In this document: positions 1-64,000 of the stretch, piece after piece
Layout: each line of letters starts with the position of its first letter
Numbering within the stretch: position 1 is the stretch's first letter
From: Patescibacteria group bacterium
GTDB lineage: Bacteria; Patescibacteriota; Minisyncoccia; Moranbacterales; JAKLHP01
Reading direction: 5' to 3'
DNA: 64,000 nucleotides
Assembly (NCBI GenBank): GCA_043803385.1
Contig: JAZDKA010000010.1
Coordinates: 989-64,988 of the forward strand
Made by a program: the position numbers and the translations under genes
The notes under the pieces: generated by a model
What the model was told of the DNA's origin: nothing
Databases searched by the model: none
Seen by the model: the letters and a program-made list of their open reading frames with translations, nothing else

Positions 1-117
1 ATCAATGGTATCATTTTGTCAACCTCCTTTTTGGCTTATTAGAGTATTAAATAGTTTTAAAACTCTATCAAACTTTAAAGGAGGAACTATTCTGTATAGC
101 AGAAAATCATATCGATG

Positions 118-1275
118 TCAAACGGCAATATTATTGATAACTTCCAGAAACTCTTCCGCGGTTTTTTGCCAGTTAAATTTTTGTGCTTGCTTCAAGCCCT
201 TTTCTCGAAGTTTATTTCTCAAGTTTTTATTTAAAAGTATTTCTTTCATCGCTTGGTAAATTTCATCCGGTTTTTCCGGATCGATTAAGATTCCCGCGTC
301 CCCCACTATTTCCGGAAGCGAAGAATTATTAGAAACTATAACCGGAACTCCGCAATTCATCGCTTCCAGCGGAGGAAATCCAAATCCTTCAAAAAATGAA
401 GGATAAACAAAAAGCGATGCCAGGTTGTATAAATAAGGCTTTTCATCCGCTTCTATGAATCCTAGTTCCAAAATGTCTTTTCTAAAAGGAGAACTTTCTA
501 TTTCTTCGAATATTTTTTTCTCTTTCCATCCCTTTGCTCCGGCGATTACAAGCTTAAATTTGTCCAAATCCTGATTTTTTAGCTTGCGAAGCTGGTTATA
601 AGCTTTGACTATACTGGCAATATTTTTTCTTGGTTCCATTGCTCCCAGAAAAAGAATGAAATAATAAGGAAGATTGTAGTTGTCTTTTATTTCCAAAAGT
701 CTCGTATTGTTCCTGTCTATTAATCCAAAACTTCCTGACGCGGCGCTATGAATGGCAGTTATTTTTTGAGGATTTACACCGTAATAAAAGCTCAAATCTT
801 TTTTTGTCGAATCCGAAACCGCTATTATTTTTGAGGCTTTTTGGCAAAGTTTTTTGGGATTAATAAGAAAGTGCCAAAGCCTTGTCTTCCAGGGAAAATA
901 TTCCGGAAATATTTCAAAAGAAAGGTCATGAACGGTTAAAATTAGCTTGGTTTTTTTGGAAAATGAGCCAAAGTTTATATTGGGCATCCAAAAAACATCA
1001 ACTCCTCTGATCAGACTGTCTATTTTGGGCCAGTTGAAATACCATACGAACAAATTGAAGAATTTATTGGGATAACGGAAACTTTTTATTCTGGCATTGG
1101 GATATTTTTTTATCCATTCAAGATCAAGGCTTTTCCCTTTCAGCGAATTTAAAAAAAGAACATATTCGTTCTCTTTGTCCAATTCGAAAATATTCGTCAG
1201 AAGATTCAAAGCATATTCCTCTACTCCTGTTTTTCTTCCCTCTTCCAAGCATCTGATATCAATCCCTATTTTCAT
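118..1275 (-). CDS. Glycosyltransferase family 1 (GT4)
   Basis: 385-aa ORF; C-terminal EGFGFPPLEAMNCGVPVI..S motif typical of GT4 retaining glycosyltransferases. Confidence 0.8.
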   Translation of the reverse strand: MKIGIDIRCLEEGRKTGVEEYALNLLTNIFELDKENEYVLFLNSLKGKSLDLEWIKKYPNARIKSFRYPNKFFNLFVWYFNWPKIDSLIRGVDVFWMPNINFGSFSKKTKLILTVHDLSFEIFPEYFPWKTRLWHFLINPKKLCQKASKIIAVSDSTKKDLSFYYGVNPQKITAIHSAASGSFGLIDRNNTRLLEIKDNYNLPYYFILFLGAMEPRKNIASIVKAYNQLRKLKNQDLDKFKLVIAGAKGWKEKKIFEEIESSPFRKDILELGFIEADEKPYLYNLASLFVYPSFFEGFGFPPLEAMNCGVPVIVSNNSSLPEIVGDAGILIDPEKPDEIYQAMKEILLNKNLRNKLREKGLKQAQKFNWQKTAEEFLEVINNIAV

Positions 1276-1294
1276 AACTCCTTATATCAGTTAT

Positions 1295-1915
1295 CTATTC
1301 CCTAGTCAAATAATGCTTGATTAGCACTGTCCAAATTCCAAGAAAAATTCCGATTACGGCTGATATTGACAAAACATTTTTCCAAGGAATTTTATTCTCT
1401 TTTATTACTGGTTCTTCTCCGATAACCCTAAACCAGTTGTCTTCTTTTTGGGATTCATTAAGTTTTTTGGCTTCTCGGTTAATAATTTTGGAAACTGATT
1501 CGGAAATGTCCTGGGCCAGCCTCACATTTGCAGTGTTGAATTTTAGCTCAACAGTTTGCGAAGATACCCTCTTTACTTTGAAAATCTTTGAAAGGTCTCT
1601 GATTCCAATATCTCCTGAAGGTATTCCTGTTTCCGTGTATATGTCCGTTACTATTCTGGGAGATTCAAGCCATCTCACGACCGTATCGGCAAATCTTTCA
1701 TCAGCCTGGAGGCGATAGAAATCATCATAGCGATAATCAGGAGTGCTTTGAATTCCCGAGCGGGTGATGTTTATAAGCAAATAAACCTGATAATCAATTG
1801 GCTTTGAATTTTTATAGGCCTTATATCCCGCTCCCGCGCCAACAATAATAAAAACTGTTATCAGAAACAAAAAAATATTTTTCCAGAAAATTTTTAGATA
1901 GTTTTTTAAGTCCAT
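1295..1915 (-). CDS. Bitopic membrane protein, possibly a Wzz-like polysaccharide chain-length determinant
   Basis: 206 aa with N- and C-terminal TM helices flanking a soluble domain; sits between two GT4 genes. Confidence 0.35.
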   Translation of the reverse strand: MDLKNYLKIFWKNIFLFLITVFIIVGAGAGYKAYKNSKPIDYQVYLLINITRSGIQSTPDYRYDDFYRLQADERFADTVVRWLESPRIVTDIYTETGIPSGDIGIRDLSKIFKVKRVSSQTVELKFNTANVRLAQDISESVSKIINREAKKLNESQKEDNWFRVIGEEPVIKENKIPWKNVLSISAVIGIFLGIWTVLIKHYLTRE

Positions 1916-1920
1916 AAAAT

Positions 1921-3036
1921 TTATAATTTAAAATTTTCTAACTCTCTCTCAACGTACTCCTTTATTTTACCTTTAAATATTTCCTTGTCAAATCGCAATG
2001 ATTTTGATCTAATATAGTTTTTGTCAAAATTAGCGCTATTGAATTTTTTTACTGCCTTAATGATGTCTTCTGGCGTTTGTTTTTCGAAAAATATTCCCAT
2101 TTTTTCATCCATATGCTCCGGGATGTCTCCGCCCCGAAAAGCAATAACAGGCCTTCCTGACGCGAAAGCTTCAATAGCGACAATTCCAAAATCTTCCTCT
2201 TGGGGAAAAACAAAGGCTTGGCACTCGGAATAATATTTAGCGAGTTCTTCGTCCGGAATTCTGTTCAGAAATTCAATATTGGATGTTGCCATTTTTTTAA
2301 GCCGTTTCATTTCTGGCCCTCTCCCAATTATTTTAAGAGGCAACCCCAATTTATTAAAAGCTTCAATAGCGGTATCGTGGCGCTTGTAGGCGATCAGCCT
2401 TCCCACCATCAAGAAATAGCCTTTTTGGTTTTCGCTCACGTAAAAGTTATTTATTGAAACTGGAGGATTAATCACTTCAGAATTTTTTCCGTAATATTTT
2501 TTGATTCTCTTGGCAACAAAATTAGAGTTGGCAATAAATTTATCTACCCGGTCAGCGCTTAATTTGTCCCAAAGTCGGATATAATTCATGAAATAAGGAA
2601 TAACTTTTTTGATTAAATGGGGAAATCCGAAATCAGCGGTATATTTCTGGCAATCGTCCCAGGCATAGCGCATCGGCGTGTGCATATAACAGATATGGAG
2701 AGTTTCCGGACCGGTGATGATTCCTTTGGCATAGCTTGATGAATCCGAAAGCACAACGTCATATTTGGAAAAATCAAATTGTTCAACCGCTGAAGGCATT
2801 AGGGGCGGAAACAATCTGTGCTGCTTGCTGGCAAAGGGAATTTTTTGAAGATAGGATGTCCGGATATCTTTCCCTCCAAAAACTCCATGCATTGCTTCTT
2901 TATCGTAAACTAGAGTATAGATCGGCGCATAAGGGAAGAGCTCCGAAAAGCATTCCAGCACTCTTTCCGCGCCTCCATATTGGACTAAATAATCATGGAC
3001 TAAAGCAATACGCATAATTTTATGATAATCCGACAA
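1921..3036 (-). CDS. Glycosyltransferase family 1 (GT4)
   Basis: 371 aa; EDFGIVAIEAFASGRPVIA motif; N-terminal GT4 domain. Confidence 0.8.
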   Translation of the reverse strand: MSDYHKIMRIALVHDYLVQYGGAERVLECFSELFPYAPIYTLVYDKEAMHGVFGGKDIRTSYLQKIPFASKQHRLFPPLMPSAVEQFDFSKYDVVLSDSSSYAKGIITGPETLHICYMHTPMRYAWDDCQKYTADFGFPHLIKKVIPYFMNYIRLWDKLSADRVDKFIANSNFVAKRIKKYYGKNSEVINPPVSINNFYVSENQKGYFLMVGRLIAYKRHDTAIEAFNKLGLPLKIIGRGPEMKRLKKMATSNIEFLNRIPDEELAKYYSECQAFVFPQEEDFGIVAIEAFASGRPVIAFRGGDIPEHMDEKMGIFFEKQTPEDIIKAVKKFNSANFDKNYIRSKSLRFDKEIFKGKIKEYVERELENFKL

Positions 3037-3937
3037 TTATCGCTCCGGCTACCATTATAACGGTCGCAATCAGTTTTTTTAAAATATTTGTTCTCTCTTT
3101 GAAATAAATAAAACCTATCAAAAATGCAAATACCGGCATAGTTCTTTTAATGGCAATTACGTATGAAACTGGGGCATATTTCAGGGCTGTATTAATGCTT
3201 ACGATTTGAATCGCTATGGCTATTCCAGCTAATAAAATCGCTATAATAAAATTTCTTTTCTCATTATTTTTAAAATTATTTAAAGCATTCTTTATTTTTT
3301 CAGAATCTTTAAATAGATATATTAGCAACATAAAAGAAATTCCGCAGAGGAAATTTACGAGAGCTGAAACCAAAACTGGAGATCCCGCTAAAACAGCTAC
3401 TTTTGTCATTGGAGTAGAAAATGTCCAGCATACGGCAGTTATTATAAATAATAATTTTCCCTTCCGATTGTTTTTAATCTTTTCTTTATCTGAATTATCG
3501 TTATTACTATTCCTTTTTCTATAATCAATTAAAATTGCTCCCGCTATCACTAAAATTATTCCAGCTATTGCCTGAAATGAAGGTATTTCTTTGAACAAAA
3601 AAATTGGGGGAATTATTACCGACAGAGATATGAAAGCAAAAAACGGCATTAAATAACTAAGTTCTGTAAGATCCAAAGCTTTATACAGGGAATAATTTGC
3701 AATAACATTTAAAATTACAGTTGCGATAACTCCCTCCCAAAATTTAAAATTATCCTTGATTAGAAAAGAGTTTTCGTTGATTGTTAAAAGAACGACTGCT
3801 CCCAAAATTAACCCCGCAAAAGTAAACGCTAAAAATCCGATAAAATTATTCATCCCCTTCACTTGCAAAGCTTTCTTCTTGATTGCCATTTCCGTGGCTT
3901 GCGTGAAAGCTCCAATTATTGAATACAAGATCCACAT
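3020..3937 (-). CDS. EamA/DMT-family membrane transporter
   Basis: 305 aa, about 10 predicted TM helices, duplicated EamA-like halves. Confidence 0.55.
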   Translation of the reverse strand: MWILYSIIGAFTQATEMAIKKKALQVKGMNNFIGFLAFTFAGLILGAVVLLTINENSFLIKDNFKFWEGVIATVILNVIANYSLYKALDLTELSYLMPFFAFISLSVIIPPIFLFKEIPSFQAIAGIILVIAGAILIDYRKRNSNNDNSDKEKIKNNRKGKLLFIITAVCWTFSTPMTKVAVLAGSPVLVSALVNFLCGISFMLLIYLFKDSEKIKNALNNFKNNEKRNFIIAILLAGIAIAIQIVSINTALKYAPVSYVIAIKRTMPVFAFLIGFIYFKERTNILKKLIATVIMVAGAIIVGLS

Positions 3938-3941
3938 AAGT

Positions 3942-5645
3942 TTAATTTATTTTTAAATCAACTATCTTTAACTGGATTTTTTTGTTTCCATTCCAGTTGT
4001 CTTCGGAAATATTGAAAACGATATCGATTTTATCGCCCGTTTTCAAGCGGCTAAAGCCGTTGGTAAGATTAAAGCCGATGGCTTCAAATATTTTTGGCGT
4101 GCCATCTTGCGCTTTAAGCAATAATTTCAAATGTTTTTCGCCGCTTCCCACCTTCGTTAAATTTTCCACTAACAAATTTTTCATCAAAAACACCGGTTCT
4201 TCGTTTCCCTCTCCGAACGGTTCAAATTTTTTAAGCTGGTCCGTTAGTTCAAAATCCAAATCTTTGGGAAATATTTCCGAATCTATTTCCAGATACAAGC
4301 TTAAATCCTTTCCTGCTAGCTCTTTATTGATAACTTCCGAAAGTTTTTCGAAAAATTTATCCAAGTTTTCGTTCTTTATTGTGATTCCGGCCGCTTGGCT
4401 GTGCCCGCCGAACTTAACCAAAAATTTCGAGCATTTCTCGATAGCCTTAATAATATTAACTTGCGGAATGCTTCGAAATGATCCTTGCCCGATTTTTTCG
4501 CCTTTGTTTATTATCGCTACCGGCTTATTGAATTCGTCGGAAATTTTTCCGGCCGCCAGACCCACTATTCCAATCGGAAAATGCCCGGATACCGCGAAAA
4601 TAAAATTTTTGTCCTTAAACATATTTTCCGACACCATTCTTACTTCATTCACGATCTGCTCCGTTGCTTTTTGGCGCGCTTGATTATTTCCTTCTAATTC
4701 CAAGGCCAATTCTCTGGCCCGCGCTTGATCAGTTTCCATTATTAAATTAAAAGCGCTGTTGGCATGGTCCATTCTTCCGGCCGCGTTGATTCTGGGAGCA
4801 ATTTGAAACGAAATTTTTCTTGTGTCAGGAAAATTGTTTTCATCAATTTTGAGGCGGGCTACTTCAAAAAGCTCAAGAAGCCCTTTTCTTCTGGTTTTAG
4901 AAAGCACTATCAGCCCAAATTTTGCTATAATCCTGTTTTCTTCCACAAGCGGAACGCAATCAGCCACTGTTCCAATGGCGGCTAAATCCAGGATCCACTT
5001 CAGCTGTTCTGTCTCGCTTGGAAAAAATTCTCCATAGAGAGCTTCAATAAATTTGAAAACCACGCCTACGCCGGCAAGCTTTTGAAAAGGATAACCTGAT
5101 TTTTTAAGGTTGGGATTTATTATTGCCAAAGCTTCCGGAATATTTTCCGGGACATAATGATGGTCGGTGATAATTACATCCATTCCGTATTCCTTCGCTT
5201 TTTTTGCTTCTTCTATATTGGTAATTCCGCAATCGACAGTGATAATTAATTTCACATTCTGCTCTTTGAATTCTTCTATGGCTTTAAGATTCATTCCATA
5301 TCCCTCCAGCTTCTTGTCAGGAATATAAACGATGGTTTTTATTCCTATTTTTTCCAGAGCTTCCTTAAGAATGGCCGAAGCAGTAACGCCGTCAGCGTCA
5401 TAATCTCCAAAAATAGCCGTCAGCTCATTATTTTCCTTAGCTTTTTTTGTTCTTTCGACAACTTTTTTCATTTCGGAAAATAAAAAGGGGTCAAGAAGCC
5501 CTTTTTCATAATTTGGATAAAGAAAACCGTTTATTTTTTCTTCACTGTCAAAACCTCGGTTGAAAAGTATCTGCAAGGCTATTGGATGAAGGTTTGGCAA
5601 TTCAATATTTTCTACTCTAGTTTTTTCTTTAAGTTTCCAATTCAT
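3942..5645 (-). CDS. recJ: Single-stranded-DNA-specific exonuclease RecJ
   Basis: DHH motifs (ITVDCGI, DVIITDHH) followed by a DHHA1 region; 567 aa. Confidence 0.85.
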   Translation of the reverse strand: MNWKLKEKTRVENIELPNLHPIALQILFNRGFDSEEKINGFLYPNYEKGLLDPFLFSEMKKVVERTKKAKENNELTAIFGDYDADGVTASAILKEALEKIGIKTIVYIPDKKLEGYGMNLKAIEEFKEQNVKLIITVDCGITNIEEAKKAKEYGMDVIITDHHYVPENIPEALAIINPNLKKSGYPFQKLAGVGVVFKFIEALYGEFFPSETEQLKWILDLAAIGTVADCVPLVEENRIIAKFGLIVLSKTRRKGLLELFEVARLKIDENNFPDTRKISFQIAPRINAAGRMDHANSAFNLIMETDQARARELALELEGNNQARQKATEQIVNEVRMVSENMFKDKNFIFAVSGHFPIGIVGLAAGKISDEFNKPVAIINKGEKIGQGSFRSIPQVNIIKAIEKCSKFLVKFGGHSQAAGITIKNENLDKFFEKLSEVINKELAGKDLSLYLEIDSEIFPKDLDFELTDQLKKFEPFGEGNEEPVFLMKNLLVENLTKVGSGEKHLKLLLKAQDGTPKIFEAIGFNLTNGFSRLKTGDKIDIVFNISEDNWNGNKKIQLKIVDLKIN

Positions 5646-5651
5646 AATAAA

Positions 5652-6224
5652 TCATTTCACCTGCCATCCGCAGGAAGGACAGATTAAATAGGCTTCCATC
5701 CCTTCTTCTTTCTTGTTTCCGGTTATAATTTTAAGAATTAGTTCATCATCGCATTCAAGGCATTGAAATTTGTTGTTGAGCCCCCGATCCTGGGCAAGCT
5801 TTTGCGCGTCAAGCGAGTATTTGTTCAGCTCAAGCCGGTATTCTTTTTCTCCCAAAAACAATGATTTCACTTTTTCTACCACTTCTTTAGGTGATGTAAA
5901 TCCTCTCACTACAAAATATTTTGCTCCTAAAACATTGGCTCTTTGCCTGTCTTCCTCTCTTCCCATATGCGACGATATTATTACCGGTATATTAGCAGTA
6001 GCTAAATTTTTCTTCAAAGCTTCCATCATGGAAAAACCGTCCATTCTGGGCATTATTATTCCAGTGAAGATAACATCAGGAGATTCCGTAGTGGCTTTAT
6101 CCAGTCCTTCGACTCCATCCCCAGCTTCAGTAACCTGAAAGCCAGCATTCTTAAAAACATCGGCATACATTTCTCGCGTTGGCACATCATCGTCAACAAA
6201 CAGTATTTTTATTTTTTTATCCAT
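5652..6224 (-). CDS. Response regulator receiver-domain protein with C-terminal zinc ribbon
   Basis: CheY-like REC (VDDD...D..MP..DG); C-terminal CxxC...CPSC. Confidence 0.7.
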   Translation of the reverse strand: MDKKIKILFVDDDVPTREMYADVFKNAGFQVTEAGDGVEGLDKATTESPDVIFTGIIMPRMDGFSMMEALKKNLATANIPVIISSHMGREEDRQRANVLGAKYFVVRGFTSPKEVVEKVKSLFLGEKEYRLELNKYSLDAQKLAQDRGLNNKFQCLECDDELILKIITGNKKEEGMEAYLICPSCGWQVK

Positions 6225-6236
6225 GTTTTTGAAAAA

Positions 6237-8342
6237 TTAAATGATTATCTTGACATCGACGGCGATTGCCGGATTGTTATCATTATAAATGAGCATTGGA
6301 TTAATATCAAATTCCTTGATTCCGCCAATTTCCCCCGCCAGCATTGATAATTTTAACAGGATTTCCGAAATCTCTTCAAGGTTATATGGGTTTTGTCCGC
6401 GGTTCCCTTGGAATAAAAATCTTATCGGGCTTTTTAGAATAATATTTTTTATTTCATTCAAGCTGGCCGGAGGCAAAATAAAATCAACCATTTTGAAAAC
6501 TTCAGTATAAATTCCTCCCAGCCCGAACATCACCGCCGGGCCGGCTGTTTCATCTTTTTTTATTCCCAAAATCAGCTCTGTTTTTATTTCCTTCATCGGC
6601 TGGATAATAATATTTTCCTTGGGAAAATTTTCCGCCATTTTTTGGTAGGCTTTCCTGAAATCATCCTCATTTTTGATGTTTAAAATAACCCCTTCCCTAT
6701 CGGTTTTATGGAGCACTTTGTCACTATCTACTTTCATTACCATCGGGAAATCGATTCCCAACTCCTTTTCTGTATTAATTTCTTGGAATTCCACGGTGCT
6801 TATTTCATAAATATCCATAATTTCTTTTGTTTCCCGGAAATATAAAGCGCTTCTTCCTTCGGACTTTGCCCTTTTGATAATATCACCGGTTTTAACTATT
6901 CTATCACTGTCAAGTTCCACTGGATTTTTGCTGATTTCTACTTTGTTCCTATTAATTTCCCACTCATAATATTTATCCAAGGCATTTATGGCGTCATCGG
7001 GAAAAATATAATTGGGAATTTCGCTTTCTTTCAAATACTCTACCGATTTCTCTATTTTCTTTCCTCCCAAAAACGCCGCAACGATTGTTTTCTTGGTTTT
7101 GTTTTTGAATTCTGCTATTTTTTTGGCAATTTTTTCAGAAGGGGTGTTTTCCTGCGGGGTAAGAATGGTAATTATTGATCCGGCATCTTCTTTGCCAATT
7201 TCTTCCAGTGTTTTTTCGTAGCGTTCTTCCCCGGCATCTCCCAAGAGGTCAATAGGATTTTCCAGCGATGACTCTTGAGGTAAAAATTTCCGCAGTTTAT
7301 TTTTTGTTTCTTCATTTATTTCAGCTAGTTTTATTTCTTTTCCCCTAAAAGCATCGGTAGCAAGGACTCCGGGTCCTCCGGCATTGGTAATAACAACCGT
7401 TTTTTCATTAAGAGGAGCGTCTGTTAATGAAATTAGCTTAACTATGTCAAAAAAATCTTCCAATGTTTCAATTTCAATTATTCCCGTCTTTTTAAAAAGC
7501 GCTTTTATTATTTCTTGGCTTCCGGCCAAAGCTCCAGTATGCAATGAAATGGCTTTCAAAGATTTTTCAGTTTTTCCGGCTTTGAGAACCACGACCGGTT
7601 TTGATTTCGATACTTTTTTCGCGATTTCCTTGAATTTTACCCCATCTTTTATCCCTTCAAGATACATTCCAATTATTTTAGTTTCAGGATCTTTTTCCAA
7701 GTATTCCAATAAATCATTTTCGCCGATATCCATTTTGTTCCCGACGGAGATGATATTGGAAAATCCAACATTGTCTTGGGAGGCAATATCCAGAAGAGCG
7801 CTGATGATGGCTCCTGATTGGGAAATAAGGGAAATATTTCCGGCTTTTGGCATTCCCCCGGCAAAGGAAGCGTTCAATTTTAATCTTGGAATAATGAAAC
7901 CCAGGCAATTTGGGCCCAGGATATTCAAATCTTTTGCTTTGGCAATTTCCAAAAGTTCTTCTTCCCGATTTTCTCCTTCTTCTCCTATCTCGGAAAATCC
8001 GGCGGAAATTATAACAAAATTTCTCGCCCCCACACCAAAATGGTTCAAAGATAAATCTTTGGTGTGGGGGTGAACCTTATTTGAGGCATTTTTAACCACT
8101 TCCAAAACGAATTTAGCAGGTATGGCGATTATAGCCAAATCAACCTGCTCCTTGATTGCTTCAAGGTTGGGATAGCAGTCTTGGCCCGAAAGTTTTTCAT
8201 GCTTAGGATTTACCAAAAAAACCTTGCCCTCATAACCAAGATTCAAAAGATTATTCACAATCGCCGTTCCTACTTTCCCCTCTTCGTCCGTCGCGCCGAC
8301 AATGGCGATTGACTGGGGATTAAATAATTTTTCCAGTTCCAT
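6237..8342 (-). CDS. Acetyl-CoA synthetase (ADP-forming), fused alpha/beta
   Basis: 701 aa; N-terminal CoA-binding (IAIVGAT...GKVG), succinyl-CoA-synthetase-like and ATP-grasp regions. Confidence 0.8.
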   Translation of the reverse strand: MELEKLFNPQSIAIVGATDEEGKVGTAIVNNLLNLGYEGKVFLVNPKHEKLSGQDCYPNLEAIKEQVDLAIIAIPAKFVLEVVKNASNKVHPHTKDLSLNHFGVGARNFVIISAGFSEIGEEGENREEELLEIAKAKDLNILGPNCLGFIIPRLKLNASFAGGMPKAGNISLISQSGAIISALLDIASQDNVGFSNIISVGNKMDIGENDLLEYLEKDPETKIIGMYLEGIKDGVKFKEIAKKVSKSKPVVVLKAGKTEKSLKAISLHTGALAGSQEIIKALFKKTGIIEIETLEDFFDIVKLISLTDAPLNEKTVVITNAGGPGVLATDAFRGKEIKLAEINEETKNKLRKFLPQESSLENPIDLLGDAGEERYEKTLEEIGKEDAGSIITILTPQENTPSEKIAKKIAEFKNKTKKTIVAAFLGGKKIEKSVEYLKESEIPNYIFPDDAINALDKYYEWEINRNKVEISKNPVELDSDRIVKTGDIIKRAKSEGRSALYFRETKEIMDIYEISTVEFQEINTEKELGIDFPMVMKVDSDKVLHKTDREGVILNIKNEDDFRKAYQKMAENFPKENIIIQPMKEIKTELILGIKKDETAGPAVMFGLGGIYTEVFKMVDFILPPASLNEIKNIILKSPIRFLFQGNRGQNPYNLEEISEILLKLSMLAGEIGGIKEFDINPMLIYNDNNPAIAVDVKIII

Positions 8343-8409
8343 AGTATATATTATACATCAAAAAATAAAAAATATCACACCAACGATAAGGAACAGAATA
8401 TGTAAATTA

Positions 8410-8441
8410 ATTACACCCACATACTAGTATGTGGGTGTAAT
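8410..8441. promoter_or_regulatory. 32-bp perfect palindrome ATTACACCCACATACT|AGTATGTGGGTGTAAT
   Basis: 16+16 perfect inverted repeat in the intergenic region upstream of the acetyl-CoA synthetase gene; no adjacent U-run. Confidence 0.5.
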
Positions 8442-8482
8442 GATTCATAATGATTATAAAAAGATAATTTACAAAAATTAAA

Positions 8483-8523
8483 AGGTGATAGAGGGACTAG
8501 TATTACTTGTCCATATCACCTTT
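8483..8523. promoter_or_regulatory. Inverted repeat AAAGGTGATA-N21-TATCACCTTT containing ACTAGTAT
   Basis: 10-bp arms; shares the ACTAGTAT core with the 8410 palindrome. Confidence 0.35.
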
Positions 8524-8537
8524 GCGATCTTCCCGTG

Positions 8538-8795
8538 CTATTGACCTTGAACAACGAGACGATAAGTTTTAACTTCTATCCCATTGTTTGCGAGCTGAAA
8601 TAGTATACCATCAGCTTTTTGCATTGCCAATATCTCGTTTTCTGAAGGAAATGAGAAATAAATATTAGGGATGCAATCTATCGGCTCACATAAAAATGGC
8701 TTCGGATCGACTCCTGAAATCTTTCTCTTTATCTCTCTTCTGCTTCTTTCTTTGTCAACAGCTACTTCTAAAATGCAACGTAGAATCCAATTCAT
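8538..8795 (-). CDS. Hypothetical protein
   Basis: 85-aa ORF with AAGGAGG SD 4 nt upstream of ATG; immediately downstream of dnaJ. Confidence 0.5.
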   Translation of the reverse strand: MNWILRCILEVAVDKERSRREIKRKISGVDPKPFLCEPIDCIPNIYFSFPSENEILAMQKADGILFQLANNGIEVKTYRLVVQGQ

Positions 8796-8837
8796 CCGTT
8801 CCTCCTTTATTTAGTTTATTGTAAGACTGCATTTAAA

Positions 8838-9941
8838 CTAATCCAAACTCTTTAATTTCTCTATAATCTCTTTTTGCTCCCTTGTCAAATGTTTTGGGAT
8901 TTTGACGATAATTTTGACCAAGTGGTCGCCTCGGCCGCGCCGGTCTAAAAACGGCACGCCTTCGTCTTTGATTTTAAAAATTTCTCCTGATTGGGTTCCG
9001 GCGGGGACTTTCATCTTTAGCATTCCATTTATTGTGTCAATATCAATTTTATCTCCCAGAACCGCTTGGGAAAAGGTGATATGTTCACTGGAAATAATAT
9101 TATTTTTCTCTCTTTTAAATTTCAGATGGGGAATGACATGGATATTGACATACAAATTTCCGCTGGGCGCGCCTTTTTCTCCGGCTTCTCCCCGTTCTTC
9201 AAGCGATAGCGTTTGCCCATCCTGAATCCCAGCCGGAATATCAATTTCAATTCTCTCTTCTTCTTTTACTCTGCCATCGCCTCCGCACCTGTGGCATTTG
9301 TCAGAATTGATTTCTCCCGCTCCTTGGCAAGTCGGACAAGTTGAAACTTGAGAAAAACTTCCAAAAAAGCTTTGCATTGTTTTTCGAACTTGTCCGCTTC
9401 CATGGCAAGCCGGGCAAGTTTCTTTTTTGGCTCCCGGTTCTCCTCCGGTTCCGTGGCATCGGCCGCAAACCGCATTTTTATATAAATTAATAATTTTTGA
9501 GGCGCCCCTGACCATTTCTTCGAAAGTAATTTCTATGTCAATCTGAATATCTTTTCCGGGTTTTTTTCTGGTTTTTCTCCTGTTTCCGAAATTTCCGCCA
9601 AAAATATCAGAAAAAATATCATCGAAACCGATGTCTTGAAAATCCCAGCCTCCAGTTGGTCCGCCTTGGTTTTGATTAAATCCTTGGAATCCAGAAAAAT
9701 CGAAGCCTCCAAAACCGCCTGCTTGCCCGGCTTCAAAAGTCTGGCCGAATTGGTCGTATTGCTGGCGTTTCGCCTTGTCGGAAAGCACTTGATAAACAGC
9801 GTTTATTTCCTTGAATTTCTTTTCATCCCCGCCTGATTTGTCAGGATGATGCTTATGCGCCAGTTTCCGATAAGCCTTTTTTATCTCGTCATCCGACGCA
9901 GTCTTCGAAACGCCTAATATGTCATAATAGCTAGTAGCCAT
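8838..9941 (-). CDS. dnaJ: Chaperone DnaJ
   Basis: J-domain with HPD ([12 protein letters not shown]), Gly/Phe-rich linker, four CxxCxGxG zinc-finger repeats. Confidence 0.9.
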
Positions 9942-9969
9942 AAAAATATATTATCATAACAAATAAAAA

Positions 9970-9996
9970 TTAGCAATCCCAACCGGCGAGTGCTAA
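9970..9996. promoter_or_regulatory. CIRCE-like operator upstream of dnaJ
   Basis: TTAGCAATC-N9-GAGTGCTAA; overlaps a TTGCTA-17-TAATAT minus-strand promoter. Confidence 0.7.
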
Positions 9997-10017
9997 TTGG
10001 TAGATCGGCAAATAAAA

Positions 10018-10050
10018 TAATGAAGGTGCCCGTACGCAGACGACCACCTT
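10018..10050 (-). terminator. Intrinsic terminator of the 10058 gene
   Basis: GAAGGTG...CACCTTC hairpin followed by ATTATTTTATTT on the minus strand. Confidence 0.5.
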
Positions 10051-10057
10051 CTTTGTT

Positions 10058-10480
10058 TTACCTTATAAGATTTTTCATTGCCTTTCTTGCAAAAGAAACC
10101 ACTTCTTTTCTTTTTTCGTGTTTATGCTCTTCTAAAATATCCGTTATGTCTATTAGTACATCGCCTATTTTCATACATTTATATATGTAATCTAAAAAGG
10201 CTTCTTCCTCTGTTAGCTCTCCTTTTATGCAGCTCTTGTAACATTCGAAGGACATTATAATAACATACCTTTCAAATGATTTAGGTACCTCCTCGGTGAA
10301 TGGGGAAAATTCTTCTCCCTCTTTATAAAACCCGTATTTATCACCGATTTTTATAAGGATTATTTTTTCCTTAATACTTCCGAGTTTTGAAAAAAACTCA
10401 TCCGATTCCCCTCTTAAATAATCTCTAAGCCAATCCAGCTCTTCTTTTCTGGTTTTGGGTTTTCTTCTTAATGCTATCAT
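10058..10480 (-). CDS. Hypothetical protein
   Basis: Start chosen at MIALRRK preceded by GGGAGGG SD; AT-rich; own terminator hairpin at 10018-10050. Confidence 0.5.
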   Translation of the reverse strand: MIALRRKPKTRKEELDWLRDYLRGESDEFFSKLGSIKEKIILIKIGDKYGFYKEGEEFSPFTEEVPKSFERYVIIMSFECYKSCIKGELTEEEAFLDYIYKCMKIGDVLIDITDILEEHKHEKRKEVVSFARKAMKNLIR

Positions 10481-10682
10481 GATACCCTCCCGCAAATTTA
10501 TTTTAATTTATTTTAAAAAAACTTTCCTCCAATATCTATATTCATATCTATATCATCCCATTAAATTAATGTCAAAATTTAAAAAGCTTGCCCTGCAGCA
10601 AGCTTCTTGTCCTGTAGTCAACTTGTTGTACTACCGGGATGCTTTGCTACAGGGTTATCCACAGCCCCCTCAAATTTGACAT

Positions 10683-10710
10683 TTGACAAATTTATGCCTT
10701 GAAGTAGAAT
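10683..10710 (+). promoter_or_regulatory. Promoter TTGACA-16-TAGAAT for the 10845 secreted-protein gene
   Basis: Hexamer spacing; preceded by a duplicated AAATTTGACATTTGACA motif. Confidence 0.4.
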
Positions 10711-10844
10711 TAAGATAAGGAAGTTTTTTTGACAACTTTGTTAAAGCAAACGTATTAAAAATACTTTATGAAGGGAGGTGAACTTTTTTCGGCAGATTTG
10801 GGGAATTAACCCCAAAAAAGTTTTTCCTGAAACAAGGAGGAAAC

Positions 10845-11174
10845 ATGAAAAAAATTTTTATAGTAGTACTGTTTTTGGCTCTTATGACACTGACGTCTCA
10901 GGCGTACGCAATTGGCACAACGGGTCCTCCGGCAGACTCAATCGGGACCACAGTCGCCACATCAACCTACCCCCATGCAGGCACTAACGTTGCGACCGTG
11001 ACGGCACCCGATTGGGACAGCAGAAGCCAGAAGGTCGCCAAGGCAACTACCGTAAATAACCTGAAGAAAAGCGCGGCTGACACGGGCACTACGAATACCG
11101 AAATTGCCCCCGTCGCCGTGAATCTGGAGAAGATCAACATGAAGAGGACCGGCGGCGATTTAACGCTCGGCTGA
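10845..11174 (+). CDS. Small secreted protein (signal peptide, Thr/Ala/Gly-rich)
   Basis: AAGGAGG SD; N-terminal signal peptide ending AYA; markedly GC-richer than its surroundings. Confidence 0.6.
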   Translation: MKKIFIVVLFLALMTLTSQAYAIGTTGPPADSIGTTVATSTYPHAGTNVATVTAPDWDSRSQKVAKATTVNNLKKSAADTGTTNTEIAPVAVNLEKINMKRTGGDLTLG

Positions 11175-11206
11175 AGTGAAGGCGCCCTGGTTCAGAAGTA
11201 AAAAGT

Positions 11207-11224
11207 GGGGAGATTCGTCTCCCC
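11207..11224. terminator. GC hairpin GGGGAGA-TTCG-TCTCCCC
   Basis: Perfect 7-bp stem with tetraloop; U-run only on the minus side. Confidence 0.4.
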
Positions 11225-11225
11225 C

Positions 11226-11406
11226 GCAATACTAATTTCATTACGAACCGCCCTTCTACATCACATTTTTTGCCTGGATACCTCTGAAGGGCGGTGCAGT
11301 ACTATCTTCGGGTCTCTCTGCTATCCACCTATTACACGTAGCTTTACCACTTTATCATTAGTACCACTAGTGGAGAGGCTCACCAGCAATTCTTATACCC
11401 CGTTAT
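11226..11406 (+). ncRNA. Candidate structured noncoding region between two terminators (speculative sRNA or gene remnant)
   Basis: About 180 nt GC-richer noncoding stretch with GCCCTTC...GAAGGGC and CCACTAGTGG stems, ending at the 11407-11467 terminator; no SD or ORF. Confidence 0.2.
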
Positions 11407-11467
11407 TACAGGAGTTTCTCAAAACTAAGCGGAACTACGCTTTATTGAGAACCTCCTGTTTTTTTTA
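11407..11467 (+). terminator. Intrinsic terminator
   Basis: CAGGAGTTTCTCAA...TTGAGAACCTCCTG hairpin plus T8. Confidence 0.55.
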
Positions 11468-11490
11468 TTTCTCTTACAATTTTTTCAAGA

Positions 11491-11513
11491 CTATCGAGGT
11501 CGAACCTCGATAG
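11491..11513. repeat. 23-bp perfect palindrome CTATCGAGGTCGAACCTCGATAG (intergenic copy)
   Basis: Identical to the element inside cysS at 22222-22247. Confidence 0.7.
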
Positions 11514-11527
11514 AAGTTTTTCAATAA

Positions 11528-11560
11528 AAAACGAGGGATGCCTAAGGTATCCCTCTATTT
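11528..11560 (-). terminator. Intrinsic terminator of the 11566 gene
   Basis: GAGGGATACC-TTA-GGCATCCCTC hairpin followed by GTTTTTTATT on the minus strand. Confidence 0.6.
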
Positions 11561-11565
11561 GTGAC

Positions 11566-12213
11566 TCATTGATTTCTTTTCTGAAGCAACTTCTCCCATT
11601 GTCGCTTCAGTTCTTCGCAATTTTCCTTTGAAGGAGACTTGCCTTTCGATTTCCTGATTATTTTCCAAGCCTCATCAATAAGGGGCGGTTCCTTCAAGCC
11701 GTAGTACTTGATAATCCCCCTAAGGCTTATTTCTGAATATAGGCCAATTGGGAAAGGTCTCCCGTCGCCAATCTCGAGCAACATTACTTCCATGAAAGGC
11801 TGAGCTCTTAGTGTTATCTTTCCAGTAGCCCATTGAAGCACGGGTATGGTAAAGAATATTCCGGTCACACCTTCGATTGAAACTTTCCAGCCCATAGTTT
11901 CCCTCTTCTTCTCTTCTGTTCCAGAAAAGGAAAGGAGCTCCGATTGTATCTTCCATGAGCGTCTCATGTCCCTGACAGCTTTCTCAACGATAGCTATCAA
12001 GTTGGCTCCCAGTTTAGGTGATTGGTTTCTTATCTCTTTTCTTATACTCTCAATATCTTCATCACCCAGGGAAGCGACTCTTTCCGCTAGGTCTTTAGTG
12101 AAGATGTTTTCGCTGAAAACACCGTTGGCTCTTAGCTCAGAAAAAATGCTTACTAATCCTTTCGCCAAACTGCCAATTTCCTTCTCCGTCAATTCTTTTT
12201 GCGTTTCTTCCAT
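11566..12213 (-). CDS. Hypothetical protein
   Basis: 215-aa ORF; GC about 43%; followed by an intrinsic terminator at 11528-11560. Confidence 0.5.
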   Translation of the reverse strand: MEETQKELTEKEIGSLAKGLVSIFSELRANGVFSENIFTKDLAERVASLGDEDIESIRKEIRNQSPKLGANLIAIVEKAVRDMRRSWKIQSELLSFSGTEEKKRETMGWKVSIEGVTGIFFTIPVLQWATGKITLRAQPFMEVMLLEIGDGRPFPIGLYSEISLRGIIKYYGLKEPPLIDEAWKIIRKSKGKSPSKENCEELKRQWEKLLQKRNQ

Positions 12214-12427
12214 AATAACCTCCCTTTTTTATTTGACTCAAGAATAAAGAAACTTGTCCTAAATTTCCTTATTGTTAAGTCCAATTAAATCAAAGAACTT
12301 GATAATATAAACTAACGCTAAAAGATGGTTTTTGTCAATTAAAAAAAGCCACAAAATTAAAAGGCGGAGGAGTCGGTGTGATACCACGTATCACTTTCCA
12401 GCTCCTTCGCCATGCCCATATACTCAT

Positions 12428-12637
12428 TCATATGCCCCGTTCTCTGTAAAGATCTGCGAGGCCATCCAATAAAGTTGCATTGAGTCTTCTTCCTCTACTG
12501 GCAGCGCGTTTCCAAACTCTGCCAGAAGAAACCCTGAAAGCTCTTCTTAGTCTCCTCACTGCATTGGAGACCACAACATACTTGGTAGTACCCACTTGAA
12601 TAACTTCGTTATCGAATTTATTGCAATTCGTATTCAT
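12428..12637 (-). CDS. Hypothetical small basic protein (69 aa)
   Basis: Start MNTNCNK with GAGGAGGG SD 4 nt upstream; GC-rich; Arg-rich C-terminus. Confidence 0.45.
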   Translation of the reverse strand: MNTNCNKFDNEVIQVGTTKYVVVSNAVRRLRRAFRVSSGRVWKRAASRGRRLNATLLDGLADLYRERGI

Positions 12638-12705
12638 AAAACCCTCCTCTTCTTGGATTTTACTAAAGCATAACTCAAAAAAGAAAAAAATCAAGTTTTT
12701 AAATT

Positions 12706-12724
12706 ATCGAAGTCGGACTTCGAT
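12706..12724. repeat. Covarying variant palindrome ATCGAAGTCGGACTTCGAT
   Basis: Same architecture as ATCGAGGTCGAACCTCGAT with compensatory A/T for G/C changes. Confidence 0.5.
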
Positions 12725-12820
12725 TTTAGATTTAGATCATTTTCATTTTACCTATACTATAAAATTTAGCGTAGGCTAGAAATTATAGTATGATTTTTTA
12801 GTCTTTTGTAGTTTATATTT

Positions 12821-12852
12821 TATTCAGTATAAGTATACTAGTATACTGAATA
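12821..12852. promoter_or_regulatory. Inverted repeat TATTCAGTATA-N10-TATACTGAATA with palindromic ATACTAGTAT spacer
   Basis: 11-bp arms; intergenic. Confidence 0.35.
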
Positions 12853-12996
12853 ATTCATTTGATTATGTAATTAATTACTTACTTCAGTACGTACCAAGGT
12901 TAAACTGCTTAAATTATAATCTTTCCAATAAAAAAAGCGAGGGTGGTGAAAATCGTTATTTCCCCTCGCTTTACAAACTCTCCCGCATCTCCTTAT

Positions 12997-13446
12997 TTAG
13001 TGGCAGCATGAGTATTGGTAATCAAACCTGATTCCGTCGAGCCTGTCTTCCTTCAGCCATTCATAGTGTCCGTAGGCACAGAGTAAAAACAAAGAGTTCA
13101 TTGCAATGCAAATTGCAGCCGGCCGGACACTCTCTTCGGAAACCTGGAGAATGTCGCAGAGGATAAAGAATGCCAGTCCGCCCAGAAACCATGCGGAGAT
13201 ATTCATGACAATGAGAGTTGTCTTGATAATATCCTCGATTCTCATAATCTCACCGAGTTTATTTATCGGCAAGCGATTAACGCTAGCCGATGCAAGATGC
13301 CCGTAACATATAGCGAAGATCACACAACCCAGGATGGGAGAAATTGGATCCTTCAGATCTGAAGCCAGAAGAGAAAGGTTAAAAAAGTACAACGAGACTG
13401 CCAGTGAAACCAGTCCCAAAACAAGAAACACTCTTGCTTTATTCAT
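12997..13446 (-). CDS. Hypothetical integral membrane protein
   Basis: Start MNKARVF with AAGGAGG SD; about 4 TM helices; GC about 45%. Confidence 0.55.
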   Translation of the reverse strand: MNKARVFLVLGLVSLAVSLYFFNLSLLASDLKDPISPILGCVIFAICYGHLASASVNRLPINKLGEIMRIEDIIKTTLIVMNISAWFLGGLAFFILCDILQVSEESVRPAAICIAMNSLFLLCAYGHYEWLKEDRLDGIRFDYQYSCCH

Positions 13447-13673
13447 AACGCCTCCTTTTACCAATTTTGATTTATTTCTGATGAATAAAGAATAGCACCC
13501 TGCGGTACCAAAAGTCAATATTGTGTATTCAATTACTTACCTAATTCCCTTATTCTCCTATTCGCGCGCCCCGTAGCGTCCCGCCATGACGGGACTGCTT
13601 CTGGGGCGAATTAGAGATAGCATCTAGTATCAACAGCAAATTCTTCCAGTTTTTGGGTTGGTTGTTGGGACAA

Positions 13674-14453
13674 TTATAATTTGATTATTGTTAGTAATGA
13701 ATATAATCCAATAATAGCGGTTATAATGAGAAATAAAATATCTCCAAGTATATATCTTAACTCATCATTAAATAATCCTCGTTTACTTAGTTTTTCTATT
13801 TTCAGTAAGCATTTTATTTCATGATAACATTTATTTAAATTTGGAAATTTGCTATTAGAAAAATATTCTGGTGTGCCTATTCCGTCTATATGTATCATTT
13901 TTTTTAGAATATAAATATATCTTATGTATTTAATAATATCAAGAGATTCATTTAACCTTTCATAATCATTATTTTTAATAGTTGTATTTTTTTGTTCAGA
14001 TTCTATTTCTGTTTTTTTATTTTCTATGACATTTTCACATTCAATATAATTTCTGTTTTTTAAATTTTTTTCATAAAAATCAAATGATTTCAAAAGAATT
14101 TTTGTGTCAGAATATTTAAAAGAATTAAAATTATCAATTAAGTGATTGAATCTTTCAACAAGTTGAATGAAGTAAGTTAATTGAGAGGATAATTTAGCGC
14201 TGATAAGGCTACTATTTACGATATCTGGAACTATTGAAGTGTCAACTTTATAAACGATTTCTCCAGGATAAAACCATGCCTCTTTATTTAAATCTTTTGG
14301 ATATGAAGAAGAGAACCATTCACCTGCTGTATTTAAAAGAGCTTCAAGGGCGTTTATTATTTTTTTATATTCAGCTATCATGCTTAATCTATATATCAAC
14401 CAACCAGAAATTATCGCAATTGATGCTAAAAATATTTCTATCTTTAATTCCAT
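13674..14453 (-). CDS. Hypothetical membrane-anchored protein (N- and C-terminal TM, Lys/Asn-rich)
   Basis: 259-aa ORF, very AT-rich, TM helices at both ends. Confidence 0.45.
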   Translation of the reverse strand: MELKIEIFLASIAIISGWLIYRLSMIAEYKKIINALEALLNTAGEWFSSSYPKDLNKEAWFYPGEIVYKVDTSIVPDIVNSSLISAKLSSQLTYFIQLVERFNHLIDNFNSFKYSDTKILLKSFDFYEKNLKNRNYIECENVIENKKTEIESEQKNTTIKNNDYERLNESLDIIKYIRYIYILKKMIHIDGIGTPEYFSNSKFPNLNKCYHEIKCLLKIEKLSKRGLFNDELRYILGDILFLIITAIIGLYSLLTIIKL

Positions 14454-14509
14454 AACTTTTGTTTATATTATTTAAAGGCGGGGGATTTAACCCCGCCTAA
14501 AATTAGTCG

Positions 14510-16429
14510 TTACTTTTTTTCTTCTTTCTTTTCGGTTTTCTTTTCTGTTTCAGCTTCTTTTGGTTCTCCATCCTTCGCTGAAGCTTCGGACTGGCTAGCG
14601 CCTTCCGTAGCTTTAGCGGAGGCGGCTTGGGCAGCGGCATACAGCTTCTGGCCGATCTTTTGGGCTTCTTGGGAAAGCGCTTCAGTGGCTTTCTTAATAG
14701 CTTCCAGGTCATCGCCATTTTTTACCTTATTCAGTTCTTCGATCTTTTCCTGAACCGGTTTCTTTTCATCTTCCGTAATTTTATCTCCGGCTTCGCGCAT
14801 GGCTTTTTCGATGGTATATGCCAAAGTGTCGGCCATATTGCGCGCTTCAACTAATTCTTTCTTTTTTTTGTCTTCTTCCGCATGAATTTCCGCATCTTTT
14901 TTCATTCTCTCAATCTCATCCTTGGAAAGGCCGCTGGAAGCTTCGATTCTGATTGATTGAGTCCGTCCGGTGGCTTTGTCTTTGGCAGTGACGCTCAAAA
15001 TTCCATTGGCGTCAATATCAAAAGTAACTTCAACTTGCGGAATGCCTCTCGGAGAAGGCGGGATTCCATCCAGAATAAACCTTCCCAGCGATTTATTTCC
15101 TTCTGCCATTTCCCTTTCTCCCTGAAGCACATTAATTTCCACGCTGGGCTGGTTGTCAGCCGCGGTGGAAAATACCTGCGACTTGGAAGTCGGAACAGTG
15201 GTATTTCTGGAAATTAATGGCGTGGAAACTCCCCCTAAAGTTTCAATTCCAAAAGTCAACGGAGTAACATCGAGCAATAGCACGTCTTTAACCGAGCCTT
15301 CCAAAACTCCTCCCTGAATTGCGGCGCCTACCGCCACTACTTCATCCGGATTTACCGAAAGGTTTGGTTTCTTTCCAAAAAATTTCTCAACAGTTTTCAA
15401 TACTAGTGGCATTCTGGTCATTCCTCCGACCATAATTACTTCGTGAATATCTTTAGCTTCCAGCTTAGCATCTGCCAGCGCTTTCTTCATCGGTTCCAAA
15501 GTTTTTTCAACTAAATCGTGAACCAGTTCTTCCAGTTTGGCTCGGGAAAGCTTCATTACCAAATGCTTCGGACCGCTGGAATCGCTGGTGATGAACGGTT
15601 GGTTGATTTCGCTTTCCATAGCGGTTGAGAGCTCTATTTTTGCTTTCTCCGCCGATTCTTTGACTCTTTGAAGCGCCAAAGGGTCTTTGGACAAGTCAAT
15701 TCCTTCCTGCTTCTTATATTCGTCCAAGATCCAAGCGATTATTCTCTGGTCAAAATCGTCTCCTCCGAGATGGGTATCTCCATTGGTGGATTTTACTTCT
15801 ACAGTATCATCGCCGACTTCCAGAATGGAAATATCATAAGTTCCCCCTCCCAAATCATAAACAGCGATTTTCTCTTCTTTCTTTTTGTCAAAACCATAAG
15901 CCAGAGCGGCGGCTGTCGGTTCATTGATAATTCTTTTCACGTTGAATCCGGCAATTTCTCCCGCTTCTTTAGTGGCTTTTCTTTGAGAGTCGTCAAAATA
16001 GGCCGGAACAGTGATGACTGCGTCAGTAATTTTTTCACCAAGTTTTGCTTCCGCGTCTTGCTTTAATTTTTGGAGGATCATGGCGGAAATTTCCTGCGGA
16101 GTATATTCTTTTCCGCCCATTTCCACTTTAGTTCCGCCATTGGATTTGACAATTTTGTAAGACAGAAGTTTTAAATCTCTTTGCACTTCCGCGTCCTCAA
16201 AATGCCTGCCGATTAATCTCTTAATAGAAAACAATGTGTTTCCCGGATTGGTGACAGCTTGACGCTTAGCCAAAAGGCCGACTAGCCTTTCGTTGGTTTT
16301 GGAAATCGCCACCATTGACGGAGTGGTTCGGTTCCCTTCTTTGTTTTCGATTATTTCCGGCTTGCCTCCGGAAACTACCGCCATCGCGGAGTTGGTAGTC
16401 CCCAAATCTATTCCAAGTATCTTGGACAT
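14510..16429 (-). CDS. dnaK: Chaperone DnaK (Hsp70)
   Basis: [26 protein letters not shown] signatures; 639 aa. Confidence 0.95.
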
Positions 16430-16587
16430 ATTATTTGTTTTCTAATAAATAGCTTTGGATAGCTAATAATTAGAATAATTTAAAATTTAAATCTCAAAAT
16501 GCAAAATGACAATGTAAATGTTAAAATAATTTTTAATTTTTAACTGACATTTTGAACTTTGATTTTTTAACTTTAAACTTTTTTGGT

Positions 16588-16615
16588 TTGACAAATTACT
16601 AAGCTATGTTATATT
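16588..16615 (+). promoter_or_regulatory. Sigma-70-type promoter (TTGACA-16-TATATT)
   Basis: Near-consensus hexamers; drives the 16650 small ORF, antisense to the heat-shock operon. Confidence 0.55.
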
Positions 16616-16649
16616 GAGAGCAAAATCTATTTTGAGGAGGTAGTTCTTT

Positions 16650-16805
16650 ATGGCAAAGGGAAAAATGTTTTTAACGGACGAAAGAACCGCGGGTGTAAAC
16701 GAAAAAAATAACGTGACCGATATCCGCAGAAAAAAAGAACCCGTGAAGAAAAACTTTCGAACAAGAGGGCGACCGCATATCGCACGAGCAGGTTGCTTAA
16801 GATAA
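16650..16805 (+). CDS. Small basic ORF (51 aa), or coding part of an sRNA; expressed from the strongest promoter in the window
   Basis: TTGACA-16-TATATT promoter, GAGGAGG SD 9 nt upstream of ATG; long hairpin plus U-run at 16806-16880. Confidence 0.3.
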   Translation: MAKGKMFLTDERTAGVNEKNNVTDIRRKKEPVKKNFRTRGRPHIARAGCLR

Positions 16806-16954
16806 ACACAGACCCCATACCACCCGCATTCGCAGGTGTTCTTTATCCCCATTGAGTGTCATGCTCTTTGGGGTCTTTTTTTATCATTTATTCACTTGCC
16901 AAAAAACATTTTAATGCTTATGATAATCTTACCAAATTACTAAGGAGGTGCCCG

Positions 16955-17209
16955 ATGGACATCACGGCAGTAGATTTAAATATGTTCATCCATGATTTGC
17001 AACACAAAGATGAAAGTCATCTCACCAAAGACCAAAGAGGAAAGGTAAAATCGGCGTTATCAGAAACAGAAAAGCTTCTTAGGAGATTATCTGGTCATGA
17101 CTTTATAGCTATTCCCATAGGGAAATACAATTTTATCCAAAGGATAGCTAGCGAGAAACCAATCGTCCAAAAACCCAAACCACGATTCAATCAAATCCAT
17201 CCTTTATAG
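16955..17209 (+). CDS. Hypothetical protein (84 aa)
   Basis: AAGGAGGTG SD; followed by terminator CTCGGGA..TCCCGAG plus T7. Confidence 0.5.
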   Translation: MDITAVDLNMFIHDLQHKDESHLTKDQRGKVKSALSETEKLLRRLSGHDFIAIPIGKYNFIQRIASEKPIVQKPKPRFNQIHPL

Positions 17210-17218
17210 CTATTACGC

Positions 17219-17258
17219 TCGGGATTGCAGCCGCTTTCCCGAGAATTTTTTTGCCATT
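17219..17258 (+). terminator. Intrinsic terminator after the 16955 gene
   Basis: CTCGGGA-N11-TCCCGAG plus T7. Confidence 0.65.
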
Positions 17259-17429
17259 TTGCCATTTTTGTCTGTGAGGCACGAACAGAAACAAAAATGA
17301 GCATCCCTCATCAATTCTATTCTGTGATATTTAAATTTAAAAATACTTGAGCCGCAGGCGATTCCGTGAATTAGAGCTATGAATTATCCGTAGTCTCTAA
17401 TCGGAATTGGTGCGGGATAATTTCAATAT

Positions 17430-17987
17430 TTATCCTACAACCACTTTCACCGCCCGAATGACTTTATCTCCAATTTTATATCCTCTGCTGATAACTTTTT
17501 TAATCTTATTTCCTGATTTCTGTTCACTGTCCTCTGATTCTTGATGGACTGCTTCATGCAAATTTGGATTAAACTCATCTCCTTCTTTCGCTTCAATTTC
17601 TTCAATTCTATTGTCTTTCAGAATAGTTTCTAATTGGCGCTGGATATGCAATATCCCCTGGACCCACGCTCCATCTTTTTGGTTTTCAGGAACATGATCC
17701 AACGACATCTGAAAATTATCCACGACCGGCAGAATCTGCAACGCTAAATCTTCCAAAATCAGCTCTTTAAATTCCTTTTTTGATTCATCCTGCTTTTTTC
17801 GGTAATTCTCAAAATCCGCTTGGCAACGTTTCCATCCTTCGAGATTTTTCTGTTCTTCTGATACTTCCTCAGTTTCTTTGGTATCTTCTTTTTTCAATTC
17901 TTCCTTACTTCCGTTCTCTTTTTTATCTTCTTCAGTTTTTTTTGCTTCGCCCGTCGTAGCTTTAGCGAAGGAGGGTTTTTTAAACAT
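17430..17987 (-). CDS. grpE: Nucleotide exchange factor GrpE
   Basis: GWKR.QADFENYRKK and FNPNLHEAV motifs. Confidence 0.85.
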   Translation of the reverse strand: MFKKPSFAKATTGEAKKTEEDKKENGSKEELKKEDTKETEEVSEEQKNLEGWKRCQADFENYRKKQDESKKEFKELILEDLALQILPVVDNFQMSLDHVPENQKDGAWVQGILHIQRQLETILKDNRIEEIEAKEGDEFNPNLHEAVHQESEDSEQKSGNKIKKVISRGYKIGDKVIRAVKVVVG

Positions 17988-17989
17988 AA

Positions 17990-18781
17990 TTATCTTATTA
18001 CTAAATATAAATTACCAGCTACTATTAATACCGCTGACGAGCTTAAAAGCTTCTTCATATATTCAATCAGGGATTTATTTTTGGCGTATTTCATCCGCTT
18101 AGGGCCGATTAGCGCCAGAATTCCTTTTTCTCCTCCCTTAAGCTTGTAGGAGGAAACTACCATTGAGCAATTGGATATTCCGTCAATCGGATTTTCTTTG
18201 CCGATGTATATTTTCGTTTCATTTTCTTTGAGGTCTTTGGCGATATTTTCAAATTTTTCATCTACCACGTCCAAAACTTCCACTAATTTACAAATTTCGC
18301 CTATATCTTTAAATTCCGGCTGATTAATGAGGCTTTTTATTCCCGATTCAAAAAATTCTTCCTTTTTAGTTGCCCCCGTAAGAGCCAGCGCTCCGCTAAA
18401 TCCGGAAAGCAGTTTTACAACCGTCCTTTCCAATCTGGTATTTTTGGCTTTGAGTTTCAGAAGTTCCGCTTGAAGCTTTTTCTGTTCATTCAGGGAAAGC
18501 TCCCTATCTTTCATTATTTCTTCCACGAAATATCGGTAGCCTTCGTCAGTCGGAATTCTTCCGGCGCTGATATGGGGCTGGTATAAAAATCCGTCTTTTT
18601 CAAGATTTACCATATCGTTTCGAATCGTTGCCGTGCTAGCTTTAATCTTGTGTTTTTTTACTAAAATCTCGCTCGAAACAGGAATAGCCGTGTTGGTATA
18701 TTCCTCAATGACCGATGTTAGGATTTTCTGTTGCCTTGCGTTCATAAAGTCAGTGATCAGAGAACAGTGGCCAATGGCCAA
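17990..18781 (-). CDS. hrcA: Heat-inducible transcription repressor HrcA
   Basis: N-terminal winged HTH (RQQKILTSVIEEY...PVSS) and HrcA C-domain; CIRCE just upstream; true start may be the internal MNARQQ. Confidence 0.85.
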   Translation of the reverse strand: MAIGHCSLITDFMNARQQKILTSVIEEYTNTAIPVSSEILVKKHKIKASTATIRNDMVNLEKDGFLYQPHISAGRIPTDEGYRYFVEEIMKDRELSLNEQKKLQAELLKLKAKNTRLERTVVKLLSGFSGALALTGATKKEEFFESGIKSLINQPEFKDIGEICKLVEVLDVVDEKFENIAKDLKENETKIYIGKENPIDGISNCSMVVSSYKLKGGEKGILALIGPKRMKYAKNKSLIEYMKKLLSSSAVLIVAGNLYLVIR

Positions 18782-18824
18782 TATTTTTCTTGTTCACTGC
18801 TCACTGTTTATTATACACTGCTCA

Positions 18825-18851
18825 TTAGCAGTCGTCAAGTCCGAGTGCTAA
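18825..18851. promoter_or_regulatory. CIRCE operator (HrcA site) upstream of hrcA
   Basis: TTAGCAGTC-N9-GAGTGCTAA, one mismatch to consensus TTAGCACTC-N9-GAGTGCTAA; flanked by TTGACA-17-TATTAT on the minus strand. Confidence 0.8.
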
Positions 18852-18990
18852 TTATATAATAATACTACAGGGATACGCTGTCAATATTTCAAATAAAAAA
18901 ACCAGCAATATGTTAATTGAACTGGCTTAAGGGTTTGTCTTGGTGTTAATCACCTCCTTTGTTTAGGCAAACCCTCATTTGCACAAATAG

Positions 18991-19188
18991 CTATTCTACT
19001 TCTTCGAACCATTTGATATCTTTGTGCTTTGGCAAATGCGTTATCCCTCTTTTTCCCCAAATTATGGCTGTATTGGGATAAAAACTAATGTGAATAAGGG
19101 AATGCATTGTCTTATCATACTCCGCACCAGAAGGGATTCTTTCCCCTCCCGAGAGTTGAATAAAATCCGCACCTTCTACTCCTGTCAT
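18991..19188 (-). CDS. Hypothetical small protein (65 aa)
   Basis: GGAGGGG SD; directly downstream of yidD. Confidence 0.4.
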   Translation of the reverse strand: MTGVEGADFIQLSGGERIPSGAEYDKTMHSLIHISFYPNTAIIWGKRGITHLPKHKDIKWFEEVE

Positions 19189-19200
19189 AATTTCCCCTCC

Positions 19201-19440
19201 TTATTTTTTAATTAATGGATCGTATCCTCCGTCATTCCATGGATGGCAACGAATTATTCGCTTAAAACCCATCCAGCTTCCTCGAAATATGCCGTATTTA
19301 TCAATAGCCTGATAGGCATATTCGGAGCAGGTTGGATGAAAACGGCAAAGCCGTTCGGAATAAATATAGGATAAAAGCCCATGATCCAGAGACAATGTTT
19401 TCTGGTAAGCTCTTATTAAAAATAAAATAACTTTCCGCAT
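19201..19440 (-). CDS. yidD: Membrane protein insertion efficiency factor YidD
   Basis: [17 protein letters not shown] signature. Confidence 0.85.
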
Positions 19441-19715
19441 AATTTACTTATAGCTTATATTAAAAATTTTGGCAATCCCAGCACCAATTCCGATAAAGTT
19501 TTAGTCTAAACTTATAGATTAATTCTCGGAATCGCCTTCGGCTTATCTAATCGAACATGATAGCCACATTATAAAATTGGTACGGGATGCTCATAATTGT
19601 AGCTTCTCATTTCACTCAAAGACAATTATGGCATTAAAAAAACCAGTAACGATGTACCGGCTTTGGGATCCGTCGGATTGTTTTCCAACGAATCCCCCCT
19701 ATGAAATTCCTCTTA

Positions 19716-19928
19716 TTATGCCACCCCTGCTTGCTTAAACAACCAAGCGGAATAGGTTTTGCAATTTCCTTTTCCGATGCAATTTGGCTTCAATTGCCTG
19801 CTTTCGCAAGTATTGCGGAAATCCTTGCGGATAATATCAACCCCGCACAAACAGGTGCTATCATCCGCCACTGTTCCCTGTTGCATTACTGCACCTTTAA
19901 ATATCTGATTTTCAGTCGCAATTTGCAT
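19716..19928 (-). CDS. Hypothetical Cys-rich small protein (70 aa)
   Basis: AAGGGGGA SD, 5 Cys, hairpin plus T7 terminator downstream (19640-19665); GC-richer islet. Confidence 0.45.
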   Translation of the reverse strand: MQIATENQIFKGAVMQQGTVADDSTCLCGVDIIRKDFRNTCESRQLKPNCIGKGNCKTYSAWLFKQAGVA

Positions 19929-20118
19929 GTTTTCCCCCTTATTTTTTTTCGCACTTTAAAACATTGCACGCACTTCCCTCTGTGCATTTTCCTTCAGTAG
20001 TACTGCTGACCCACTTACCCAAGAACGGACACCTTATTTTCATCCGATTATCACCCCCTTCTTTTTTGATTTAAAATAACTGCTACGATACTTCATATAA
20101 TTTACCAAAAAGCTGATT

Positions 20119-20146
20119 TTGTCAAATAAAAAATCTAGTATATAAT
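20119..20146 (+). promoter_or_regulatory. Promoter TTGTCA-16-TATAAT for corA
   Basis: Hexamers about 40 nt upstream of ATG. Confidence 0.5.
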
Positions 20147-20185
20147 ATAAACATACAAAAAATAAAATATAAAGACAAAAATGGC

Positions 20186-21094
20186 ATGAGAGAAGTTGCG
20201 TTTAAAAAAATAACTTGGCTGGATTTTAGCAGCCCTTCGGCTGATGATATTCTTTATCTTCAGGAGAATTTTGATATCCACCCTTTGGCGATTGAAGAAT
20301 TTGTCACGCCGACAATGCGGCCAAAAGCTACTGAATACCATAACTGCTTGTTCCTCACTGTGCATATTCCTCTTTATGATGTGATTACTAAAACCACTTA
20401 CCCCGGAGAACTGGATGTTGTCATTAGCAAAGACCATCTTATAACTGGGCATAATAAGGATATCTATCAGCTCACGGAATTTTTTAATCAGCTGGAAAAT
20501 AGCGAAGGGAAAAGAAGGGTGCATATGAGCAAAACTCCCGCCCATTTGATGTATATTATCTTGGAAATCCTTTTTGAATCCTGTTTCCCGAAAGTTGACC
20601 ATATTACCGAAAAACTTAACGCTATCGAAGAAGAAATTTTCAAGGGTAACGAGAAAGAAATGGTAATGGAAATATCGGTAGTCAAGAGGGATATTTTGAA
20701 TTTTAGAAGCACCTTAAAACCGCAAAGATCTATTTTGGAATCAATTTTGCAAAAAAATTGCCCTTTGATACCCAAGGAATTAACTCCATATTTTCAGGAT
20801 CTCATCGGAACAAATGTACGCCTCTGGAATGTGTTGGAAAACAGCAAAGAAATAGTAGAATCATTGGAAGATACCAATAATTCCCTGCTCTCCAATAAGC
20901 TGGAAATGACAATGAAGATTCTCACTATCTTTTCAGCAGTGCTCCTGCCTCTTACCGTTTATTCCAATATCCTGGCAATGAGTGCTAGCATTCCTTTTGG
21001 AAATAATCCATATGGATTCTGGATCCATATGGGCATAATGCTCTTCATTGGCCTTATTACTATTGCGATTTTTAAAAAAAGAAAATGGCTGTAA
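20186..21094 (+). CDS. corA: CorA-family Mg2+/Co2+ transporter
   Basis: CorA-like N-terminal domain and two C-terminal TM helices; TTGTCA-16-TATAAT promoter upstream. Confidence 0.65.
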   Translation: MREVAFKKITWLDFSSPSADDILYLQENFDIHPLAIEEFVTPTMRPKATEYHNCLFLTVHIPLYDVITKTTYPGELDVVISKDHLITGHNKDIYQLTEFFNQLENSEGKRRVHMSKTPAHLMYIILEILFESCFPKVDHITEKLNAIEEEIFKGNEKEMVMEISVVKRDILNFRSTLKPQRSILESILQKNCPLIPKELTPYFQDLIGTNVRLWNVLENSKEIVESLEDTNNSLLSNKLEMTMKILTIFSAVLLPLTVYSNILAMSASIPFGNNPYGFWIHMGIMLFIGLITIAIFKKRKWL

Positions 21095-21184
21095 AATAAA
21101 TTTTTATTATCTCATTAACGAGTTCACGGATTAAAAATAAAAAAACTCGTTAACTCTTTAACTCGTTAATTATTTAATTACTCG

Positions 21185-22666
21185 ATGTTTAGAATTTATA
21201 ACACTTTAACTAAACAAAAAGAAGAATTTAAGCCGATTAATCCCGGTAAAGTTTCAATGTACGTTTGCGGCCCGACGGTTTATGATTTTTGTCATTTGGG
21301 GCATGCCCGAGGATATGTTGCAATTGATGTTCTTCGAAGATATTTAGAATATTCGGGATATGAAGTTCGGCATATTATGAACTACACCGATGTCGGACAT
21401 CTAGTTGATAACGCGGAAATCGGAGAAGACAAAATTGAAAAAAGGGCTAGAGCTGAAAAAATAGATCCGATTGAAATTGCCAATAAATTTATTAAATTTT
21501 GTGAAGATGATTTCGGCGTGCTTAATATCAAGCCGGCGCATTTTAATCCCAGACCGACAAAATATATCGCTCAAATTATCAAATTCAATGAAGAACTTAT
21601 CAAAAAAGGATTTGCTTATGAATCCAATGGCTCGGTATATTTTTCCGTGGACAAATTTCCGGAATATGGAAAACTTTCCGGAAAGAAAAAAGAAGATTTA
21701 CTAAGCGGCGCCAGAGTTGAAATCAATCCTGAAAAGAAAAACCCTCTTGATTTCGCGCTTTGGATAAAAGCGCCAAAGGAACACATTTTGAAATGGGAAA
21801 GTCCTTGGGGAATCGGCTATCCGGGATGGCATATCGAGTGTTCGGTAATGTCTTATGATCTTTTGGGACAGGACACTTTTGATATTCACGGAGGCGGAAA
21901 CGAAAATGCTTTTCCGCACAATGAAAATGAAATTGCCCAAAGCGAGGCGTATCTTGGCAAAAAAATGGCCAATTTTTGGTTTTTATGGAATATGGTTCAG
22001 GTTGACGGCCAAAAAATGAGCAAATCCTTGGGAAATTTCACAACTATAAAAGACGCAATTGAAAAATATGGAGCGATGGTGGTGAAACTTTGGATCTTGA
22101 GCTCCCATTACCGAAGCATTACTAATTTCAGTGAAGATGCGATTGAGCAAGCTCGTGTTAACTTTCAGCGAATTTCTGATTTTGTAAATAACCTTAAAAA
22201 TTCTGGTATCTATCGAGGTCGTATCTATCGAGGTCGAACCTCGATAGAAATTAAAAAATATCAGGAAAAGTTCGAGGAAGCGATGAATGATGATTTGAAT
22301 ACGCCTTTGGCTTTGTCAGTTTTGTATGAATTAATTACCGAAACAAATAAATCAAACCCGTCAAACACTAAAGAAATTTTGAGTTTATGGGAAAAGATGA
22401 ATAAAGTTTTTGGATTAACGATTCCGGAAAGAAAAAATATAAAAATTGGTATAGACGCAATTATCATAGAGAATGAGAATAATATTCCGCTAGATGTCGA
22501 GAAATTAATTGAAAAAAGATTCTATGCTAAAAAAATAAAAGATTTTGTTGAATCTGATAAATTACGAGAATTAATTGAAAAAAGGGGATATTCAATTGAA
22601 GATACAAAAAAAGGATTAAAAGTAAAAGTAAAACTAAAGATTAAAAATAAAATAAAGAGAAAATAA
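21185..22666 (+). CDS. cysS: Cysteinyl-tRNA synthetase
   Basis: HLGHARGY (HIGH) and KMSKSLGN motifs; carries an in-frame palindromic repeat insert (IYRGRIYRGRTSIE). Confidence 0.9.
   Translation: MFRIYNTLTKQKEEFKPINPGKVSMYVCGPTVYDFCHLGHARGYVAIDVLRRYLEYSGYEVRHIMNYTDVGHLVDNAEIGEDKIEKRARAEKIDPIEIANKFIKFCEDDFGVLNIKPAHFNPRPTKYIAQIIKFNEELIKKGFAYESNGSVYFSVDKFPEYGKLSGKKKEDLLSGARVEINPEKKNPLDFALWIKAPKEHILKWESPWGIGYPGWHIECSVMSYDLLGQDTFDIHGGGNENAFPHNENEIAQSEAYLGKKMANFWFLWNMVQVDGQKMSKSLGNFTTIKDAIEKYGAMVVKLWILSSHYRSITNFSEDAIEQARVNFQRISDFVNNLKNSGIYRGRIYRGRTSIEIKKYQEKFEEAMNDDLNTPLALSVLYELITETNKSNPSNTKEILSLWEKMNKVFGLTIPERKNIKIGIDAIIIENENNIPLDVEKLIEKRFYAKKIKDFVESDKLRELIEKRGYSIEDTKKGLKVKVKLKIKNKIKRK
22208..22247. 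repeat. Palindromic element plus 15-bp direct duplication inserted in-frame in cysS
   Basis: GTATCTATCGAGGTC GTATCTATCGAGGTC GAACCTCGATAG encodes IYRGRIYRGRTSIE. Confidence 0.7.
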
Positions 22667-22751
22667 ACTTTTTAATCTTACGTTTTGTGCGTATGCGTAA
22701 AATGTAAGATATTAATCGACTAAAAGATTTATAACTTTTGATACCTCAGGC

Positions 22752-22792
22752 AATTTTAAAGGGAGACTCGACACTGTGTAAGTCTCCCCTCT
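22752..22792 (+). terminator. Intrinsic terminator of cysS
   Basis: GGGAGACT-N12-AGTCTCCC plus CTCTTTTTT. Confidence 0.65.
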
Positions 22793-22807
22793 TTTTTGCT
22801 ATTGCCG

Positions 22808-23023
22808 TTAATAGCTAACTTCTGCTCTCTCCATCATCATTGCCTCCTGTGTTTCGACCAGTTTTTTGCATACGAAAGGGTTCTTCGCGGTATCCAAGGT
22901 CACAAGGGCAAACTCCTTGTTATCTTTTTCGCCTCGTATCTCAATTGCCATGTAAATACCCTCGTATGATATCGTTAATAGATGAGCATCAGTCTTTAAC
23001 GTAACCCGTCTTCTTGCCGCCAT
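22808..23023 (-). CDS. Hypothetical small protein (71 aa)
   Basis: AGAGGGGG SD; GC-rich islet. Confidence 0.45.
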   Translation of the reverse strand: MAARRRVTLKTDAHLLTISYEGIYMAIEIRGEKDNKEFALVTLDTAKNPFVCKKLVETQEAMMMERAEVSY

Positions 23024-23171
23024 TTAATATCACCCCCTCTGTTTAGTAGGCAACCAGTAATACAATAAATAATACATTAATTTAAATTTGTCAACCTGTT
23101 CATAAGCTCTGCATAAAGAGTGGAATTTTTAAGTTGCCTTTGGCGGGAGTACTGGGTATAATAAATCTACT

Positions 23172-24530
23172 ATGGCATCTAATAATGAAATTGAAAATTT
23201 AAAAGTTCCTCCGCATAATCTTGAAGCCGAGCAGTCGGTTTTGGGCTCTTTGATGCTGGACAAAGATGCGATTATCAAAATTGCCGATTTGGTAAGAATC
23301 GGGGATTTCTACAAGGACGATCATAATCTGATCTATGAAAAAATGCTGGATCTCTATGAAGAACGGGAACCGATCGATGTTTTGAGCGTTTCCAATAAGT
23401 TGGAAGAAATAAATAAATTGGACGGCATCGGCGGTTCGACTTATCTCGCGTCTCTCGTCAATTCTGTTCCTTCTGCTTCCAATGTCGTCCATTATGCCAA
23501 AGTTGTCCAGAAAAAAGCGACGCTTCGCCGCCTCATTAAAGCCGCCAGTGATATTTTGGAAATGAGTTACAAGGAAGGAGAAGATGTCCAGAAAACTTTA
23601 GATGAAGCTGAACAAAAATTATTTAAAGTTTCCCAAAAATACATTAAACAGGATTTTATTCCTATTAAATCAATCTTGGAGGCAGCTTTTAATCGAATCG
23701 ATGAACTACATAAAGATGGGAGCAAATTCCGCGGCGTTCCGACCGGATTTCCCGATTTAGACGGAATTTTAGCGGGACTACAAAAATCAGATTTAGTAAT
23801 TTTGGCTTCCAGGCCTTCAATCGGAAAAACAACTTTAGCTTTGGACATCGCTCGCCATATCGGAGTAAGAGAAAAAGTTCCGGTAGGAATATTTTCTTTG
23901 GAAATGTCCAGCGATCAGTTAATTGACCGGATGATTGCGGCTGAAGCGCAGGTTGATTTGTGGCGCCTTCGAACCGGAAAACTTCGAAGCGAAGGAGAAG
24001 ATAATGATTTTCAAAGGATTGGAGAAGCGATGGGCGTTCTTTCCGAAGCTCCAATATTCATCGATGATTCAGCTTCCGCCAATGTGATGGAAATGAGAAC
24101 GATGGCCAGACGGCTTCAAGCAGAACACCATTTAGGGCTTATCATAATCGACTATTTGCAGTTAATGGAAGGCAGGGGAAATGAAAATCGCGTCCAGGAA
24201 ATTTCGGAAATATCAAGATCTTTGAAAAATCTGGCTAGAGAAATAAATATTCCCATTTTAGCCCTTTCCCAGCTTTCCCGTGCTGTTGAATCCAGATCTC
24301 CGCAAATCCCAAAGCTTTCCGACCTTCGCGAATCCGGTTCTATTGAACAGGATGCCGATGTGGTATTATTCCTATACAGGGAAGACCGGGAAAAACTGGA
24401 TACGCCAAACAAAAATATCGTCGAGGTGCATATTGCCAAGCACAGAAACGGGCCAATCGGACGGTTATCTTTATACTTCGAAGAAACCTCAACGACATTT
24501 AAGTCGCTGGAAAAAGCACACACGGAGTAG
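23172..24530 (+). CDS. dnaB: Replicative DNA helicase DnaB
   Basis: N-terminal DnaB domain, Walker A SRPSIGKT, RecA-like C-terminal domain. Confidence 0.9.
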   Translation: MASNNEIENLKVPPHNLEAEQSVLGSLMLDKDAIIKIADLVRIGDFYKDDHNLIYEKMLDLYEEREPIDVLSVSNKLEEINKLDGIGGSTYLASLVNSVPSASNVVHYAKVVQKKATLRRLIKAASDILEMSYKEGEDVQKTLDEAEQKLFKVSQKYIKQDFIPIKSILEAAFNRIDELHKDGSKFRGVPTGFPDLDGILAGLQKSDLVILASRPSIGKTTLALDIARHIGVREKVPVGIFSLEMSSDQLIDRMIAAEAQVDLWRLRTGKLRSEGEDNDFQRIGEAMGVLSEAPIFIDDSASANVMEMRTMARRLQAEHHLGLIIIDYLQLMEGRGNENRVQEISEISRSLKNLAREINIPILALSQLSRAVESRSPQIPKLSDLRESGSIEQDADVVLFLYREDREKLDTPNKNIVEVHIAKHRNGPIGRLSLYFEETSTTFKSLEKAHTE

Positions 24531-24620
24531 AAGTTTAGAGTTTATAAAGTTTTTAAAGTTCGTAAAGTTGAAAAATTTAACCTTATAAACTTTTATCTTT
24601 ATGAACTTTTAACTCATTTT

Positions 24621-25208
24621 ATGTTTCCTAAATCTTTTAAAAAATTAATAGATAATTTTGCAAGTTTGCCTTCCGTTGGTCCGAAAATGGCAGAAAGGCT
24701 GGTTTTGTATTTGTTTAAGCAAGACAAGGAAAAAATCCAGGAATTCGCCGAGAATCTGGAAAATATCCAGCATATGAAAACTTGCCGGAAATGCTTTAAT
24801 ATTGCTGAAGAAGATCTTTGCGAAATTTGCAAAAATACCAAAAGGAACCAAAAGCAGATTTGCGTGATTGAAGAATCGCTGGATATCATATCTCTGGAAA
24901 AAACCGGAGCTTACCAGGGATTATATTTTGTCCTGGGTGGAACGATTTTCCAGAATAATAACGAGCAAGAACTCAAAATTCCTGAACTTTTAAAAAGAAT
25001 AAAAGATGAAAAAATTGAAGAAATTATTCTTGCTACCAATCCGACTACTGAAGGTGATGCCACGGCTCTATATTTGAAAAGAAAAATTCAACCACTAAAC
25101 ATTAAGATAACTCAACTCGCCCGTGGCTTGACAACCGGAGGCGATATAGAGTATATTGACGAATTAACTCTCAATGCGGCTATAAATAACCGCAAAGAGT
25201 TAAAATAA
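24621..25208 (+). CDS. recR: Recombination protein RecR
   Basis: HhH, C4 zinc finger (CRKC...CEIC) and Toprim. Confidence 0.9.
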   Translation: MFPKSFKKLIDNFASLPSVGPKMAERLVLYLFKQDKEKIQEFAENLENIQHMKTCRKCFNIAEEDLCEICKNTKRNQKQICVIEESLDIISLEKTGAYQGLYFVLGGTIFQNNNEQELKIPELLKRIKDEKIEEIILATNPTTEGDATALYLKRKIQPLNIKITQLARGLTTGGDIEYIDELTLNAAINNRKELK

Positions 25209-25220
25209 TAATAGGAGGAC

Positions 25221-25715
25221 ATGAACGGAGTTCTTAAAATTCGAACAATATCTACCGCACAGAGGCATTGCACTAATGTTCCGAGAAGAAGATTCCCGCA
25301 TTGATAGAATTGGAGGTTCTAATTTATCAGAAAAAACAATCTTCATAAAGACGTCCATTGCGGAAAACGACTTAAGGTTCGAAGGGCATTTCCCCGAAAG
25401 AAAGATTCTTCCGGGTCACTGGCAACTGGAAATGATGTGCCAGGCAGCAGTTATCCTGGTAAAATACCTGGACCAGAAACTAAAGGACTTCCTGCCCTAT
25501 CTCATGTTGAGAGTCTAAGGCTAGTCAGACCAGTTTTCGCTAAAATCCAGCCCGTCGAGCTTGTGGTGAAAGTTGCTCTCATGGAGATAATGGAGGAACC
25601 AAGCACATCACACTCTCTTATGTATCTTTTCAGAGGAAATTTAGAGTACGTTGGAGGAAGACTAATATCGGGAGCCAGTTTTACTGGTATGAAGCATACT
25701 CTAAAAGATAAGTAG
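25221..25715 (+). pseudogene. fabZ: 3-hydroxyacyl-ACP dehydratase FabZ-like gene disrupted by at least two frameshifts
   Basis: LPHR, FEGHFPERKILPGHWQLEMMCQAA and LRLVRPVFAKIQPVELV hotdog motifs are spread over three reading frames; GC-rich. Confidence 0.6.
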
Positions 25716-25736
25716 CCGCAGGAAAAAGGAGAGCAT

Positions 25737-26000
25737 ATGACTGAACTAGAAAGGTTAAGGGATTTTCTTTCTCAAAAAATCTTAGATTTTACAAGAAAAG
25801 AATGTGTTCCGGAAGAATTGATATCAGCACATTTCGCTGTAGATAATATGATAAGTATGCTTCAGCTCTATAATAAGAAAAGTGTTGAAGATATCAAGAA
25901 AGAATTCGGATTTCCACCGGATTCACTGGAACCAGAAAGAAAAAGTTTCTACGGGAATGATCTTCTCGAGAAATCTTTAAAAAGAGGTATCGAGGGATAA
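25737..26000 (+). CDS. Hypothetical protein (87 aa)
   Basis: AAAGGAG SD; followed by a bidirectional terminator. Confidence 0.5.
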   Translation: MTELERLRDFLSQKILDFTRKECVPEELISAHFAVDNMISMLQLYNKKSVEDIKKEFGFPPDSLEPERKSFYGNDLLEKSLKRGIEG

Positions 26001-26007
26001 ATAAAAA

Positions 26008-26050
26008 AGAAAAGGGCGGGCTCATTTAACGCTGTGAGCACCGCCCTTAT
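26008..26050. terminator. Bidirectional terminator hairpin
   Basis: AAGGGCGGGCTCA...TGAGCACCGCCCTT with T-runs on both strands; ends the plus-strand 25737 gene and the minus-strand peptide cluster. Confidence 0.6.
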
Positions 26051-26052
26051 TT

Positions 26053-26241
26053 TTATCTTTCATGCGGTTCGCCAGTCGGACCGTATTCAATTTCAATTTC
26101 AGCAGAACTGGCATCAGATTTGCGAAAGAGATTCGGAAGACAGTTAATAATCGCTGCGATAATTATAGAAATAATCACGACCGCTAAAACTACTCCCATT
26201 TTTTCACCTCCTGACCCCAGAATTTTTTCAATTATAGTCAT
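26053..26241 (-). CDS. Small hydrophobic peptide (62 aa, or 48 aa from the internal MGVV start)
   Basis: GGAGGTG SD before the internal M; one TM helix. Confidence 0.45.
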   Translation of the reverse strand: MTIIEKILGSGGEKMGVVLAVVIISIIIAAIINCLPNLFRKSDASSAEIEIEYGPTGEPHER

Positions 26242-26252
26242 GGCAATCCCCT

Positions 26253-26366
26253 TTAAGCTTCATCGATAAAACTAATCGCATCCCGATAATCCTTGTCGAA
26301 GATTATCAGGAAGCAAAAAACGATAACACCTACAATCCATAAAACCGCTTCTTTTGCAATCGTCAT
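26253..26366 (-). CDS. Small hydrophobic peptide (37 aa)
   Basis: GAGGAGGT SD 5 nt upstream; single TM helix; not in the supplied ORF track (below 60 aa). Confidence 0.4.
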   Translation of the reverse strand: MTIAKEAVLWIVGVIVFCFLIIFDKDYRDAISFIDEA

Positions 26367-26387
26367 CGCATACCTCCTCTTATCCTT

Positions 26388-26516
26388 TTAAAATATGCTT
26401 GTCATCTTTGAAAAAATCTTAGACCATCCTATATTGCAGATGGTCATCGTCATTAATAATAGCAACAGAAAAAAGATTAAGATTCCAAAAAATCTCTTTA
26501 TGAATTTTTCTACCAT
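26388..26516 (-). CDS. Small hydrophobic peptide (42 aa)
   Basis: TAGGAGGTG SD 4 nt upstream; single TM helix; not in the supplied ORF track (below 60 aa). Confidence 0.4.
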   Translation of the reverse strand: MVEKFIKRFFGILIFFLLLLLMTMTICNIGWSKIFSKMTSIF

Positions 26517-26579
26517 AAACACCTCCTAAAAATTGATAATGAACAGAAAACTATCCTCCAAAGGCAGTATTTCTATGCT

Positions 26580-26888
26580 CTATCCAATTTTAGTAATCTC
26601 TACTTCTGTGAATGGTTGTCTGTGGCCGAATTTTACCTTATATCTCTTCTTTGCCTTGTGTTTGATTCCCCAGACTTTTTTAGCTCTGTCCTGTTTTAAA
26701 ATCTTTCCTTCCACCTTCGCGCCTTTGATAAATGGAGCGCCGACTTTGGCTTCCTTTTCATTTCCAACAAAGAGAACTTTGGAAAATCCAAATTTTCCTC
26801 CAACTTCTCCTTCAATTTTTTCAATCTTGATTTTTGTTCCTTCTTTGACCAGATATTGCTTTCCTCCGGTCTTGATCACTGCTAGCAT
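26580..26888 (-). CDS. rplU: 50S ribosomal protein L21
   Basis: MLAVIKTGGKQY...FGHRQPFT signature; start chosen at the internal Met. Confidence 0.85.
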   Translation of the reverse strand: MLAVIKTGGKQYLVKEGTKIKIEKIEGEVGGKFGFSKVLFVGNEKEAKVGAPFIKGAKVEGKILKQDRAKKVWGIKHKAKKRYKVKFGHRQPFTEVEITKIG

Positions 26889-26956
26889 AATGTTTGCGAA
26901 ATATAAATTATAAATACCTGATAACCCTATCATTTAAGGCAAAAAGTGTCAATCTT

Positions 26957-27151
26957 TTAGCACTTATAATATATGCCTTTCTTTTTCATATCTTCTTCTA
27001 CTTTATAAGACTTCCTGTCGAAATTCTTTCCAACATCAGGATGATTCATTATTTTATTTACAAGTTCGCTCCTGTTCATAGTTGACATCTTCTTACTTTC
27101 TTCATACTCAAATCCTAAATTTTCTAAGTATTTTTTTACTTCATTACTCAT
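26957..27151 (-). CDS. Hypothetical small protein
   Basis: 64-aa ORF only. Confidence 0.35.
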   Translation of the reverse strand: MSNEVKKYLENLGFEYEESKKMSTMNRSELVNKIMNHPDVGKNFDRKSYKVEEDMKKKGIYYKC

Positions 27152-27229
27152 AATATTTTATTTAAAAAAAATTAATTACTCTTTAAAAATTAGTGAATAT
27201 TAATGTTAAAATTAGCGTTGATTAGCGAT

Positions 27230-27511
27230 TTATACTATCCCGTTTAATTTCTTTTTTAGAGCTTTTATATCATTATCTATCTTCATTTTATCGTTTTCGA
27301 TCCTGATAATTTCTTGTTTTTTTTCTGAAATTTTAGTTTGAAGCACAGCTAATTCCCTCATTAGCCTCTTGAGGTTCATTTTTTCCGCTTCTATTTCTGT
27401 TTCTTTTTTCTTCAAATCAGAATCAGCAATGGTAATTTCAAATTGAATGCGCTGTCTTTGAGCATGAGCATCTTGTCCGTTTGAGTCTGAATTTTGTGCG
27501 TTATCTTGCAT
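27230..27511 (-). CDS. Hypothetical coiled-coil protein
   Basis: Start at MQDNAQ; heptad-rich sequence. Confidence 0.4.
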   Translation of the reverse strand: MQDNAQNSDSNGQDAHAQRQRIQFEITIADSDLKKKETEIEAEKMNLKRLMRELAVLQTKISEKKQEIIRIENDKMKIDNDIKALKKKLNGIV

Positions 27512-28574
27512 AAAAAATAGTTCCTCCTCCCAACACTTTTCCTTTTTCTGAATAAAATACTGCCGACTGGCCGGGAGTAATGGCTCTTTGCAGTTTTTCA
27601 AATTCAACTTTGTCTTTGTTTATTATAGCACGAAATAATGGACTTTGATAGCGAGTGCGAATAAGTGTTTTGAAAGGAAATTTTGGCTTTTCTTCTACCC
27701 AATTAACTTCTTTCAGGATCATCTTCTTGCTAAAAAGTTCTTTCTTGTCTCCTACAACCAGCCTATTTTTGCCAGAATCCTTCTTTATTACGTAATATGG
27801 ACCGTTTCCGCCCAATTTTATTCCCTTTCTTTGCCCGATAGTGTAAAATGGCAACCCTTCATGATTTCCGAGAACATTTCCTTTTAAATCACAAATTTTG
27901 CCTTTCTTAGGGCTTAAACTTTTTTTCAAAAATGTTTCGAAGCCTTTTTCAGGGATAAAACAAATGTCTTGTGATTCTTTTTTATTATGGACTGGCAAAC
28001 CAAATTTCTTGGCAATTTTTCGAACCTCAATCTTGGTATAATCCCCTAGCGGAAACAAAATTTTTGACAATTGTTTCTGCGATAATTTATATAGAAAATA
28101 ACTTTGATCCTTACTTTTATCCTTCGCTTCAAACAATCCAAAACTTTTAACTTTTAACTTTTCACTTTTAACTTCGCGCGCTTGCGCGTAATGTCCCGTT
28201 GCCACAAAATCCGCTTTTAGAAGCATCATTTTTTCAAATAAAACTTTGAATTTTATTTCTTTATTGCAAACCACGCACGGATTAGGAGTATTCCCCTTTT
28301 TTAATTCATCTAAAAAAAAGTCTACGACTTTCTTTTTAAATTCATTATGAACATTTAAAACATAAAAGGGAATTCCTAAAATTTGAGCAACTTTTCTGGC
28401 GCTTTCAATCGACTCCAGTGAGCAGCACCTATTCTCATAATTTTTGTCCAGCGAAACATCTTTCCAGAAGTTCATAAAAACTCCAGTAACATCATATCCT
28501 TCTTTCTTGAGCATTACGGCAACTACTGAAGAATCAACTCCTCCAGACATTGCGACAATTACTTTCTTATTCAT
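27501..28574 (-). CDS. mnmA: tRNA-specific 2-thiouridylase MnmA
   Basis: PP-loop AMSGGVDSS, conserved Cys, MnmA C-terminal domains. Confidence 0.85.
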   Translation of the reverse strand: MNKKVIVAMSGGVDSSVVAVMLKKEGYDVTGVFMNFWKDVSLDKNYENRCCSLESIESARKVAQILGIPFYVLNVHNEFKKKVVDFFLDELKKGNTPNPCVVCNKEIKFKVLFEKMMLLKADFVATGHYAQAREVKSEKLKVKSFGLFEAKDKSKDQSYFLYKLSQKQLSKILFPLGDYTKIEVRKIAKKFGLPVHNKKESQDICFIPEKGFETFLKKSLSPKKGKICDLKGNVLGNHEGLPFYTIGQRKGIKLGGNGPYYVIKKDSGKNRLVVGDKKELFSKKMILKEVNWVEEKPKFPFKTLIRTRYQSPLFRAIINKDKVEFEKLQRAITPGQSAVFYSEKGKVLGGGTIFYAR

Positions 28575-30447
28575 CCTTGCTTTTTTTAATAAGTTGTCTT
28601 AATTCTTCTAAATTAACCGCCGGTTTTTTGTGGGTTAGTTTGAATTTTTTCGGCGCGACATACTGAAGCTGGGACAAAGCCAATGGTTTTTCCCCTGAAA
28701 CAAAAGCTTTTCTTTCAACTTTTTTTATTTCTTTCGGTTTAGTATTATTATCGCTTGATGAATTAATGATATGATGGCTTGATGACCTGTCCGCAATGCT
28801 TTGTTTAGCAATGCTAGTAAGACCAATGGCTTGATGATTCAAATCTTGCTGCTGATCCTTGGCCTTTGCCATTGCTCTTTGATAATCCTTGAAGCATTCC
28901 TTGCAAAATGTCGGACGCTGTCCATCTGGCTCAAAAGGAACTTGAATCTTTTCTCCGCAAGTATCACAAACGGTGTCATATAATTTCTTTTCTTCACTGA
29001 CTTTATTATTATCGCCTGTAATAATTTGAGGAAGATTAACTTTTGTTTTCGGAATATTTTTTGAAACAGGCTCTTCTTTTTTAGAAGCTACTACTTTTTC
29101 TCTTGGATGAACAACAATTATATTTTCTCTTTGTGGAGCTATTTTAACAGCTTCTCTCGCTTTTTCTTCAACTAGCATTCCGCTCCAGCGTTTTATCTTT
29201 TCTTCAACTTCCTCTGCTTTGGTAGTATATCTTTCCCTGGACACTTTAATCACTTTTTCCTCATTTTCTTTTGTTGTTTTGACGTCAATCGGAGCAAGGG
29301 TTGTTGCCGAAAAAGCGTTTCCGGCAATTCCGTCTATCATCAACTTTAAGTAGATATTATATTTTGGAAGATTTACAATGTCATTCATTAAAAAAATCGG
29401 ATCGAATTCTTTTTCTAATTCTTCCGCATCGCCTGCCCCAACTCTAAAAGTAATCAGGGTTCCGGCATTTCCAAATATTGCATCTTTAACTTTTTCATCT
29501 ATCTGAAGTATGTATTGGTTGGCTAGAATAATATTTAACCTATATTTTCTGGCTTCGGAAAGGATATTAGCGAAAGATTCAGTGGCAAAATTTTGAAATT
29601 CATCCACATAAAGATAAATATCTTTTCTTTCTTCTTCAGGAATATCAACCCTTCCCATTGCCGCTAACTGGATTTTTGTTATCATCATCGCGCCGATAAG
29701 CGCGCTGTTGTCTTCGCCAATCCTTCCTTTGGAAAGATTCATAATCAGTATTTTTTGATTATCCATTACTTCCCGGACATCGAAAGATGATTTGGTCTGC
29801 CCGACAATATTTCGAATCAGAGAACTGGAAAGGAACTGCCCAACTTTGTTTTGAATTGGAGAAATAACTTCTTGAAGCACTCTTTCATTCCATTTAGGGA
29901 ATTCATCTACCCAAAAAGAGCGGACGACCGGATCAGTTATTTTTTCAACTATTCTCTTAAGGTAATTTTTGTCGACCAGCATCCTAGTGACCCCTAAAAG
30001 AGTCGATCCGGGATATTCTAAAAGGGCTAAAATTGCATTTCGAAGTATATATTCAAGCCTTGGCCCCCAAGAATCCGCCCAAATTTTCTTGAAAACTCCA
30101 ACCAGTCCCGAAGCCACTAGATGGCGCTGTTTTGGATCGACGCTTTCCATCACATTAAAAGCAATGGGAAAATCTTGGTCAGCCGGATTAAAATAGATCA
30201 CGTCGTTAATCCTATTTGAAGGAATTGCTTTTATTAGTTTTTCTGCAGTGTCGCCGTGTGGATCAATAAAAACCATTCCTTTTCCGTTCTGAATGTCCTG
30301 AATAGCCATCGTTTCCAAGAGATTCGTCTTTCCCATTCCAGTTTTTCCAATAACATACATATGCCGGCGCCTATCGTCGGTTTTTATTCCAAAAACTCTT
30401 TCTTGGTTTCGAAAATTAGTTTTAGCAAAAAAAGTTATTTCATCCAT
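28567..30447 (-). CDS. VirD4/TraD-like coupling-protein family P-loop ATPase (FtsK/HerA superfamily) with C-terminal zinc ribbon
   Basis: Walker A GKTGMGKT, Walker B IYLYVDEF, TraD-like C-terminal region, CxxC-x17-CxxC. Confidence 0.6.
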   Translation of the reverse strand: MDEITFFAKTNFRNQERVFGIKTDDRRRHMYVIGKTGMGKTNLLETMAIQDIQNGKGMVFIDPHGDTAEKLIKAIPSNRINDVIYFNPADQDFPIAFNVMESVDPKQRHLVASGLVGVFKKIWADSWGPRLEYILRNAILALLEYPGSTLLGVTRMLVDKNYLKRIVEKITDPVVRSFWVDEFPKWNERVLQEVISPIQNKVGQFLSSSLIRNIVGQTKSSFDVREVMDNQKILIMNLSKGRIGEDNSALIGAMMITKIQLAAMGRVDIPEEERKDIYLYVDEFQNFATESFANILSEARKYRLNIILANQYILQIDEKVKDAIFGNAGTLITFRVGAGDAEELEKEFDPIFLMNDIVNLPKYNIYLKLMIDGIAGNAFSATTLAPIDVKTTKENEEKVIKVSRERYTTKAEEVEEKIKRWSGMLVEEKAREAVKIAPQRENIIVVHPREKVVASKKEEPVSKNIPKTKVNLPQIITGDNNKVSEEKKLYDTVCDTCGEKIQVPFEPDGQRPTFCKECFKDYQRAMAKAKDQQQDLNHQAIGLTSIAKQSIADRSSSHHIINSSSDNNTKPKEIKKVERKAFVSGEKPLALSQLQYVAPKKFKLTHKKPAVNLEELRQLIKKSKDE

Positions 30448-30450
30448 AAG

Positions 30451-31734
30451 TTATTTTATCGGCAGATTGGCCGGAGCGCCTCCCAGCTTAGCTTCGACGC
30501 GCGGAATGGAAGGAGCCATAGCGGACATATCAGGCATATGAAAGATAGTGGCAAGTTCCGCTGTGCTCATATCAAATTTTTTTCCAGTCCAATCGCGGTC
30601 AACATATCTTTGAAAAAGAATTCTTTGGCGGTATCTCAATCTTGTTTTCGTCATAAAATACCAGGCGTAGGTCTTGGTTGGATCATAGATACTTATTCCG
30701 GCTGAATGCATATCGGAAAACTGTTTCATTGCTCCCCAAAAACCGCCTACCACAACAGGCTTATCCCAATTATCCCTGGTCCCGATATAAACAAACCTAA
30801 TCTTCGTCTTGAAAAAATTCCTGCCTACATTTTCTTCCAATGCCTTGAGTTTTTCTCTTTCACCGGGCGTTAAGCGGAATTCTAATGGCTGCTCTTCTTT
30901 TTTCTCTTCTGCTGTCGCAAATTCAGGCATTTTGGAGAATCCTTTTATAATATTTCCGAGAACATCTCCAGCGTCATTCATAATTCTTTCGACTGTTGAT
31001 TTTGGCTTTGTTTTTCTCTTGGTTAAAACTTCAATAAATTCTTTTCCCTTTTTTAAAGCCTCTACTTCCTTAATTGGGGTAATAATAATCTGAAACCATA
31101 CCTTCTGGCTGGGCTTAAGATTTCCCAATATTTCCAAAACTGATGACAACGGATCAATCATTTTTCCGGTAACATCTTCCTGAAATCTCATATAAGTCTT
31201 GATTGGCAATGATTCATTTTCCCCAGAAAGTTCAGCATCAGCTCCCCATATTTCCCATTTTTTATTGGGAACTAGTCTGGGAACTTCTTTGGTGTAATCA
31301 TCTGCTTCCACAATTTGAGCATCTGGATACTGGGCATAGATATTGGCTTCTACGAGATCTCTGTCGCTTCTTGGGCCGTGTATATAAAAGTGAATTTTTC
31401 CGCTGTCTCCGACCAACTCCAAAGAAAACCATTCAATAAATCTCCCTTGGATATAAATTTCATTATTGGGAATAGTAGTGATTACTCCGTGGATTCCATT
31501 AAAAAAAGATTCCATTAATTTCGGGCTTTTTTCAATATTCTGGGGAGGAATAATTTCCAAGATAACTTTATCAACTGATCTCCAATATCCTCTGATGACA
31601 TGATCCATCCAAAGCGCTTTGAATGCCCAATATAAAAAAGGAGGCAAAACAAAATACCAAATAGAAGTAAATACTCCTCCAAGCGTAGAAGTTACGTAGG
31701 CAATATCTCTAAAAGAAGAAATTAATATATTCAT
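30451..31734 (-). CDS. Membrane protein co-operonic with the VirD4/TraD-like ATPase
   Basis: 427 aa, N-terminal TM helices; its stop lies 4 bp from the ATPase start. Confidence 0.5.
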   Translation of the reverse strand: MNILISSFRDIAYVTSTLGGVFTSIWYFVLPPFLYWAFKALWMDHVIRGYWRSVDKVILEIIPPQNIEKSPKLMESFFNGIHGVITTIPNNEIYIQGRFIEWFSLELVGDSGKIHFYIHGPRSDRDLVEANIYAQYPDAQIVEADDYTKEVPRLVPNKKWEIWGADAELSGENESLPIKTYMRFQEDVTGKMIDPLSSVLEILGNLKPSQKVWFQIIITPIKEVEALKKGKEFIEVLTKRKTKPKSTVERIMNDAGDVLGNIIKGFSKMPEFATAEEKKEEQPLEFRLTPGEREKLKALEENVGRNFFKTKIRFVYIGTRDNWDKPVVVGGFWGAMKQFSDMHSAGISIYDPTKTYAWYFMTKTRLRYRQRILFQRYVDRDWTGKKFDMSTAELATIFHMPDMSAMAPSIPRVEAKLGGAPANLPIK

Positions 31735-31797
31735 TTTTGTGAATCCGAATTAAATAACGTTGTATCTAAAGGATTTCTTTTTTGCGTTATTTCTTTG

Positions 31798-32844
31798 TTA
31801 TTTCTTTACCGAGTACTCGTTTTTCCCCACTTTTTGGAAAAAATTATTGAGATTTATCATTACGGTTGATTTTTTTACCTTTCTCATTTTCAAAGCTTGC
31901 TCCAAGATATCTTCTTTTCTCATCGGCCTTGAATTTTTTTTCAAAATATCCTCGATTACTTCTCTTACCGTCCCTTTCTCGAAACCCCATTCTGAAAGTG
32001 CATAAGTTCCTCTTCCGACTAAAATAAATCGCTTGTCCCTAATAAGTTCATTATGCACTGTTTGGGGATGGGTTCTTTTCTTTTTATTGAGCTTATATTT
32101 ATCAATTGCTTCTGCAATTTCTTTGAAGTGCATGGGTCTTCCTGTTTCTTTGAGAATTAGGTATATCTTTTCTCTGGTACCCTTCGGAGTTATTTCATCC
32201 CATGATTTGAGCCCCCACTTTTGAAACCTCCCTTTCTTTATTTCAGAGGAAACATCAAGATAATTGAAGAGTTTTTTCGGTTCAATTTCCGTACTTTTTA
32301 AATTAAGTATTTCTTTTACCAATTCCTGATCAGTAAGGGGGCGTTGTTTTTTTTCAAGAATTTCTTTAATCAAATTTTTCGTTTTTCTCCATTCATTTAA
32401 ACTGAACTCCCCATTTGACCAAGATCCTTCAACTTCTCCGAGTATTTCCCTGTACTCAATATTGTCAAAAAGATCAAGAAAAAACTTTAGGGCGCCTCTC
32501 TCTTTTAAATCAGCAGTTTGAGCCATTAATTCTTCTTCTTTAATTATACCACTTTTTTCTTTAATGGTAAACGCCAACTTATTTTTAATTTCCTCAATAA
32601 CATCACTCTTGCCTTTTTTGAGTTTTTTCAAAGTCTCCTTAATTATCTGGCGGACCCTTTCCCTGGTAATATCATACTCCCTGCCTATTTCTTCCAGTGT
32701 TTTGGGATCACCATTTTTTATGCCATATCTTCCCGAAATAATCCCTTTTGGCCTTTCTGGAAATTCCAAAAAAACCCTTTCTAGGGCCGAAAGAAAGCCA
32801 ATATTGGACTTTTTGATAGTGTTTCTAGGATTATTACTTATCAT
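31798..32844 (-). CDS. DNA-binding protein with N-terminal sigma-70 region-4-like HTH and C-terminal HARE-HTH
   Basis: TLEEIGREYDITRERVRQI (sigma region 4.2-like); C-terminal IAEAI...RFILVGRGTYALSEWG (HARE-HTH). Confidence 0.55.
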   Translation of the reverse strand: MISNNPRNTIKKSNIGFLSALERVFLEFPERPKGIISGRYGIKNGDPKTLEEIGREYDITRERVRQIIKETLKKLKKGKSDVIEEIKNKLAFTIKEKSGIIKEEELMAQTADLKERGALKFFLDLFDNIEYREILGEVEGSWSNGEFSLNEWRKTKNLIKEILEKKQRPLTDQELVKEILNLKSTEIEPKKLFNYLDVSSEIKKGRFQKWGLKSWDEITPKGTREKIYLILKETGRPMHFKEIAEAIDKYKLNKKKRTHPQTVHNELIRDKRFILVGRGTYALSEWGFEKGTVREVIEDILKKNSRPMRKEDILEQALKMRKVKKSTVMINLNNFFQKVGKNEYSVKK

Positions 32845-33123
32845 TTATTTGAAGTGTTTTAAAAATTATAAAAACGGATTTAGCCGTCAAATTAGATTAG
32901 CACATAATTGGATATTTTGTCAAGGATTAAGCGCTTTTTGCTATAATACCTGTTATTTATATATTTCTTTAATAAAATAATAAAAAAATCAATCATACTT
33001 ATCGTATGTGCTTTAATATATCCGCATTAATTGTTTAAAACAAGACGATTGGTAAATAAGTATAAATAAAAAACCGGTTATCGATATTTCGTTGATAACC
33101 GGTTAACTCTAATATTGACTTAC

Positions 33124-34200
33124 TTATTCAATTGAGATTCCGAGAATTTTAAACGTCTTTTCTTCAAGCTGTCGAACTCTTTCCCTACTAATATCTAACA
33201 ATAATCCAACAGCTTCAAGAGTTCGATATTGTCCATCAATAATCCCAAACCTATGGACTATAACCCAATACCATTTCGGATACTCATTTTCTAATTTCTT
33301 AAGACGGCCATCTCGATTGGCCAGGACAACAGCCTCCAAGTCATCAAATCGTGACAAAGGAAAGTCTAACGGCAGTTTTTCCAAACCAATCTTCTTTGCC
33401 ATTTCAACACTTTTCTTAGATATTTCAGAAAGGAAATCAGCTTGATTGAAAAAAGAACGAATACGGGAAACTCTTCTTTTGATGTTGCCAGCCATTAATG
33501 TTGCTTCCTTCCCCGCATTGAAAGTCTGATCCACATATTTAATTATAGCATTGACTCTACGAGATACTAATCCTTCGTCTTCTTTGTATCCGAATTCTTT
33601 CGCAACTAATCTCTGGGGAATGAAATCTTTTCCATTGAGACAAAAATACCTTGCGGTAATGAGAGCGGCATCAAATTTAAGAGCAATAAGCTCATCAAAT
33701 AATCTTTTTTGTTCATCTGAAAGGTTCATGAAAAAAAGAGCTTGAGCTTTGTAGAATGGTGAACGATTCTCATTATCCTTCCATGCACATTCTGGTTTCC
33801 AATGGCCAACGATAATTTTTACATTGTGGTGTTTTTCGCAAAGTTCAAGATGAGATTGAAGAAATTTTCGCCTCATGGTTGGGATAACCTGTATTATTTC
33901 AACATTTGGAGCAAGTTCAATAATTTTTTCAATTATCCAGAGAAATGGGTATCCATCAATATGAACGAGAACTGTATTTTCATTAAGGCTTTGAAAGTTG
34001 CCATGGTTTCTACCTCCCCTAGAATGGATTATGGCATAATTTTTTATCTTTTCTGATGTTAAGCAAATTGATCCATGAATCGTTTTCTCGATTCTAGCTA
34101 TCGGCTCTCTCTTTTTATTAACAGAGTGACCTCTGGAATCGCAAAAAGAACAAGAGTCTTCCATCAAGCCATGTTTACATCTTTTCTCGATCTCCATCAC
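33124..34200 (-). CDS. Protein with N-terminal Cys cluster and C-terminal sigma-70 region-4-like HTH
   Basis: CKHG...CSFC near the N-terminus; C-terminal TLEAVGLLLDISRERVRQLEEK. Confidence 0.5.
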   Translation of the reverse strand: MMEIEKRCKHGLMEDSCSFCDSRGHSVNKKREPIARIEKTIHGSICLTSEKIKNYAIIHSRGGRNHGNFQSLNENTVLVHIDGYPFLWIIEKIIELAPNVEIIQVIPTMRRKFLQSHLELCEKHHNVKIIVGHWKPECAWKDNENRSPFYKAQALFFMNLSDEQKRLFDELIALKFDAALITARYFCLNGKDFIPQRLVAKEFGYKEDEGLVSRRVNAIIKYVDQTFNAGKEATLMAGNIKRRVSRIRSFFNQADFLSEISKKSVEMAKKIGLEKLPLDFPLSRFDDLEAVVLANRDGRLKKLENEYPKWYWVIVHRFGIIDGQYRTLEAVGLLLDISRERVRQLEEKTFKILGISIE

Positions 34201-34376
34201 ATTCCTCCTTTTGTATATAATATTTGATTTTATTTCCCGTATATTAGACTAATAAGAGCTAGAAAATAGAGTAATACGAAAAAGTTGCTATGTCAATTTC
34301 TATGAAAAAACATAAACAATAAAAAAATGCCTTAATAGATAAAAAGGAAAGCTCCAAATGAATTTACAAAAATAAT

Positions 34377-36824
34377 TTATCTCCTAATTTCCACTTCAAA
34401 TTCTTTTTCCAATCCGGCAGTTATTTTTTTCATTAACTCATCTATTTCTTTATTTTGAAGAGTCCTGTCTTGAGATCCAAAGATTATATGAAAAGCAAAG
34501 CTAGTTTCTCTTTTTTCCTCAAAATCAAAAATGTCGAATAATTCAACGTCAATAATAAGATCGCCCCCCAATTTTTGGATAACTTCCAAGATGTCATCGA
34601 TTCTGGCGCTTGATCTTGAAATCATGGAAATATCCCTAATTGAAACCGGATACTTTTGAAGCGGCAAATACTCCCTTTCCTTATTGGAAATTGCCATAAG
34701 TTTTTCCATGTCGAATTCAAACATCACCACTCTCTTGTGTATATCAAAGTTTGCCAAAACCAACGGATTTATTTCTCCCATATATCCGAATTTTTCGTTT
34801 TTCCCTTCTTTTTTTATTTCTGCGTATCGAGTAGGATGCCAGAGAGCCGAAAAGCTGTCTTCCGGAGTGCATTCAAAATTATCGAAATAATAATTAATTA
34901 TCCCGAGCTTTTCAAAAAGCGCATCGATGTATCCTTTCATTTCATAGAAATTTTCTGATTTCTTGTCTTTTTCGAGAATCAAAGCTCCTATCAGCATATT
35001 TTTTTCTTCCGGAAGTTTTTTACCATCGGGCCAGAAAACTTTTCCGATTTCAAAAATATGAAGTTCGTTGAAATTTTTGAGATTTTTCCTTATGTTTTTG
35101 AGGATATTCGGAATAAGGCTCACTCTAATCAATGCCTGGCTTGGATTCATTGGGTTTTCGAGTTCCAGATGACTAACCGTTCCGAGCTGGGCAAGTCCTG
35201 CGTCTTTTTGGCTATAAAAAGAGTAATTGTAAACCTCTGAAAATCCGTCGCCCGCCAGGATATTTTTCACCATTCTCTCAAATTTTCTTTTCTCATTTAT
35301 TCTTGGAGATTTAATAGAAACAAGCGGCGCGGATGGTTTTATTTTTTCATAGCCGTATAATCTTCCGATTTCTTCGATTAGATCTTCCTGGGTTCTGATA
35401 TCTATCCTTCTTGTCGGAATTTTCACTATTATTGCTTTTCCCTTTCCTGAAGTTTCAAGTCCTAATAAATTTAATATTTTTATTGCTTCTTTTGCAGATA
35501 TTTTTTCTCCCAGTAATCTATTAACATATTCTAAATCCAATTTAACCTGCCGCGGTTTCACTTTACTTGGATAATTATCAACGATTTCATCAACTTTACC
35601 CCGATGTGGGGACGTAGCGCCAAAAGATTTGATTATTTCAATCACTCTAGCCATCGCAATTTCGCAAAGATTCGGATCAATTCCTTTTTCATAGCGATCG
35701 GATGCTTCGGTCTTAAGATTTAATCTTGTTCGACTCCTTCGTATATTCGTTGCATTAAAATTAGCCGATTCCAAAACAATAGCTGTTGTGTTTTCGCTTA
35801 TACTGGAATCTTCTCCTCCCATAATTCCGGCTAGCGCCAAACCCTTTTTTTCATTAGCTATAACAAGATTCTCCAAAGATAATTCTTTAACAGTTCCATC
35901 TAGCAATTTTATTTCCTCGCCTTCTTTAGCTCTTCGCACTATTATTCGCACTAATTCGCTTTTTATTTGCTCCTTATTCGCGAGTTTTCCAAGATCGAAG
36001 GCATGCAGTGGTTGTCCGAATTCAATCATCACAAAATTAGTCGCGTCAACAATATTATTTATCGGCTTTATTCCTAAAGCCAACAGTCTATTTTTTACCC
36101 AAGCTGGAGAAGGTTGAATTTTTATATTTTCTAAAACCGCTCCGATATATCGAGGACATAGTTTTTTATCTTTTATTTCTATTTCAAGCCGGGAAGCTTT
36201 TTGAGCAGAAAGTCTTAGTTTATTATAAAAAGGATCTATTTTCTTGTTATTTAAAGCTGCAACTTCTCGAGCCATTCCAACATGGCTTAGCGCATCATGA
36301 CCTCTGTCGGGAAGAACCTTAATTTCAAAAATCGTATCATTGAGTTCCAAGACTTCTGAAACTTTTTCTCCAACTTTAGCATCTTTTTCAAGTATTAAAA
36401 TTCCGCTATGATCTTTGCCAAGTCCCAATTCATCTTCCGCGCAAAGCATTCCAAAAGATTTTACTCCGCGAATTTCCGCTTCTTTAATTTCTAATCCTCC
36501 GGAAAGTTTCGCACCAACCAAAGCCACTGGCACTTTATCGCCAATTTTTATATTGTTTGCGCCGCAGACAATTGTAAGAGTATCCGGTATTTTGTATTTG
36601 GTATTTTGTATTTTTTCTACAAAAACTCTTACAATTTGCAATTTATCAGCGTTGGGGTGTTTTTCTATATCCTTTATTTGCCCGACGACAACACCCTCTA
36701 ATCCCTTTCCTTTTTTCTCAATTCCTTCCACTTCAAAAGAATGCATCATTAGTGCATCTGCTACTTGTTCAGGACTTTTATTTATCTTGCTTATTTCCTT
36801 AAGCCAGCTATAGGAATACTTCAT
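34377..36824 (-). CDS. pheT: Phenylalanyl-tRNA synthetase beta subunit
   Basis: 815 aa; tRNA-binding, B3/4, B5 and FDX-ACB domain order. Confidence 0.9.
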   Translation of the reverse strand: MKYSYSWLKEISKINKSPEQVADALMMHSFEVEGIEKKGKGLEGVVVGQIKDIEKHPNADKLQIVRVFVEKIQNTKYKIPDTLTIVCGANNIKIGDKVPVALVGAKLSGGLEIKEAEIRGVKSFGMLCAEDELGLGKDHSGILILEKDAKVGEKVSEVLELNDTIFEIKVLPDRGHDALSHVGMAREVAALNNKKIDPFYNKLRLSAQKASRLEIEIKDKKLCPRYIGAVLENIKIQPSPAWVKNRLLALGIKPINNIVDATNFVMIEFGQPLHAFDLGKLANKEQIKSELVRIIVRRAKEGEEIKLLDGTVKELSLENLVIANEKKGLALAGIMGGEDSSISENTTAIVLESANFNATNIRRSRTRLNLKTEASDRYEKGIDPNLCEIAMARVIEIIKSFGATSPHRGKVDEIVDNYPSKVKPRQVKLDLEYVNRLLGEKISAKEAIKILNLLGLETSGKGKAIIVKIPTRRIDIRTQEDLIEEIGRLYGYEKIKPSAPLVSIKSPRINEKRKFERMVKNILAGDGFSEVYNYSFYSQKDAGLAQLGTVSHLELENPMNPSQALIRVSLIPNILKNIRKNLKNFNELHIFEIGKVFWPDGKKLPEEKNMLIGALILEKDKKSENFYEMKGYIDALFEKLGIINYYFDNFECTPEDSFSALWHPTRYAEIKKEGKNEKFGYMGEINPLVLANFDIHKRVVMFEFDMEKLMAISNKEREYLPLQKYPVSIRDISMISRSSARIDDILEVIQKLGGDLIIDVELFDIFDFEEKRETSFAFHIIFGSQDRTLQNKEIDELMKKITAGLEKEFEVEIRR

Positions 36825-36915
36825 CTAGATGTTTACTAATTACTAATCAAATACTAATATACTAATTCTTTAAGATTTGTATATTAGTAAAATATTCGTA
36901 ATTCGTAAAGAATAC

Positions 36916-38010
36916 TCAAAATTGATTAATAAACCTTAGATCTCCGCTATGAAATAATCTGATATCATTAATTTTATATCTCATCATTGCCAGCCGTTCC
37001 AGTCCGAATCCCCAGGCAAAGCCTTGAAACTTGCCTTTTGGATAGCCTGCCGCCTCAAAAACGGCTTGGTTTACCATTCCGGCGCCTCCTAGTTCCAGCC
37101 AGCCGGCATCATTACAGGCTCTGCAGCCCTTTCCGGAGCACATCAGGCAATTAATATCAAATTCGAAACTCGGTTCCGTAAAAGGAAAAAAACTGGGCCT
37201 TAATCTTACTTTTACTTCTTTTTTAAAAAATTTTGAGAAAAACTCTTCAGCAATATATTTTAGATTTCCGACATTAATATCTTCCCCGACCATAAGGGCT
37301 TCAAATTGATAAAAAGTATGTTCATGGGTGCTGTCAGTCGCCTCTCTTCGAAAACATTTCCCCGGAGCGATTATGCGAAAAGGAGGCTTATTTTTTTGCA
37401 TATAGCGAATTTGTATAGTCGATGTCTGGCTCCTCATAACAAGCGCTGACTCACGCTGACTTAACGCTGAATTACGCTGACTATTCTTAGTTTCCGCGAT
37501 AGTCTGCGTTTCGTCCGCGTTGGTCCGCGTCTTGAGCCAAAACGTATCCTGCATATCGCGCGCCGGATGATCTTTGGGAACATTGAGCGCGTCAAAATTA
37601 TACCATTCGGTTTCCACTTCCGGACCATCGGCAATTTCAAAGCCCATTTCGGTAAAAATATCTTCTATTTCATTCTGTACTCTGCTTAAGATATGGAGAT
37701 GCCCAATTTTTACTTTTCTCCCCGGAATAGTCACATCTATTCTTTCTTTTTCAAAATCGACATTGTTTTTCTCCAACAGTTTTTGAGTTTTGTTTATGTG
37801 GTTTTGAATTCCTAACTTGGAAATATTAGCCAGCTGCCCAATTTCCCTTTTTTCTTCTTCCGGAAGATCTTTAATGCTCTTAAGTATTTGATTAAATTCG
37901 CTATTTCTTCCCAGATATTTTTTCTCCAGATCAAAAAGCTCTTCCTTGCTTTTTGCCTGGCTTATTTCTTCAATCGCTTTGGTTTTAATTTCGATTATTT
38001 TATTCTGCAT
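36916..38010 (-). CDS. pheS: Phenylalanyl-tRNA synthetase alpha subunit
   Basis: FRIIAPGKCFRRE, GFAWGFGLERLAMM motifs; contains an in-frame 7-aa tandem duplication. Confidence 0.9.
   Translation of the reverse strand: MQNKIIEIKTKAIEEISQAKSKEELFDLEKKYLGRNSEFNQILKSIKDLPEEEKREIGQLANISKLGIQNHINKTQKLLEKNNVDFEKERIDVTIPGRKVKIGHLHILSRVQNEIEDIFTEMGFEIADGPEVETEWYNFDALNVPKDHPARDMQDTFWLKTRTNADETQTIAETKNSQRNSALSQRESALVMRSQTSTIQIRYMQKNKPPFRIIAPGKCFRREATDSTHEHTFYQFEALMVGEDINVGNLKYIAEEFFSKFFKKEVKVRLRPSFFPFTEPSFEFDINCLMCSGKGCRACNDAGWLELGGAGMVNQAVFEAAGYPKGKFQGFAWGFGLERLAMMRYKINDIRLFHSGDLRFINQF
37444..37531. repeat. In-frame tandem repeats inside pheS (21-bp unit duplicated, plus CGTCCGCG direct repeats)
   Basis: AGTCAGCGT(G/A)A(G/T)TCAGCG(C/T)T x2 encodes SQRNSAL/SQRESAL, an insertion relative to canonical PheS. 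Confidence 0.6.
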
Positions 38011-38013
38011 ATT

Positions 38014-39225
38014 TTAAAATTTTATCCTCACAAAATCTTTTTTTCCGACTTTCATTACTTTCCCGTCATGTATTTCTGGAGTTAAAATTTCTTCTCCAAC
38101 GTTAATTTTCTCGCCATCTATTTCTACCGCTCCTTGCTTAATTAATCTTCGAGCATCGCTTCTGCTTGTTGCAACTTTAGCAGAAACCATAAAATCAAGC
38201 ACATTTTCATGAGCTTCATAAGCTTCTATATATTTAGGAGTCTGTTTTTTTGAAAAAGTATTTATAAAATTTTCCTGCGCTTTTTTGGCCTTGTTTTCTC
38301 CGTGATTTATTTTGGTTATTTCGTAGGCTAGTTGCAATTTGAAATCTCGGGGATTATTGCCAGAATCCTTCATTTTTTCCTTTATTTCAGCCACAACATT
38401 TACCGGTAAATTCGTGCAGAGCTCAAATCCGGGATTTATCAGTCCGTCAGACCAAGCCATAATTTGCCCAAACATATTCTCCGGAGTTTCATCTAAATTT
38501 ACCGCGTTGCCTTCGGTTTTTCCCATCTTTTTCCCGCTTTCATCGGCTAAAAGCTTCATAGTTAATACAAATTTTTCTTTTTTCTTAATTGCCTTCATTA
38601 AATCTCTTCCGCAAAGCATATTAAATGTCTGGTCATTTCCTCCGATTTCCAGATCAACACTCATCGCCACGCTGTCATAGCCCTGAAATATTGGATACAA
38701 AAATTCATGAATATAAATAGGCTTTTCTTTTTTTATCCTTTCTTGGAACATTTCTCTTTGCATCATTTGTTGGGCAGTAAAGTTAGAAGATAACTCAATC
38801 AAATCTTTAGATTTTAAGTTATCACTCCACTCGCTGTTATGCAAAACTTTGGCAGGATTTTCACCATCGAATTTCAAATATCTCGAAGCTTGCTCTTGGT
38901 AATTTTTGCTGTTTTCCAGCGCTTCTTCACGCGTCAGTTTTTTTCGAGCCGCGCTTTTATCGGTTGGATCGCCTATCATTCCGGTAAAATCACCGATTAG
39001 AAAAACAATTTCGTGCCCCAATCTTTGGAATTGCCCGAGCTTGTTGATAGTGATTGAATTTCCTATATGGAGTGCTTTGGCTGTAGGATCATATCCGCAA
39101 TAAAGCTTGATTCTTTTTCCGCTCATTAACAATTTTTTTAGTTCGTCTTTATTTGGGTAGATATTTTCTACTCCTCTGGTCAAAACCTCATCTATTAACT
39201 TTTCATCAGCAACGACTTTATTCAT
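38014..39225 (-). CDS. tyrS: Tyrosyl-tRNA synthetase
   Basis: HIGN, GDPT and KMGKT motifs; C-terminal S4 domain. Confidence 0.85.
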   Translation of the reverse strand: MNKVVADEKLIDEVLTRGVENIYPNKDELKKLLMSGKRIKLYCGYDPTAKALHIGNSITINKLGQFQRLGHEIVFLIGDFTGMIGDPTDKSAARKKLTREEALENSKNYQEQASRYLKFDGENPAKVLHNSEWSDNLKSKDLIELSSNFTAQQMMQREMFQERIKKEKPIYIHEFLYPIFQGYDSVAMSVDLEIGGNDQTFNMLCGRDLMKAIKKKEKFVLTMKLLADESGKKMGKTEGNAVNLDETPENMFGQIMAWSDGLINPGFELCTNLPVNVVAEIKEKMKDSGNNPRDFKLQLAYEITKINHGENKAKKAQENFINTFSKKQTPKYIEAYEAHENVLDFMVSAKVATSRSDARRLIKQGAVEIDGEKINVGEEILTPEIHDGKVMKVGKKDFVRIKF

Positions 39226-39421
39226 AAGATAATATTACCAATTCAAGCTGTTTTTGGCAAATGAACTTACTATTTACAATCACATTATTATCTGATAGAT
39301 TTTATGAAAATTAAAAAGGGAGGTGCTTGATATGGAAGAATTGATAATATTTTTTACATTAAAAAATCCGGATAAATACATAGTAGCTATCCGGTTTTTA
39401 ATTTTTTCAGATTACCTACGG

Positions 39422-39607
39422 CTACTTCCTTTCCCTCCATGAGTCATATTTTAAACCACCTGTTCTTATGGCCTTTTCTGCCTCTTCCTTGGTTAAAACA
39501 ACTCCATTTTCATCAACCACAATTTTCCTTTGAGGAGTAGCTTCTTTTTTATCTCCTATGATATCTTTATTCACGCCGGGTTCGAGATTTATCTTTTCCA
39601 TATCCAT
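39422..39607 (-). CDS. Hypothetical small protein
   Basis: 61-aa ORF. Confidence 0.35.
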   Translation of the reverse strand: MDMEKINLEPGVNKDIIGDKKEATPQRKIVVDENGVVLTKEEAEKAIRTGGLKYDSWRERK

Positions 39608-39673
39608 ATTTTTTTATTTTGAACAAAAGTGATTAACCCTCCTTTCTTTATTTTATAGGATTGCAATATATTG

Positions 39674-39949
39674 TCAAATCCCTAGTTTTTGCTTTATCAT
39701 TTCATATTGATCAGCTGACATTTGGCCGGAATTTTTCATATTTTCGAGCATTGGCATAATTTTGTCCTTATTTTTGGCAATATTCTCCGGAGTAAGGACT
39801 TTTTGCATCAGTTTCATTCTTTCCGCGTCGCTCATATTCATAACTTTCTTCATCATAATCCTCTGCATGAAGCCCATATTTTGAGCATCATCTTTTTTGT
39901 CGTCATCGGTATTATTTGAACTTTTACTTTTTTTGAAAGGATTCCACAT
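39674..39949 (-). CDS. Hypothetical Met/Lys-rich small protein
   Basis: 91-aa ORF. Confidence 0.4.
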   Translation of the reverse strand: MWNPFKKSKSSNNTDDDKKDDAQNMGFMQRIMMKKVMNMSDAERMKLMQKVLTPENIAKNKDKIMPMLENMKNSGQMSADQYEMIKQKLGI

Positions 39950-39984
39950 ATTAGTATTTTGTATAAAGTATAATGTATTTAGTA

Positions 39985-40884
39985 TTAAGCCTTTTTTAAT
40001 TTTAATTTATAACTTGTCACCAAAAGCGCGGAAGCGACAAATATGGAAGAATAAGTTCCGAAGAATATTCCCACTAAAAGCGCCATTGAGAAATAGCGGA
40101 TCGTTTCCCCTCCAAAAAGCACGATGGAAAATAATACTAAAATCACAGTTAGAGAGGTATTTATTGACCTGGTAATCGTTTCGTTAAGTGATTTATTGAC
40201 TATTTCTTCAAAGCTTTCGCCTTTTCCTGATTTCAAAAGATTCTCCCGAATTCGGTCATAAACGACAATTGTATCATGGACGGAAAAACCGAGAATCGTC
40301 AGAAGCGCGGCGATAAAAGAAACTCCAACCTCCACATTATGGAATCTTCCGAGGAAAACAAACACTCCGGTGGTTATCAGAACATCATGAATAAGCGCGA
40401 TAACCGCTCCAATTCCGTACTGCCAAGAAGGAACCGGACGAGAAACTTTTCGAAATGCCCAGGCAATGAAGATGCCAATTCCTATGTTGGCTAGAACAAC
40501 AGCTAAAATGGCATTTTTTTTGATTTGATTAGAAACTGAGGATCCGATAAATTCAATTCTTGTTTCTTTGTAATTTGGGTCTAACTCCTTGATTTTTTCC
40601 CGCACTTTATTATTGAGATTCTCGTCTGATGCATTGTATTTTAAAATCACGGAATTATTCTGCGAAGCCTGGACAGTAAGACTGCTTAGATTTAAATTCT
40701 TGATTTTATCCTCTATCTGCTGGTCATTTGGAATACCCTGGCTGAATTGCATTTCCATTAGCGTCCCGCCCTTGAAATCAATCCCGAACTTAAGCCCCCA
40801 GGCAAAAAGCATTATCAAACTCACTATCGTCAATGCAATGGAAAAAGTATAAAAATATTTTCTTTTATTGACTATGTCTATCAT
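39985..40884 (-). CDS. secF: Protein translocase subunit SecF
   Basis: SecF signature plus 6 TM helices. Confidence 0.85.
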   Translation of the reverse strand: MIDIVNKRKYFYTFSIALTIVSLIMLFAWGLKFGIDFKGGTLMEMQFSQGIPNDQQIEDKIKNLNLSSLTVQASQNNSVILKYNASDENLNNKVREKIKELDPNYKETRIEFIGSSVSNQIKKNAILAVVLANIGIGIFIAWAFRKVSRPVPSWQYGIGAVIALIHDVLITTGVFVFLGRFHNVEVGVSFIAALLTILGFSVHDTIVVYDRIRENLLKSGKGESFEEIVNKSLNETITRSINTSLTVILVLFSIVLFGGETIRYFSMALLVGIFFGTYSSIFVASALLVTSYKLKLKKA

Positions 40885-41023
40885 CCCGGTAGTAGAATTT
40901 CGAATGAGCTTCGCTCAATAAAAATTCTCTAAATCTTTTATTATATTTTAATTTTTATTCGTAAAGTTCCAGTAGTTTTATCGCTTATTTATTTTCGAAA
41001 TTTCACTACCGGGTCATAATTTT

Positions 41024-42709
41024 TTATTCTTCTTTATTTTTCTTATTCCTCATTACTATCCACATTCTCTCTTCCAGCCAATGAGTTCCGATGAACCGCA
41101 AAATATTCCGCACGATCACAATCGCCGAAAACAGCGAAACCAAAACTCCCAGAATCAAAGTAACTGCAAACCCTTTCACGAATCCGGTTCCGAAAAATAT
41201 CAGGATTATTGAGGTAATGATGGTTGAAAGATTTCCGTCTCTGATACTGGTCCAAGCCCTTTTAAAACCTTCTTCAATGGCGCTGGAAATATTTCTTCCT
41301 CTTCTGATTTCTTCTTTCGTCCTTTCAAAAATCAAAATGTTGGCATCCACTGCCATTCCGATGGAAAGAATAATTCCTGCTATTCCAGACAAAGTTAATG
41401 TTATTTCCCAGGGAGAATAAGCGGAAAGCTTGATTATTGAAACCATTATTGCCGTATAAACAATAAGGGCAAACGATGCGATAATGCCCAGAAATCTATA
41501 ATAAATTATCATGAAAATCATAACTGCGATTAATCCGATTATTCCTGCTTTCAAACTTTTTTGAAGCGACTCCATTCCCAGAGTCGCTTCGACGCTTTGC
41601 TGGGAAACCAAGATTAAGGGAATAGGAAGCGCTCCTTCATTAAGCCTCTGGGCTAGTTGTTTTGCTTCATCCACCGTAAAACTTCCCGTTATTACCGCGT
41701 CTCCGCTGGTGATTTCCGATTGCACTCGCGGAGTGCTGATCGGCTGGCCGTCAAGATAAATAGCAACTGTTTTCTCTAGATTTCTTTTAGTAATGTCGGC
41801 AAATAATTTAGTTCCTTCTGCATCAAATTTTATGGAAACTTCCGGTTCGGAAAGCCCTTGGTTCTGAAAAGTTACGGATGCGCTCTTGAGATTTTTTCCT
41901 GTAAGTCCGGTTGAAACATAAGCCTGGTTAGGAACGTCTTTTTCCTCTATTTTTTTGATTATGTGCCAACCGAATTGAGTTTCTACCAATTGCGGATAAA
42001 TTTGCCCGTCTTTCAAATTTCCTTCAAATAAAACTTTATCAAATTCCGGGACAAATGCTCCTTTCTGGACAAATCCCAAATCCCCTCCGGTTTCTTTTGA
42101 ACCAGGGTCGTCGCTGTTTTCTTTGGCAAGAGTTGTAAAATCTTCTCCGGCTAGAGATTTTTTAAGTATCTCTTCAGCTTTTTTCTTTTGTTCCTCGTCG
42201 TTGAGCTGGGGCTGATCACTTTCGTCAGCAGACGGCAATCCGCCATTTTTGGCAATTAATATATGCGCGGCGTGAATTTCATGGATCAGCTGATTTCCAG
42301 TTCCCTCTTCCTTGAATTCCAAAAACGGAGTATCTTTTATCCTTTGTTTGGCTTCCTCGATATCTTTTACACCCGGAAGTTCTACTATTATCAAATCATC
42401 TTTTCCGGATTTGGCCGTTTGGATAAGCGGTTCTCCGACTCCGAAAGCATTTATTCTTCTTTCAATAACATCCTGGACTCCCTGAAGCGCGTCAGTCTTT
42501 TTGCTGGAATCCAAATTGGAAGTGTCAGCTTTGTATTCCAAATGGATTCCGCCCTGCAAATCCAATCCCAAATTAACTTTGGCTTTATTGAAAAAGTTAT
42601 AAACCGGCTTAATTGGCTTTATTACTTCCGGATATGCCACAAGAACTGCCGAAACTGCCAGTCCTATTATCGTAAAAAATTTGTATCGAAGTTTCTCTCG
42701 AACATTCAT
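41024..42709 (-). CDS. secD: Protein translocase subunit SecD carrying an embedded parvulin-type PPIase domain
   Basis: SecD N- and C-terminal TM regions; internal AAHILI...GGDLGFV...FD...TQFGWHII (PpiC/parvulin signature) at about aa 135-250. Confidence 0.85.
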   Translation of the reverse strand: MNVREKLRYKFFTIIGLAVSAVLVAYPEVIKPIKPVYNFFNKAKVNLGLDLQGGIHLEYKADTSNLDSSKKTDALQGVQDVIERRINAFGVGEPLIQTAKSGKDDLIIVELPGVKDIEEAKQRIKDTPFLEFKEEGTGNQLIHEIHAAHILIAKNGGLPSADESDQPQLNDEEQKKKAEEILKKSLAGEDFTTLAKENSDDPGSKETGGDLGFVQKGAFVPEFDKVLFEGNLKDGQIYPQLVETQFGWHIIKKIEEKDVPNQAYVSTGLTGKNLKSASVTFQNQGLSEPEVSIKFDAEGTKLFADITKRNLEKTVAIYLDGQPISTPRVQSEITSGDAVITGSFTVDEAKQLAQRLNEGALPIPLILVSQQSVEATLGMESLQKSLKAGIIGLIAVMIFMIIYYRFLGIIASFALIVYTAIMVSIIKLSAYSPWEITLTLSGIAGIILSIGMAVDANILIFERTKEEIRRGRNISSAIEEGFKRAWTSIRDGNLSTIITSIILIFFGTGFVKGFAVTLILGVLVSLFSAIVIVRNILRFIGTHWLEERMWIVMRNKKNKEE

Positions 42710-42753
42710 GCTTCTTATTATACCGAAAAAGATATTTATAGCAATACCATAAA

Positions 42754-43269
42754 TTACTTATACTTCTCCACCGTAAATTCGAATAGACTGAAATTATCTT
42801 TCAGTGGATCAATATCGCCTTTTTGGCAAGCGATGTCGATTTGCTGTTCAGTTAAATCTATTCCTCCTAGATCTGGAAGCAAGAGTCCGCATCTTCTATC
42901 CGAACATTGGACGATAATTCCGTGTTTTTTGGGATTATGATTTTTAATATCCTCTACCGGTTTTGGCTCGCTTAAAATGCTCACTTCATAATTTAATTTC
43001 GGAAGCTCATCTTTAGTTATCGGAGAAAATCTATAATCTCTTGAACAAGCCGCAACTGCATTGGAAATAATTTCTTCGGCGATATTTTTTCTGGTTGGCA
43101 AAAATGTTCCAATGCAACCGCGCAGTTCTTTTCCGTTGAAGATTGTAACAAAAACTCCCGCTTTTCTATTATAAAAATCTTTCGGAAGACTATCGGGAAC
43201 TTTCATAATTTTATTATATTTTATACATTCTTCAATGGCTTTTTTTGCTAAGTTTGTGTAATTATTCAT
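42754..43269 (-). CDS. AMMECR1-domain protein (AmmeMemoRadiSam system protein A)
   Basis: RGCIG motif in an AMMECR1 fold. Confidence 0.8.
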   Translation of the reverse strand: MNNYTNLAKKAIEECIKYNKIMKVPDSLPKDFYNRKAGVFVTIFNGKELRGCIGTFLPTRKNIAEEIISNAVAACSRDYRFSPITKDELPKLNYEVSILSEPKPVEDIKNHNPKKHGIIVQCSDRRCGLLLPDLGGIDLTEQQIDIACQKGDIDPLKDNFSLFEFTVEKYK

Positions 43270-43305
43270 AATAAATTTTTGACATTGGAATTTGGAAATT
43301 TGACA

Positions 43306-44085
43306 TTACGGTTTCAGCGAAGCGACCATGTATCCTACTCCAAACGGTCCTTCATAACTCAATAAATTGAATTCATATTTCCCCTCCAAAGCGCCCAAGA
43401 GTATGGCAATGGAACGCAGTCCGCATTGACCCGCTTCCTCCACTAGATTTTCGTCAAAATTTAAAATTTCCCTTGTTTTAGCGGTTTTTAGGAGGTTTAT
43501 AAGCTTCTCGTCAAACTCTTTCCCTTTTTCCGAATATCCGGCTGGCGCGTCAGGCGTGAGCCTGTGGGACAAGTCTCCGCTCGCTATAATAGCTATTTTT
43601 TTATTCCCTTCGCAGCACATTTGGCTTAAAATTTTTCCGTATTCAAAATGGGTTTTCATATCCAGCATTGAAAAAGCTAAATGGACTATTTTTGGCTTGA
43701 TATTTTTTGTTAAATAATAGAGAGGAACCAGCGCGCCATGGTCCAAAAAACTTCCATGGAGATTAATTTCTATTTCAGATAAATTTGCACGATAAGCAAT
43801 CTTATCAATCGCTTCAAAATCGTTCTTAAAATCATATGTTTCATCCAATCCGAAATTTGTAAAACTTCCCCGAAGCGGAGAGGCGGAATTTATGGCGAAT
43901 CTTTGACTTTCCATTTCCGCATGCGGAGAAATGACTATTAAAGTTTCCGGATTGGCTTCTTTTAATTCCTCTCTCAATTTTTTCATCGCCGAAATGGTAT
44001 TCTTTATTTTTTTCCTATCCTCATCGCTTCCAATTCCGGGAATCATTATGGGAGGATGGGGAGTAATGGCGGCAAATGTTATCAT
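43306..44085 (-). CDS. Memo-like protein (AmmeMemoRadiSam system protein B)
   Basis: Memo/class-III extradiol dioxygenase-like length and motifs; gene context. Confidence 0.65.
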   Translation of the reverse strand: MITFAAITPHPPIMIPGIGSDEDRKKIKNTISAMKKLREELKEANPETLIVISPHAEMESQRFAINSASPLRGSFTNFGLDETYDFKNDFEAIDKIAYRANLSEIEINLHGSFLDHGALVPLYYLTKNIKPKIVHLAFSMLDMKTHFEYGKILSQMCCEGNKKIAIIASGDLSHRLTPDAPAGYSEKGKEFDEKLINLLKTAKTREILNFDENLVEEAGQCGLRSIAILLGALEGKYEFNLLSYEGPFGVGYMVASLKP

Positions 44086-44260
44086 ATTCTTAATTGTTAG
44101 AACTCAATTTATAGAACAATCTTTAATATTCGCGAATCAATCTAAATCCTAATTTCCAATTACCAATGTCAAATAAAGTCCTAAGCCCAAATAACCAAAT
44201 TTTTGGATTTTGAAATTGGATTTTTATTGGAAATTGGAAATTTGACATTTGGATTTTCCG

Positions 44261-45301
44261 TCAGAATCTTCCTTTAATCACAGTCCCGCACTTGGGACAT
44301 TCTCCCTTTCCTTCGATTTTTTCAACATCATATCCGGTTCTATCGATTACTTTAAATCCGCATTTGGGGCAAAAAGTGTCTTCCATATCATTATCAATAT
44401 CAATAATATTTCCGGCATAGACATACTTCAGCCCTTCTTCTTTTCCTATTTTATAAGCTCTCCTTATTTTTTCCTTTGTGGTGCTGGGAACATTTTTTAG
44501 TTTCCAGGAAATAGTTCCAAAAAATGCAGTAATATGCCAGGGGATATGATCTCCCAATTCATTTTTAATAAATCTGGCTATCCTTTTCAGCATTTCTTCG
44601 CTATCTGACATTCCGGGAATTATTAAAGTTGTAATTTCCAGCCAGACATTCTTTTTGATTATCGTTTTGCAGTTTTCAAGTATCGGATCGATTTTGGCCG
44701 CGCAATTTTTGCGGTAAAATTCATTGTCAAGGGATTTTATGTCAACATTTATTGCATCGAGATAGGGAATTACGGCATCGAGGGTTTTCGGGCTCATAAA
44801 TCCATTTGAAACCCAGACATTTTTAAGCCCTTCCTTTTTAGCAATTTTCATTGTATCTAAAGCATATTCAACCCAGATAGTCGGTTCGTTGTATGTAAAA
44901 GCGATTATTTTGCAATTATTTGCTTTGGCTTCTTTCACTATTTTTTCCGGACTCAACGGATAACCCCATTCCAAACTTCCATATTTTTCCGCTTTTCTTT
45001 TTTGCCCAAACATCTGTGAAATATCAAAATTTTGGCAATTGCCGCAGCTAAAATTGCACCCCAAAGTGCCAAAAGAATAAGCTTCTGAATCGGGATAAAA
45101 GTGATATAAGGGCTTTTTTTCAATGGGATCTATATTGGCTGCAATTGCCCTTCCGTAAGCCAAGAGATAAAGCTTGCCTTTAATGTTTTTTCTTATCCCG
45201 CAAATTCCAGTGTTTCCTTCCGGTATATGGCAAAAATGGCTGCAGTTCTGACACTGCAAAATGTCATCTTTTATTTTAACGTAATTTATGCATTCTTTCA
45301 T
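44261..45301 (-). CDS. AmmeMemoRadiSam system radical SAM enzyme
   Basis: CNFSCGNC radical-SAM cluster plus N- and C-terminal Cys clusters. Confidence 0.75.
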   Translation of the reverse strand: MKECINYVKIKDDILQCQNCSHFCHIPEGNTGICGIRKNIKGKLYLLAYGRAIAANIDPIEKKPLYHFYPDSEAYSFGTLGCNFSCGNCQNFDISQMFGQKRKAEKYGSLEWGYPLSPEKIVKEAKANNCKIIAFTYNEPTIWVEYALDTMKIAKKEGLKNVWVSNGFMSPKTLDAVIPYLDAINVDIKSLDNEFYRKNCAAKIDPILENCKTIIKKNVWLEITTLIIPGMSDSEEMLKRIARFIKNELGDHIPWHITAFFGTISWKLKNVPSTTKEKIRRAYKIGKEEGLKYVYAGNIIDIDNDMEDTFCPKCGFKVIDRTGYDVEKIEGKGECPKCGTVIKGRF

Positions 45302-45335
45302 TTGTAAAATAATACAATTATTTTTAAGTAATATT

Positions 45336-46388
45336 CTATTTTTTAAGCTCGAAAGAATTTAAAAGTTTCCCGTCCGCTGAATATGTTTTCACTGTTATGG
45401 CGTCGCTGTTAATTTCAACCATTCCAAACGCTTGGCCGATATAAAAATATTCCGCTGTTCCCGGTTTGGGCGCATCGTGATTGAACGAATCAGTATTCCC
45501 GAAGCCAAACTGATATATTCCGTTCACCTTCCTTCGGCTTTGGATATGCTCGTGGCCTGAAAAAACCGCTGTTATTTTATTATTTACCAAAATATTCCAC
45601 AATCTATCCCTGTCTTTTGGGCTTTCATCCAAGCTCTCTCCTATTTTTGAATTGGTAGGATAGGCAGGTTCGTGAAAAAATACAAAATTATAATCTTTCC
45701 TGTTGGCAGACAAATCTTTTTCCAGCCAATCAAGTTGAACCGAATTAATATCGTTTTCTTTCGGCTTGTCGCTATCCAAAACAACAAAGTGGGAATTTTT
45801 GTAATCAAAGGAATAGGCGAATTTTGCAAAACCGGCAGGTCCGTTGGCGGGAAGATAACTGAATACTCTTTGCCAGACTGCATCGGCTTTGTCTTCTCCC
45901 GTCCTATCGTGATTCCCCTGCATCACATAGGCTTTTGAGCCGAGAGGCCCGAGAGTATTTTTCCAGCTGTTAAGTTTGCTTTCGCAATCTGCTCCCCCAC
46001 CGCAGCTTGAAACCAAATCCCCTACAGCAAAAACCAAGTCGGGATTAATTTTTTTGATATTGCTTGCGGCTTTCTGGAATCCCCCATTGGATCCCGGTTT
46101 GAAATACTGGGTGTCTCCTAAAATAGCAAAGGAAAATTTATTTTCTTCCACGGGAATTTCAACCGGTTCTTCAGTGGGTTCTTTGCTATTATTTTTCTGC
46201 CCTTCGCTTACTTCTACTATATCAGCCGGCTCTGCGTTATTTAAATCTTTGCTGCTTTCGGTGTTTTCATTGCTTATCGCTTTTTGAGTTGTCCCCCCAA
46301 TTTTTTTCTCCGCAAAAAAAGCACCTCCGGTAAAAGACGCTCCGGCTAGGATAATAAGCAAGAATATTGCTAAGATATACTTTCTCAC
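45336..46388 (-). CDS. Secreted/membrane-anchored calcineurin-like metallophosphoesterase
   Basis: GD..., GNHD, GHEH motifs; N-terminal TM; apparent GTG start immediately after a TGcTATAAT extended -10. Confidence 0.7.
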   Translation of the reverse strand: MRKYILAIFLLIILAGASFTGGAFFAEKKIGGTTQKAISNENTESSKDLNNAEPADIVEVSEGQKNNSKEPTEEPVEIPVEENKFSFAILGDTQYFKPGSNGGFQKAASNIKKINPDLVFAVGDLVSSCGGGADCESKLNSWKNTLGPLGSKAYVMQGNHDRTGEDKADAVWQRVFSYLPANGPAGFAKFAYSFDYKNSHFVVLDSDKPKENDINSVQLDWLEKDLSANRKDYNFVFFHEPAYPTNSKIGESLDESPKDRDRLWNILVNNKITAVFSGHEHIQSRRKVNGIYQFGFGNTDSFNHDAPKPGTAEYFYIGQAFGMVEINSDAITVKTYSADGKLLNSFELKK

Positions 46389-46699
46389 TATGCTATTATA
46401 GCATTTTTTAAATTTTTGGTTAATCGGCAGTAAAAAATATGAAGTCGAATCTTTGAATAAGAATAGAAAAATAATTTAAACTTAAATTCCATGCTATAGC
46501 AGTAAATTTCAGTTTTTTGCTGCCAGTATAAGTTCAAAACTGTTTTATAAAAATAAAGAGCCGAGGGCATTCGCCTACGACTCATTAATCCAACTATACT
46601 GGGTATGACTATGCCTGGTAGCATAGTTCCAGAAGAGCCTGATTATATACTTCTCTCCAGGCTACTTGACACCGCTAGGGTAAAAAATCCAATAAAAAA

Positions 46700-46742
46700 G
46701 GGAGCTAAACATATTTCAGTCTAGTCCCTCAACTTGCACGAT
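46700..46742 (-). terminator. Intrinsic terminator of the 46783 gene
   Basis: GGGACTAGAC...GTTTAGCTCCC hairpin plus TTTTTTATT on the minus strand. Confidence 0.5.
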
Positions 46743-46782
46743 AACTTGTAAAGTTATTTGCGAATTACGCGATAGGCTTTCC

Positions 46783-47268
46783 TTACCTTTTGATGCCGTG
46801 GCTTTCGCGGATTCTGTTCACCTTTTTATGGGTGTTCTCTGGGATATCCTGGTCAGGAATAATCTCGACTCCAATAGCATTGCATGAAAATATGATGTCT
46901 ATCCCAGATAGCTCTATTGATCCGTCGCCATTATCTTTGATAAAGACACCTTGGCAGGTTCCACTGTCTAACCTGCTGCCAGAAACGAAATCGCCTTTTC
47001 TCAAGACAGTGCCGTCAGATGATTGAACAAAACCGAGAAGCGGGAGAAGAATCTCTCTCCAATTTTTAACCGACCCGTTAATGTCGCCGATTTCCAGCCC
47101 CTCTTCATCATAGTATATCTCAAGGTTGTTCTCTTTATGACAACCACATTTGAGAAGATACCGCGGAAGCTTTTTCCCTTTTTCTTTTCGGTGTGTTACT
47201 CGAATTGCTTTGTATCCGCTTTCTCTTTCTTCCCCCATTTTTCTCTGAATCTTAATCCCTTTTGGCAT
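46783..47268 (-). CDS. Hypothetical protein (161 aa)
   Basis: AAGGAGG SD; GC-richer; intrinsic terminator downstream (46700-46742). Confidence 0.5.
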   Translation of the reverse strand: MPKGIKIQRKMGEERESGYKAIRVTHRKEKGKKLPRYLLKCGCHKENNLEIYYDEEGLEIGDINGSVKNWREILLPLLGFVQSSDGTVLRKGDFVSGSRLDSGTCQGVFIKDNGDGSIELSGIDIIFSCNAIGVEIIPDQDIPENTHKKVNRIRESHGIKR

Positions 47269-47385
47269 TGCAGACCTCCTTAGATTATTGTCGAAATTCG
47301 ACTTATATTTGTATCATGGGAAGAATGTGAAGTCAGATATAAAAATAAAAAACGCTTTAATCAAGGGCTTTTTTTATTTTCAGCC

Positions 47386-47411
47386 AATGGCTAAATCGCG
47401 ATTTAGCCATT
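47386..47411. promoter_or_regulatory. 26-bp perfect palindrome AATGGCTAAATCG|CGATTTAGCCATT
   Basis: 13+13 perfect inverted repeat next to module copy A. Confidence 0.45.
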
Positions 47412-47422
47412 GAGTTAGCAAA

Positions 47423-47453
47423 ACACAAAAACAGGGTTTTATCCCTGCTTTTT
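47423..47453 (-). terminator. Conserved terminator module ACACAAAAACAGGGTTTTATCCCTGCTTTTT (copy 1)
   Basis: CAGGG-TTTTAT-CCCTG stem; on the minus strand followed by TTTTTGTGTT; identical flanks in copy 2. Confidence 0.6.
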
Positions 47454-47497
47454 AAATTTGTATCATAATGCTACGGCCGTCGGAAGACGACACATTT
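47454..47497. repeat. Copy A of a ~45-bp palindromic promoter/operator-like module
   Basis: AAATTTGTATCATAATGCTACGGCCGTCGGAAGACGACACATT. Confidence 0.7.
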
Positions 47498-47499
47498 TT

Positions 47500-47862
47500 T
47501 CAGCCCCGAGAAATCGGGGTTGGGTTTTTCCACGAACCTAACCGGCTGGCATAATTAAATGAGTAGAAGTAATTGCTCCAACTTTTGTCTGTAGAATTAT
47601 ATTCATTTTTAAATTCGAAATAATCAGCAAGAGTTTCTCGCAGCCTTGTCAACTCTTTGAGCCGGTTTTTATTCTTAATGTCGGAAATGGCGAGATCCAA
47701 TAGCTCGAGCGCCCGATTAAATGCCATATGAGAGTATTCCTGATTGCCTTTTCCTTTCCATTTCATTGCCCGCTCTACTTCACTGCCAATATTGGCCATC
47801 TGCTCGAAGAAAGGCATTTCTGCCCAGCGTCCGGAAGCTAATTGTTGATGCTGATAATTCAT
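47500..47862 (-). CDS. Hypothetical protein; downstream member of a TA-like overlapping pair
   Basis: 120 aa; start overlaps the upstream gene's stop by 4 bp. Confidence 0.5.
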   Translation of the reverse strand: MNYQHQQLASGRWAEMPFFEQMANIGSEVERAMKWKGKGNQEYSHMAFNRALELLDLAISDIKNKNRLKELTRLRETLADYFEFKNEYNSTDKSWSNYFYSFNYASRLGSWKNPTPISRG

Positions 47863-48203
47863 TTTGAGATTAGTTTATTGGTTATTTCCAGAATTTTCTT
47901 TCTTATTTCCGGATTATCCACACCCCGGCTTCGGTTATTTTGCGAAGGACGCAAATTGATCATTGAATCAAATTCGATAAAATCATCCTTCCCAAAAAGT
48001 TCTGGATAAATGTTAATTCCCCAAAGATTTTCCTGCTTGGAGCTATTTTCCAAAAGTAGCGCTTCCTCGTCGGAATGAAGCTCGGCATCAACCGCCATTA
48101 TTCCTTTTTTAATATCAACAACAGCCTTTATCAAATTACCGAACATCTTTCGAGACATTTCCTTGAGTTCATCTATAGTTATGTTTTTTTCTACTATTTT
48201 CAT
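47859..48203 (-). CDS. Hypothetical protein; upstream member of a TA-like overlapping pair
   Basis: 114 aa; very short leader after a TGATAGAAT -10-like element. Confidence 0.5.
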   Translation of the reverse strand: MKIVEKNITIDELKEMSRKMFGNLIKAVVDIKKGIMAVDAELHSDEEALLLENSSKQENLWGINIYPELFGKDDFIEFDSMINLRPSQNNRSRGVDNPEIRKKILEITNKLISK

Positions 48204-48240
48204 AATTTAATTCTATCAGGGATAATGGGAATGGTCAAAA

Positions 48241-48272
48241 AACACAAAAACAGGGTTTTATCCCTGCTTTTT
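48241..48272 (-). terminator. Conserved terminator module (copy 2), positioned between the module promoter and the 48203 gene start (attenuator-like)
   Basis: Identical 31-mer to copy 1. Confidence 0.6.
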
Positions 48273-48316
48273 AAATTTGTATCATAATCCTACGACCGTG
48301 GGAAAATGACACATTT
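48273..48316. repeat. Copy B of the palindromic module
   Basis: AAATTTGTATCATAATCCTACGACCGTGGGAAAATGACACATTT. Confidence 0.7.
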
Positions 48317-48320
48317 GAAA

Positions 48321-48890
48321 TCAAAATAAATTATTTTTAATAAAATCAATTGCTTTTATGGTATTTGGATCAGTAGTTATTTTTCCGGCCTCATCGGCGC
48401 TTAGCCATTTATTTTCATAAAATTCTTCAGAAAGTTTTGAAGCATCGGGATTGAATTTATTTTTATCCACCGGAACGAAATGCCATATATCATAATGAAC
48501 ACGGCAGGGTTGTTTTTCCGGATTGTAAATTTCCGTAATTGTAAGAAGCGCAGGTTTTTTGATGTTAAAATTATCGAAATCTAATCCCCATTCCTCGTCA
48601 ATTTCTCTTTTTAGCGCCTCTTTTATTATTTCTCCTTTGTCTATATGCCCACCGTTAATCAGCCAAAGTCCTGATTTTTTATGATGCCCTATGAATATCT
48701 GCTTTGCATCCGGGTCATAGGCGGAAAAATAAGCGCAAAAGTGTGATTCCGGATTTTCTTCTATGGTTAATCCACCTTGATTTATTCTCTCAATAAATTT
48801 TGAAGCTAGTTCATCACTCTTGAATCGAGAACCAATTAATTCTTCAATTTCCTGTTTTAAATTTTTTCCTTCGTTTCCCATATTGATCAA
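48321..48890 (-). CDS. NUDIX hydrolase
   Basis: Nudix box GGHIDKGEIIKEALKREIDEEWG. Confidence 0.8.
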   Translation of the reverse strand: MINMGNEGKNLKQEIEELIGSRFKSDELASKFIERINQGGLTIEENPESHFCAYFSAYDPDAKQIFIGHHKKSGLWLINGGHIDKGEIIKEALKREIDEEWGLDFDNFNIKKPALLTITEIYNPEKQPCRVHYDIWHFVPVDKNKFNPDASKLSEEFYENKWLSADEAGKITTDPNTIKAIDFIKNNLF

Positions 48891-48901
48891 ACCGCTATTT
48901 T

Positions 48902-49861
48902 TTATTTGAGTTCTTTTTCTATTATTCTTGCAACCGGTAAAAAAGTCTCTACCAGATACAAAGTATATTTTTCGGGAACATATTTTATCGGAACATGATA
49001 GAGATCAACCCAGATGTGGCTATAGATAGCATACAAAATTGATTTTTTCAGATATGCCTCCTCTTCTTTGCTCATCCTTCTTTTTCGATCATAACCAGCA
49101 ATAAATTCTTTTAAAAGCAAGCTATTTAATTTTCCTTTAAAGCAACAATTAAACATTATAGTCTTACCTACATCAACCATCAGTGGACCTAAATAGAAAT
49201 TCCCAAAATCAACAACGGCTGATAATTTTTCACCGACAAAAAGTTCATTTTTAAATCCAATATCCACATGAATCGGCCCGATGGGAAGCTTTGAGGTGGG
49301 ACGATTATCTATCACTCCTTTTTCAATTATTTTAACGACTGATTTTAAGATTGGATTTGTTTGCCTATAAGCATAAGGCTTCATTTTTTTCATTATATCC
49401 GGGCTAAGATCATAAAATCTTCTTCTTGTTTCCAGAATCTTTTTGAATTTAACACCGCGCTTGTGAAATTCTCCCAAAAACAGTCCGAGGTTATGAGCCA
49501 TTTTCGAAGTCATTTTTTTAGGCCATTTTCCGGAATAAAATTTATCAACCGTAACCCATCCGTCTTTAAATTTTTCAATATAATTTCCTTTGGCTGATTT
49601 CAGATATATCGGAACTGACATTCCTTTTAATGTTTCCAGCATATCTATTTCATACTGCAACGATTCTCTTGATTTGGCTGAAATCGTCTTTCTATTTGAT
49701 AGCTTATTTTTAGAAATGACAAATTTTCCCTTTGTGGTAATTGCTGAAACTTTTAAACATTTTCCATATCCTCGATAAAGATAAGATAATTTTTTTATCT
49801 TTCCCAGCCTATACATTTCGGCCAAAATTTGATATTCTTCATTGGTATAAAAATCAATCAT
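48902..49861 (-). CDS. Kinase-like phosphotransferase (APH/ChoK family)
   Basis: HVD...N catalytic loop, DFG motif. Confidence 0.6.
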   Translation of the reverse strand: MIDFYTNEEYQILAEMYRLGKIKKLSYLYRGYGKCLKVSAITTKGKFVISKNKLSNRKTISAKSRESLQYEIDMLETLKGMSVPIYLKSAKGNYIEKFKDGWVTVDKFYSGKWPKKMTSKMAHNLGLFLGEFHKRGVKFKKILETRRRFYDLSPDIMKKMKPYAYRQTNPILKSVVKIIEKGVIDNRPTSKLPIGPIHVDIGFKNELFVGEKLSAVVDFGNFYLGPLMVDVGKTIMFNCCFKGKLNSLLLKEFIAGYDRKRRMSKEEEAYLKKSILYAIYSHIWVDLYHVPIKYVPEKYTLYLVETFLPVARIIEKELK

Positions 49862-50874
49862 ATTTTTGTATTGAATTTTCTTCTATATTTGGCAAGTTGA
49901 TAATTTTCTTTGTCCGAAACGAGAACCTTTTCAGGATTCAGAACTTCAACTTCCATATCCTTGAGATCAGGATTTTTTTTGATCATTTCCTTCATTTCTT
50001 CTATGTCATTTTTTCCAATAAACACCCCCTTAACGTTATATTCTTTGTGATTTGATTCAAAAACAGATCCGCTTCCAATGTCCCCCTTCAGAGAATCTCC
50101 GACTACTATTAAATTTCTAGGCATACTAATTCCCATTTTTTTCAATTTATCAGCAAGAAATTCCATGGCTCCATCCTTTCCATGTCCTTCAAAATCTTTT
50201 TGATTGGCCATAGTTAAGAAAGATTCTCCTAAATTTAAAATTTTACAGATGAACTTGGCGAATGGAGGATCATTAGCTGTCATAATAACCATAGGAATGC
50301 CCAGTCTTTTATAAAGATTTACCAAATGGAAAACTGGCTTTATTTTTGCTTGTTCAAATACTTCCGGATTTTCTTTATCAATTCCTTCTGCTATCTCTGC
50401 TGATTTTGCGCTATGCTTCATGGAACATTCAGCTGCTTCATCATGTGCTTCCCCGGATTCATCGACTTCTTTTTTGTGGGTTTGGAGCCAATCTTCATAT
50501 GTTTTGAGATCTTTCCATTCACTGTGGCCATATTTATAGATTCCAAGCATGCGGTGAAAAACACGATAAGTCGTTCCCAGATGAAGGCTGCTCAAATATT
50601 CCTTTTCAATTTCATCTAATAGCTCGCCGTCCAAATTTTCTTTGTCTTCCAACATTTCTTTAAAAAGTTCTTTAATAGCCGGACCATGAGTAAAACCACA
50701 TTCGGCTAGAGTTTTATCGATATCAAAAAAAGCGATAGCCTTCGGAACCCCGTTTTCTAGAGTTATTTTTATTTCTTTATTTTCACCGCTCTTTGCCTCT
50801 ATGTCAGATTTGATGCCAACATATGCTTTTTCCTTTTCCTCTGAAATCGCTGGCCACTCATTTGAATTAGACAT
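49858..50874 (-). CDS. HAD-superfamily hydrolase
   Basis: FDIDKTL (DxDxT) motif I, GDSLKGD motif IV. Confidence 0.65.
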   Translation of the reverse strand: MSNSNEWPAISEEKEKAYVGIKSDIEAKSGENKEIKITLENGVPKAIAFFDIDKTLAECGFTHGPAIKELFKEMLEDKENLDGELLDEIEKEYLSSLHLGTTYRVFHRMLGIYKYGHSEWKDLKTYEDWLQTHKKEVDESGEAHDEAAECSMKHSAKSAEIAEGIDKENPEVFEQAKIKPVFHLVNLYKRLGIPMVIMTANDPPFAKFICKILNLGESFLTMANQKDFEGHGKDGAMEFLADKLKKMGISMPRNLIVVGDSLKGDIGSGSVFESNHKEYNVKGVFIGKNDIEEMKEMIKKNPDLKDMEVEVLNPEKVLVSDKENYQLAKYRRKFNTKI

Positions 50875-50899
50875 AATTTTGATATTTTTATGATTATTG

Positions 50900-51808
50900 T
50901 TATTTTACTTCCATCGTTTTGCCTTTGGTTGTCACCATTATTTTTTTATCATTAGTTTCACCATCTTCGACTTTAAACGCAATGCTTTCACAGTGTTTCA
51001 TGGACTCTCCAAAATTCTTATTTAGAAAATAGAGGAAAGAATTTTCATGGCTAAAACCCAGAATTTTGATATTTTTTTCAGGATTTTGTTCATTTATTTT
51101 TTCCTGGGCAAATTTTATAAGTCGCAGCATCTTCATAAACTTCAATTTATAGACTGTTTCGGCAGATTTAACATTGGGAAATATTTTTTCAATTTCTTCC
51201 GAGTAAGCGACATAATTATCGCCCCAAGTCCCCTTATTGTCAGCTTCAACTATTTTTCTGGCCACTGCCCATTTTTCCTTGGTTTCGGGGGAAACTTTAT
51301 CTCGAATTTCAGATGGAGCCTCTTCAAGATAATTATCGGGCTTGAAAATTCTTTCTCGTATCACATTCTCCAAATGATCCAGGGTTAAACATCTTATCTT
51401 TCGGATTTCTCCTTCTCCGATTTCTTCGGCTTTATTCGGGCGATTATCGGGAAATTTCTCACTTTTTTCTCGAGGCTGGATTATTTCAAAGCCTTTCCTC
51501 CTGGCCACATCCAGATAAATCTTCGCTGTTTGGGCTGCTCTGACTAAATCGCTAGAAACAAAATACAAGGCATCTTTTTGGGGATCTAAATTACTAAAAA
51601 ACTCTTCGGCTTTTTCATGTGCCAACTTAATTCCTTCCGGGGTTAAATCAGAATTGAACCATTGTTTATCCGAGCTGGGAGTAGCTTCCGGGTTATCCGA
51701 TTTTACAATTCCTTTGTGCAATTGCCCTTCAGCCTTGCTATGGCGTATGGCAAAGAATTCATCATTCTCTTCCTCTCCCCTGTTTTGATATATTTTTTCG
51801 AATGTCAT
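50900..51808 (-). CDS. Histidine phosphatase superfamily protein
   Basis: IRHSKAEG (RHG-like) near the N-terminus; GFSHEN second His. Confidence 0.45.
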   Translation of the reverse strand: MTFEKIYQNRGEEENDEFFAIRHSKAEGQLHKGIVKSDNPEATPSSDKQWFNSDLTPEGIKLAHEKAEEFFSNLDPQKDALYFVSSDLVRAAQTAKIYLDVARRKGFEIIQPREKSEKFPDNRPNKAEEIGEGEIRKIRCLTLDHLENVIRERIFKPDNYLEEAPSEIRDKVSPETKEKWAVARKIVEADNKGTWGDNYVAYSEEIEKIFPNVKSAETVYKLKFMKMLRLIKFAQEKINEQNPEKNIKILGFSHENSFLYFLNKNFGESMKHCESIAFKVEDGETNDKKIMVTTKGKTMEVK

Positions 51809-51840
51809 AGGTTTTTTATTATTTCATTTATGCGTTGATA

Positions 51841-52401
51841 TTATTTGAGCTCTTTTTTAATTTCTTCCAATAAATATTCGAATTTTGTAAATTCTGCTTC
51901 GGAATTGATGTGTCCGCCGTTTTTGATAATGATAAGATTTGTTCGGAGATAATTTGCCAAACTTTTTCCAAGTTCCAGCGGAACGTATGGATCGTTGTCC
52001 GAATTGAAAACATGGAATTTTTTGCAATTTTTTTGTATTTTGCTCCAATTAAAATTTCTGTTGACGAAAGTCTTGTTTATTTCATCAAATTTTGGATTAT
52101 TGAGTTCCCCTACCCATCCCGAAATAAAAAACGCTGACTTAATTGGATTTTTAAGATTTTCAATAACATTCAGCAAAAATCCCACTCCGATGCTATGCCC
52201 AACTATAATCGTTTCACTATTAAAATATTGCTTATATTTGGCTAAAATATTCAGCCAATTTTCCAGCGATTGGTTTTTGGGAGTTGGAAATTTGGGAATA
52301 AAAACATTTTCGCCTAATTTTTTAAGCTCATTTTTGAGCCAAGGAAACCAGTTTTCTCCAGGATTTCCATAGGCTCCATGGATTATGAAAATATTCTGCA
52401 T
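51841..52401 (-). CDS. Alpha/beta hydrolase, YdeN/RBBP9-like serine esterase
   Basis: GHSIG nucleophile elbow; 186 aa. Confidence 0.7.
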   Translation of the reverse strand: MQNIFIIHGAYGNPGENWFPWLKNELKKLGENVFIPKFPTPKNQSLENWLNILAKYKQYFNSETIIVGHSIGVGFLLNVIENLKNPIKSAFFISGWVGELNNPKFDEINKTFVNRNFNWSKIQKNCKKFHVFNSDNDPYVPLELGKSLANYLRTNLIIIKNGGHINSEAEFTKFEYLLEEIKKELK

Positions 52402-52623
52402 ATCTTTATTCTAGCACACAAAAATTCAAAATAAAAAAGCGGTTAGCTGTGAAGAATTAAACCCAACTAACCGCATGATATGAAGCTCCTGGAAAAATAC
52501 TCCGAAAGGTCTGGAGTTGAACCATGACCATTTGAGGGTAAATGAGCCCTTCTTAGGAGACCGCTTCCTTTCTTTTTCCAAGCTGCCAGAAAGAGCTGTT
52601 TAATCTTGATAATTTTATATAAA

Positions 52624-52905
52624 TTATTGCTCTATTTGCTGAAGTATTTTTATTATTATTTTCCCAACTAATGCATAAACGACTATGGCCAAGAGAGTGG
52701 TGAAGTCAAAAGTGAACCTGCCCAGATGGAGAGGAGAAATAAATGATGCGAACGGGCTTACCAATGGCGCCGACGTCTTGTTTATCCAGGAAACGATTGA
52801 CGAAGAACTTCCGATGCCAAAAAATGCCAGGATAAATTTTGCCGAAAGAAGAAATTCGACTATGCTTAATATAATGTTAATAAAAGTTCTAAGTAAACCT
52901 AACAT
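52624..52905 (-). CDS. YggT-like small membrane protein
   Basis: 93 aa, 2 TM helices, size and topology of the YggT family. Confidence 0.4.
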   Translation of the reverse strand: MLGLLRTFINIILSIVEFLLSAKFILAFFGIGSSSSIVSWINKTSAPLVSPFASFISPLHLGRFTFDFTTLLAIVVYALVGKIIIKILQQIEQ

Positions 52906-53027
52906 AAATTTGTGTTTATTATTTTTCTATTAAAGGATCGGCTATATGTTAATTATACACCAAATCGCTGAAAAGCACACTTTAATTATTTGAGATTCAT
53001 GATTTCTTTTGTGAAATCTGTAATTTT

Positions 53028-53072
53028 TTAATTTGTATCATAATTCTACAGCCGTAGGAAAATGATACATTC
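53028..53072. repeat. Copy C of the palindromic module
   Basis: TTAATTTGTATCATAATTCTACAGCCGTAGGAAAATGATACATT. Confidence 0.7.
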
Positions 53073-53107
53073 GGAAGTGCCATTTTTTATTTAGGGAAAA
53101 TAAAAAA

Positions 53108-53150
53108 GAGGGACTCAATTGCAAATTATTTCTGCAATTAAATCCCTCGC
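53108..53150 (-). terminator. Intrinsic terminator of guaA
   Basis: Long imperfect hairpin GAGGGA...AATTGCA...TGCAATT...TCCCTC plus TTTTTTATTTT on the minus strand. Confidence 0.55.
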
Positions 53151-53169
53151 TGGTCAACGTAGTAATCGC

Positions 53170-54705
53170 CTACTCGAACTCGGTCGTAGCAGGCGGCTTG
53201 TTCGTTTCATCGAAGTATACCCTATTGACTTCAGGATTTTTTGGTATCTCCCGAGATATTATCCTCCTTACTTCGGCTGGTATCTGATAACCTTCGGCGG
53301 TCATAAAATCAAGAGTATCGACTGCACGGACGACAATGGAGCCCTTATACACTCGCCCGTCGCCCTTAATGCCAACCGTATCGACGCAGTTCAGACCGAC
53401 TATAAGCTGGGAAATTTCCCTGTAGACATCGTGTTTTTCCAGTATCTTCCTGACTTCACAATCTGAACATTTGACAACCTTTACTCTTTCACGTGTCGCC
53501 GGCATTCCATTGACTCGGAGAAATATCCCCGGTCCAGGAAACGGCAACCGTTTAAAAACAGATTCCGGCATGCCGATTCCTTCCGATATATCCCTTACTT
53601 CATATTTAAATAGAATGCGCAAGGGATCGTATTTCGGAATCTTGAAATCGACCATATTGTGATGGGACTTTATGAGCGCCGACTCTCCCATTTTGCCCGA
53701 CTCGATGTGATCCGTGGCTATGCCTCCCTGAATAATTATCCCGGCTCCGACAGATTGGGCAACCATGTCCAGAATGTTGGCATAAAGAGGCTGAAAACAT
53801 TTAGTTCTCTTTATTTCAGCATCAACCACGTTAGCCATCTTGCTGAAAAAGAGATCGGAAGCCTCGATTACGATAAGTTCAACATCGGCAGCCGCTGCGT
53901 TCGCTCTCGCATCTTCCAGATCTTCTACTCTCAAACCACCAGTATCAATGAAGCAAGCATACAGCCTAGAACCGAGGATGGGAGCTAAAAGTTTACCGGT
54001 AGAGCTCGAATCAACTCCCCCACTGAAAGCAAGCAGAGCTATCTTGTCTCCGATAATTTCTCTTGCCTCTTCCTGTATTTCTCCGACTGCATCTTTCATA
54101 TTCCAGTCTCTTTCCAGTTTTGCAATACCAAAAACAAACTGGCGGAGAATTTTTTTCCCGATCTTCGTATGAGTCACTTCGGGATGAAACATAATTCCCC
54201 ACATCTTTTTTTCCTTGAAAGCTACTGCTGCAATAGACTGGGTATTGGTAGAACGGGCGATAACTTTGCAGCCGGGCGGAATTTCATCAATAATGTCCCC
54301 ATGACTTGTCCATACTTCGTGGTCTCCATTCAAATTCTGGAATAATTTATTTCCCGGCAAGGTGGTTATCATTACTTTTCCGTATTCCTTGCTCTCCAGT
54401 TTGTCCAAGCTAGGCGTGATTTTCCCTCCATGTTTATAGACAAGCAGTTGCGCACCATAGCAAATACCCAGTATTGGGACGCCGAGATTAAAAATCGATT
54501 CAGGCGGACAAGGCGCGCCTTCGTCATAGACACTGTTGAATCCGCCGGAAAGAATAATTGCTTCAGGTTTACTATTTTTCAGCCATTTTTCCGCTCCAAG
54601 TGGAGACAAAACGGCTGAACGATAACCAAGTTCACCCATTGTTCGTCGTATCACCTGTGTATACTGCGATCCCAAATCTACAATCAAAATCTTTGGCTGT
54701 TCCAT
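53170..54705 (-). CDS. guaA: GMP synthase (glutamine-hydrolysing)
   Basis: GATase-I (GICYGAQ), PP-loop SGGVDSS, GMP synthase C-terminal domain; GC-rich relative to the window. Confidence 0.9.
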   Translation of the reverse strand: MEQPKILIVDLGSQYTQVIRRTMGELGYRSAVLSPLGAEKWLKNSKPEAIILSGGFNSVYDEGAPCPPESIFNLGVPILGICYGAQLLVYKHGGKITPSLDKLESKEYGKVMITTLPGNKLFQNLNGDHEVWTSHGDIIDEIPPGCKVIARSTNTQSIAAVAFKEKKMWGIMFHPEVTHTKIGKKILRQFVFGIAKLERDWNMKDAVGEIQEEAREIIGDKIALLAFSGGVDSSSTGKLLAPILGSRLYACFIDTGGLRVEDLEDARANAAAADVELIVIEASDLFFSKMANVVDAEIKRTKCFQPLYANILDMVAQSVGAGIIIQGGIATDHIESGKMGESALIKSHHNMVDFKIPKYDPLRILFKYEVRDISEGIGMPESVFKRLPFPGPGIFLRVNGMPATRERVKVVKCSDCEVRKILEKHDVYREISQLIVGLNCVDTVGIKGDGRVYKGSIVVRAVDTLDFMTAEGYQIPAEVRRIISREIPKNPEVNRVYFDETNKPPATTEFE

Positions 54706-54880
54706 TTTTCCTCCTTATTTTATGAAATTGTAAAGTTACTTATCCCATCCTAATTTGCTCCTTAAATCTTTTAATAAAAGTTAACTTAAAAACGCTGAAA
54801 AAGCAAGTTTCGGGATAGAAATGTGCTATAATAAGAAAAACAACGAAAAACAACTAAATAAATGGAAAGGCGGGTGAATT

Positions 54881-55513
54881 ATGAAAAAATACATTATTTT
54901 GGGAATAGCTTCTTTTGCGGTGTTGATTTTGGCTGGTTGCGGAACTCAAACAAGCAAAACAATTCCGGCTAGCAATTCAACTCAAGAAAAGAAAACAGCT
55001 TTAAGCGCGGAAGGAGAAACTTGCACTGCTGATGCAAACTGTGAGACGGGCTTAAAATGTACCGGTGGAAAATGTTCATCAGGAAAGGTCAATTCGGTTT
55101 GTGCCACATACAAGGATTGCAACACTGGCCTTTACTGCGTAAAATCAGTTTGCTCCAATCCTCCGTCATATTCAAAATACTTTAATAAAATCATCATTTC
55201 CAAAATGAGGACCGGAATGCCCCCGGGACCGAAAAATATTCCTGTTCCAGCCACCGAATTTAATGCAACCACCGATGCCATAGAAATTGATGTTGAATCC
55301 AAGGCTGGCATAAATGGGGAACTATATTATGAACTTATCAATTCAACTACTGGGGAAATCGCGATGTCTTCGGCTAGCAATAAAATGAAAGTCGACCCGA
55401 GAGGAGGCGGCACTGGCTTTGGCATCCCAATGGGAACAATTGGAGATTTTGAATTGAATATTTACTTCAATAATGAACTCGTTCATACTGCTGCGGTAAA
55501 AATTAGCCAATAA
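54881..55513 (+). CDS. Cys-rich lipoprotein
   Basis: Lipobox LILAGC; repeated C...GLKC/GLYC motifs; TGTGCTATAAT promoter; terminator downstream. Confidence 0.6.
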   Translation: MKKYIILGIASFAVLILAGCGTQTSKTIPASNSTQEKKTALSAEGETCTADANCETGLKCTGGKCSSGKVNSVCATYKDCNTGLYCVKSVCSNPPSYSKYFNKIIISKMRTGMPPGPKNIPVPATEFNATTDAIEIDVESKAGINGELYYELINSTTGEIAMSSASNKMKVDPRGGGTGFGIPMGTIGDFELNIYFNNELVHTAAVKISQ

Positions 55514-55529
55514 AAAATATCGGAAAAGC

Positions 55530-55566
55530 AAAAAACAGTCCCGAGTGCTCGGGACTGTTTTTGGTA
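55530..55566 (+). terminator. Intrinsic terminator of the lipoprotein gene
   Basis: CAGTCCCGAG-TGC-TCGGGACTG plus TTTTTGG. Confidence 0.7.
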
Positions 55567-55601
55567 AAAGATTAAAAAATTTCTAAGTTTTTTTATTTTC
55601 T

Positions 55602-56927
55602 TTATAAATTAAGTTCTTCCTTGAATTTTCTGTATCTTTTGTATCCCCGATAATCTTCATACATGTCGAATAAATCCTTGGTTTCTTGATCTAATCTATC
55701 GAATTCTGATTTTTTGTCGGAACGGTGAGCTTCATATATTGCCTTCATTTTAATGAATAAAGTCAGGTCTGTTTTTTTTATCTCTTTTACTTTCCAGTAA
55801 TTTCCTTTGTGTTTTGCGCCTTTATACTCTTTTCTATAATGCCTATATTGTTTATATTTTGCTCCGTGATTATCATCATTATCATCATTATCATCAACTT
55901 CATCTTCATCATCTCCTCCTAGGATATCGTCATCAAAAAATGAAGTGGCATAATATACATTTCCCGTTCCATCCACATACCAAAATTTGTATCCGTTGCT
56001 TTCTTCCGTAAAAGAAGGAAAATAAATGGGAACGGCTTCTGAAATGGCGTGGCTATCGCCCCTGTCCCATTTAATTCCGTTGTCGTCAGGATCCGGATTT
56101 TCGGAATAAGCCACGCCTAATTTATAAATATTATCTCCATCATGCGCCGCGTACATCATTCCGAAAGTTCCATCAGAAAACTTGCCGATCATAAAAGAAT
56201 ATAATGCCCCGACATCCCAATCTCCCGGGTCCCCCATTCCAAAAACGATATTGTTATCACTGCTCCCCTGGAATTCAACATTTCCGATATGATAACTGTT
56301 ATTCCAGCTTATTCCATCCGCAGAAGTGGCATAGTTAATTCTTCTGTCTCCTGCCTCTCCGCCAACATTGGAAAATGATTGGTACCATAATTTGTAAGTT
56401 GCACCGTCTTTAATAACAAAAGGCATATGGCGACCATTATTTTCCCAGTTATGCGGCTCGATGTCAGTAAAAGTCAGCACTTCAGGCGGATCTAAGGGCC
56501 CTTCAAGTCCATTCCAATCTATTCCGTTTGCGCTTTCCGCATAACTAAGCAACCCCGTACCAGCTACTTCAAACCATATTTTATACTTGGAGTCACTTGC
56601 ATCCCAAATAACAGAAGGTTCATGACCATCTTGAATATTCGTCATATCTCCAACCGCCCAGGTTTCTCCATCGGCAGAAGTAGTGTGATAGAAAAGGTTT
56701 AAAGTAGTGTCTTCATACCACATATGATATGTCAAACCAACTTTAATCACTCGGGCATAATTAGATGCCCCCGGTCCTCCGGTAAAAACCACTCCTTCCT
56801 TGGTAATTAGTTCGCTATCGGCTCTGGCTTGAGGAACATTTTCTCCATAAAAAAATCCTGCCAAAAGCAGGAAAACAAAAACAGTAAAATGAATTAATAT
56901 TTTATTTAGTTTAGATTTTATTTTCAT
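55602..56927 (-). CDS. Secreted beta-propeller protein (GH32/43-like fold) with acidic-then-basic C-terminal tail
   Basis: N-terminal signal/TM; repeated W/D/G blade motifs; DDNDDNDD stretch. Confidence 0.45.
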   Translation of the reverse strand: MKIKSKLNKILIHFTVFVFLLLAGFFYGENVPQARADSELITKEGVVFTGGPGASNYARVIKVGLTYHMWYEDTTLNLFYHTTSADGETWAVGDMTNIQDGHEPSVIWDASDSKYKIWFEVAGTGLLSYAESANGIDWNGLEGPLDPPEVLTFTDIEPHNWENNGRHMPFVIKDGATYKLWYQSFSNVGGEAGDRRINYATSADGISWNNSYHIGNVEFQGSSDNNIVFGMGDPGDWDVGALYSFMIGKFSDGTFGMMYAAHDGDNIYKLGVAYSENPDPDDNGIKWDRGDSHAISEAVPIYFPSFTEESNGYKFWYVDGTGNVYYATSFFDDDILGGDDEDEVDDNDDNDDNHGAKYKQYRHYRKEYKGAKHKGNYWKVKEIKKTDLTLFIKMKAIYEAHRSDKKSEFDRLDQETKDLFDMYEDYRGYKRYRKFKEELNL

Positions 56928-57092
56928 TTTTTTGATTATTCCCCTATGTAAATAATATCACGTATTGCTAATTTTTGAAAGTCCTGTGCATAACTTTTAT
57001 ATGACAGCGAGACTATGCTATTTTAAATCATAAGAAAATACGCGCTTATAGCCATTGCAGCCATCTTAACAGTTGGGTAGAATAATCAACAC

Positions 57093-57118
57093 AAAAACCG
57101 CCTTTATGGGCGGTTTTT
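57093..57118. terminator. Bidirectional terminator
   Basis: AAAAACCGCC-TTTATG-GGCGGTTTTT. Confidence 0.65.
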
Positions 57119-57135
57119 ATTTTTCATATGGTTTA

Positions 57136-57780
57136 TTATTTGGCTATTTCCAATCCAGCTAGGCTAAAAAATTCTTTTTCTGTTTCTTTGTATTGGCTTT
57201 GAGCACCATTCATTTCTTTTTCAGCCGCAGCAATCTGAATCTTTAGGTCATCTATCTGCTTGATAAGATCGTTAACTGTTTTTTCATCAGCTACGCTCAT
57301 AGTTTGGGGATTTTTTTCCAAGATGCCAACCATTGCTTTCATCTTTTCAAGCATCTTGACTTGAAGGTTGTTATAGCTAATTTTGGCAGCATTTTCTTTT
57401 TTGGCTATTTCTAAAAACTTTTCAGCGCTCGTTTTTATCTTGGAATCAGTAATTTCTCCGAGCATTGATTTCAATTCAACTAATTTTTTATCAATAGAAT
57501 CTAGTTTAACAGCTGCGTCTTTTTTTCTGCCCAAAGCGCTATCAATTATTTTTAACACATCGGTATATTTTTTATCATTCATCTGCTTATCAAGAGTACT
57601 CCATTCGGGCATACTGTTTAAATCGGAAACTTTAGCTGCCTCTTTTTCCAAGGAAGCAATTTCGTTATGCTTATCAATAAATGCCTGCGGAACTTTTGAC
57701 GCAAAAAAAATCTTATAGAAGCCAATTAATATAAGTGCAACACCGGCTAAAATGGACAGGATAATTATTATTTTTTTCAT
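57136..57780 (-). CDS. Membrane-anchored coiled-coil protein
   Basis: N-terminal TM plus heptad repeats. Confidence 0.45.
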   Translation of the reverse strand: MKKIIIILSILAGVALILIGFYKIFFASKVPQAFIDKHNEIASLEKEAAKVSDLNSMPEWSTLDKQMNDKKYTDVLKIIDSALGRKKDAAVKLDSIDKKLVELKSMLGEITDSKIKTSAEKFLEIAKKENAAKISYNNLQVKMLEKMKAMVGILEKNPQTMSVADEKTVNDLIKQIDDLKIQIAAAEKEMNGAQSQYKETEKEFFSLAGLEIAK

Positions 57781-57878
57781 TTATTCACCTCGCTTTCTGT
57801 TTTATTTTTTGTTATTTTATGTATTTTTGTTTTCTGGTTTAATTTTTAAATTATTTTGATCCTGTTAAAAAAAATCCT

Positions 57879-58547
57879 CTATTTGCTAAAAAGTTTCACT
57901 GCCCAGCCGAATAAGCTGAATTTATTTTCGTTCTGGATGATAAAATTATCAATGTTCGCCTGTTCTTGTTCCAACGTCTGAATCTGTGTTTGCAATTCGG
58001 CTTTGTCTTGATCATTCTCTGCCTTGTCAGCTAATCGCTTAAGTTGTTCGATTCGGTTTCGTGTTTGCACCATCTGGCTTCGCAAATCGCCCATATTTTT
58101 GTAATCTGAGCCTATGAAGAAAGTCTTTATTTTGCTTCGGCTTTCCACAGCGGTGATTTCGCCAGCCACTTTCTCCTTGGAATCATTTTGCTGTTGGGCA
58201 ATGGCTTTTACTTGTTGTCCAATGCCTCCTTCTCGGTCAGCCACCACCAACAGGCTCTGAACAAAATTAGCCACTGTGCTTCGGTGAGATTCGGCATTTA
58301 CCTGTCCTTTATTATCTTTTGTCTTATTTTTATTTCCATTTTCTTGAATTGCGGTTGTGTCAGCAGCTTGAGCGGTATCATCAGTTGTAACCGCATTCGA
58401 ATTTTTTCCTTGAGTGCCCTTATTATTCTGGGCTTCAGTGGCTTTATCCGATTTTGCCACTGCGGCTTCTTGAGCCGAAATAGAAGAAATTAACGCTACT
58501 GTGAATGCTATTATTAGAAATACTAATAGACTTTTTTTGTTTTTCAT
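57879..58547 (-). CDS. Secreted low-complexity (Gln/Ala/Thr-rich) coiled-coil protein
   Basis: Signal peptide; TGATATAAT extended -10 about 35 nt upstream. Confidence 0.5.
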   Translation of the reverse strand: MKNKKSLLVFLIIAFTVALISSISAQEAAVAKSDKATEAQNNKGTQGKNSNAVTTDDTAQAADTTAIQENGNKNKTKDNKGQVNAESHRSTVANFVQSLLVVADREGGIGQQVKAIAQQQNDSKEKVAGEITAVESRSKIKTFFIGSDYKNMGDLRSQMVQTRNRIEQLKRLADKAENDQDKAELQTQIQTLEQEQANIDNFIIQNENKFSLFGWAVKLFSK

Positions 58548-58605
58548 AGTTTTTTGGTTATTTATTAGCTAGTTTTATTATATCACAAAACAGAGCGTTG
58601 CTACT

Positions 58606-58655
58606 ATTTTTTAATTTGTATCATAATTCTACGGCCGTGGGAAAATGATACATTT
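58606..58655. repeat. Copy D of the palindromic module
   Basis: TTTTTTAATTTGTATCATAATTCTACGGCCGTGGGAAAATGATACATTT. Confidence 0.7.
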
Positions 58656-58727
58656 GGAAAAAAGACTAATTTTTATAGAGAAAGAGCTCCGCGCAGGAGC
58701 TCAGAAATGGTTAAAATTTACTTTTTG

Positions 58728-58973
58728 CTATTCTTTGATTTTTTCGTTGTTTATTATAACTTTTTTCAAAACCACCCCTCCTATGGAAAATGTAAGTTCC
58801 ATTTTTCCAATGTGTTTTTCCTTTGAAGTTTCCTTGAAAAACTGCTCAAAAGCCTTCTTTGCTTTCTTATCTTTCTTTTCCCCAAAAGTAGTGCTGATGT
58901 TTTTTTCTTTTGTTTTTCCTTCAGTGTACGTAATTATTCCGGAAATAACATAAACCTTTTCTTCCTTTTTCAT
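58728..58973 (-). CDS. Hypothetical Lys-rich small protein
   Basis: AAGGAGGT SD. Confidence 0.45.
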   Translation of the reverse strand: MKKEEKVYVISGIITYTEGKTKEKNISTTFGEKKDKKAKKAFEQFFKETSKEKHIGKMELTFSIGGVVLKKVIINNEKIKE

Positions 58974-59052
58974 TTAAACCTCCTTAAGCAAAAAATAATT
59001 CCAACCGTTCTAAAAATTTAACACCAAATAAAAACTAAGTCAATTTAGATAA

Positions 59053-59592
59053 TTATAGCTTATTCCCATTGAAGCAGAGGATATCATTAATCTTCCAAGC
59101 ACCATTATCATTTATCAAGGATACGGTAATTGAAGGCCAGCCGGTATATACGATTACCTTAAACTTAGCCGATGCCGAATCCTTGCTTATCAAAGTTATG
59201 GATAATTTCGAGGCGTCGTCGGGAAAATCCTGGGCGCATAAAAATGGGTTGGCTGACATTTTATTCGCAGGATCTTTAACGAGCTTATTATAGGATTGAA
59301 TAATCTTCTGTGTCACAAAACTAGTGCTTAAACTATTATCCTTACTGGTCTTCCTGTTCAAATAACTTATCAGCGATTCATAATATTCTTTTACTATCTG
59401 CTCCGGAGTTTTTTCCGTCTTTTCGGCTGGAGTAGCCTGATTTTTTGCATTTGGCGTTTCTGAATTTTTTATAGCTGGCGCTTCTGAACTTTGCGTTTCC
59501 TGTTTATTTCCCAGCCAAATAAATCCGCCGACAATAGCAGCGATGATAAGAATGATTCCAATAGCTATTTCTGATTTGATAATCTTGTCCAT
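59053..59592 (-). CDS. Hypothetical membrane-anchored protein
   Basis: N-terminal TM; TGTTATAAT extended -10 upstream. Confidence 0.5.
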   Translation of the reverse strand: MDKIIKSEIAIGIILIIAAIVGGFIWLGNKQETQSSEAPAIKNSETPNAKNQATPAEKTEKTPEQIVKEYYESLISYLNRKTSKDNSLSTSFVTQKIIQSYNKLVKDPANKMSANPFLCAQDFPDDASKLSITLISKDSASAKFKVIVYTGWPSITVSLINDNGAWKINDILCFNGNKL

Positions 59593-59626
59593 TTTATTTT
59601 TATTAATTTTTACTAGCTTTATTATA

Positions 59627-59655
59627 ACACAAAAACAAGGTTTTGCCCCTGTTCC
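59627..59655 (-). terminator. Degenerate copy of the ACACAAAAACA(G/A)GG terminator module after the histidine kinase gene
   Basis: ACACAAAAACAAGGTTTTGCCCCTGTTCC. Confidence 0.45.
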
Positions 59656-59662
59656 TGGCTGG

Positions 59663-61060
59663 CTACTTTAAGGCGATATAAAAAGTCGTTCCCTTATTTT
59701 CTTCCGACTCAAACCATATTTTCCCGCCCTGGAGGCTTACTACTTTTTTAACATAATACAAGCCCAGTCCCGTCCCTGAAACAGCAAACTTTTTGGCGCT
59801 ATCGGTCCGAAAAAAACCTTGGAATATTTTAAGCCTGTCTTTATTGGAAATTCCGATTCCCTGATCCTTAAAAGAAAAAATATTGAATTTCTTTTCCATT
59901 TTGCGATCTATTTCTATTTGGGATCCCGGTTGAGAATATTTGATGGCATTGTCAATGATATTACTGAACACTCTTTTTAGTTTTTCCGGATCGCACTGAA
60001 GCATGATTTTCGGAGGCATACTTTCTTTAATTATTATCTTTATGGACTTTTTGGAAGCCATGAGATTAAGGTCATCGGCTGCCTTTTTTATGAGTTCAAC
60101 GATGTCCGCGTCTCTAACGGCTAATTTTTTTATTCCTCCAGCTTCCAGAGGCGGAATAAGCAAGAAGTCATTGATTATTCTCAAAAGATTCCGGCAACTC
60201 TCCTCAATCAGACGCAAAGAATCCAGCTTATCCTTTTCTAAACTAATAGATGATTTAGAAATTAAATTTTCCAGCGACCAGAGGATGCCGTTGAGCGGAG
60301 ACCGGATATCGTGGGAAGCAATTGAAACGAATTCAGATTTTAATTCTAATATCTTCTCTTCCTTTTTCCTGATGATCCACCCCGTGGCAATCATAGCCAA
60401 AAGAATAAGTGTAACTAAAAGCGGTAGCGAGGAATAAAGCCAGACGGTTTTCGTATAATTGAGAGCCTCAATATCCATTCCAACCACGGCGATTATCTTT
60501 TGCGTTTCTGGGTTAACTATGGGACTAAGCGCCGAAATCCAGCTTCCCCAGCGGTCTGAAACCGGTCCCTCAATCAATGGCGATCCTGTATCAAACATAG
60601 AATAGAAATCCTGCGTGGCTTCGGGATAAATTTGCCCCGGAGGCGAATAAGAATCTGACCCAGGGTCTTCGGAGTCAACCATAAAATAAACTTGCCCGTC
60701 CTTCCTCCCAGAAATATAGACAAAACGCGCATCAGGATTGATACGTTTTACGGCAACAATTTTTTCTTTAATGATGGCGTAATCGGGATTTAAAATATCG
60801 GATTCATCGCCCGAGAGACTGGCTATCCAATCAGTGTTGAGCGATTTAGATAACGTGGCGGAGCGATTAAGAAGAGACTGTTTCTCAAAACTGCTAATTT
60901 TAATATAAACATAAAAAGACGAAAAAATTCCCACAAATATCAAAATCAGCATTATGGCCGGATAATACCAGGCGAAATTTTTTGAACCAAGATGGAATAA
61001 ATTTTTCATTTTTATTAGTATACCACAAATCACCAACCGGCAAAAGCGCCGACAACACAA
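59663..61060 (-). CDS. Sensor histidine kinase
   Basis: H-box SHDIRSPLN, N-box IDNAIKYS, G-box GTGLGL; two TM helices flanking an extracytoplasmic domain; start may be the internal MKNLF. Confidence 0.8.
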   Translation of the reverse strand: MCCRRFCRLVICGILIKMKNLFHLGSKNFAWYYPAIMLILIFVGIFSSFYVYIKISSFEKQSLLNRSATLSKSLNTDWIASLSGDESDILNPDYAIIKEKIVAVKRINPDARFVYISGRKDGQVYFMVDSEDPGSDSYSPPGQIYPEATQDFYSMFDTGSPLIEGPVSDRWGSWISALSPIVNPETQKIIAVVGMDIEALNYTKTVWLYSSLPLLVTLILLAMIATGWIIRKKEEKILELKSEFVSIASHDIRSPLNGILWSLENLISKSSISLEKDKLDSLRLIEESCRNLLRIINDFLLIPPLEAGGIKKLAVRDADIVELIKKAADDLNLMASKKSIKIIIKESMPPKIMLQCDPEKLKRVFSNIIDNAIKYSQPGSQIEIDRKMEKKFNIFSFKDQGIGISNKDRLKIFQGFFRTDSAKKFAVSGTGLGLYYVKKVVSLQGGKIWFESEENKGTTFYIALK

Positions 61061-61085
61061 AAACAGGGTTTTATCCTTGCCTTTT
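61055..61085 (-). terminator. Degenerate copy of the terminator module after the APH gene
   Basis: ACACAAAAACAGGGTTTTATCCTTGCCTTTT. Confidence 0.45.
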
Positions 61086-61106
61086 CAATAAATCAAACTC
61101 TCGATT

Positions 61107-62174
61107 TTATCTCAACAAAAACTTCTCCAGCCAATCGTTTTTATAAATTACTTCAATCTTTCTTTCAACTTTATCAAGGACATTGTTGCTCCATATTCCT
61201 GCTTGAGTATCACTAACCAGCCCTATGATGTTTTCCAAAAGATACAGCCTTATTTTTTCACACAAATCGCTTGCTTCAAATAATTTAGGATAGTTTTCTC
61301 TCAATATTTTGATTTCATTTTTCGGAACATATTGAGAATAAACTGATTCCAGCCCTTCTTCTACATAATCAGCAGGCTCATAGAAATAATCCACTATTTT
61401 CCAAAGTTCATAATCCCTTGGTGCTTGGCAAGCCCAATCCCAATCAATAATTCCAGTAATTTTATCTCCAGCAAAAAAGATATTCTCAAAATGAATGTCA
61501 TTATGAATCAAGACAGATTCTTCGTTATTATTTATCAGGCTAATATTTTTTTCATAAAATTTATCTAGATATTCTATTGATTCTCTGAGATTATTGCTTA
61601 GTTTTGTTTTATCTATTTTTTCAAATTGAATTGAATTTCTAATGGCATCGTTAAAATTGGAAAACCTTTTCTTCCGACACATTGGCAAAGCGTAATCACC
61701 GAATTTTATGGAATGGATTTTTTGAAGCTGGTCTGCCAGCTGGATAAGGAAATTTTCTCTTTGGGAATCATCAAATTTTAACCATTCGTATGATAAGTTT
61801 GTTCCTTTTACTTTTTCCATCAGCAAATACTCTTTTCCATCGACTTTTCCATAATCAATAATTTTTGGCACTTTAACTCCCGCATAAAGCAATCTTTCGG
61901 TTATTTCTGGCTGATGTTTGAATAATCCTTTTTTGATTTCAATATCTCCTTCTATTTTCAGAACATACTTTCCATTAATATTGTAAACACGATTAATCTG
62001 ACCGCTGGTAAAACGAGTTATATTTTCTGAAACAGATAAATTATTCTTTCTTAGAATTTCTTGAATTATTTGTTTATCGTTATTTTCCATAAATATCAAA
62101 TGATAAAAATATTGCAATTTCTTTTCCTTTATTAGCATAATATCTGTCATTAAACCCACATACACGAAAACCAT
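61107..62174 (-). CDS. Aminoglycoside-phosphotransferase-family kinase
   Basis: HNDIHFEN and IDWDWA motifs. Confidence 0.7.
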   Translation of the reverse strand: MVFVYVGLMTDIMLIKEKKLQYFYHLIFMENNDKQIIQEILRKNNLSVSENITRFTSGQINRVYNINGKYVLKIEGDIEIKKGLFKHQPEITERLLYAGVKVPKIIDYGKVDGKEYLLMEKVKGTNLSYEWLKFDDSQRENFLIQLADQLQKIHSIKFGDYALPMCRKKRFSNFNDAIRNSIQFEKIDKTKLSNNLRESIEYLDKFYEKNISLINNNEESVLIHNDIHFENIFFAGDKITGIIDWDWACQAPRDYELWKIVDYFYEPADYVEEGLESVYSQYVPKNEIKILRENYPKLFEASDLCEKIRLYLLENIIGLVSDTQAGIWSNNVLDKVERKIEVIYKNDWLEKFLLR

Positions 62175-62207
62175 TTCTGAGATAAGTTTGTTTTCCTGGT
62201 AAATTCA

Positions 62208-63260
62208 TTAGATTTTCTTGTATCTAGCACCTCTCTTTACCCCTATCATTTCAACCAATTTTAAATCAACCAAGCGAGATAACGCCTGCTTTATGGTAGC
62301 CATCGGAATTGATTTATTGAGGAGTTTTTCAACTTCCGAAACACTCAAAGTATCAGCTTGAAATAATTGATAAATCGTAAGTTGTTTTTCTGAAAGGAGT
62401 TTCTCTGGCTGGTCTTGTTCCATAATCCCCTTAGCTCTTTTTATTTGTTCCAGAAGAGCATCCAGCAAAAAATTCAGCCACAAAGTAATGTCCTCGTTTT
62501 TTGTTTTATGTTTGGATTGGGTTTTTCGCAGAGCCAAATAATATTCAATCTTTCTTTCTTCAATAATTTCATCCAGTGAAACATAGGGAACATAAGTGTA
62601 TCCAGTTTTAAGAAGCAATAGCGTGGTCAACGCTCTTGATAGCCTTCCATTTCCATCACTAAAGGGATGAATTGCCAAAAATTCAAAGATAAAATTAGCA
62701 ATGAGGATAAGCGGATGAATTTCTTTCTTTTCCATTTCTTCAGTCAACCAAAAGAGAACATCATCCATTTCTTTCTTAGTGAGATATGGCTTAGTTGGTT
62801 CAAAAATAACAATTTCTTTTCCATCTTCCATTCTCATAACCACTTTATTATCAGTCGTCTTGTATTTGCCCTTATGTACCTTATCTTTTTGGGAAAAATT
62901 AAGAAGTATTTTGTGAAAATGCAAAATCTGCCCTTCAGTTATTTTGAAGGTTTTCCAATTATCAAAGATTCTCCCTAGCAAATCAGCGTATCCTGCCACC
63001 TCCTCCGCATCCCTTCCCTTGGGAGGTGTTGATTTCAAGCCAGCAATAAGTCTAGCTACTTCATCATCAGACATTTTTGAGCCTTCAATACGAGTAGATG
63101 CTCCTGTGCTGGTAATTAGAACGCTCCTTTTGAGCCTGCCCAGTGTTTGGGGACTAAGCCTTAGACTGCCTTTCCATAACCCCTTAAACTCATCTATTTG
63201 GGTTATCTTTTGGAGTATTTTTTGGCTTAAAATAGCCCTTTTCGCAAATCTATTTTCCAT
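62208..63260 (-). CDS. Fic-family protein with C-terminal wHTH
   Basis: HPFSDGNGRLSR Fic motif. Confidence 0.85.
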   Translation of the reverse strand: MENRFAKRAILSQKILQKITQIDEFKGLWKGSLRLSPQTLGRLKRSVLITSTGASTRIEGSKMSDDEVARLIAGLKSTPPKGRDAEEVAGYADLLGRIFDNWKTFKITEGQILHFHKILLNFSQKDKVHKGKYKTTDNKVVMRMEDGKEIVIFEPTKPYLTKKEMDDVLFWLTEEMEKKEIHPLILIANFIFEFLAIHPFSDGNGRLSRALTTLLLLKTGYTYVPYVSLDEIIEERKIEYYLALRKTQSKHKTKNEDITLWLNFLLDALLEQIKRAKGIMEQDQPEKLLSEKQLTIYQLFQADTLSVSEVEKLLNKSIPMATIKQALSRLVDLKLVEMIGVKRGARYKKI

Positions 63261-63404
63261 ATTGTTATTAGATATAAATTAACTATATCTAATTATAGCT
63301 AAATGTATCTAAAAGTCAAGTATCGCTGTTTTTCGTAACATTTATATGCTCTAATTATAACATTTATGTTACATTTAGCCGACTAAAACGGAGGTAATAA
63401 CGCA

Positions 63405-63427
63405 AAAAACACCATTTAAGGTGTTTC
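63405..63427 (-). terminator. Intrinsic terminator of the P-type ATPase gene
   Basis: AACACC-ATTTA-AGGTGTT plus TTTTTTG on the minus strand. Confidence 0.5.
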
Positions 63428-63503
63428 TGCTTCAAGCAAATCAAAATCTTTTGCGATTAGTCCGAGTCTATGCATGCCCTTGTACAAGAGGCACGGCTAC
63501 AGA

Positions 63504-64000
63504 TTATTTTGCTCGGTTTTTCCTGTGTATAACTTTTCTCAATTCCTCAACAATAACTATTGAAAAGGCGACAGTGATAATAATAAGCCAGTCTTTTCCA
63601 TTCAGGGGAACTGTCCGCAAAACTTTCTGAAAAAATGGATTGTAAACTGCCAATAATTGAAGCCCAATGACAATGCCCGTGGCTCCAACCAAAAATTTAT
63701 TGGAAAGGGGATTGGAGGTGAAAATTGATTTAATTTGAGAACGGCAATTCCAAGCGTTAAACCATTGAAAGACCGCCAAGGTCGTAAGAGAGATTGTCCA
63801 CGCTTTATGCAAGTCTGTCTGATAATTTTGGCTGAAAAGAAACAGCGTTCCAATCGCCATCGGAAGTGCCATAATAAACATTCTTAAAACCATTAACTTG
63901 TCCACAAAACCTGATTTCTTTTGAGTGAATTTCTTTCTCAGAAGATTATTTCCTTTCGGTTCCATCGCCAAGGCCACATCAAGAAATCCGTCTGTCACTA
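63504..64000 (-). CDS. P-type cation-transporting ATPase, C-terminal portion (gene continues beyond window end)
   Basis: TDGFLDVALAMEP...DWLIIITVAFSIVIVEE matches the Cation_ATPase_C TM region; the ORF runs off the edge. Confidence 0.6.
   Translation of the reverse strand, partial: VTDGFLDVALAMEPKGNNLLRKKFTQKKSGFVDKLMVLRMFIMALPMAIGTLFLFSQNYQTDLHKAWTISLTTLAVFQWFNAWNCRSQIKSIFTSNPLSNKFLVGATGIVIGLQLLAVYNPFFQKVLRTVPLNGKDWLIIITVAFSIVIVEELRKVIHRKNRAK

What the first reader, a model, noticed from the sequence alone, without database searches (positions are those of the whole stretch)
28567..34200. VirD4/TraD-like ATPase with membrane partner, flanked by two sigma-region-4 HTH proteins
A 626-aa P-loop ATPase is translationally coupled to a 427-aa membrane protein; its stop is 4 bp from the ATPase start. 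The ATPase has Walker A GKTGMGKT, Walker B IYLYVDEF, a TraD-like C-terminal region and a CxxC-x17-CxxC zinc ribbon. Immediately upstream on the same strand sit two proteins with textbook sigma-70 region 4.2 helix-turn-helix sequences (TLEEIGREYDITRERVRQI and TLEAVGLLLDISRERVRQLEEK). The first also ends in a HARE-HTH (RFILVGRGTYALSEWG), as in the RNAP delta subunit. No other type IV secretion components are nearby. This reads as a minimal DNA-translocation (uptake or export) module with its own transcription factors, not a canonical conjugation system.
Basis: partly seen in the sequence, partly recalled or inferred. Interest (0 to 1): 0.7.

Follow-up and report, generated by a model that had tools for sequence, protein, structure and literature searches.

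The report
Split coupling ATPase of Patescibacteria
The ATPase and its "membrane partner" are two halves of one protein, a coupling-type motor ATPase special to the ultra-small Patescibacteria, and in this lineage it travels with one conserved DNA-binding protein; the genes exist as described, but this is not a self-contained DNA pump.

Summary
The four genes exist as described, in a housekeeping stretch of a Patescibacteria (CPR) genome.

- **ATPase (626 aa).** It belongs to the TrwB/TraD/VirD4 coupling-protein (T4CP) family. It has no membrane domain of its own.
- **One protein in other lineages.** In other CPR lineages, and in Bacillus phage G, the partner and the ATPase are a single protein. 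The break lies exactly at the domain junction.
- **Conserved neighbour.** The order sigma-region-4/HARE-HTH gene, then DUF8128, then ATPase holds in 79 of 79 testable related loci, whatever the flanking genes. It recurs in Parcubacteria and in Saccharibacteria. Published Tn-seq there calls the HTH gene essential and the ATPase dispensable.
- **Second sigma-r4 protein.** It is absent from all 80 related loci, so it is a local insertion.
- **Link to secretion.** The closest fused relatives, in Microgenomates-type genomes, sit beside the type IV secretion operon in 4 of 4 loci.

Best reading: a split Patescibacteria-type coupling ATPase that probably serves a secretion system encoded elsewhere. 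An exapted, secretion-independent DNA motor is not excluded. I rate it a new variant of a known kind, of moderate interest.

The parts
31798..32844 (-). Gene for a 348-aa multi-HTH protein: sigma-70 region 4, a middle domain, a HARE-HTH and a further winged helix. It is the first gene of the conserved trio.
   Evidence: Pfam: Sigma70_r4 2.1e-14 and HARE-HTH 1.3e-18. The r4 part matches region 4 of primary sigma factors in the PDB. The gene lies directly upstream of DUF8128 in 79 of 79 testable loci, and also in L081, L083 and the P0385 contig. The counterpart SEML1_0294 has the same domain positions and is essential.
32596..32787 (-). Sigma-70 region 4 (4.1 + 4.2) HTH, aa 20-83 of the r4/HARE protein.
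   Evidence: phmmer against the PDB matches SigA/HrdB/RpoD region 4 at 1.6e-11 over aa 22-82. No region 2 is present.
31987..32169 (-). HARE-HTH domain, aa 226-286.
   Evidence: Pfam HARE-HTH 1.3e-18. NCBIfam RNAP_delt_lowGC scores 54.7 bits, above its cut-off of 42.
30451..31734 (-). Gene for the 427-aa DUF8128 protein: an N-terminal hydrophobic helix, a VirB4-N-terminal-domain-like fold and a disordered C-terminal tail. It is the detached N-terminal half of a Patescibacteria-type coupling protein.
31606..31704 (-). Predicted membrane-anchor helix of DUF8128, aa ~11-43 (IAYVTSTLGGVFTSIWYFVLPPFLYWAFKALWM).
   Evidence: The Kyte-Doolittle 19-residue maximum is 1.31 here and has a median of 1.63 in 32 homologues. 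AF2 models aa 2-53 as one long helix. No dedicated TM predictor was available.
30454..30558 (-). Conserved C-terminal region of DUF8128: the E-L-A-T-x-x-H-x-P-D motif followed by a disordered tail that ends in (A/P)PxNLP(I/V). It is a candidate docking peptide for the ATPase.
   Evidence: Columns E393, L394, A395, H399, P401, D402, A420, P421, N423, L424 and P425 are invariant. pLDDT is below 50 for aa 407-427. The end motif stays at the extreme C-terminus even behind 100-150-aa acidic insertions in L081, L083 and L084.
28567..30447 (-). Gene for the 626-aa soluble T4CP-family ATPase: TrwB/TraD-like core, linker, treble-clef zinc ribbon and basic tail.
   Evidence: Pfam and NCBIfam. The PDB sequence hits that pass E 0.01 are only TrwB and DotL. 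No hydrophobic segment is present. The core is 80.7% identical (median) across 76 related loci. It is 55-58% identical to the C-terminal half of fused proteins.
30325..30348 (-). Walker A, GKTGMGKT (aa 34-41).
   Evidence: Read from the translation. The columns are invariant in 29 homologues.
29596..29622 (-). Walker B, DIYLYVDEF (aa 276-284).
   Evidence: Read from the translation. D282 and E283 are invariant.
28894..28968 (-). CxxC-x17-CxxC treble-clef zinc ribbon (aa 494-518). Among the homologues inspected, only the split type has it.
   Evidence: zf_Tbcl_2 2e-12 and TIGR04272 4.9e-13. The motif is absent from all 10 fused relatives inspected and present in the split-type protein P0506. 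The tail, aa 526-626, has net charge +9.

Best explanation
Genes 30451-31734 and 28567-30447 together encode one functional unit: a Patescibacteria-type type IV coupling protein (T4CP) that has been split into two polypeptides.

**What the pieces are**
- Canonical T4CPs have a two-helix membrane domain at the N-terminus. This family instead carries a ~380-aa module, DUF8128, made of one hydrophobic anchor helix and a domain with the fold of the VirB4 N-terminal domain.
- The motor is a TrwB/TraD-like ATPase, a family that forms hexamers. In this split subtype it has gained a C-terminal zinc ribbon and a basic tail.

**How it most likely works (inferred)**
- DUF8128 sits in the membrane and holds the ATPase ring beneath it. 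Its conserved ELATxxHxPD region and terminal (A/P)PxNLP peptide are the likely contacts.
- The result would be a VirB4-like two-tier assembly with a coupling-protein motor.
- Its ancestral job is to recruit and energise substrates for the Patescibacterial type IV secretion system. That system is encoded elsewhere in this genome type, but right next to the fused gene in Microgenomates-type genomes.

**The third gene**
- The upstream sigma-region-4/HARE-HTH protein is probably co-transcribed with the pair.
- I take it to be a DNA-binding and perhaps RNA-polymerase-binding factor. It may also bring nucleic acid to the motor's zinc-ribbon tail, as TraM does for TraD in the F plasmid.
- Its essentiality in Saccharibacteria shows that it has a wider role than serving this ATPase.

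**Shown versus inferred**
- Shown: family membership of the ATPase, the predicted fold of the partner, the split-versus-fused relationship, the synteny, and the secretion-system linkage of close relatives.
- Inferred: physical complex formation, docking to the secretion system, the nature of the substrate, and any interaction with the HTH protein.

The second r4 protein (33124-34200) is not part of the unit.
For: **ATPase family**
- TrwB_AAD_bind scores 48.3 bits, above its 20.5 cut-off; SXT_TraD gives 1.7e-15.
- TrwB and DotL are the only PDB sequence matches that pass E 0.01.
- The ATPase has no hydrophobic segment.

**Partner fold**
- Foldseek: the top 9 PDB hits are all TrwK/VirB4.
- BFVD hits: gp156 at 1e-16 and the VirB4-like gp155 at 1e-7.

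**Split versus fused (Rosetta stone)**
- Both proteins hit the same 824-position profile, phrog_5156, at consecutive positions: partner 31-286, ATPase 407-817.
- Partner aa 21-427 aligns with aa 8-382 of P0432. ATPase aa 2-450 aligns with aa 377-829 of fused P0432-P0436 at 55-58% identity.
- hhalign of the partner profile against phage G gp156 gives 97% probability.

**Link to secretion**
- In a neighbour-joining tree the split type groups with the fused ~930-aa and ~727-aa types (84% bootstrap).
- The ~727-aa type lies divergently next to PrgI/VirB3, a TraC-like gene and VirB4 in 4 of 4 loci.

**Synteny of the trio**
- The order holds in 79 of 79 loci, while pheT is upstream in only 17 of 62 and mnmA downstream in only 22 of 61.
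- The trio genes are the only ORF clusters present in more than 70 of the 80 loci.
- The trio also occurs in L081, L083 and the P0385 contig.
- In S. epibionticum, SEML1_0294 and SEML1_0293 are adjacent on the same strand.

**Literature**
- VirD4-type homologues occur in 2,918 of 3,035 Patescibacteria genomes, mostly away from virB4 (PMC12102498).
Against: - The window itself holds no secretion-system gene.
- In Paceibacteria and Saccharibacteria the gene is unlinked from virB4. Only 148 of 5,713 T4CP homologues lie near virB4 (PMC12102498).
- T4CP homologues are more widespread than VirB4: 96% against 80% of genomes.
- The presumed Saccharibacteria counterpart SEML1_0293 is non-essential, while the secretion system is essential.
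- The ATPase core is more conserved than pheS, pheT or tyrS, which is unusual for a coupling protein.
- The zinc ribbon and the HTH neighbour are specific to the unlinked subtype, which suggests a changed function.
- Orthology of SEML1_0293 to the window pair rests on domain coordinates and gene order only. I had no sequence for it.
- The AF2 model of the ATPase was poor (pLDDT 52.9), so the all-alpha domain and ring assembly were not checked structurally.
- The tree is a simple neighbour-joining tree of 30 sequences.
Confidence: 0.55

Rival explanations
1. Exapted, secretion-independent nucleic-acid motor. In Paceibacteria and Saccharibacteria the split or r4/HARE-linked subtype has left the type IV secretion system. 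It now works as a membrane-tethered DNA (or RNA) translocase or remodeller. One option is the missing ATP motor of natural transformation, alongside ComEC, ComFC and DprA. Another is handling DNA bound by the r4/HARE protein.
For: - The gene is unlinked from virB4 here and in most genomes. T4CP homologues occur in 2,918 genomes against 2,417 with VirB4.
- SEML1_0293 is dispensable, like comEC, comF and dprA, whereas the secretion system is essential.
- The ATPase core is extremely conserved: median 80.7% identity, against 62.8% for pheS.
- The subtype has its own additions: a zinc ribbon with a +9 tail and a conserved DNA-binding neighbour.
- The authors of PMC12102498 themselves say that exaptation 'cannot be ruled out'.
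Against: - No competence gene is linked in any of the 80+ loci.
- The nearest fused relatives are linked to the secretion system in 4 of 4 loci.
- The partner provides no channel.
- The counts in the paper pool two paralogous clades, so they do not show that this clade persists without VirB4.
- There is no experimental hint about the substrate.
Confidence: 0.3
2. One reading: a minimal, self-sufficient DNA uptake or export module, made of an ATPase and a membrane channel partner, that is controlled by its own two transcription factors.
For: - The genes are tightly packed on one strand.
- The ATPase belongs to the T4CP family.
- Both upstream proteins carry sigma region 4.
Against: - The partner has one weak hydrophobic helix and a VirB4-N-terminal-domain fold. 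It is the N-terminal domain of the same protein in other lineages, so there is no sign of a pore.
- The second HTH gene occurs in 0 of 80 related loci and is a separate transcription unit.
- The conserved HTH gene is essential while the ATPase is not.
Confidence: 0.07
3. The HTH link is synteny only. On this view the r4/HARE-HTH protein is a general, essential RNA-polymerase-associated factor of Patescibacteria, combining a delta-subunit-like HARE-HTH with a sigma region 4. Its adjacency to the coupling ATPase reflects co-expression or frozen gene order, not a shared mechanism. This concerns only the HTH part of the unit, so it can hold together with the best explanation or with the exapted-motor rival; its confidence is not meant to add up with theirs.
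For: - SEML1_0294 is essential while SEML1_0293 is not.
- The r4 part is closest to primary-sigma region 4, and the HARE-HTH passes the RNAP-delta NCBIfam cut-off.
- The pair occurs without the HTH gene nearby in L084 and in all fused-type loci L088-L093.
Against: - Adjacency holds in 79 of 79 Moraniibacteriota loci despite variable flanks.
- It recurs in Parcubacteria and Saccharibacteria. That is hard to explain by drift in genomes whose surrounding gene order is scrambled.
Confidence: 0.35
4. Anti-phage defence or mobile-element cargo: a HerA- or MADS-mad8-like ATPase with an MzaA-like sigma protein.
For: - PADLOC: mad8 3.9e-20 for the ATPase, and MzaA 1.5e-8 and 1e-5 for the r4 domains.
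- Fused homologues occur in Bacillus phages.
Against: - The mad profiles were built from HHpred alignments against the PDB, so they are generic.
- No other MADS or MZA gene is present, and the partner has no PADLOC hit.
- The genes are near-universal, highly conserved and sit among housekeeping genes.
- A scan of IMG/VR viral contigs with the partner profile found nothing.
Confidence: 0.03

Closest known systems
Type IV coupling proteins TrwB (R388), TraD (F, SXT) and VirD4/DotL
   Same: It shares the HerA/FtsK-superfamily ATPase core with Walker A and B motifs. The Pfam TrwB_AAD_bind match is above threshold over aa 23-338, with TraG-D_C as well. TrwB and DotL are the only PDB sequence matches that pass E 0.01.
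   Different: There is no N-terminal two-helix membrane domain; a VirB4-N-terminal-domain-like module supplied in trans takes its place. The protein has a C-terminal treble-clef zinc ribbon. No relaxase or VirB genes are nearby, and the context is chromosomal housekeeping. The NCBIfam equivalog scores are far below their cut-offs (56.5 against 366 for SXT_TraD).
Fused DUF8128-T4CP proteins of other Patescibacteria, for example Berkelbacteria US94_C0010G0005 (P0436), Gottesmanbacteria P0477, and probably S. epibionticum SEML1_0293
   Same: The two modules occur in the same order. The ATPase is 53-58% identical and the N-terminal module 26-28% identical. They fall in the same clade of the tree.
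   Different: They are one polypeptide of 726-1142 aa, and the ones inspected have no zinc ribbon. The ~727-aa type lies beside the secretion operon. The Berkelbacteria type sits in tandem with a clade II paralogue. No r4/HARE neighbour is present, except in Saccharibacteria.
VirB4 (TrwK) and the split VirB4 arrangements: TrsD/TrsE of pSK41/pGO1, and TraC-like + VirB4 in Patescibacteria
   Same: The predicted fold of DUF8128 matches the VirB4 N-terminal domain. The gene order, N-domain protein immediately upstream of the ATPase, mirrors trsD-trsE.
   Different: No sequence similarity to TrsD or TraC-like proteins is detectable. The ATPase is of T4CP type, not VirB4 type: TIGR00929 gives E 1e-4 and 20.5 bits against a cut-off of 643.
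Bacillus phage G gp156, Bacillus phage JL and probably SPO1 gp27.4 (PHROG family phrog_5156, function unknown)
   Same: They are fused homologues of both halves: phrog_5156 is hit by both proteins, hhalign gives 97% to gp156, and the folds match.
   Different: They are phage-encoded and only 29% identical in the ATPase. They lack the N-terminal anchor helix, although gp156 has an internal hydrophobic segment. They branch outside all Patescibacteria sequences in the tree. The N-terminal match of SPO1 gp27.4 is not significant.
RNA polymerase delta subunit (RpoE) and sigma-70 region 4
   Same: The HARE-HTH passes the RNAP_delt_lowGC cut-off. Region 4 resembles that of primary sigma factors.
   Different: There is no sigma region 2, so it is not a sigma factor. 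It lacks the acidic tail of delta, with a net charge of +22. It carries two further winged-helix domains, according to the DPAM parse of SEML1_0294.
TraD-TraM of the F plasmid (functional analogy only; from my own knowledge)
   Same: In both, a coupling ATPase has a C-terminal extension and is paired with a small DNA-binding protein.
   Different: There is no homology between the r4/HARE protein and TraM. No oriT or relaxase is present. No interaction has been tested.

Membership tests
Type IV coupling protein (VirD4/TraD/TrwB) | P-loop ATPase core of the HerA/FtsK superfamily with intact Walker A and B motifs | tested here: met
   GKTGMGKT and DIYLYVDEF are invariant in 29 homologues.
Type IV coupling protein (VirD4/TraD/TrwB) | Significant match to T4CP-specific profiles and structures | tested here: met
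   TrwB_AAD_bind scores 48.3 bits against a cut-off of 20.5. TrwB and DotL are the only PDB hits that pass E 0.01.
Type IV coupling protein (VirD4/TraD/TrwB) | N-terminal transmembrane domain (two helices) on the same polypeptide | tested here: not met
   The ATPase has no hydrophobic segment: its Kyte-Doolittle maximum is 1.31, inside the core. Walker A starts at aa 34.
Type IV coupling protein (VirD4/TraD/TrwB) | All-alpha domain inserted in the ATPase core | tested here: inconclusive
   A helical stretch, aa ~105-215, lies between Walker A and Walker B, and the Pfam model spans it. The AF2 model was of low confidence (pLDDT 52.9).
Type IV coupling protein (VirD4/TraD/TrwB) | Encoded with a type IV secretion system and/or a relaxase | tested here: not met
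   None is present in the 64-kb window. The feature is met for close fused relatives, in 4 of 4 loci. The rest of the genome could not be searched.
Type IV coupling protein (VirD4/TraD/TrwB) | Reaches the NCBIfam equivalog or subfamily cut-offs (TraD, VirD4-like CD1115) | tested here: not met
   56.5 bits against 366, 42.5 against 250, and 41.2 against 647.
DUF8128 (Pfam PF26449) | Match to the family model | tested here: met
   All 120 listed homologues, up to 74% identical, carry precomputed PF26449, which is named DUF8128. This is indirect: the local Pfam copy lacks the model, so the window protein itself gave no hit.
VirB4 / TrsD-type N-terminal domain | Fold of the VirB4 N-terminal domain | tested here: met
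VirB4 / TrsD-type N-terminal domain | Sequence-level homology to VirB4, TrsD or TraC-like proteins | tested here: not met
   No Pfam CagE_TrbE_VirB hit. hhalign against pSK41 TrsD gives E 0.39, and against a Patescibacteria TraC-like protein E 0.082. The partner profile has no PDB sequence hit.
   No FtsK or HerA structure is matched by sequence. The DUF87 hit covers only the P-loop, aa 27-66, at 27 bits.
Sigma-70 family sigma factor | Region 2 (-10 recognition and core binding) together with region 4 | tested here: not met
   Only Sigma70_r4 is found in both HTH proteins. All the sigma NCBIfam hits are confined to the r4 domain and score far below their cut-offs.
RNA polymerase delta subunit (RpoE) | N-terminal HARE-HTH followed by a long acidic C-terminal tail | tested here: not met
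   The HARE-HTH is present (54.7 bits against 42), but it lies at aa 226-286 of a basic protein with net charge +22.
MADS defence system (mad8) | Co-occurrence with the other mad genes, including the methyltransferase | tested here: not met
   Only the generic ATPase profile hits. The neighbours are housekeeping genes.

The most novel reading that the evidence does not exclude
The r4/HARE-HTH, DUF8128 and zinc-ribbon ATPase trio would be a Patescibacteria-wide machine that does not depend on type IV secretion. In it, a conjugation-derived motor tethered to the membrane acts on DNA presented by an essential protein related to RNA-polymerase subunits. One candidate role is the still-unidentified ATP motor of natural transformation in these organisms. 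Another is a link between transcription or the nucleoid and DNA traffic at the host-contact membrane.
Probability: 0.2. Interest if true: 0.8.

Novelty: new variant of a known kind. Interest (0 to 1): 0.55.

Why it matters
Patescibacteria are a very large group of host-dependent bacteria. Their type IV secretion system is essential in the one species tested, yet a 2024 review calls its role 'completely unknown' (PMC11665869). Published surveys note thousands of orphan VirD4-like genes in these genomes and leave their function open (PMC12102498).

This analysis gives those genes an anatomy:
- The coupling ATPase of this phylum carries a VirB4-N-terminal-domain-like module (DUF8128) in place of the usual membrane domain.
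- The family exists in fused and split forms and falls into two paralogous clades. One clade corresponds to an essential Saccharibacteria gene and the other probably to a dispensable one.
- One subtype is locked to an essential sigma-r4/HARE-HTH protein.

This turns three 'Patescibacteria-enriched families of unknown function' into a concrete hypothesis. It can be tested in the genetically tractable Southlakia epibionticum. It also links the family to unexplained proteins of large Bacillus phages (phage G gp156, probably SPO1 gp27.4).

Tried and rejected
- **Sequence link from the partner to TrsD (pSK41) or to a Patescibacteria TraC-like protein.** hhalign was negative. Only the fold links DUF8128 to VirB4.
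- **Partner profile against PDB sequences.** Nothing was found.
- **AF2 model of the ATPase.** pLDDT was 52.9, too poor to use, so no fold search was run on it.
- **AlphaFold-database fold search.** The library was not available.
- **hhalign of the ATPase profile against single sequences of pSK41 TrsE and TrsK.** Only P-loop or weak matches came back, which is uninformative.
- **IMG/VR viral contigs scanned with the partner profile.** No relatives were found.
- **Defence-system reading.** The PADLOC mad8 and MzaA hits were rejected as generic domain matches.
- **FtsK or HerA classification.** Rejected.
- **Sigma-70-type promoter scan of 27300-34500.** It gave 28 sites against 22.3 expected, which is not informative. 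A TTGACA at 32918-32923 upstream of the r4/HARE gene has only a weak -10 partner, so I make no claim for it.
- **Sequence of S. epibionticum SEML1_0293.** I could not obtain it, so its orthology rests on Pfam coordinates, length and gene order.
- **SPO1 gp27.4 N-terminus against the partner profile.** The alignment is colinear but not significant (E 0.073).
- **Microcystis phage Mwe-JY31 protein.** It matches the ATPase only and has no DUF8128 part.
- **Literature search for DUF8128 or PF26449.** It returned no paper.

Full report
**1. What is in the sequence**

The window is a stretch of a Patescibacteria (CPR) genome. The ATPase is 100% identical to an NCBI MAG protein from a 'Patescibacteria group bacterium'.

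Four ORFs lie head to tail on the minus strand:
- 33124-34200, 358 aa, called sigB below.
- 31798-32844, 348 aa, called the r4/HARE protein below.
- 30451-31734, 427 aa, the partner.
- 28567-30447, 626 aa, the ATPase.

- The partner's TAA stop is followed by CTT and then the ATPase ATG.
- The ATPase stop overlaps the start of mnmA by 8 nt.
- The neighbours on both sides are housekeeping genes: mnmA, rplU, recR and dnaB on one side; pheT, pheS, tyrS and secDF on the other.
- No VirB4, VirB3/PrgI, TraC-like or pilin gene was found anywhere in the 64 kb (further ORFs).
- sigB ends in a strong hairpin followed by a U-run (dG -15.2 kcal/mol, z -3.9), so it is a transcription unit of its own.

**2. 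The ATPase**

- Pfam gives TrwB_AAD_bind (8.9e-13, aa 23-338, above threshold), TraG-D_C, DUF87 (P-loop only) and the treble-clef zinc finger zf_Tbcl_2.
- NCBIfam gives TraD- and VirD4-type models first, all far below their equivalog cut-offs.
- Among all PDB sequences, only the coupling proteins TrwB and DotL pass E 0.01, with a single query and with a profile. No FtsK, HerA or VirB4 structure is matched.
- The protein has no hydrophobic segment. Its Walker A starts at residue 34, so the N-terminal membrane domain that defines canonical coupling proteins is missing.
- After the core come a linker, the CxxC-x17-CxxC ribbon and a tail with net charge +9.
- The AF2 model was too poor to use.

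**3. The partner**

- The local Pfam copy finds nothing. All 120 listed homologues carry PF26449, which is DUF8128.
- A profile search of 1.84 billion representative proteins finds 2,853 clusters at E <= 0.001.
- An AF2 model (pLDDT 77.6) shows one long N-terminal helix, an alpha/beta domain and a disordered tail.
- Foldseek agrees: its top 9 PDB hits are all TrwK chains.
- The hydrophobic stretch is borderline in this protein (Kyte-Doolittle 1.31) but clearer across homologues (median 1.63).

**4. The two proteins are one protein elsewhere**

- Both hit the same 824-position PHROG profile, phrog_5156, at consecutive positions: partner at 31-286 (2.8e-10) and ATPase at 407-817 (1.1e-63).
- Bacillus phage G gp156 (825 aa) matches the ATPase by tblastn (9e-43). 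It matches the partner profile by hhalign (97%, E 7.9e-11) and by fold (1e-16).
- A search seeded with gp156 surfaced many Patescibacteria proteins of 725-1142 aa that carry PF26449 and PF10412 together. They come from Berkelbacteria, Falkowbacteria, Saccharibacteria and Gottesmanbacteria.
- By blastp, window partner aa 21-427 aligns with aa 8-382 of P0432. Window ATPase aa 2-450 aligns with aa 377-829 of P0432-P0436 at 55-58% identity.
- The split therefore falls exactly at the domain junction.
- The zinc ribbon occurs only in the split type among the sequences inspected.

**5. Conserved neighbourhood**

- A scan of one genome per species returned 80 loci, mostly Moraniibacteriota.
- The order r4/HARE, then partner, then ATPase holds in 79 of 79 loci that have upstream sequence. 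sigB is found in 0 of 80.
- The flanks vary: pheT is upstream in 17 of 62 loci and mnmA downstream in 22 of 61.
- The trio genes are the only ORF clusters present in more than 70 loci.
- The trio recurs in more distant lineages, where the partner is only ~31% identical: L081, L083 and the P0385 contig.
- One locus, L084, has the pair without the HTH gene.
- Across the 80 loci, median identity is 80.7% for the ATPase core. It is 62.8% for pheS, 52.8% for pheT, 52.4% for mnmA, 41.7% for tyrS, 46.3% for the partner and 45.3% for the r4/HARE protein.

**6. Published genetics**

- In Southlakia epibionticum (Saccharibacteria), SEML1_0294 is 349 aa with Sigma70_r4 at 27-72 and HARE-HTH at 225-283. 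It lies immediately upstream, on the same strand, of SEML1_0293.
- SEML1_0293 is 921 aa, with TrwB_AAD_bind at 402-719.
- Both belong to Patescibacteria-enriched core families.
- Tn-seq calls SEML1_0294 essential and SEML1_0293 non-essential. Reads for SEML1_0293 fall over passages, from 5817 to 2940 to 1372 (PMC10633639, Tables S1 and S2).
- I could not obtain the SEML1_0293 sequence, so its orthology to the window pair is inferred.
- PMC12102498 reports VirD4-type homologues in 2,918 of 3,035 Patescibacteria genomes. Only 148 of 5,713 lie near virB4, and VirB4 is present in 2,417 genomes. The authors state that exaptation 'cannot be ruled out'.

**7. Two clades, and a link to secretion**

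- A neighbour-joining tree of the ATPase cores (30 sequences, 200 bootstraps) gives clade I: the split type, the fused ~930-aa type and the fused ~727-aa type (84%).
- Clade II has 94% support. Phage G gp156 branches outside all Patescibacteria sequences.
- Clade II includes a Saccharibacteria protein whose context (YifB, small ORF, gene, CLIPPER-domain protein, gyrB, gyrA) matches that of SEML1_0142. That gene is essential.
- The fused ~727-aa clade I genes lie divergently next to the PrgI/VirB3, TraC-like and VirB4 operon near dnaN in 4 of 4 loci.
- Berkelbacteria-type loci carry a clade II and a clade I gene in tandem.

**8. Interpretation**

- The pair is a split Patescibacteria-type coupling protein. 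Its membrane-proximal module is VirB4-like, not the usual two-helix domain.
- The window's subtype is unlinked from that system, has gained a zinc ribbon and is locked to the r4/HARE gene. It may therefore have been exapted. I put this rival at 0.3.
- The r4/HARE protein has no sigma region 2 and is strongly basic, so it is neither a sigma factor nor a delta subunit. Its essentiality argues for a wider role than regulating this operon.
- The 'minimal self-contained DNA pump with two transcription factors' reading is not supported.
- Defence-system hits (mad8, MzaA) are generic domain matches.

**9. Novelty**

- Known already: the orphan T4CP homologues, DUF8128 as a Pfam entry, the enrichment of these families in Patescibacteria, and the Tn-seq calls.
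- Not found in the papers searched: the VirB4-like fold of DUF8128; its role as the N-terminal module of these coupling proteins; the split and fused forms; the two clades; the trio synteny; and the phage relatives.
- I rate this a new variant of a known kind, of moderate interest.

Noticed in passing
window 33124-34200 (-), with a hairpin at about 33070-33104: The second sigma-r4 protein (358 aa) has an N-terminal Cys/His cluster (CKHGLMEDSCSFCDSRGH) and r4 only at its C-terminus. It is absent from all 80 related loci and has its own terminator-like hairpin. It looks like a lineage-specific insertion between pheT and the r4/HARE gene. Its function is unknown.
   Followed up: partly
window 30445-30453: The partner and ATPase ORFs are in the same reading frame, separated only by TAA-CTT. 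A tblastn search with a fused homologue (L091:2899-5394) runs straight through the stop, from 31545 to 29191, at 34% identity over 792 columns. The split is old, since the gaps vary from 10 to 529 nt in relatives. The shared frame here is probably chance.
   Followed up: partly
L091:2899-8784 and L092:2432-8348: Berkelbacteria-type genomes carry two fused DUF8128-T4CP paralogues (clade II, ~830 aa, then clade I, ~930 aa) in tandem. They are separated by a ~175-aa ORF and preceded by a ~107-aa ORF. This hints at a duplication origin or at joint action.
   Followed up: no
L085:1196-5338 (Bacillus phage G gp155-gp156); L086:2747-6284 (SPO1 gp27.4-gp27.3): Large Bacillus phages encode fused relatives of the pair (phrog_5156, function unknown). 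In phage G the gene follows a VirB4-like ATPase (gp155: P-loop_TraG, AAA_10). In SPO1 it sits beside gp27.3, annotated 'replication initiation by nicking', and a partition protein.
   Followed up: partly
L081:4473-6203, L083:6001-7584, L084:6001-7629: In distant lineages DUF8128 has a 100-150-aa acidic, low-complexity insertion near its end. The (A/P)PxNLP motif appears both before the insertion and again at the extreme C-terminus, as if the terminal peptide must stay free.
   Followed up: no
L088:5651-8838 and L089:5519-8490: Clade II fused genes, of the essential SEML1_0142 type, are each preceded by a small unannotated ORF (114-159 aa) with a gap of 2-5 nt. SEML1_0141, in the same position, is essential in the published Tn-seq.
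   Followed up: no
window 27230-27607 (-): A small coiled-coil ORF overlaps the 3' end of mnmA. ORFs that look like it lie downstream of mnmA in 19 of the related loci; its membership of that cluster was judged by eye, not tested. It has no Pfam hit.
   Followed up: no
window 48902-63260: The far end of the window holds a Fic/DOC protein (62208-63260), two APH-type kinases (61107-62174 and 48902-49861), a histidine kinase (59663-61060), and HAD and histidine-phosphatase-like genes. None is related to the finding.
   Followed up: no
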